A stretch of DNA of 21,666 nucleotides from Myxococcota bacterium (GCA_040752415.1 JBFMGU010000183.1:1-21666); one strand, 5' to 3'; positions 1 through 21,666 are shown, numbered from the stretch's first letter. Notes: generated by a model not told the origin, from the sequence alone. Made by a program: numbers and translations.

Positions 1-118
1 CAGAATGTAGACGCCACCTCAATTCTCCGCCTGTGCCCACGTCGAAGATCAACATGGCTGCACAGGTCCAGCCAAACATGCGGCGAATCGGCAGGGCGGA
101 CGTCACCTCCCTATGATG

Positions 119-191
119 CCTGCGAAATGCAGTTCGCTGCCAAGGGATGAGCAAGACGTAACCTCTCTTGTCGCCTGCCAATGTCATTGGC
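119..191 (-). repeat. Solo copy of the 73-bp dyad module also found in both arms of the MITE at 16301-16636
   Basis: The reverse complement reads GCCAATGAcATTGGC-aGGC-11 nt purine-rich-TTACGTCTTGCTC-23 nt-TCGCAGG. It aligns without gaps to 16477-16549(-) at 52/73 identities by manual count. Confidence 0.85.
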
Positions 192-383
192 GGGAGCGAA
201 GGGATTGCCAGGAGGTTCACGTCGCCATCGTCGTCGGGGAAGAGTCCCGCGCCGTTGTCAGCGCCGCTCCCATTCGTCCGCCAATCGCCGCGCAGCCGCT
301 GCGCGCGCGCGCAAGAAACGGCCGCACCTCGCGACGCAACACGCAAGGATTCGCGTCTTTCCGCCCGGGGAACACGGTGCGCA

Positions 384-400
384 TTGGCACCGATTCCGCA
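384..400 (+). promoter_or_regulatory. Candidate sigma-54 (-24/-12) promoter of the ATPase gene
   Basis: TTGGCACCGATTCCGCA has TGGCAC plus the exact GG-N10-GC spacing, ~30 nt before ATG 432. The -12 box is imperfect (CCGC instead of TTGC). Confidence 0.4.
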
Positions 401-431
401 TCCATCCCAAGTCGTTGGGAGCGGAGGCGGC

Positions 432-2264
432 ATGCGGCTCGGCGACTACCTGGTGTCCATGGGCTCGGTGAGTCGTGCCGTCGTCGAGGAAGCCGCGGCG
501 GCGTCCGCCAAGGCGGGCAAGCTCCTGGGTGAGACGCTGGTGGAGCGCAACATCGTGGATGAGCGCGACCTGTACCGCGCGCTGGCCACCAACCACGGCC
601 TCCGCTTCGCCGACGCCGACACGCTCTTTGGTGAGATGGACCCGCAGGTGGCGCGCGCGGTGCCCAAGGCGTTCCGCTCGCATGAACGGATCATTCCCAT
701 CGCGGTGAGCCATGGTCGCGTGGTGGCGGCCACCACCAATCCGCGCGCCGCGCACCCGGAGCTGGCGCAGGCGCTCGGGGCCACGGGCGTCGACTTCACG
801 CTGGTGACGCCCACGGACCTCAGGCGCCTGGCCACCGGCGTGGACCTCAACCAGCTCCCCCGACCCAGCGGCGCCAGCGGAGCATCCACCGACATCAAGG
901 ACATGATGCGCAATGAGCAGGACGTGTCCCCGGAGCTGGTGGCGCTGGTGGACTCCCTGCTGCTCGACGCCATTGCCCAGCGCGCCAGCGACATCCACCT
1001 GGAGATCTACGGGAGCCGCGTGCGCGTGCGCTTCCGCGTCGACGGAGACCTGGTGGACGCGGCGCGGTACCGCCTGACGCGCGAGCAGCTCGCGGGAGTG
1101 ATCAACGTCGTCAAGGTGACGGCGCGGCTGGACATCGCGGAGCGTCGTCTGCCCCAGGGAGGCCGCTGCACCGTGCGCGCGGGCGACCACGTCTTTGACC
1201 TGCGCGTGCAGACCCAACCCGCGCTGCACGGTGAGCACGTGGTCATCCGCCTGCTCCCCCATGACGCCAGGATCCCCGCGGTGGAGGACCTGGGCTTCCC
1301 GCACGACGTCGCCATCACCTACCGCCGGCTGCTGCAGACGCCCGCGGGCATGGTGCTGGTGGTGGGGCCCACGGGCTCGGGCAAGTCCACCACGCTGTAC
1401 GCGGGGCTGCAGCTGTTGGCGCAGGATGCGTCGCGGAAGGTGATCACGGTCGAGGATCCCATTGAGTACGCCATCGACGGCATCCAGCAGACGGAGGCGC
1501 GGCCGGACATCGGCTTTGCGTTCGCCCATGCCATGCGCGCTTTCGTGCGGGAGGACCCGGACGTGATCCTCGTCGGGGAAATCCGCGACGCGGAGACCGC
1601 GCTGGAAGCCATCCGCGCCTCGCAGACCGGCCACCTGGTGCTCTCCACGCTGCACTGCAATGACACCGTGGACGCCGTGCAGCGCCTCCGCGACCTGGGC
1701 ATGCACGCCAACTCCGTGGCCGCGGAGCTCCTGGCGGTGTTCGCGCAGCGCCTGGCCCGACGCATCTGCACCGAGTGCAAGGCGCCGCACACGCCGTCGG
1801 AGACGCTGGTGCGCGAGATCTTCCCCGGCGGGCAGATGCCGTTCCCATCCTTCAAGGGGAAGGGCTGCGCGCGCTGTCATGGAACGGGGGCGTACGGTCG
1901 CATTGCCGCGGTGGAGGTCCTGCTGGCCGGCCCCGACGTCAGGCGCGCCATCAGTCGACAACTTCCCCTGGATGACCTGCGGTCCGCGGCGCTGAATGCC
2001 GGACTGGTCCCCATGCGGGAGCACGCGCTCTCGTTGGTGCAGCAGGGCATCATTGCGCTGGAGGAGCTGCCCACCATGCTTCCCGCGGAGCGGTTGCGAC
2101 CGGGAGCCCCGGCGCCCCGTCGCACGACGTCGCGCGCACGCCGCGCCACGGACCGTGCCCCCAAGGACGCCGCGCCGTCACGCGCGCCCGCGCCGGCGCC
2201 CGTGCCCGCGGAAGAAGTGGGCTTGGAGCTCGAGGAGGCCGCCAATTCGCCCGGCGCTCTCTGA
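432..2264 (+). CDS. GspE/PilB-family secretion/pilus assembly ATPase with MshEN-like N-terminal domain (610 aa)
   Basis: Walker A GPTGSGKS, Asp box TVEDPIE, Walker B DPDVILVGEIRD, His box GHLVLSTLH, Zn tetracysteine CTEC...CARC, RASDIHLE and LDIAERRLPQGG. Start moved from 168 to ATG 432 (GGAGG at 423-427; begins MRLGDYL). Confidence 0.93.
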   Translation: MRLGDYLVSMGSVSRAVVEEAAAASAKAGKLLGETLVERNIVDERDLYRALATNHGLRFADADTLFGEMDPQVARAVPKAFRSHERIIPIAVSHGRVVAATTNPRAAHPELAQALGATGVDFTLVTPTDLRRLATGVDLNQLPRPSGASGASTDIKDMMRNEQDVSPELVALVDSLLLDAIAQRASDIHLEIYGSRVRVRFRVDGDLVDAARYRLTREQLAGVINVVKVTARLDIAERRLPQGGRCTVRAGDHVFDLRVQTQPALHGEHVVIRLLPHDARIPAVEDLGFPHDVAITYRRLLQTPAGMVLVVGPTGSGKSTTLYAGLQLLAQDASRKVITVEDPIEYAIDGIQQTEARPDIGFAFAHAMRAFVREDPDVILVGEIRDAETALEAIRASQTGHLVLSTLHCNDTVDAVQRLRDLGMHANSVAAELLAVFAQRLARRICTECKAPHTPSETLVREIFPGGQMPFPSFKGKGCARCHGTGAYGRIAAVEVLLAGPDVRRAISRQLPLDDLRSAALNAGLVPMREHALSLVQQGIIALEELPTMLPAERLRPGAPAPRRTTSRARRATDRAPKDAAPSRAPAPAPVPAEEVGLELEEAANSPGAL

Positions 2265-2343
2265 GCAACGCGAAGCTGGAAGGAGGATGGACGGATGCGC
2301 CAACGGCGGCGAGGAGAGGGCCGTCGTCGGACGAGGGAAGAGC

Positions 2344-2958
2344 CTACCTGGTCTCGCCCTGCGGCGCGGCGGGCTGTGCGCCACCGGCACCCGGCGCCAC
2401 GTTGCTGCCCGCGGCCGGGGGGCTGCCCGCCGCCGGCGACGCCGCACCACCGCCCTGCGCGGGAGGAGTCTGCGTGGGGCTGGCGCCCGCGGACGGGGCC
2501 GCCGACTTCGCCTCGCTGGTGGCCGCGCTCGTGGCCCCGCCGGGGAGCGGCTCATCCTCCGTCCCCGTGAACGGGTTGGTGATGTCGCGCGGGTGCTTGG
2601 CCTCAATACCCTCCGCCAGGCCACGACCCTCCGTGTCCGCCATGGTGAAGCCAATGAAGATGGCCAGGAACACCAGCGAGCTGACGAAGATGATGCCGTT
2701 GAACTTCTTGTCAAAGGCCAGGTGCATGAAGATCAGCGAGACCATCGCCGCCTTCATCGTCGCCACCGTCAGCGCAATCACCAGGTTGAAGATGCCGAAG
2801 TCCACGTAGCTGACCGCCACGGTGATGGCCGTGAAGACCAGCAGGGCCAGCCAGACCCCGATGTAGAAAGGAAGCGGCAGCACGTGCGGCACGTGGTCGG
2901 CGCCGCCGTGACCGTGTCCGTGCCCATGTCCTTCAGATGCGTGTGCGTGTGCAGACAT
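2344..2958 (-). CDS. coxD: Cytochrome c oxidase subunit IV (CtaF/CoxD-like) with His-rich N-terminus and low-complexity C-terminal tail
   Basis: Three hydrophobic helices with the KA..V...FMHL motif; last gene of the cox cluster. Confidence 0.88.
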   Translation of the reverse strand: MSAHAHASEGHGHGHGHGGADHVPHVLPLPFYIGVWLALLVFTAITVAVSYVDFGIFNLVIALTVATMKAAMVSLIFMHLAFDKKFNGIIFVSSLVFLAIFIGFTMADTEGRGLAEGIEAKHPRDITNPFTGTEDEPLPGGATSAATSEAKSAAPSAGASPTQTPPAQGGGAASPAAGSPPAAGSNVAPGAGGAQPAAPQGETR

Positions 2959-2973
2959 TGCCAGCCTCCCTCG

Positions 2974-3650
2974 TCAACCAACCAGGTACAGAAGCGGGAA
3001 CAGGTAGATCCAGACGAGGTCCACCAGGTGCCAGTACAGGCCCACGCACTCCACCGGCACGTAGTAGCGGCTGGAGAAGTGGCCCTTCATGTTCCGCAAC
3101 AGCACCCACCCGATCAACACCATGCCGCACACCACGTGGAAGCCGTGGATGCCGGTCATCATGAAGTAGATGCCAAAGAAGATCTTCTCGTCGGGATACT
3201 TCGCGCCGGCGTAGGTGAAGTAGCGGCCCGGCAACAGCCCGTCGTGGAACTTGTGGCTGTACTCAAAGTACTTGATGACGAGGAAGGCGCCCGCAAACAA
3301 GAGCGTGGCAATCAGGAACGCGGTGGCCTGCTTCTGGTTGTTGGTCTGGCAGGCGCGCACGCCCAACGCCATGGTGAGACTGCTGCAGATGAGCACCACG
3401 GTGTTGATGCCGCCCATCACCTTGTCCAGGTGGTGGTGCGCGGAGACGAAGGCCTCCAGGTGCCAGGAACGGAACACCGCGAAGGCGCAGAAGAGCCCGC
3501 CGAACAGCAGGATTTCCGTCACCAGGAACAGCCAGACGCCCAGCTTGGCGCTGTCGAACTGCTCGTCGGCGCTGTCAAAGTGGTGCGCCACATGGAACTG
3601 CGGAGAGAGCTTGCTGGTATCAGCCGCGTGCGCGGTGGAGTGCGAGGCGC

Positions 3651-3654
<4 letters not shown>
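2974..3654 (-). CDS. coxC: Cytochrome c oxidase subunit III (short form)
   Basis: [43 protein letters not shown]. The GTG start overlaps the coxA stop (GTGA). Confidence 0.96.
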
Positions 3655-5282
<1,628 letters not shown>

Positions 5283-5332
5283 CTCGCGACCTCTTTCTCA
5301 AACCATCAATCAAACAAGGAATCCGGTGCTGC

Positions 5333-6283
5333 TCACTTCTGGGCCTTGATGAACGCAATCAGGCCCGCCACGTCCTCATCCTTCAACTGCCCCTGGAACG
5401 TGGGCATCACCGGCGGGAATCCCTTCACCAGCTTGGCAGCGGGGGTGAGGATGGATTCACGCAGGTAGTTCTCATCCACCTTGGCGGTGGTTCCGTCGGC
5501 CAGGGTCTCCTCCTTGCCAAACAACCCCTTGAACGAGGGCCCTGCCCCGGGCGTCCCGTCCAGGCTGTGGCAGGCGTTGCAGCCCTTGCCGGTGTACAGG
5601 TTCTTGCCCAGCTCCTCGGGCGGCAGGCCCTTGGCCTTGGCGCTGGCCTCTTCACTGAGCCACTTCTCGAACTCCGCCGGCTCCAGCACCTTGACGTGCG
5701 CCAGCATGTCGCTGTGGCTCATCCCGCAGTACTCGGTGCAGAACAGCGTGGTCTCACCGGCCTCCGTGGCCTCGAACCACAGCGTGGTGTAGTTGCCCGG
5801 CACCAGGTCCGTCTTCACCCGGAACTCCGGGATGTAGAGGCTGTGGAGCACGTCGCGGCTGCTCATGATGAGGCGCACCGGCTTGCCCTTGGGCACCACC
5901 AGCATGTTGTCCTTCTCCACGCCGTTGGCGTAGGTGAACAACCAGCTCCAGCGCTGCGCCGTCACGTTGATTTCCATGGCGCCGGCGGGAGCCACCTGGG
6001 CGTGGATGAAGCCCTTGAAGCCCACCAGGAACAGGAGCACGCACAACACACTGGGAATCACCGTCCAGGTGATCTCAATGGGCAGGTTGTGGTCCACCGT
6101 GCTGGTGACGTCATTCTCCGAGCGCCGCTTGTACTTCATCACGAAGATGACCAGCGCCCCGATGATGCCCACGAAGAAGAAGATGGACAGCCACATGGCC
6201 ACGTTCCATCCGAAATCAATCTCCGGGGCGAGGGTGGAGCCTGACCGCGGCAACCAGAACCCATCCAGCTTGACCTCTTTCAT
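5333..6283 (-). CDS. coxB: Cytochrome c oxidase subunit II with CuA site and C-terminal cytochrome c domain (caa3-like; 316 aa)
   Basis: EITWTVIP, QRWSWLFTY, DVLHS, CTEYCGMSHSDM (CuA), CNACH and distal VMP. Start set to ATG 6283 (ATGA overlap with the sco stop). Confidence 0.97.
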   Translation of the reverse strand: MKEVKLDGFWLPRSGSTLAPEIDFGWNVAMWLSIFFFVGIIGALVIFVMKYKRRSENDVTSTVDHNLPIEITWTVIPSVLCVLLFLVGFKGFIHAQVAPAGAMEINVTAQRWSWLFTYANGVEKDNMLVVPKGKPVRLIMSSRDVLHSLYIPEFRVKTDLVPGNYTTLWFEATEAGETTLFCTEYCGMSHSDMLAHVKVLEPAEFEKWLSEEASAKAKGLPPEELGKNLYTGKGCNACHSLDGTPGAGPSFKGLFGKEETLADGTTAKVDENYLRESILTPAAKLVKGFPPVMPTFQGQLKDEDVAGLIAFIKAQK

Positions 6284-7107
6284 GTCAACCGCTCCGCTTG
6301 GGTGATGGGACGGGCCCCTTGTCTCTCCCGTCGCCACAACCACGCAAGGAATCCACCCAACACCAGCATGGTCAGCAGGCCACCAAGGCGCATCACCTGT
6401 GTTGCTGCAAGCACATAGGAGCGCGCTGCCGGGTCATAGTGGAAACAGAAAAGCAGCACCTTTTCCCAGGCGCCTCCCATTCTTCCCTCGGAGGCTTCCA
6501 CCAGGGACAGGCGCAGATCCCGCTCGGGGAACACCACACCGTAGAGGGTTCGCGACAACTTCCCCTGCGGCGTCACCACAAACGCACCCGCTGCGTGCGC
6601 GTACTGCTGGGTACCTTCATCCCAGCGGTAGCCAAACCCCACCGACTGGGCCAGCTTGCGCACGTTCTCCTCGGTCCCCACCAGGAAATCCCAACCGCGC
6701 GCCGGCACCTCGCGACCGTAGGCCTTCACGTAGTTGGCCCGCTTGTCGCGCGCCACGTCCACGCCGTCACGCGGGTCAATGCTGACGGTGAGCACGCGGT
6801 ACCGGTCTCCCGCGTTCCACGCCAGCTGCTTGATGCCGTCATTGAGTCCGTTGAGCACCAGCGTGCACAACATGGGGCAGGAGTAATAGGCCAGCACCAG
6901 CAGCACCGGACGCTCACCGTCCAGGTAGCTGCCCAGCGTCACGCTCTGCCCTTCCTGGTTGGAAAACACCAGGTCGCGCGGGAGCTCCGCGCCGGGACGC
7001 TCCTCAATGCCAATGCCCTTCAGCTCGGCGGGCATGGCATCCGCGGGGAGCGCGGGCGCGCCCGCAAGCGTGGCCGCCAGGGCCAGGAAGGCGCCTGCCA
7101 CCATCAC
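6280..7107 (-). CDS. Sco/SenC-family copper chaperone with C-terminal membrane anchor
   Basis: Signal peptide, YYSCPMLC (CxxxC), QYAH His ligand, LFCFHYDP before a TM helix. Start is GTG 7107 or ATG 7104. Confidence 0.93.
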   Translation of the reverse strand: MMVAGAFLALAATLAGAPALPADAMPAELKGIGIEERPGAELPRDLVFSNQEGQSVTLGSYLDGERPVLLVLAYYSCPMLCTLVLNGLNDGIKQLAWNAGDRYRVLTVSIDPRDGVDVARDKRANYVKAYGREVPARGWDFLVGTEENVRKLAQSVGFGYRWDEGTQQYAHAAGAFVVTPQGKLSRTLYGVVFPERDLRLSLVEASEGRMGGAWEKVLLFCFHYDPAARSYVLAATQVMRLGGLLTMLVLGGFLAWLWRRERQGARPITQAERLT

Positions 7108-7155
7108 CTCCGCCCTCTGGTCACCACGCGGTCCGCCACGTCGACAACTCCCGTG

Positions 7156-7782
7156 TCACTTCAGCGACTTGATCAACGCAATCACTGCGTCGACCTCTTC
7201 ATCCTTGAGCTGTCCTGCCATGGGCGGCATCACCGGTGCAAAGCCCTTCACCAGCTTGGCCGTGGGGTTCAGGATGCTCTCCTTGATGTACGCCTCGTCG
7301 ACCTTGACCTTGGTCCCGTCCGCCAGCTCCTCCTCCTTGCCAAACAGGCCCTTGAAGGTGGGCGCCACGCCGGGAGCGCCATCCAGCGTGTGACAGGCGT
7401 TGCAGGCCTTGGTGGACCAGATCTGCTTGCCCACCTCCTCGGGGGCCAGCTTCTTGCCGGGCTCCGGCGCGGGCGCGGCGGCCACCGTGGTGGGACGCGT
7501 CTTCCACTCCGCCAGCGTCAGCTCCATGGCGCGCTGCAGCGGGATGCGCACCACGCCCTTCTCCTTGTCCACCCACTGGTAGCCGTTCAGCTTGGCCTCC
7601 TCCTGTGCGCGCAATTGTTTCAGCTCCGGAGACTCGTACTGGTAGACCTTCGTCGAGAGCTCCTGTTGCACGTTGTAGGAGAAGAATTGCTGGACGCTGA
7701 TCACAATTCCCGTCACGCCCACCACCGCGGCGACGACCGAGCCCATGATCAGCAGGTTTGGAGGTGCGTCTCTCTCTGCCAT
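7156..7782 (-). CDS. ActG-like membrane-anchored protein fused to a monoheme class I cytochrome c domain
   Basis: N-terminal TM helix, then YQWVDKEKGVVRIPLQRAM (a motif I recall in small proteins encoded after actF), an Ala/Pro linker, and CNACH...VMP. The cytochrome c call is strong; the ActG identity is inferred from position and motif. Confidence 0.8.
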   Translation of the reverse strand: MAERDAPPNLLIMGSVVAAVVGVTGIVISVQQFFSYNVQQELSTKVYQYESPELKQLRAQEEAKLNGYQWVDKEKGVVRIPLQRAMELTLAEWKTRPTTVAAAPAPEPGKKLAPEEVGKQIWSTKACNACHTLDGAPGVAPTFKGLFGKEEELADGTKVKVDEAYIKESILNPTAKLVKGFAPVMPPMAGQLKDEEVDAVIALIKSLK

Positions 7783-7820
7783 GGCAGCTTCCTCAATGGT
7801 TCCAAGGGGCGCCTGGCGCC

Positions 7821-9029
7821 TCAGAGGTTCTCGTTCAGCTTGGTTTCCGTCAGGCGCGGGTCCTTGAGCGGATACACGGGGTCACGGGAGGCGCGGATGG
7901 CCAGCCACAACAGGAGGATGCCCGCGGGCCCCAGCAGCCCGGCCACGTCAATCCAGTGGAAGTGCGCGCCGTGCGGGTCCAGGTTGGGCATCACCAGCCA
8001 GTACAGGTCCACGTAGTGCATCAGCAGCATCCACACCGCGCCAATGCCCAGCAGCAGGCGGCTACGCTTGGCGGTGCGGGAGAGCAGCAACGCAAACGGG
8101 ATGACGAAGTGGCCCAACATGAGCAGGATGCTGATGCCGCGCCAGCCCTCCTCCCAGCGGTGCCGGAAGAAGATGGTCTCCTCCGGGATGTTCGCGTACC
8201 AGATGAGGAAGAACTGGCTGAAGGCGATGTAGGCCCAGAACACCGTGAAGCCGAAGAGCAGCTTGCCGATGTCATGCTGGTGCTCGACAGTGCTCACCGA
8301 CTTGAAGATGCCCGCGCGCTGCAGCGCAATGGTCATGAGCGCCAGAGCGCTGAGTGACGACGTGGCGCTGCCCGCGAAGATGTAGACGCCGAAGATGGTG
8401 CTGTACCAGTGCGGGTCCAGGCTCATCAGCCAGTCAAACGCGGCAAACGTCAGGGACAACGCGAACACCAGCACCGCGGGGGCGCTGAAGGCCTGCATGC
8501 GCAGCGTGTGCTCCGGGTTCCCGTTGTCATCCTGCGCGCGGCTCTGGGCGCGGAAGAACCAGGAAAGACCGAACCACGCCACCAGGAAGATGACCGCGCG
8601 CGTGTAGAAGAAGCCGGTGTTCAGGTACCCCGCCTTCTTGATCAGGATGGGGTCCTGCGCGGCCTCCGGGCTCATCCAGTGATGGAACAGGTCATGCGCG
8701 CCCAGGATGATGGGGATGAACAGGACGGCGGCCAGCTGCAGCACGCCCGCCAGCCACTCCATCTGACGACGTGCCGCCACGCTCCAGCCCGCGCGGACCA
8801 GGTGCTGGATGATGACGAAGAACAGGCCGCCCAGGCCCAGCGTCAGCACCCAGGCGAAACCGGTCAGGTAGCTGAAGTAGAAGCGCTTGGCGTCGGAGGC
8901 CAATGCGGCGCCGCACGCCAACACGCCAGCGGCGGCAATCACCGCGGCCATGGTCACCAGCTTGCCGGAGACCGACTTGTCCAGCCGCTCCACGTCGGCG
9001 CCGGTTGCGCCGTGTGCATGCGCGCTCAT
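7821..9029 (-). CDS. actF: Alternative complex III subunit ActF
   Basis: Polytopic membrane protein; FDWLMSLDPHWYSTIFG, FWAYIAFSQFFLIWYANIPEE. Confidence 0.95.
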   Translation of the reverse strand: MSAHAHGATGADVERLDKSVSGKLVTMAAVIAAAGVLACGAALASDAKRFYFSYLTGFAWVLTLGLGGLFFVIIQHLVRAGWSVAARRQMEWLAGVLQLAAVLFIPIILGAHDLFHHWMSPEAAQDPILIKKAGYLNTGFFYTRAVIFLVAWFGLSWFFRAQSRAQDDNGNPEHTLRMQAFSAPAVLVFALSLTFAAFDWLMSLDPHWYSTIFGVYIFAGSATSSLSALALMTIALQRAGIFKSVSTVEHQHDIGKLLFGFTVFWAYIAFSQFFLIWYANIPEETIFFRHRWEEGWRGISILLMLGHFVIPFALLLSRTAKRSRLLLGIGAVWMLLMHYVDLYWLVMPNLDPHGAHFHWIDVAGLLGPAGILLLWLAIRASRDPVYPLKDPRLTETKLNENL

Positions 9030-9637
9030 GGAGTACCTCCGGGCGCCTGGATGCTGCCCTGCATCTGCGCGGGAACGTCATTGATGGAAGCGTGCTGGCT
9101 GCGCCCCAGCACCCGCACCCACGTCACAATCGCCCAGCGGTCCGCTTCCGTGATCTGCGCGCCGTAGGCGGGCATGTTGCGGACGCCGTTGCTGATGACG
9201 TGGAAGATTTCTCCGTCGGGGAGGCCGCGGACGCGGTCGCCGGCCAGGTCCAGCGGGGGCGGGAAGCCGCGCTGCACCACCATGCCTTTGCCGCTGCCGG
9301 AGCGGTCATGGCACGGCGCGCAGAAGATGTTGAAACGCTCCTGCCCGCGACGCAGCGTGGCCTCGGTCACCTCGATGGGTGCCAGGGCCAGGAACGCGTC
9401 GCCCTGCTTGCCGCGGTAGAAGGCGTCATCCTCCTTCAGGTAGCCGCTGGCCACCGTGCCGGGAATCTGGGGACGCATGGCGCGCCCGTCGGCAAAGAAG
9501 GCGTTGGCCTCCTGGTCCTGGAAGCGGGGCTGGTAGTCCATGTCCGGAATGATGTGGACGGGCGGGGCGGAGCTGACCTGGCCGCGACAACCCACCGCCG
9601 CCGCCAGCAGCGCCAACGCGCAAAGGGTCTTCTTCAT
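9026..9637 (-). CDS. actE: Alternative complex III monoheme lipoprotein ActE (203 aa)
   Basis: Start ATG 9637 (ATGA overlap with actD); lipoprotein signal [40 protein letters not shown]. Confidence 0.94.
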   Translation of the reverse strand: MKKTLCALALLAAAVGCRGQVSSAPPVHIIPDMDYQPRFQDQEANAFFADGRAMRPQIPGTVASGYLKEDDAFYRGKQGDAFLALAPIEVTEATLRRGQERFNIFCAPCHDRSGSGKGMVVQRGFPPPLDLAGDRVRGLPDGEIFHVISNGVRNMPAYGAQITEADRWAIVTWVRVLGRSQHASINDVPAQMQGSIQAPGGTP

Positions 9638-10191
9638 GACGCCACCTCCTGCAGCTCCTGCGCGCCAGCTTCCTCCAGCATCTTGAGGGTCCTGGTGGCG
9701 TCGTACTTGGGGTCCTTCACTTCCACGCTGACGAAGAAGCAGTTGTCGGTGGCGCGGTGGAAGGACGGGTGCTGCATGACCGGGTGGAAGAACCGCGGCA
9801 GACCGTTGAGGCCCCACATGCCCAGGAAGCATCCAAAGGAGCTGAGGAGCACCGTCACCTCAAAGGCCACCGGGATGTACGCGGGCACGGCAAAGAAGGG
9901 CTTGCCGCTGATGTTCATGGGGTAGTCCACGCCCAGCGTCCACATCTGCAGCGCGAAGCCCACGCACAACCCGAACAGGCCCATGCAGAGCACAATCCAG
10001 GGCAGGCGCGAGGGCTTCAGTCCCATGGCGCGCTCCAGGCCGTGCACGGGGAACGGCGTGTGCGCGTCAAAGTGCTTGAACCCCGCGTCCCGCAGCTTCT
10101 CGCACGCGTGGTACAGCTCCGCAGGCGTCTTGAACCAGCCCACCAGCGCGAACGGACGCGTGGGCTTGGCGTTGGTCTCAGCCGTGTGCAT
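9634..10191 (-). CDS. actD: Alternative complex III subunit ActD (DUF3341 type; 185 aa)
   Basis: [29 protein letters not shown], two TM helices; ATG 10191 with GGAGG upstream. Confidence 0.94.
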
Positions 10192-11601
10192 GGGCGGCCT
10201 CCGCGGTGTGACGCTCATCCTCGCCGTGCTCGCCGTGCGGGTTGGCCGCGGGCATCACGGCCTTCACCTCGCCAATGGCAATCATGGGCAGGTAGCGGAC
10301 GAACAACAGGAACATGGTGAAGAACAGACCAAAGCTGCCCAGGAACATGCTGATGTCAATGATGGTGGGCTGGAAGTAGCCCCAGGAGCTCGGCAGGAAG
10401 TCACGGTGGAGGCTCGTGGAGATGATCACGAAACGCTCAAACCACATGCCAATGTTCACCGTGATGCTGATGACGAACATCACCGGGATGGACGTGCGCA
10501 TCTTCTTGAACCAGAAGAGCTGCGGGCCAATCACGTTGCAGCTGATCATCGTCCAGTACGCCCACGCGTACGGGCCAAAGGCGCGGTTGGTGAACGCGTA
10601 GACCTCGTAGTCATTGCCGGAATACCAGGCAATGAAGAACTCCATGCCGTACGCGTAGCCAACCATGGTGCCGGTGGCGAGGATGATCTTGTTCATGTTC
10701 TCCAGGTGCCGGATGGTCAGCAGGTCGTGCAGGCCGTAGGCCGCGCGCGCCACCACCATCAGCGTCACCACCATGGCAAACCCGGAGAAGATGGCGCCGG
10801 CGACGAAGTAGGGCGGGAAGATGGTGGTGTGCCAGCCCGGCAGCACGCTCACCGCGAAGTCAAAGGACACGATGGTGTGCACGCTGAGCACCAGCGGGGT
10901 GGAGAGACCCGCCAGCATCAGGTACGCGCGCTCGTAGTTGACCCAGTGACGGTGGCTGCCGCGCCAACCCAGCGCGAAGATGCCGTACACCATCTGGCGG
11001 AGCTTGGTGCTGGCGCGGTCACGCAGCGTGGCCAGGTCCGGCACCAGGCCCACGTACCAGAACAGGATGGACACCGTTCCGTAGGTGGAGACCGCGAACA
11101 CGTCCCACAGCAGCGGGCTGCGGAAGTTGGGCCACATGTTCATCTGGTTGGGCAACGGGAACATCCAGTACGCCAACCAGATACGACCCACGTGGAAGCC
11201 GGGGAACAAGAGCGCCGCGAACACGGCGAAGATGGTCATGGCTTCCGCGGCGCGGTTGATGGAGGTGCGCCACTTCTGCCGGAACAGGAAGAGGATGGCG
11301 CTGATGAGCGTGCCGGCGTGACCGATACCGATCCAGAACACGAAGCCGGTGATGTCCCACGCCCAGCCGACGGGATGGTTCAGACCCCACTCACCGATAC
11401 CGACGCCCACCAGGTCCGCCAGCGTGGCGCCCAGGATGCCCAGCACCGCCAGGCTGATCAGGAAGCCCAGGATCCAGGGCTTGGGCGTGGGGCGCTCGAC
11501 GATCTCCGAGACCGCGGTGGTGACGCCGTGGAAGTCCTTGCCCCCCAACACCAGCGGGGCGCGGACGGCGGGGTTCTCATCCTGGAGCGTTGTGTTGGTG
11601 C

Positions 11602-11605
<4 letters not shown>
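10178..11605 (-). CDS. actC: Alternative complex III quinol-oxidising subunit ActC (NrfD/PsrC family)
   Basis: [65 protein letters not shown]. Confidence 0.97.
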
Positions 11606-14648
<3,043 letters not shown>

Positions 14649-14652
<4 letters not shown>

Positions 14653-15308
14653 CGGTGGCACCCCGAGCAGTGCTTGGGAGGAGCGAGCTTGCGGCCCGTG
14701 TCGAGCTGCGTGGGCTCCGGGTTGGGCGGAACGTTGGTGGGCGGCTGCCAGGCCATGTTGGTGAGGTCGGCCTGCTTGCGCAGCACCGGCGCCGGGTCGC
14801 GGTGGCAATCCAGGCACCAGCCCATGGACAGCGGCTGCACCTGCGTCACACGCGGCATCTGGTCCACGCGCCCGTGACAGGTGCTGCACCCGACGCCAGC
14901 CGCAAGGTGCGCGCTGTGGTCGAAGTACGCGTAGTCCGGGACGTTGTGCACGCGCACCCACGGGATGGCGGTGTCATTGGCGTAGCTGTCGCGCACCATC
15001 TGGAGCCGCGGGCTGTCCGCGCGCACCTTGGCGTGGCAGTTCATGCACGTGGCGGTGGGAGGCACCGCGGCCATGTGCGCGCGCTCCACGGTGTTGTGGC
15101 AGTAGCGGCAGTCCATGCCCAGGTCCCCGGCGTGCAGCTTGTGGCTGAACTCAACGGGCTGGGCGGGCTGGTAGCCCACTTCCACGTGCTTGTTGGTGAA
15201 GTAGTAGGTGACACCCAGGATGGCCGTGGTGAGCCCCGGGCCAATGCCCAGGAAGAATACCGCCGGCAGCACCCTGTTGGACCACTTTGGAAAGAGGTAG
15301 CGCTGCAT
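14649..15308 (-). CDS. actA: Alternative complex III pentaheme cytochrome c ActA (219 aa)
   Basis: N-terminal TM helix, QPVEFSHKLHAG, five CxxCH motifs (CRYCH, CMNCH, CSTCH, CLDCH, CSGCH), LSMGWC; ATG 15308 with GGGAG upstream. Confidence 0.96.
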
Positions 15309-15427
15309 GCCACGCTCCCGCGGTCTCCTCGATGAAACCGCGATGACGGTGAAGACCGCGTTCTTTTTGGCGCGCGCTATCTGCCCTGTGCTCCCACCCT
15401 CCGACAAGTGACAGACCGCCGCCAAGG

Positions 15428-15444
15428 TGCGGCAACCTGCCGCA
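15428..15444. promoter_or_regulatory. Palindromic operator resembling a RegA/PrrA/ActR box upstream of the act-cox operon
   Basis: TGCGGCA-ACC-TGCCGCA is a perfect 7-bp dyad (GCGGC-N5-GCCGC) ~120 nt upstream of actA. Confidence 0.55.
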
Positions 15445-15643
15445 GGTTCAACCTGGTGGTGATCTTCGTCGGGGAATGGTGGGTTGGCGCAGGTTCTGCG
15501 GGGAGCAGAATGCCGCGCTCCGTTTGAGAGCGCAGCTGCTGCGGGGATCCGCCGGGATCACGCGCGAGCGCGGGCTGGGACGCACGGGGATCGTCGGTCC
15601 GTGGGCGGGCGGCACGACGACACCACGCCGTTGGCGGGTGAGT

Positions 15644-15892
15644 ATGACTGCCAGGATGACCCAGGCCATGGAACGGGTGACAGCGACCTTCGACAGGGAG
15701 ACCCTCGACGCCATCAAGGAGGTCGCGGGTCCGCGCGGGCGCTCGGCCTTCCTGCAGGCGGCCGCCAAGGAGCACCTGGCCCGGACACGCCTGCTGCGCG
15801 TGCTCGACGAGCTTGACGCGGAGTGCGGAAAGGCGAGCCCGGCGGTCGAGGCGCGGGTGAAGGCGACGGCGCGACGCGTGTTCCGCCCATGA
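15644..15892 (+). CDS. Small ribbon-helix-helix (CopG/VapB-like) protein, probable type II antitoxin (74-82 aa depending on start)
   Basis: MERVTATFDRETLDAIKEVAGPRGRSAFLQAAAKEHL fits the strand-helix-turn-helix RHH pattern, and the codons are GC3-rich. Possible starts are ATG 15644, 15656 and 15668. Confidence 0.75.
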   Translation: MTARMTQAMERVTATFDRETLDAIKEVAGPRGRSAFLQAAAKEHLARTRLLRVLDELDAECGKASPAVEARVKATARRVFRP

Positions 15893-15944
15893 GCCGGCGA
15901 AGACGGCGCGAAATCCAACCCCGGCCGCCACGGTGTAGCCATGA

Positions 15945-16040
15945 AGGCCGGACGCCGCGATCCAGCGGCACCAGGGCAAGCGCCGCAACGGCTCCACCTT
16001 CCAGAGCCACGCCCACCCCACCTGCGCCACCTGTCATTGA
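15945..16040 (+). pseudogene. Start-less 3' gene fragment ending in CxxCH (possible c-type cytochrome remnant)
   Basis: Frame reads RPDAAIQRHQGKRRNGSTFQSHAHPTCATCH-stop. 27 of 29 codons in 15951-16037 end in G/C. In-frame stops at 15936 and 15942, no start codon. Confidence 0.45.
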
Positions 16041-16340
16041 CGTGGGGAGCGACGAGACGCGGTCCGACCGTGTCCGCTGGATAGCCGGGACATATGGAGG
16101 ACGTAGCACCGCCATCGCCGTCCCTGGAGCGCTGCCTCGGGGATCGCCCGGTGCTGAACCCTCCCTCTCCCCGGTGGCACACCCGGGCAACTGCGGCGGA
16201 GCGCGCAAGCTTTGCGCCGCCGTTGCGGCAGGTCCTCGCGGGCGACGCGCTTCCCGTAGGCTCCCGAATGGCGGTGGCAGGGGTGACAAGTCTTTCGTTT
16301 GAGTGCGGCTCTCATCCTGACGCCTCTTCCCGCGCTCCCT

Positions 16341-16412
16341 GCCAATGAGATTGGCAGGCAACAAAGAAGCTCAAGTCCTGCTCTCCTCTCGGCGGCGGTG
16401 CCGCGTCGCAGG
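16341..16412 (+). repeat. 72-bp dyad module, left MITE arm
   Basis: GCCAATGAgATTGGC-aGGC-AACAAAGAAGC-TCAAGTCCTGCTC-22 nt-TCGCAGG. Confidence 0.88.
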
Positions 16413-16476
16413 ACTAACCGTGAATGGGACGCGCGGGCAAAAGCGACGAACGAGGACAAGGCCCTTCACTGGCAGT

Positions 16477-16549
16477 CCTGCGAAACGCGTCCATCGGCCA
16501 GGTGGTGAGCAGGACTTGACCCTTCCTGCTGCCGGCCAATTTCATTGGC
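16477..16549 (-). repeat. 73-bp dyad module, right MITE arm
   Basis: Reverse complement: GCCAATGAaATTGGC-cGGC-AGCAGGAAGGG-TCAAGTCCTGCTC-23 nt-TCGCAGG. Confidence 0.88.
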
Positions 16550-17076
16550 AGGGACTTCAGAGCGTCATCCCGAGGGAGCCGCACCGCGCTACTGGAGGGC
16601 CTCGTCGGGCGAGGCGTCAGGATGAGAGCCGCACCCTTTCGTTTGTGCGCGGTTACCTTCGCCAACGCCCGTAGTGCACACTAAATCCCTTCACGGCCCT
16701 TTCTGGACTCCAAGTGCGACGGACACGACCTCTCAGGATTCGACAAGGCTGTTGAGCACGCCGCATTCCACGCTGGCCGACGCCTGGCGAAGTCCCACGG
16801 GAGAACCCTGGTGTCGCGGACCATCATGGGGCTCAGGCAATCCGGTCCCAACCGGCCGGGACACGAACGTGGTGATATGTCGATGCGATTTCCGTTGTAA
16901 GGCCACGCGATGCTGCTGCGCGGGCGGAAGGTGAAGTTCATCAGACGGATTGGCCAGTTACCCGGGCACCCTTCCTGTGGCCCGTGTCGTCGGCACGAAA
17001 GGGGTGGCCGGGACGGAATGCGCCTCGAGACTCGTGCGTTGCCCTCCGCGCGCTAAAGCGGCCCGTGGAGGCTGGC

Positions 17077-19878
17077 ATGCCGAGTGCTGATTTCCCGCCT
17101 TCGGGCATGCGGCGCGCCGGCGGCTTGCTGTTTGTCGTTGCCTGTGTCGTTGCCATCGTCATGTTGATCGGCTGGACGTTCAACATAGACAAGTTTAGGC
17201 GCATTCGTCCTGGCTTGGTCAGCATGAAGGCGAACACCGCAGCGTGCGTCCTGCTTGTGGGCGTTGCCCTGTGTGTCAGGAGAAGGGCCGCGGAGAGCTC
17301 GCGATTGCAGGGCGTGGCCGCGGCATTGGGTGGGGCGGCGTTGATCATCGCGTGCCTGGGCGCCGCGGAATACGCGACGGGCGTCGACCTCGGCATAGAC
17401 CAGGTGCTTGCATGGGACCCTGGCGACGGAGGGACCTCCTCGGCGGGGCGCATGTCGCCCATCACGGCCCTCAACATTGCCCTGCTTGGTGTTGCGGCGT
17501 TGGGCTGGAATCGACGCCTTCGAGGCGTGGCCGTCCAGGACTGGTTCGCGGTGGCCGTGATGGCCAATCTGTTGGCGCCCGCCGCTGGCTACCTCTACGA
17601 AGCACGGACGCTCTACCAGGCAAGCGCTGCCACAGCCATTGCCCCCCACACCATCGGAGTGCTCCTCCTGCTCGCCGTGGGCATCCTGCTCCAGGGCGGC
17701 GCGGGCAGCCTCCTGGCAGCCGTGATGGCGGACACCGTCACGGGCCTGATGTTGCGTCAGTTCATCCCGCTGGTGGCGCTGCTTCCCGTCGCGCTGGGCT
17801 ACGCGCGCCTGGCCGCGCAACGAGCTGGCCTGTTTGGCCTGGAGGTGGGCCTCGCCCTCTACGCCACGACCAACGTGCTGTGCCTTACCGCGTTCGTCGC
17901 CATTGCTTCGGTGCGCATGAGCCGACTCGAGAGAGCAAGGGAGGCGAGCGCCCGCGAAGCTTCCCGACGGCAGGAGGAACTGGCCACCACGCTGAACTCC
18001 ATCGGCGACGCAGTCATCTGCACGGACCCGGGCGGCCGCATTGTCCGCATGAACCCCGTGGCGGAGCTCCTCACGGGATGGCGCCTGCCAGATGCGCTGG
18101 GACGCCTCCTGCCTGAGGTCTTCCACATCGTGGACCACGGCTCGCGCGAACTCTGCCCGAGTCCGGTCGACCGCGTCCTGCAGCATGACGAGATGGTGGA
18201 GCTGACCGCCCACACGGACCTGGTTGCACGAGATGACGTGCAGCGCCCGATTGCCGCCAGCGCCGCACCCATCCGCCACGACGGTCAGCTCATGGGCGTG
18301 GTGGTGGTCTTCCGGGACGTATCCGAGCGCGAGCGCGCGGAACGACACGCGGAAGACCAGGCCCGGTTGTTGCGGTCCGTGATCGAGAGCATTGGTGATG
18401 GCGTCGCCGTCGTCGACGAGACGGGGAAGGTGCTGGTGTGGAATCCCGCGGCGGAATCCATGATGCATCTTGGCGCCTCAGACACCGCACCGTCCCACTG
18501 GTCGGCGCACCACGGGTTGTTTCTCCCGGATGGCAAGACGCTGTACCCCGAGGACCAGCTCCCGCTCGTTCGCGCCATGCGCGGCGAATACTGCGACCGC
18601 GTGGAAGTCTTTGTCCGCAACGCAGCGCGCCCGGACGGCATGTTCCTCAGCGTCACCGCACGGCCCCTGCTGCGCGGCCACCGCCCCTCCGGCGGCGTGG
18701 CGGTGTTTCGCGACGTCACCGACGAGCGTGCGCGCAACAGCCAGCTCATCGAGAGTGAGCGCCTTGCCTCGGTGGGAACACTTGCGGCGGGCGTCGCGCA
18801 TGAAATCAACAACCCCTTGTCAGCCGTCATCGCCAATCTCGACATCGGGATCGAGGACCTGCAACGGGCCGAACGAACCGGAAACCATGCGCAGGCGTGG
18901 CCGACGGTCATGGGGGCCCTGGGCGACGCCAAGGAGTGTGCGGACCGCATCCGGTTCATCGTCCGGGACTTGCGCGTGTTCTCCCGCGCCGACGAGGACC
19001 TTAGACAACCCATAGACGTTCACCGGGTCCTCGACTCCTGCACCCGCATGGCATGGAACGAGGTGCGCCACCGCGCCCGCCTGGAGAAGGAATACCGCGC
19101 AGCCATCCCGACGGTTCACGCGAACGAAGCTCGGCTTGGCCAGGTCTTCCTCAATCTCCTGGTGAATGCCGCCCAGGCCATTCCCGAGGGCCACGCCGAC
19201 GAGCACTGCATCTGGGTGCGCACCTCAAACCCCAACGACAGCGCCTGTTCCGTGGAGATCGAAGACACCGGGGGCGGCATCCCCGCCGAAGTCATGGAGC
19301 GCCTGTTCACCCCCTTTGTGACCACCAAGCCAGCCGCCGTCGGGACGGGACTGGGCCTCTCGATCTGCCACCGCATCGTCCAATCCCTGGGCGGGCTGAT
19401 CTGGGCGGAGAACGTGGGTCGCGGGACGCGCTTCACGGTGCTGCTGCCGATGTCCCAGAAGCACCATGAGGCAGCCACCGTCGAAACAACCGTCAGGCAA
19501 GCCAGCAGCCGGGGCGCCGTCCTGGTGGTGGACGACGAGCGCGTGGTTGGGCAGACCATCAAGCGCGGCCTGACCGAACACGACGTCACCACCGTGACCA
19601 GCGGCGCGGACGCGTTGTCCCTGTTCCGCGAGGGCAGGAAGTACGACGTCGTCTTCTGCGACCTGATGATGCCGAACATGACCTGCGCGCAGTTCCACAC
19701 CGAGCTGGCCAAGGTTTCGCCGGAACACCTGCAGCGCATCGTGTTCCTGACGGGAGGAGCCTTCACTCCCGCCGCGCGCCTGTTCCTGGACAACGCGCGG
19801 ACCGAGACCATCGACAAGCCGTTCGACATCAACCAGCTGCGGGACCTCGTCGCCAGGCGAGTGGGCGCGGGCGTGTGA
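17077..19878 (+). CDS. Membrane-bound hybrid sensor histidine kinase (multi-TM sensor, 2 PAS, HisKA, HATPase_c, receiver; ~933 aa)
   Basis: About 7-8 hydrophobic segments; two SIGD(A/G)V...NP.AE PAS starts; H-box GVAHEINNPL; N-box QVFLNLLVNAAQA; DTGGG, FTPFVTTK, GTGLGL; receiver VLVVDDE...CDLMMP...KP. ATG 17077 with GGAGG at 17067-17071. Confidence 0.95.
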   Translation: MPSADFPPSGMRRAGGLLFVVACVVAIVMLIGWTFNIDKFRRIRPGLVSMKANTAACVLLVGVALCVRRRAAESSRLQGVAAALGGAALIIACLGAAEYATGVDLGIDQVLAWDPGDGGTSSAGRMSPITALNIALLGVAALGWNRRLRGVAVQDWFAVAVMANLLAPAAGYLYEARTLYQASAATAIAPHTIGVLLLLAVGILLQGGAGSLLAAVMADTVTGLMLRQFIPLVALLPVALGYARLAAQRAGLFGLEVGLALYATTNVLCLTAFVAIASVRMSRLERAREASAREASRRQEELATTLNSIGDAVICTDPGGRIVRMNPVAELLTGWRLPDALGRLLPEVFHIVDHGSRELCPSPVDRVLQHDEMVELTAHTDLVARDDVQRPIAASAAPIRHDGQLMGVVVVFRDVSERERAERHAEDQARLLRSVIESIGDGVAVVDETGKVLVWNPAAESMMHLGASDTAPSHWSAHHGLFLPDGKTLYPEDQLPLVRAMRGEYCDRVEVFVRNAARPDGMFLSVTARPLLRGHRPSGGVAVFRDVTDERARNSQLIESERLASVGTLAAGVAHEINNPLSAVIANLDIGIEDLQRAERTGNHAQAWPTVMGALGDAKECADRIRFIVRDLRVFSRADEDLRQPIDVHRVLDSCTRMAWNEVRHRARLEKEYRAAIPTVHANEARLGQVFLNLLVNAAQAIPEGHADEHCIWVRTSNPNDSACSVEIEDTGGGIPAEVMERLFTPFVTTKPAAVGTGLGLSICHRIVQSLGGLIWAENVGRGTRFTVLLPMSQKHHEAATVETTVRQASSRGAVLVVDDERVVGQTIKRGLTEHDVTTVTSGADALSLFREGRKYDVVFCDLMMPNMTCAQFHTELAKVSPEHLQRIVFLTGGAFTPAARLFLDNARTETIDKPFDINQLRDLVARRVGAGV

Positions 19879-19955
19879 GCCGCCTGGCCCGGGCGAAAAC
19901 CCGCCCCGAGGTCTCCGCATCCAACCCGGCCGCCACCTGCCCCTGACGTCGGGAT

Positions 19956-21209
19956 TCACACCGCGGCGCGCAGCTCCAACGTGGGCGCCTGCCCGGGCGT
20001 CCCCAGTGACACCGCCTCGATCATGCGCACCGCGTGCTGCACGCCCTCACGCGACATCTCCCGGGCAAATGCTCGCGCCCTGGTGGCATGGTCGGCGGAG
20101 GAAAACGCCTTGAAGGCTTCCGCCAGTCGCGGCGCGTTGAGCTTCTTGCGCGGGATGGCGCGCGGTCCGAGCCCCAGGTGATGGACGCGTCGACCGTGGA
20201 AGAACTGGTCCACCTCATGCGGGACCACCAGCTGCGGAACGCCGGACAACGCTGACGAGGTGGTGGTGCCCGCCCCGCCGTGGTGCACCACGCCCAGGCA
20301 ACGCGGAAACAACTTGCGGTGCGGCACCGCGCCCACCACACGCACGCTCGCCGGCAGCTCCACGCTCCCCAGCCCCGCCCATCCCGACGACAGCAGCACG
20401 CGCACCCCCGCGCGACCCGCGGCTTCCACGATCATCGCGGTGGTCTTCTCCGGCGCGCGGTCCGGCATGCTGCCAAAGCCCACGTAGACGGGAGGCGCGC
20501 CAGCGTCGAGGAAGGACTGCACGTCCGCGGGAATCTCGTCACGTTCCTCCAGGAGCCAGGGTCCCATCTGTTGGATGCCGGCGCGCGCATCCCTCGCCAG
20601 CCGGGCCAGGGCGGCATCAAAGGGCAGGAGCACGTGGGGCCCCAGCATCTCCGTGAGCACGGGCGGGAAGGGGCGCAATCCCCGACGGATACGCTCCGCG
20701 TTCACGACGGGAAGGACGGAGAAGCGCGTGGCCACGTCGGCCAACCACCAGGTCAAGCGGTTCAGCCAGCCGGGCAGGCCGTACACGGGAATCAGCGGGA
20801 ACGGGTGCTCCGCGGATGGCAGCACGCACGGGGAGAACAACACGCTGAAGTGCGGCTTCCCCAGGCGCTCGCACAACGTCACGGACGCATACTCCAGCGA
20901 CGCGTTCACCACGACGTCGACGTCCGCCATCAAGGGCTCCATGGCGGCGAACTGTCGCGGCACCTCCTCGCTCAACACGCGGAAGGCGCGCACGGCGCCG
21001 GAGGTGAGCTCCTTCACCAGCGACGCGTAGTCCCGTCCCGCCGGATGGAACACGTACCCGTGGGACTCCACCCAGGACCGGTAGTCGGGCGGGGCGCAGA
21101 AACGCACGCGGTGCCCGGCCGCGGTCAGTCCCTGCGCCAGCGCCAGCATGGGCTGCACGTCGCCACGGGTGCCGAACGGAGCCAGGAGCACGCGCAGTGG
21201 TTTCACCAT
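19956..21209 (-). CDS. GT-B fold family 1 glycosyltransferase (GtfB/sterol-glucosyltransferase-like; 417 aa)
   Basis: GTRGDVQP, PVYVGFGSM, VPHRKLFP, HHGGAGTT, DQFF; start set to ATG 21209 (MVKPLRVLL). Confidence 0.92.
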   Translation of the reverse strand: MVKPLRVLLAPFGTRGDVQPMLALAQGLTAAGHRVRFCAPPDYRSWVESHGYVFHPAGRDYASLVKELTSGAVRAFRVLSEEVPRQFAAMEPLMADVDVVVNASLEYASVTLCERLGKPHFSVLFSPCVLPSAEHPFPLIPVYGLPGWLNRLTWWLADVATRFSVLPVVNAERIRRGLRPFPPVLTEMLGPHVLLPFDAALARLARDARAGIQQMGPWLLEERDEIPADVQSFLDAGAPPVYVGFGSMPDRAPEKTTAMIVEAAGRAGVRVLLSSGWAGLGSVELPASVRVVGAVPHRKLFPRCLGVVHHGGAGTTTSSALSGVPQLVVPHEVDQFFHGRRVHHLGLGPRAIPRKKLNAPRLAEAFKAFSSADHATRARAFAREMSREGVQHAVRMIEAVSLGTPGQAPTLELRAAV

Positions 21210-21408
21210 GTGTCTTCCCCCCATGCACCGCTGGCAACGTACGAATTGCGTGCCGCGGCTCGCCGTGCGCGCAGCATAGTCCAGGTGATTGGCAATCCCT
21301 CCCGGAATTCTCCGAGATGGCTGACCGGGTTCCCTGCAACGCCCGCGCACCCTGCGCGTTGACGGAAGATGGGCCCGCCTCCCGGGCTGTCGGACCGTCC
21401 GCGCCGCC

Positions 21409-21666
21409 GTGCATCACCACGAGCGCCCTCCGCACCACTCCCGCGTCGCCCGCTGGGCGCTGGCGCTGCTCGTTTCCCTTGTCCTGCACGCGTGGCTCAT
21501 GCGTCCGTTGCCCCGCGCTGAACGACCTCCGGCGCCAGCCTCACGGGTTGCGGTGGAGCTGCGCTGGACGCGGCCTCCCCCGCCCACCCCGCCGCCGGAA
21601 CCGCCGCCGCCGCGGCCACGTGCGCCAGCCCGGAAGCGCCCGCCCGTCGTCACGGCAACGCCGCCG
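21409..21666 (+). CDS. 5' part of a TonB/TolA-like protein (runs off the window)
   Basis: Not in the ORF track. The frame from GTG 21409 reads ...RWALALLVSLVLHAWL (TM helix with SxxxH), then a Pro-rich segment PPPPTPPPEPPPPRP. Start uncertain. Confidence 0.62.
   Translation, partial: MHHHERPPHHSRVARWALALLVSLVLHAWLMRPLPRAERPPAPASRVAVELRWTRPPPPTPPPEPPPPRPRAPARKRPPVVTATPP

What the first reader, a model, noticed from the sequence alone, without database searches (positions are those of the whole stretch)
119..16549. An unexplained 72-73-bp dyad module occurs three times: both MITE arms plus a solo copy 16 kb away
Seen in the sequence: copies at 119-191(-), 16341-16412(+) and 16477-16549(-) share the layout GCCAAT-GAN-ATTGGC / NGGC / 11-nt spacer RRCARRRRRGS / TYAMGTCYTGCTC / 22-23 nt / TCGCAGG. 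Copies 1 and 3 align ungapped at 52/73 (manual count). Conservation sits in blocks, while the spacers drift in sequence but keep their length. In the two MITE copies AGTCCTGC...GCAGGACT forms a second dyad. Inference: block conservation with fixed spacing fits a multi-subsite protein-binding or recombination site (res-like or a transposon subterminal array) or a two-hairpin RNA, rather than neutral decay. The solo copy lacks a clear TIR, so the module may be older than, or independent of, the MITE. Copies 1 and 3 are in direct orientation and bracket the ATPase plus the whole act-cox operon. I do not recognise the motif.
Basis: partly seen in the sequence, partly recalled or inferred. Interest (0 to 1): 0.72.

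Follow-up and report, generated by a model that had tools for sequence, protein, structure and literature searches.

The report
Y1-transposase arms carried in a MITE
The 73-base module is one of 83 copies of a two-hairpin repeat that also brackets a small single-strand (Y1) transposase gene in this genome; it was likely spread inside a miniature transposon of an unrelated family, and the 'solo' copy is one arm cut off by another insertion sequence, so it is mobile DNA rather than a recombination site.

Summary
The genome has 83 copies at 49 intergenic loci, 58 of them in inward-facing pairs. The same module flanks, inverted, a single Y1 HUH transposase gene on another contig. The same two-hairpin architecture points at related Y1 genes in 36 of 57 metagenome loci (wrong strand: 1 of 57). 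The window pair sits in a 336-bp MITE with an exact 8-bp target duplication. Its terminal repeat matches an ISKra4 (Mutator-like DDE) end; that transposase was not found in this assembly. The 'solo' copy is half of a pair interrupted at a fixed trinucleotide by a multicopy, unassembled IS with IS1111-like ends. The first dyad is also a landing hotspot for the MITE family itself. The res-site/excision and structured-RNA readings are not supported. Verdict: a new variant of TIRtron/REPIN-type repeats captured by DDE ends. The scan met what is likely this family before on other DNA of this genome (e1-7716919).

The parts
1..118 (-). Left end of a multicopy IS (body unassembled, contig starts inside it); IS1111-like by its ends (inferred). 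Sub-terminal inverted repeat at 99-111; -10-like hexamer at 113-118
   Evidence: 100% identical to the ends of C42, C11, C5, C161, C27. The other end is on C247, C119, C422, C248, C367. End alignment.
119..121 (.). CCT/AGG trinucleotide present at both IS junctions (core or 3-bp duplication), inside the 3' arm of the module's second dyad
119..194 (-). Module copy 1: hairpin 1 at 174-194; second dyad truncated by the IS; one arm of an interrupted pair
   Evidence: outer-arm remnant of about 12 nt
16293..16300 (+). Left copy of the 8-bp target-site duplication TTTCGTTT
16301..16636 (.). 336-bp MITE: ISKra4-type TIRs enclosing an inward-facing pair of modules; 97% identical to a full copy on C6
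   Evidence: 24-bp perfect inverted repeat 16303-16326/16611-16634; fold z -11.2
16338..16415 (+). Module copy 2: hairpin 1 at 16338-16358; second dyad arms at 16374-16381 and 16408-16415
16413..16476 (.). Central spacer between the two module arms (subfamily-specific)
   Evidence: 92-97% matches on 7 other places
16474..16552 (-). Module copy 3, inverted partner of copy 2
16637..16644 (+). Right copy of the 8-bp target-site duplication TTTCGTTT

Best explanation
The module is a dispersed two-hairpin repeat that flanks a Y1 (HUH) transposase gene in inverted orientation and is likely that enzyme's recognition end; inward-facing pairs of it lie between ISKra4-type terminal repeats and were likely spread as a 275-337-bp MITE by a Mutator-like DDE transposase acting in trans. 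Shown: the 83 copies, the pairing, the Y1 gene bracketed by the module, the 8-9-bp target duplications, the TIR match to an ISKra4 end, and the fixed IS junction. Inferred steps: (1) a Y1 element lost its gene and left a REPIN-like pair; (2) the pair was captured between DDE ends; (3) the stems stay invariant because the Y1 protein still binds them on single-stranded DNA; (4) hairpin 1 is a preferred landing site of the same DDE enzyme, which builds nested arrays; (5) an IS1111-like element targets the second dyad, which made the window's 'solo' copy.
For: Family: 83 hits, 0 in the control; 58 of 83 in inverted pairs; 0 of 49 loci inside an ORF by a crude filter. Y1 link: PF01797 gene at C24:5900-6232 (59.3 bits) is flanked by inward-facing modules without MITE outer arms. 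It has HVH and Y-x3-Q-x2-HH intact and matches IS608 TnpA in the PDB (E 4.8e-8). The site is empty in same-family genome G001 (flgE-flbD gap 15 nt). Related Y1 genes show the same architecture pointing at the gene in 36 of 57 loci with both flanks (19 on both sides; wrong strand 1 of 57; ten shuffles 0); strict version 32 of 57, 15 of 57, 0. Stem pairs vary across these loci but stay paired. DDE spread: exact 8-9-bp TSDs at 5 of 29 pairs and one mismatch at 2 more. The TIR 24-mer (1 mismatch) follows the 3' end of an ISKra4 fragment in G091 (NF033572 E 3.2e-50). Guerillot 2014 gives 18-39-bp IRs, terminal C and 8-9-bp DRs. Hotspot: 43 of 78 TIR ends abut the dyad's central 9-mer (background 0.06%), with direct duplication at C24 and C36 (9/9) and C317 (8/9). 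IS: 6 left and 5 right junctions, all at the same CCT.
Against: No ISKra4 transposase was found in the G000 assembly, and no IS110 transposase, so both enzymes are inferred from ends. No related Y1 locus matches the module by sequence; only the architecture is shared, and my detector was designed after seeing some of those flanks. Stems were required by the detector, so their cross-genome covariation is partly circular. 21 of 57 loci show no module. In the relatives the second hairpin has a short loop; here it has a 23-25-nt unstructured loop. The flanks of the two closest Y1 proteins (P0002, P0003) could not be read. The Y1 protein has RKG where relatives have LKG/MKG, and its activity is untested. 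Most pairs (22 of 29) show no clean TSD; 19 of 78 arms end at variable points in the outer arm, which DDE transposition alone does not explain. Many dyad-adjacent TIR ends are copies of one compound element, so 43 of 78 overstates independent events.
Confidence: 0.68

Rival explanations
1. Plain REPIN-type spread: the Y1 enzyme moves the module pairs with variable flanks, and the ISKra4-type ends are passengers that drove only a few recent copies.
For: 19 of 78 arms keep only 8-34 nt of the outer arm, at no shared boundary. TIR-less arms are as conserved as TIR-bearing arms (0.50 vs 0.42 mismatches in 33 nt, p=0.75). The TIR is less conserved than the module.
Against: 51 of 78 arms carry the TIR and all 19 truncated arms retain part of the MITE outer arm, so they derive from the MITE form. 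Seven pairs have (near-)exact 8-9-bp TSDs. The genome's second Y1 gene (C12) has a TIR-less module with only 3 copies (one comparison).
Confidence: 0.14
2. The invariant blocks are kept by a host protein (for example a dimeric DNA-binding regulator or nucleoid protein) that binds two dyads at fixed spacing on double-stranded DNA; the Y1 association is only ancestral.
For: Stems are invariant with almost no compensatory change within the genome, and the second dyad has a fixed-length unstructured interior, as a dsDNA site would. All loci are intergenic.
Against: Found in 0 of 40 relatives apart from the IS end in G001. No preferred orientation to flanking genes. Relatives of the Y1 gene keep the pairing, not the sequence. 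No sigma-70 promoter or terminator consensus in 16200-17000.
Confidence: 0.11
3. The module is a two-hairpin structured RNA.
For: Both dyads can fold; the whole MITE folds strongly as a single strand.
Against: No Rfam match. The inner loop folds no better than shuffles (mean z +0.8; 1 of 71 below -1). Only one compensatory pair change in the two stems among 71 distinct copies. Copies occur in both orientations relative to genes.
Confidence: 0.04
4. Copies 1 and 3 are res-like recombination sites that excise or invert the ATPase plus act-cox block.
For: They are in direct orientation 16,358 bp apart and have a multi-subsite look.
Against: They are 2 of 83 copies. Copy 1 is broken by an IS at its second dyad. 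They are only 71% identical. None of the 19 window ORFs scanned is a recombinase. The gene bracketed elsewhere is a Y1 transposase.
Confidence: 0.03

Closest known systems
TIRtrons/TIRYT with 'double palindromic TIRs' (Di Nocera et al. 2013, PMC3733652; section 16 and passages read; Figure 9 and file S5 not visible)
   Same: Y1 gene flanked by inverted, partly self-complementary repeats without a GTAG tag; some of those repeats are dispersed as dimers or clusters.
   Different: Here the pairs are enclosed by ISKra4-type TIRs with 8-9-bp TSDs. I could not compare sequences with their Figure 9, so identity with one of their families is untested.
REPIN-RAYT systems (Bertels and Rainey 2011, PMC3116915, passages; Corneloup 2021, PMC8266576, first part)
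   Same: Inverted doublets with conserved arms and a variable spacer; intergenic; one cognate Y1 gene flanked by the repeat; singlets derive from broken doublets.
   Different: No GT[AG]G foot. The arm is bipartite and about 75 nt rather than 20-50 nt. The protein scores with IS200-type TnpA (51.7 bits, cut-off 55) rather than RAYT (25.4, cut-off 80). Full copies carry DDE-type TSDs.
TnpA-Y1 subclass 1.2 (Quentin et al. 2018, PMC6006769; sections 6, 12, 17, 18 read)
   Same: Short protein, DH[IV]H, WQ and Y-x3-Q-x2-HH motifs (69 of 90 family rows); low copy number.
   Different: That paper lists no REPs and generally no terminal structures for 1.2, and places it mostly in Cyanobacteria and Bacteroidetes. 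Here a conserved, strand-specific bipartite flank is found at 36 of 57 loci.
ISKra4-family (p-MULT 4) IS and their MITEs (Guerillot et al. 2014, PMC3942029; section 11 and passages read)
   Same: TIR of about 24 bp ending in C; 8-9-bp DR; TIR sequence matches the end of an ISKra4 fragment.
   Different: Non-autonomous; the interior is a foreign Y1-type pair that is better conserved than the TIR; it carries its own preferred landing site 37-39 nt inside each end.
IS1111/IS110-family elements that target REPs (Tobes and Pareja 2006, PMC1525189, abstract; Siddiquee 2024, PMC11187229, passages)
   Same: One fixed site in a palindromic repeat; sub-terminal IR with unequal extensions; -35/-10 promoter predicted on joining the ends; long non-coding right end.
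   Different: Transposase not recovered; sub-terminal IR matches only 10 of 13 here; the shared junction is a trinucleotide.

Membership tests
REP/REPIN-RAYT | Dispersed intergenic palindromes mostly in inverted doublets | tested here: met
   58 of 83 paired; 0 of 49 loci inside an ORF
REP/REPIN-RAYT | Single-copy Y1 gene flanked by the repeat | tested here: met
   empty site in G001
REP/REPIN-RAYT | GT[AG]G tetranucleotide at the hairpin foot | tested here: not met
   Flanks of hairpin 1 show no such conserved tag on either strand
REP/REPIN-RAYT | Enzyme of the RAYT (class 2) type | tested here: not met
   NF047646 25.4 bits vs cut-off 80; NF033573 51.7 vs 55
REP/REPIN-RAYT | ssDNA cleavage and strand transfer by the cognate enzyme | not testable with these tools
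   needs biochemistry
TIRtron/TIRYT (Di Nocera 2013) | Y1 gene flanked by inverted non-GTAG repeats, some dispersed as dimers | tested here: met
TIRtron/TIRYT (Di Nocera 2013) | Sequence or protein group matching their listed TIRYTs | not testable with these tools
   Figure 9 not held; S5.doc unreadable
TnpA-Y1 subclass 1.2 | DH[IV]H, WQ, Y-x3-Q-x2-HH motifs; short; low copy | tested here: met
TnpA-Y1 subclass 1.2 | Clusters with the authors' subclass profile and C-terminal domain | not tested
   their profiles were not available; assignment is by motifs only
ISKra4-family MITE | 18-39-bp IR with terminal C matching an ISKra4 end | tested here: met
ISKra4-family MITE | 8-9-bp direct repeats | tested here: met
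   exact at 5 of 29 pairs, one mismatch at 2 more, including the window copy
ISKra4-family MITE | Cognate transposase in the same genome | tested here: inconclusive
   no hit, but multicopy IS bodies are unassembled in this 520-contig genome
IS1111 family (element at 1-118) | Sub-terminal IR of 11-13 bp with about 7 and 3 nt extensions | tested here: inconclusive
   10 of 13 match with 7 and 5 nt extensions in G000; 12 of 14 with 6 and 4 nt in the G001 relative
IS1111 family (element at 1-118) | Promoter formed by joining the ends | tested here: met
   TTGACA at the right end and CATCAT at the left end would lie 17 nt apart across the core; also in G001 ends (junction predicted, not observed)
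IS1111 family (element at 1-118) | DEDD transposase | tested here: inconclusive
   body missing; no PF01548 or PF02371 hit in G000, no PF02371 hit in G001
IS1111 family (element at 1-118) | Downstream non-coding RNA with matches to both target strands | tested here: inconclusive
   one 9-nt target match in 332 nt of the right end (26 of 2000 shuffles as good); no clear second match; fold z -0.36
IS1182 family (element at 1-118) | Inverted repeats at the very termini; IS1182 transposase (end layout recalled) | tested here: not met
   terminal bases are not complementary; the genome's one IS1182 gene (C499) has different ends
res / site-specific recombination site | Near-identical partner sites and a linked serine or tyrosine recombinase | tested here: not met
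   71% identity; copy 1 broken; none among 19 window ORFs scanned
Structured ncRNA | Rfam match or covariation in stems | tested here: not met

The most novel reading that the evidence does not exclude
A two-enzyme miniature element: a DDE (ISKra4-type) MITE whose interior is an intact, still-selected substrate for an unrelated HUH transposase, so that one element moves by double-strand copy-out transposition and is also cut or moved on single strands. It also carries its own landing pad and so stacks into nests. The bipartite arm would be the missing cognate end of Y1 subclass 1.2, a group described as lacking such repeats.
Probability: 0.27. Interest if true: 0.7.

Novelty: new variant of a known kind. 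Interest (0 to 1): 0.42.

Why it matters
It gives a concrete, testable DNA substrate for a little-studied group of IS200-like Y1 proteins that were described without REPs. It also shows how REPIN-like repeats can be amplified by capture between the ends of an unrelated transposon. And one short repeat serves as the target for two other mobile-element classes, one of them probably RNA-guided. It does not bear on regulation or excision of the act-cox respiratory operon.

Tried and rejected
Res-site/excision and ncRNA readings were rejected (see rivals). Rfam: no hit for the window or for three loci. Full-length relatives of the IS at 1-118 were sought without success: genome contigs gave only two G001 ends, metagenome 0, viral 0 and 0, plasmids 0. 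Four IS110 loci from G002, G003 and G026 have unrelated ends. The module HMM finds nothing significant in 80 related Y1 loci (best E 1.6). P0001 was not found with this query in G001-G003. The UPF0236 search rang in no control genome, so it is uninformative. The Y1 tree is a quick tree, not the finished careful one, and I use it only to say that module-bearing loci are spread through the family. Rows dropped: 23 of 80 Y1 loci lacked 200 nt on a flank or a forward hit; 9 of 83 module hits could not be parsed, 5 and 8. The TSD script mis-paired ends for C132, C179, C317 and C390; these are counted as no TSD. A resemblance to cyanobacterial small dispersed repeats (SDR5) is recalled only; that paper was not held. 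Searches for a prior description of this exact arrangement listed none beyond the papers named. No structure or complex prediction was run.
Full report
Observation. The window is the whole of contig C94 in an 11.0-Mb, 520-contig, 68.9% GC assembly. Between the copies lie a GspE/PilB-type ATPase and the act-cox respiratory genes; none of the 19 ORFs scanned is a recombinase. Rfam has no match.

It is a genome-wide family. A profile built from the three copies and iterated once finds 83 copies at E<1e-3, with none in the reversed genome. They fall in 49 loci, none inside an ORF by a crude coding filter, with no preferred orientation to neighbouring genes. 58 of the 83 form inward-facing pairs 22-63 nt apart. 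Conservation is block-wise. The 33 core bases are 97% identical pairwise among 68 distinct copies, and both spacers are 62% identical. Stem pairs are nearly invariant, with one compensatory change, and the 23-25-nt interior of the second dyad folds no better than shuffles. A DNA search with window 1-200 found the module in none of 40 relatives; the only outside matches were IS ends in G001.

The 'solo' copy. Window 1-118 is 100% identical to the ends of five other contigs. Each of these is joined to a different module variant at exactly the same base, after GCAGG. Five further contigs carry a second shared end, joined to a module spacer at the same CCT. Copy 1 is therefore one arm of a pair split by a multicopy IS whose body did not assemble. 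The ends have no terminal inverted repeat. They have a sub-terminal one (10 of 13 here, 12 of 14 in a G001 relative), and on joining they would place TTGACA 17 nt before CATCAT. Siddiquee 2024 (passages) describes these features for IS1111-family elements. The right end holds one 9-nt match to the target (26 of 2000 shuffles as good), a weak hint of a guide. No transposase was recovered, so the family label is an inference, about 70%.

Origin of the module. The assembly has two Y1 transposase genes. The one on C24 lies between flgE and flbD and is bracketed by inward-facing modules that lack MITE outer arms. In same-family genome G001 that junction is 15 nt long and empty. The protein keeps HVH and the catalytic Tyr in Y-x3-Q-x2-HH. 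It scores closer to IS200 TnpA than to RAYT and fits the motifs of Quentin's subclass 1.2, described as without REPs. I fetched 80 metagenome loci of related proteins. None matches the module by sequence. Of the 57 with both flanks, 36 have the same layout pointing at the gene: a perfect or near-perfect 8-9-bp hairpin, CA, a spacer, then a second dyad starting A-G-Y-C-C. Nineteen have it on both sides, 1 has it on the wrong strand, and ten shuffles gave 0 (strict version 32, 15 and 0). The detector was written after seeing some of these flanks and requires pairing, so the strand control carries the weight. Di Nocera 2013 (section 16) described Y1 genes flanked by 'double palindromic TIRs' dispersed as dimers; I could not see their figure or alignment file.

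How it spread. The window pair lies in a 336-bp element, 16301-16636, with a perfect 24-bp inverted repeat and an exact 8-bp duplication on both sides. Five of 29 pairs have exact 8-9-bp duplications and two more have one mismatch. The TIR pattern occurs in 3 of 301 genomes of the phylum. In G091 it directly follows the 3' end of an ISKra4 transposase fragment. Guerillot 2014 (section 11) gives 18-39-bp IRs with a terminal C and 8-9-bp DRs for this superfamily. No such transposase is in the G000 assembly. Against a pure DDE story, the module is better conserved than the TIR, and 19 of 78 arms end at variable points in the outer arm with no loss of core conservation (p=0.75). Something still selects on the module; the Y1 protein is the best candidate. 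The other Y1 gene's TIR-less module has only 3 copies, which fits amplification by DDE capture but is a single comparison.

The first dyad is a landing site. 43 of 78 TIR ends sit directly against the dyad's central 9-mer (background 0.06%). At C24 and C36 that 9-mer is duplicated exactly around a nested MITE, and at C317 a distinctive variant is duplicated at 8 of 9 bases. Non-dyad flanks show a symmetric AW-N5-WT preference (A1 22, W2 25, W8 23, T9 25 of 30), which the dyad centre fits. The genome has 20,083 such sites against about 100 dyads, so sequence preference alone does not explain the enrichment. Many of the 43 ends are copies of compound elements and are not independent events. Inverted dyad flanks at C42, C71 and C357 fit transposase-mediated deletion into the second dyad (inference). 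The apparent tandem arrays on C36, C93 and C24 are such nests.

A protein-recognised, block-conserved module older than the MITE: supported. A res-like site bracketing act-cox: not supported, because these are 2 of 83 copies, 71% identical, and one is broken. A structured RNA: not supported; expression could not be examined, as no run was listed.

Verdict. A real feature and a new variant of known kinds: TIRtron/REPIN-like arms of an IS200-like Y1 transposase inside an ISKra4-type MITE, targeted by its own family and by an IS1111-like element. It fails strict REP/RAYT membership (no GTAG tag, not a class 2 enzyme) but works like one in layout. The scan already noted what is likely this family on another contig (e1-7716919). 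New here are the cross-genome bipartite architecture, the TSD and ISKra4 evidence, the landing hotspot and the explanation of the 'solo' copy. Interest 0.42.

Noticed in passing
L023 2501-4030 (G001:C91): A roughly 1.5-kb element with the same IS1111-like ends carries only an AAA/STAND-type ATPase gene (PF13191) and no transposase: a cargo-carrying non-autonomous derivative. Its target flanks differ from those in G000, as expected if targeting is programmable.
   Followed up: partly
L021 36-640 (G000:C12): Second Y1 gene of the same family next to gyrB-like sequence (by eye), followed by two tandem bipartite modules of the same architecture but different sequence; only 3 copies in the genome.
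   Followed up: partly
G000 C42:18036-18643, C71:188-1033, C357:4012-4342, C479:1400-2177, C317:4800-5525: At least two other non-coding elements (about 330 bp and 600-850 bp) share the ISKra4-type TIR and nest in the dyad.
   Followed up: partly
G000 C6:551-, C108:13500-, C119:18200-18530; C472:42420-42770: Other palindromic repeat families (one with GGGGAAGGGGGG arms, one different) are inserted into the central spacer of module pairs.
   Followed up: no
L032 643-1896 (G000:C499): Intact-looking single-copy IS1182-family transposase (NF033551, 315 bits) with its own ends, unrelated to this module.
   Followed up: partly
L033 1-1500 (G091:C148): The ISKra4 fragment is truncated next to a 309-aa-plus Y1 gene with NHYH and YIHLNP motifs (class 2 type in Quentin's table).
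   Followed up: no
L053 979-1500 (G001:C89): An IS1111-like right end sits just after a short ORF that looks like an IS91-type transposase tail (recalled resemblance; no Pfam hit).
   Followed up: no
window 15476-15892 (+): 138-aa ORF with coding-like composition and no Pfam hit, between actA and the MITE.
   Followed up: no
window 5333-5632 and 7156-7455: 300-nt repeat at 72%: the cytochrome c domain of CoxB and the stand-alone cytochrome c gene look like a domain duplication.
   Followed up: no
window 16984-21350: PAS hybrid histidine kinase (+) and a family-1/28-type glycosyltransferase (-) follow the MITE; ordinary genes.
   Followed up: no
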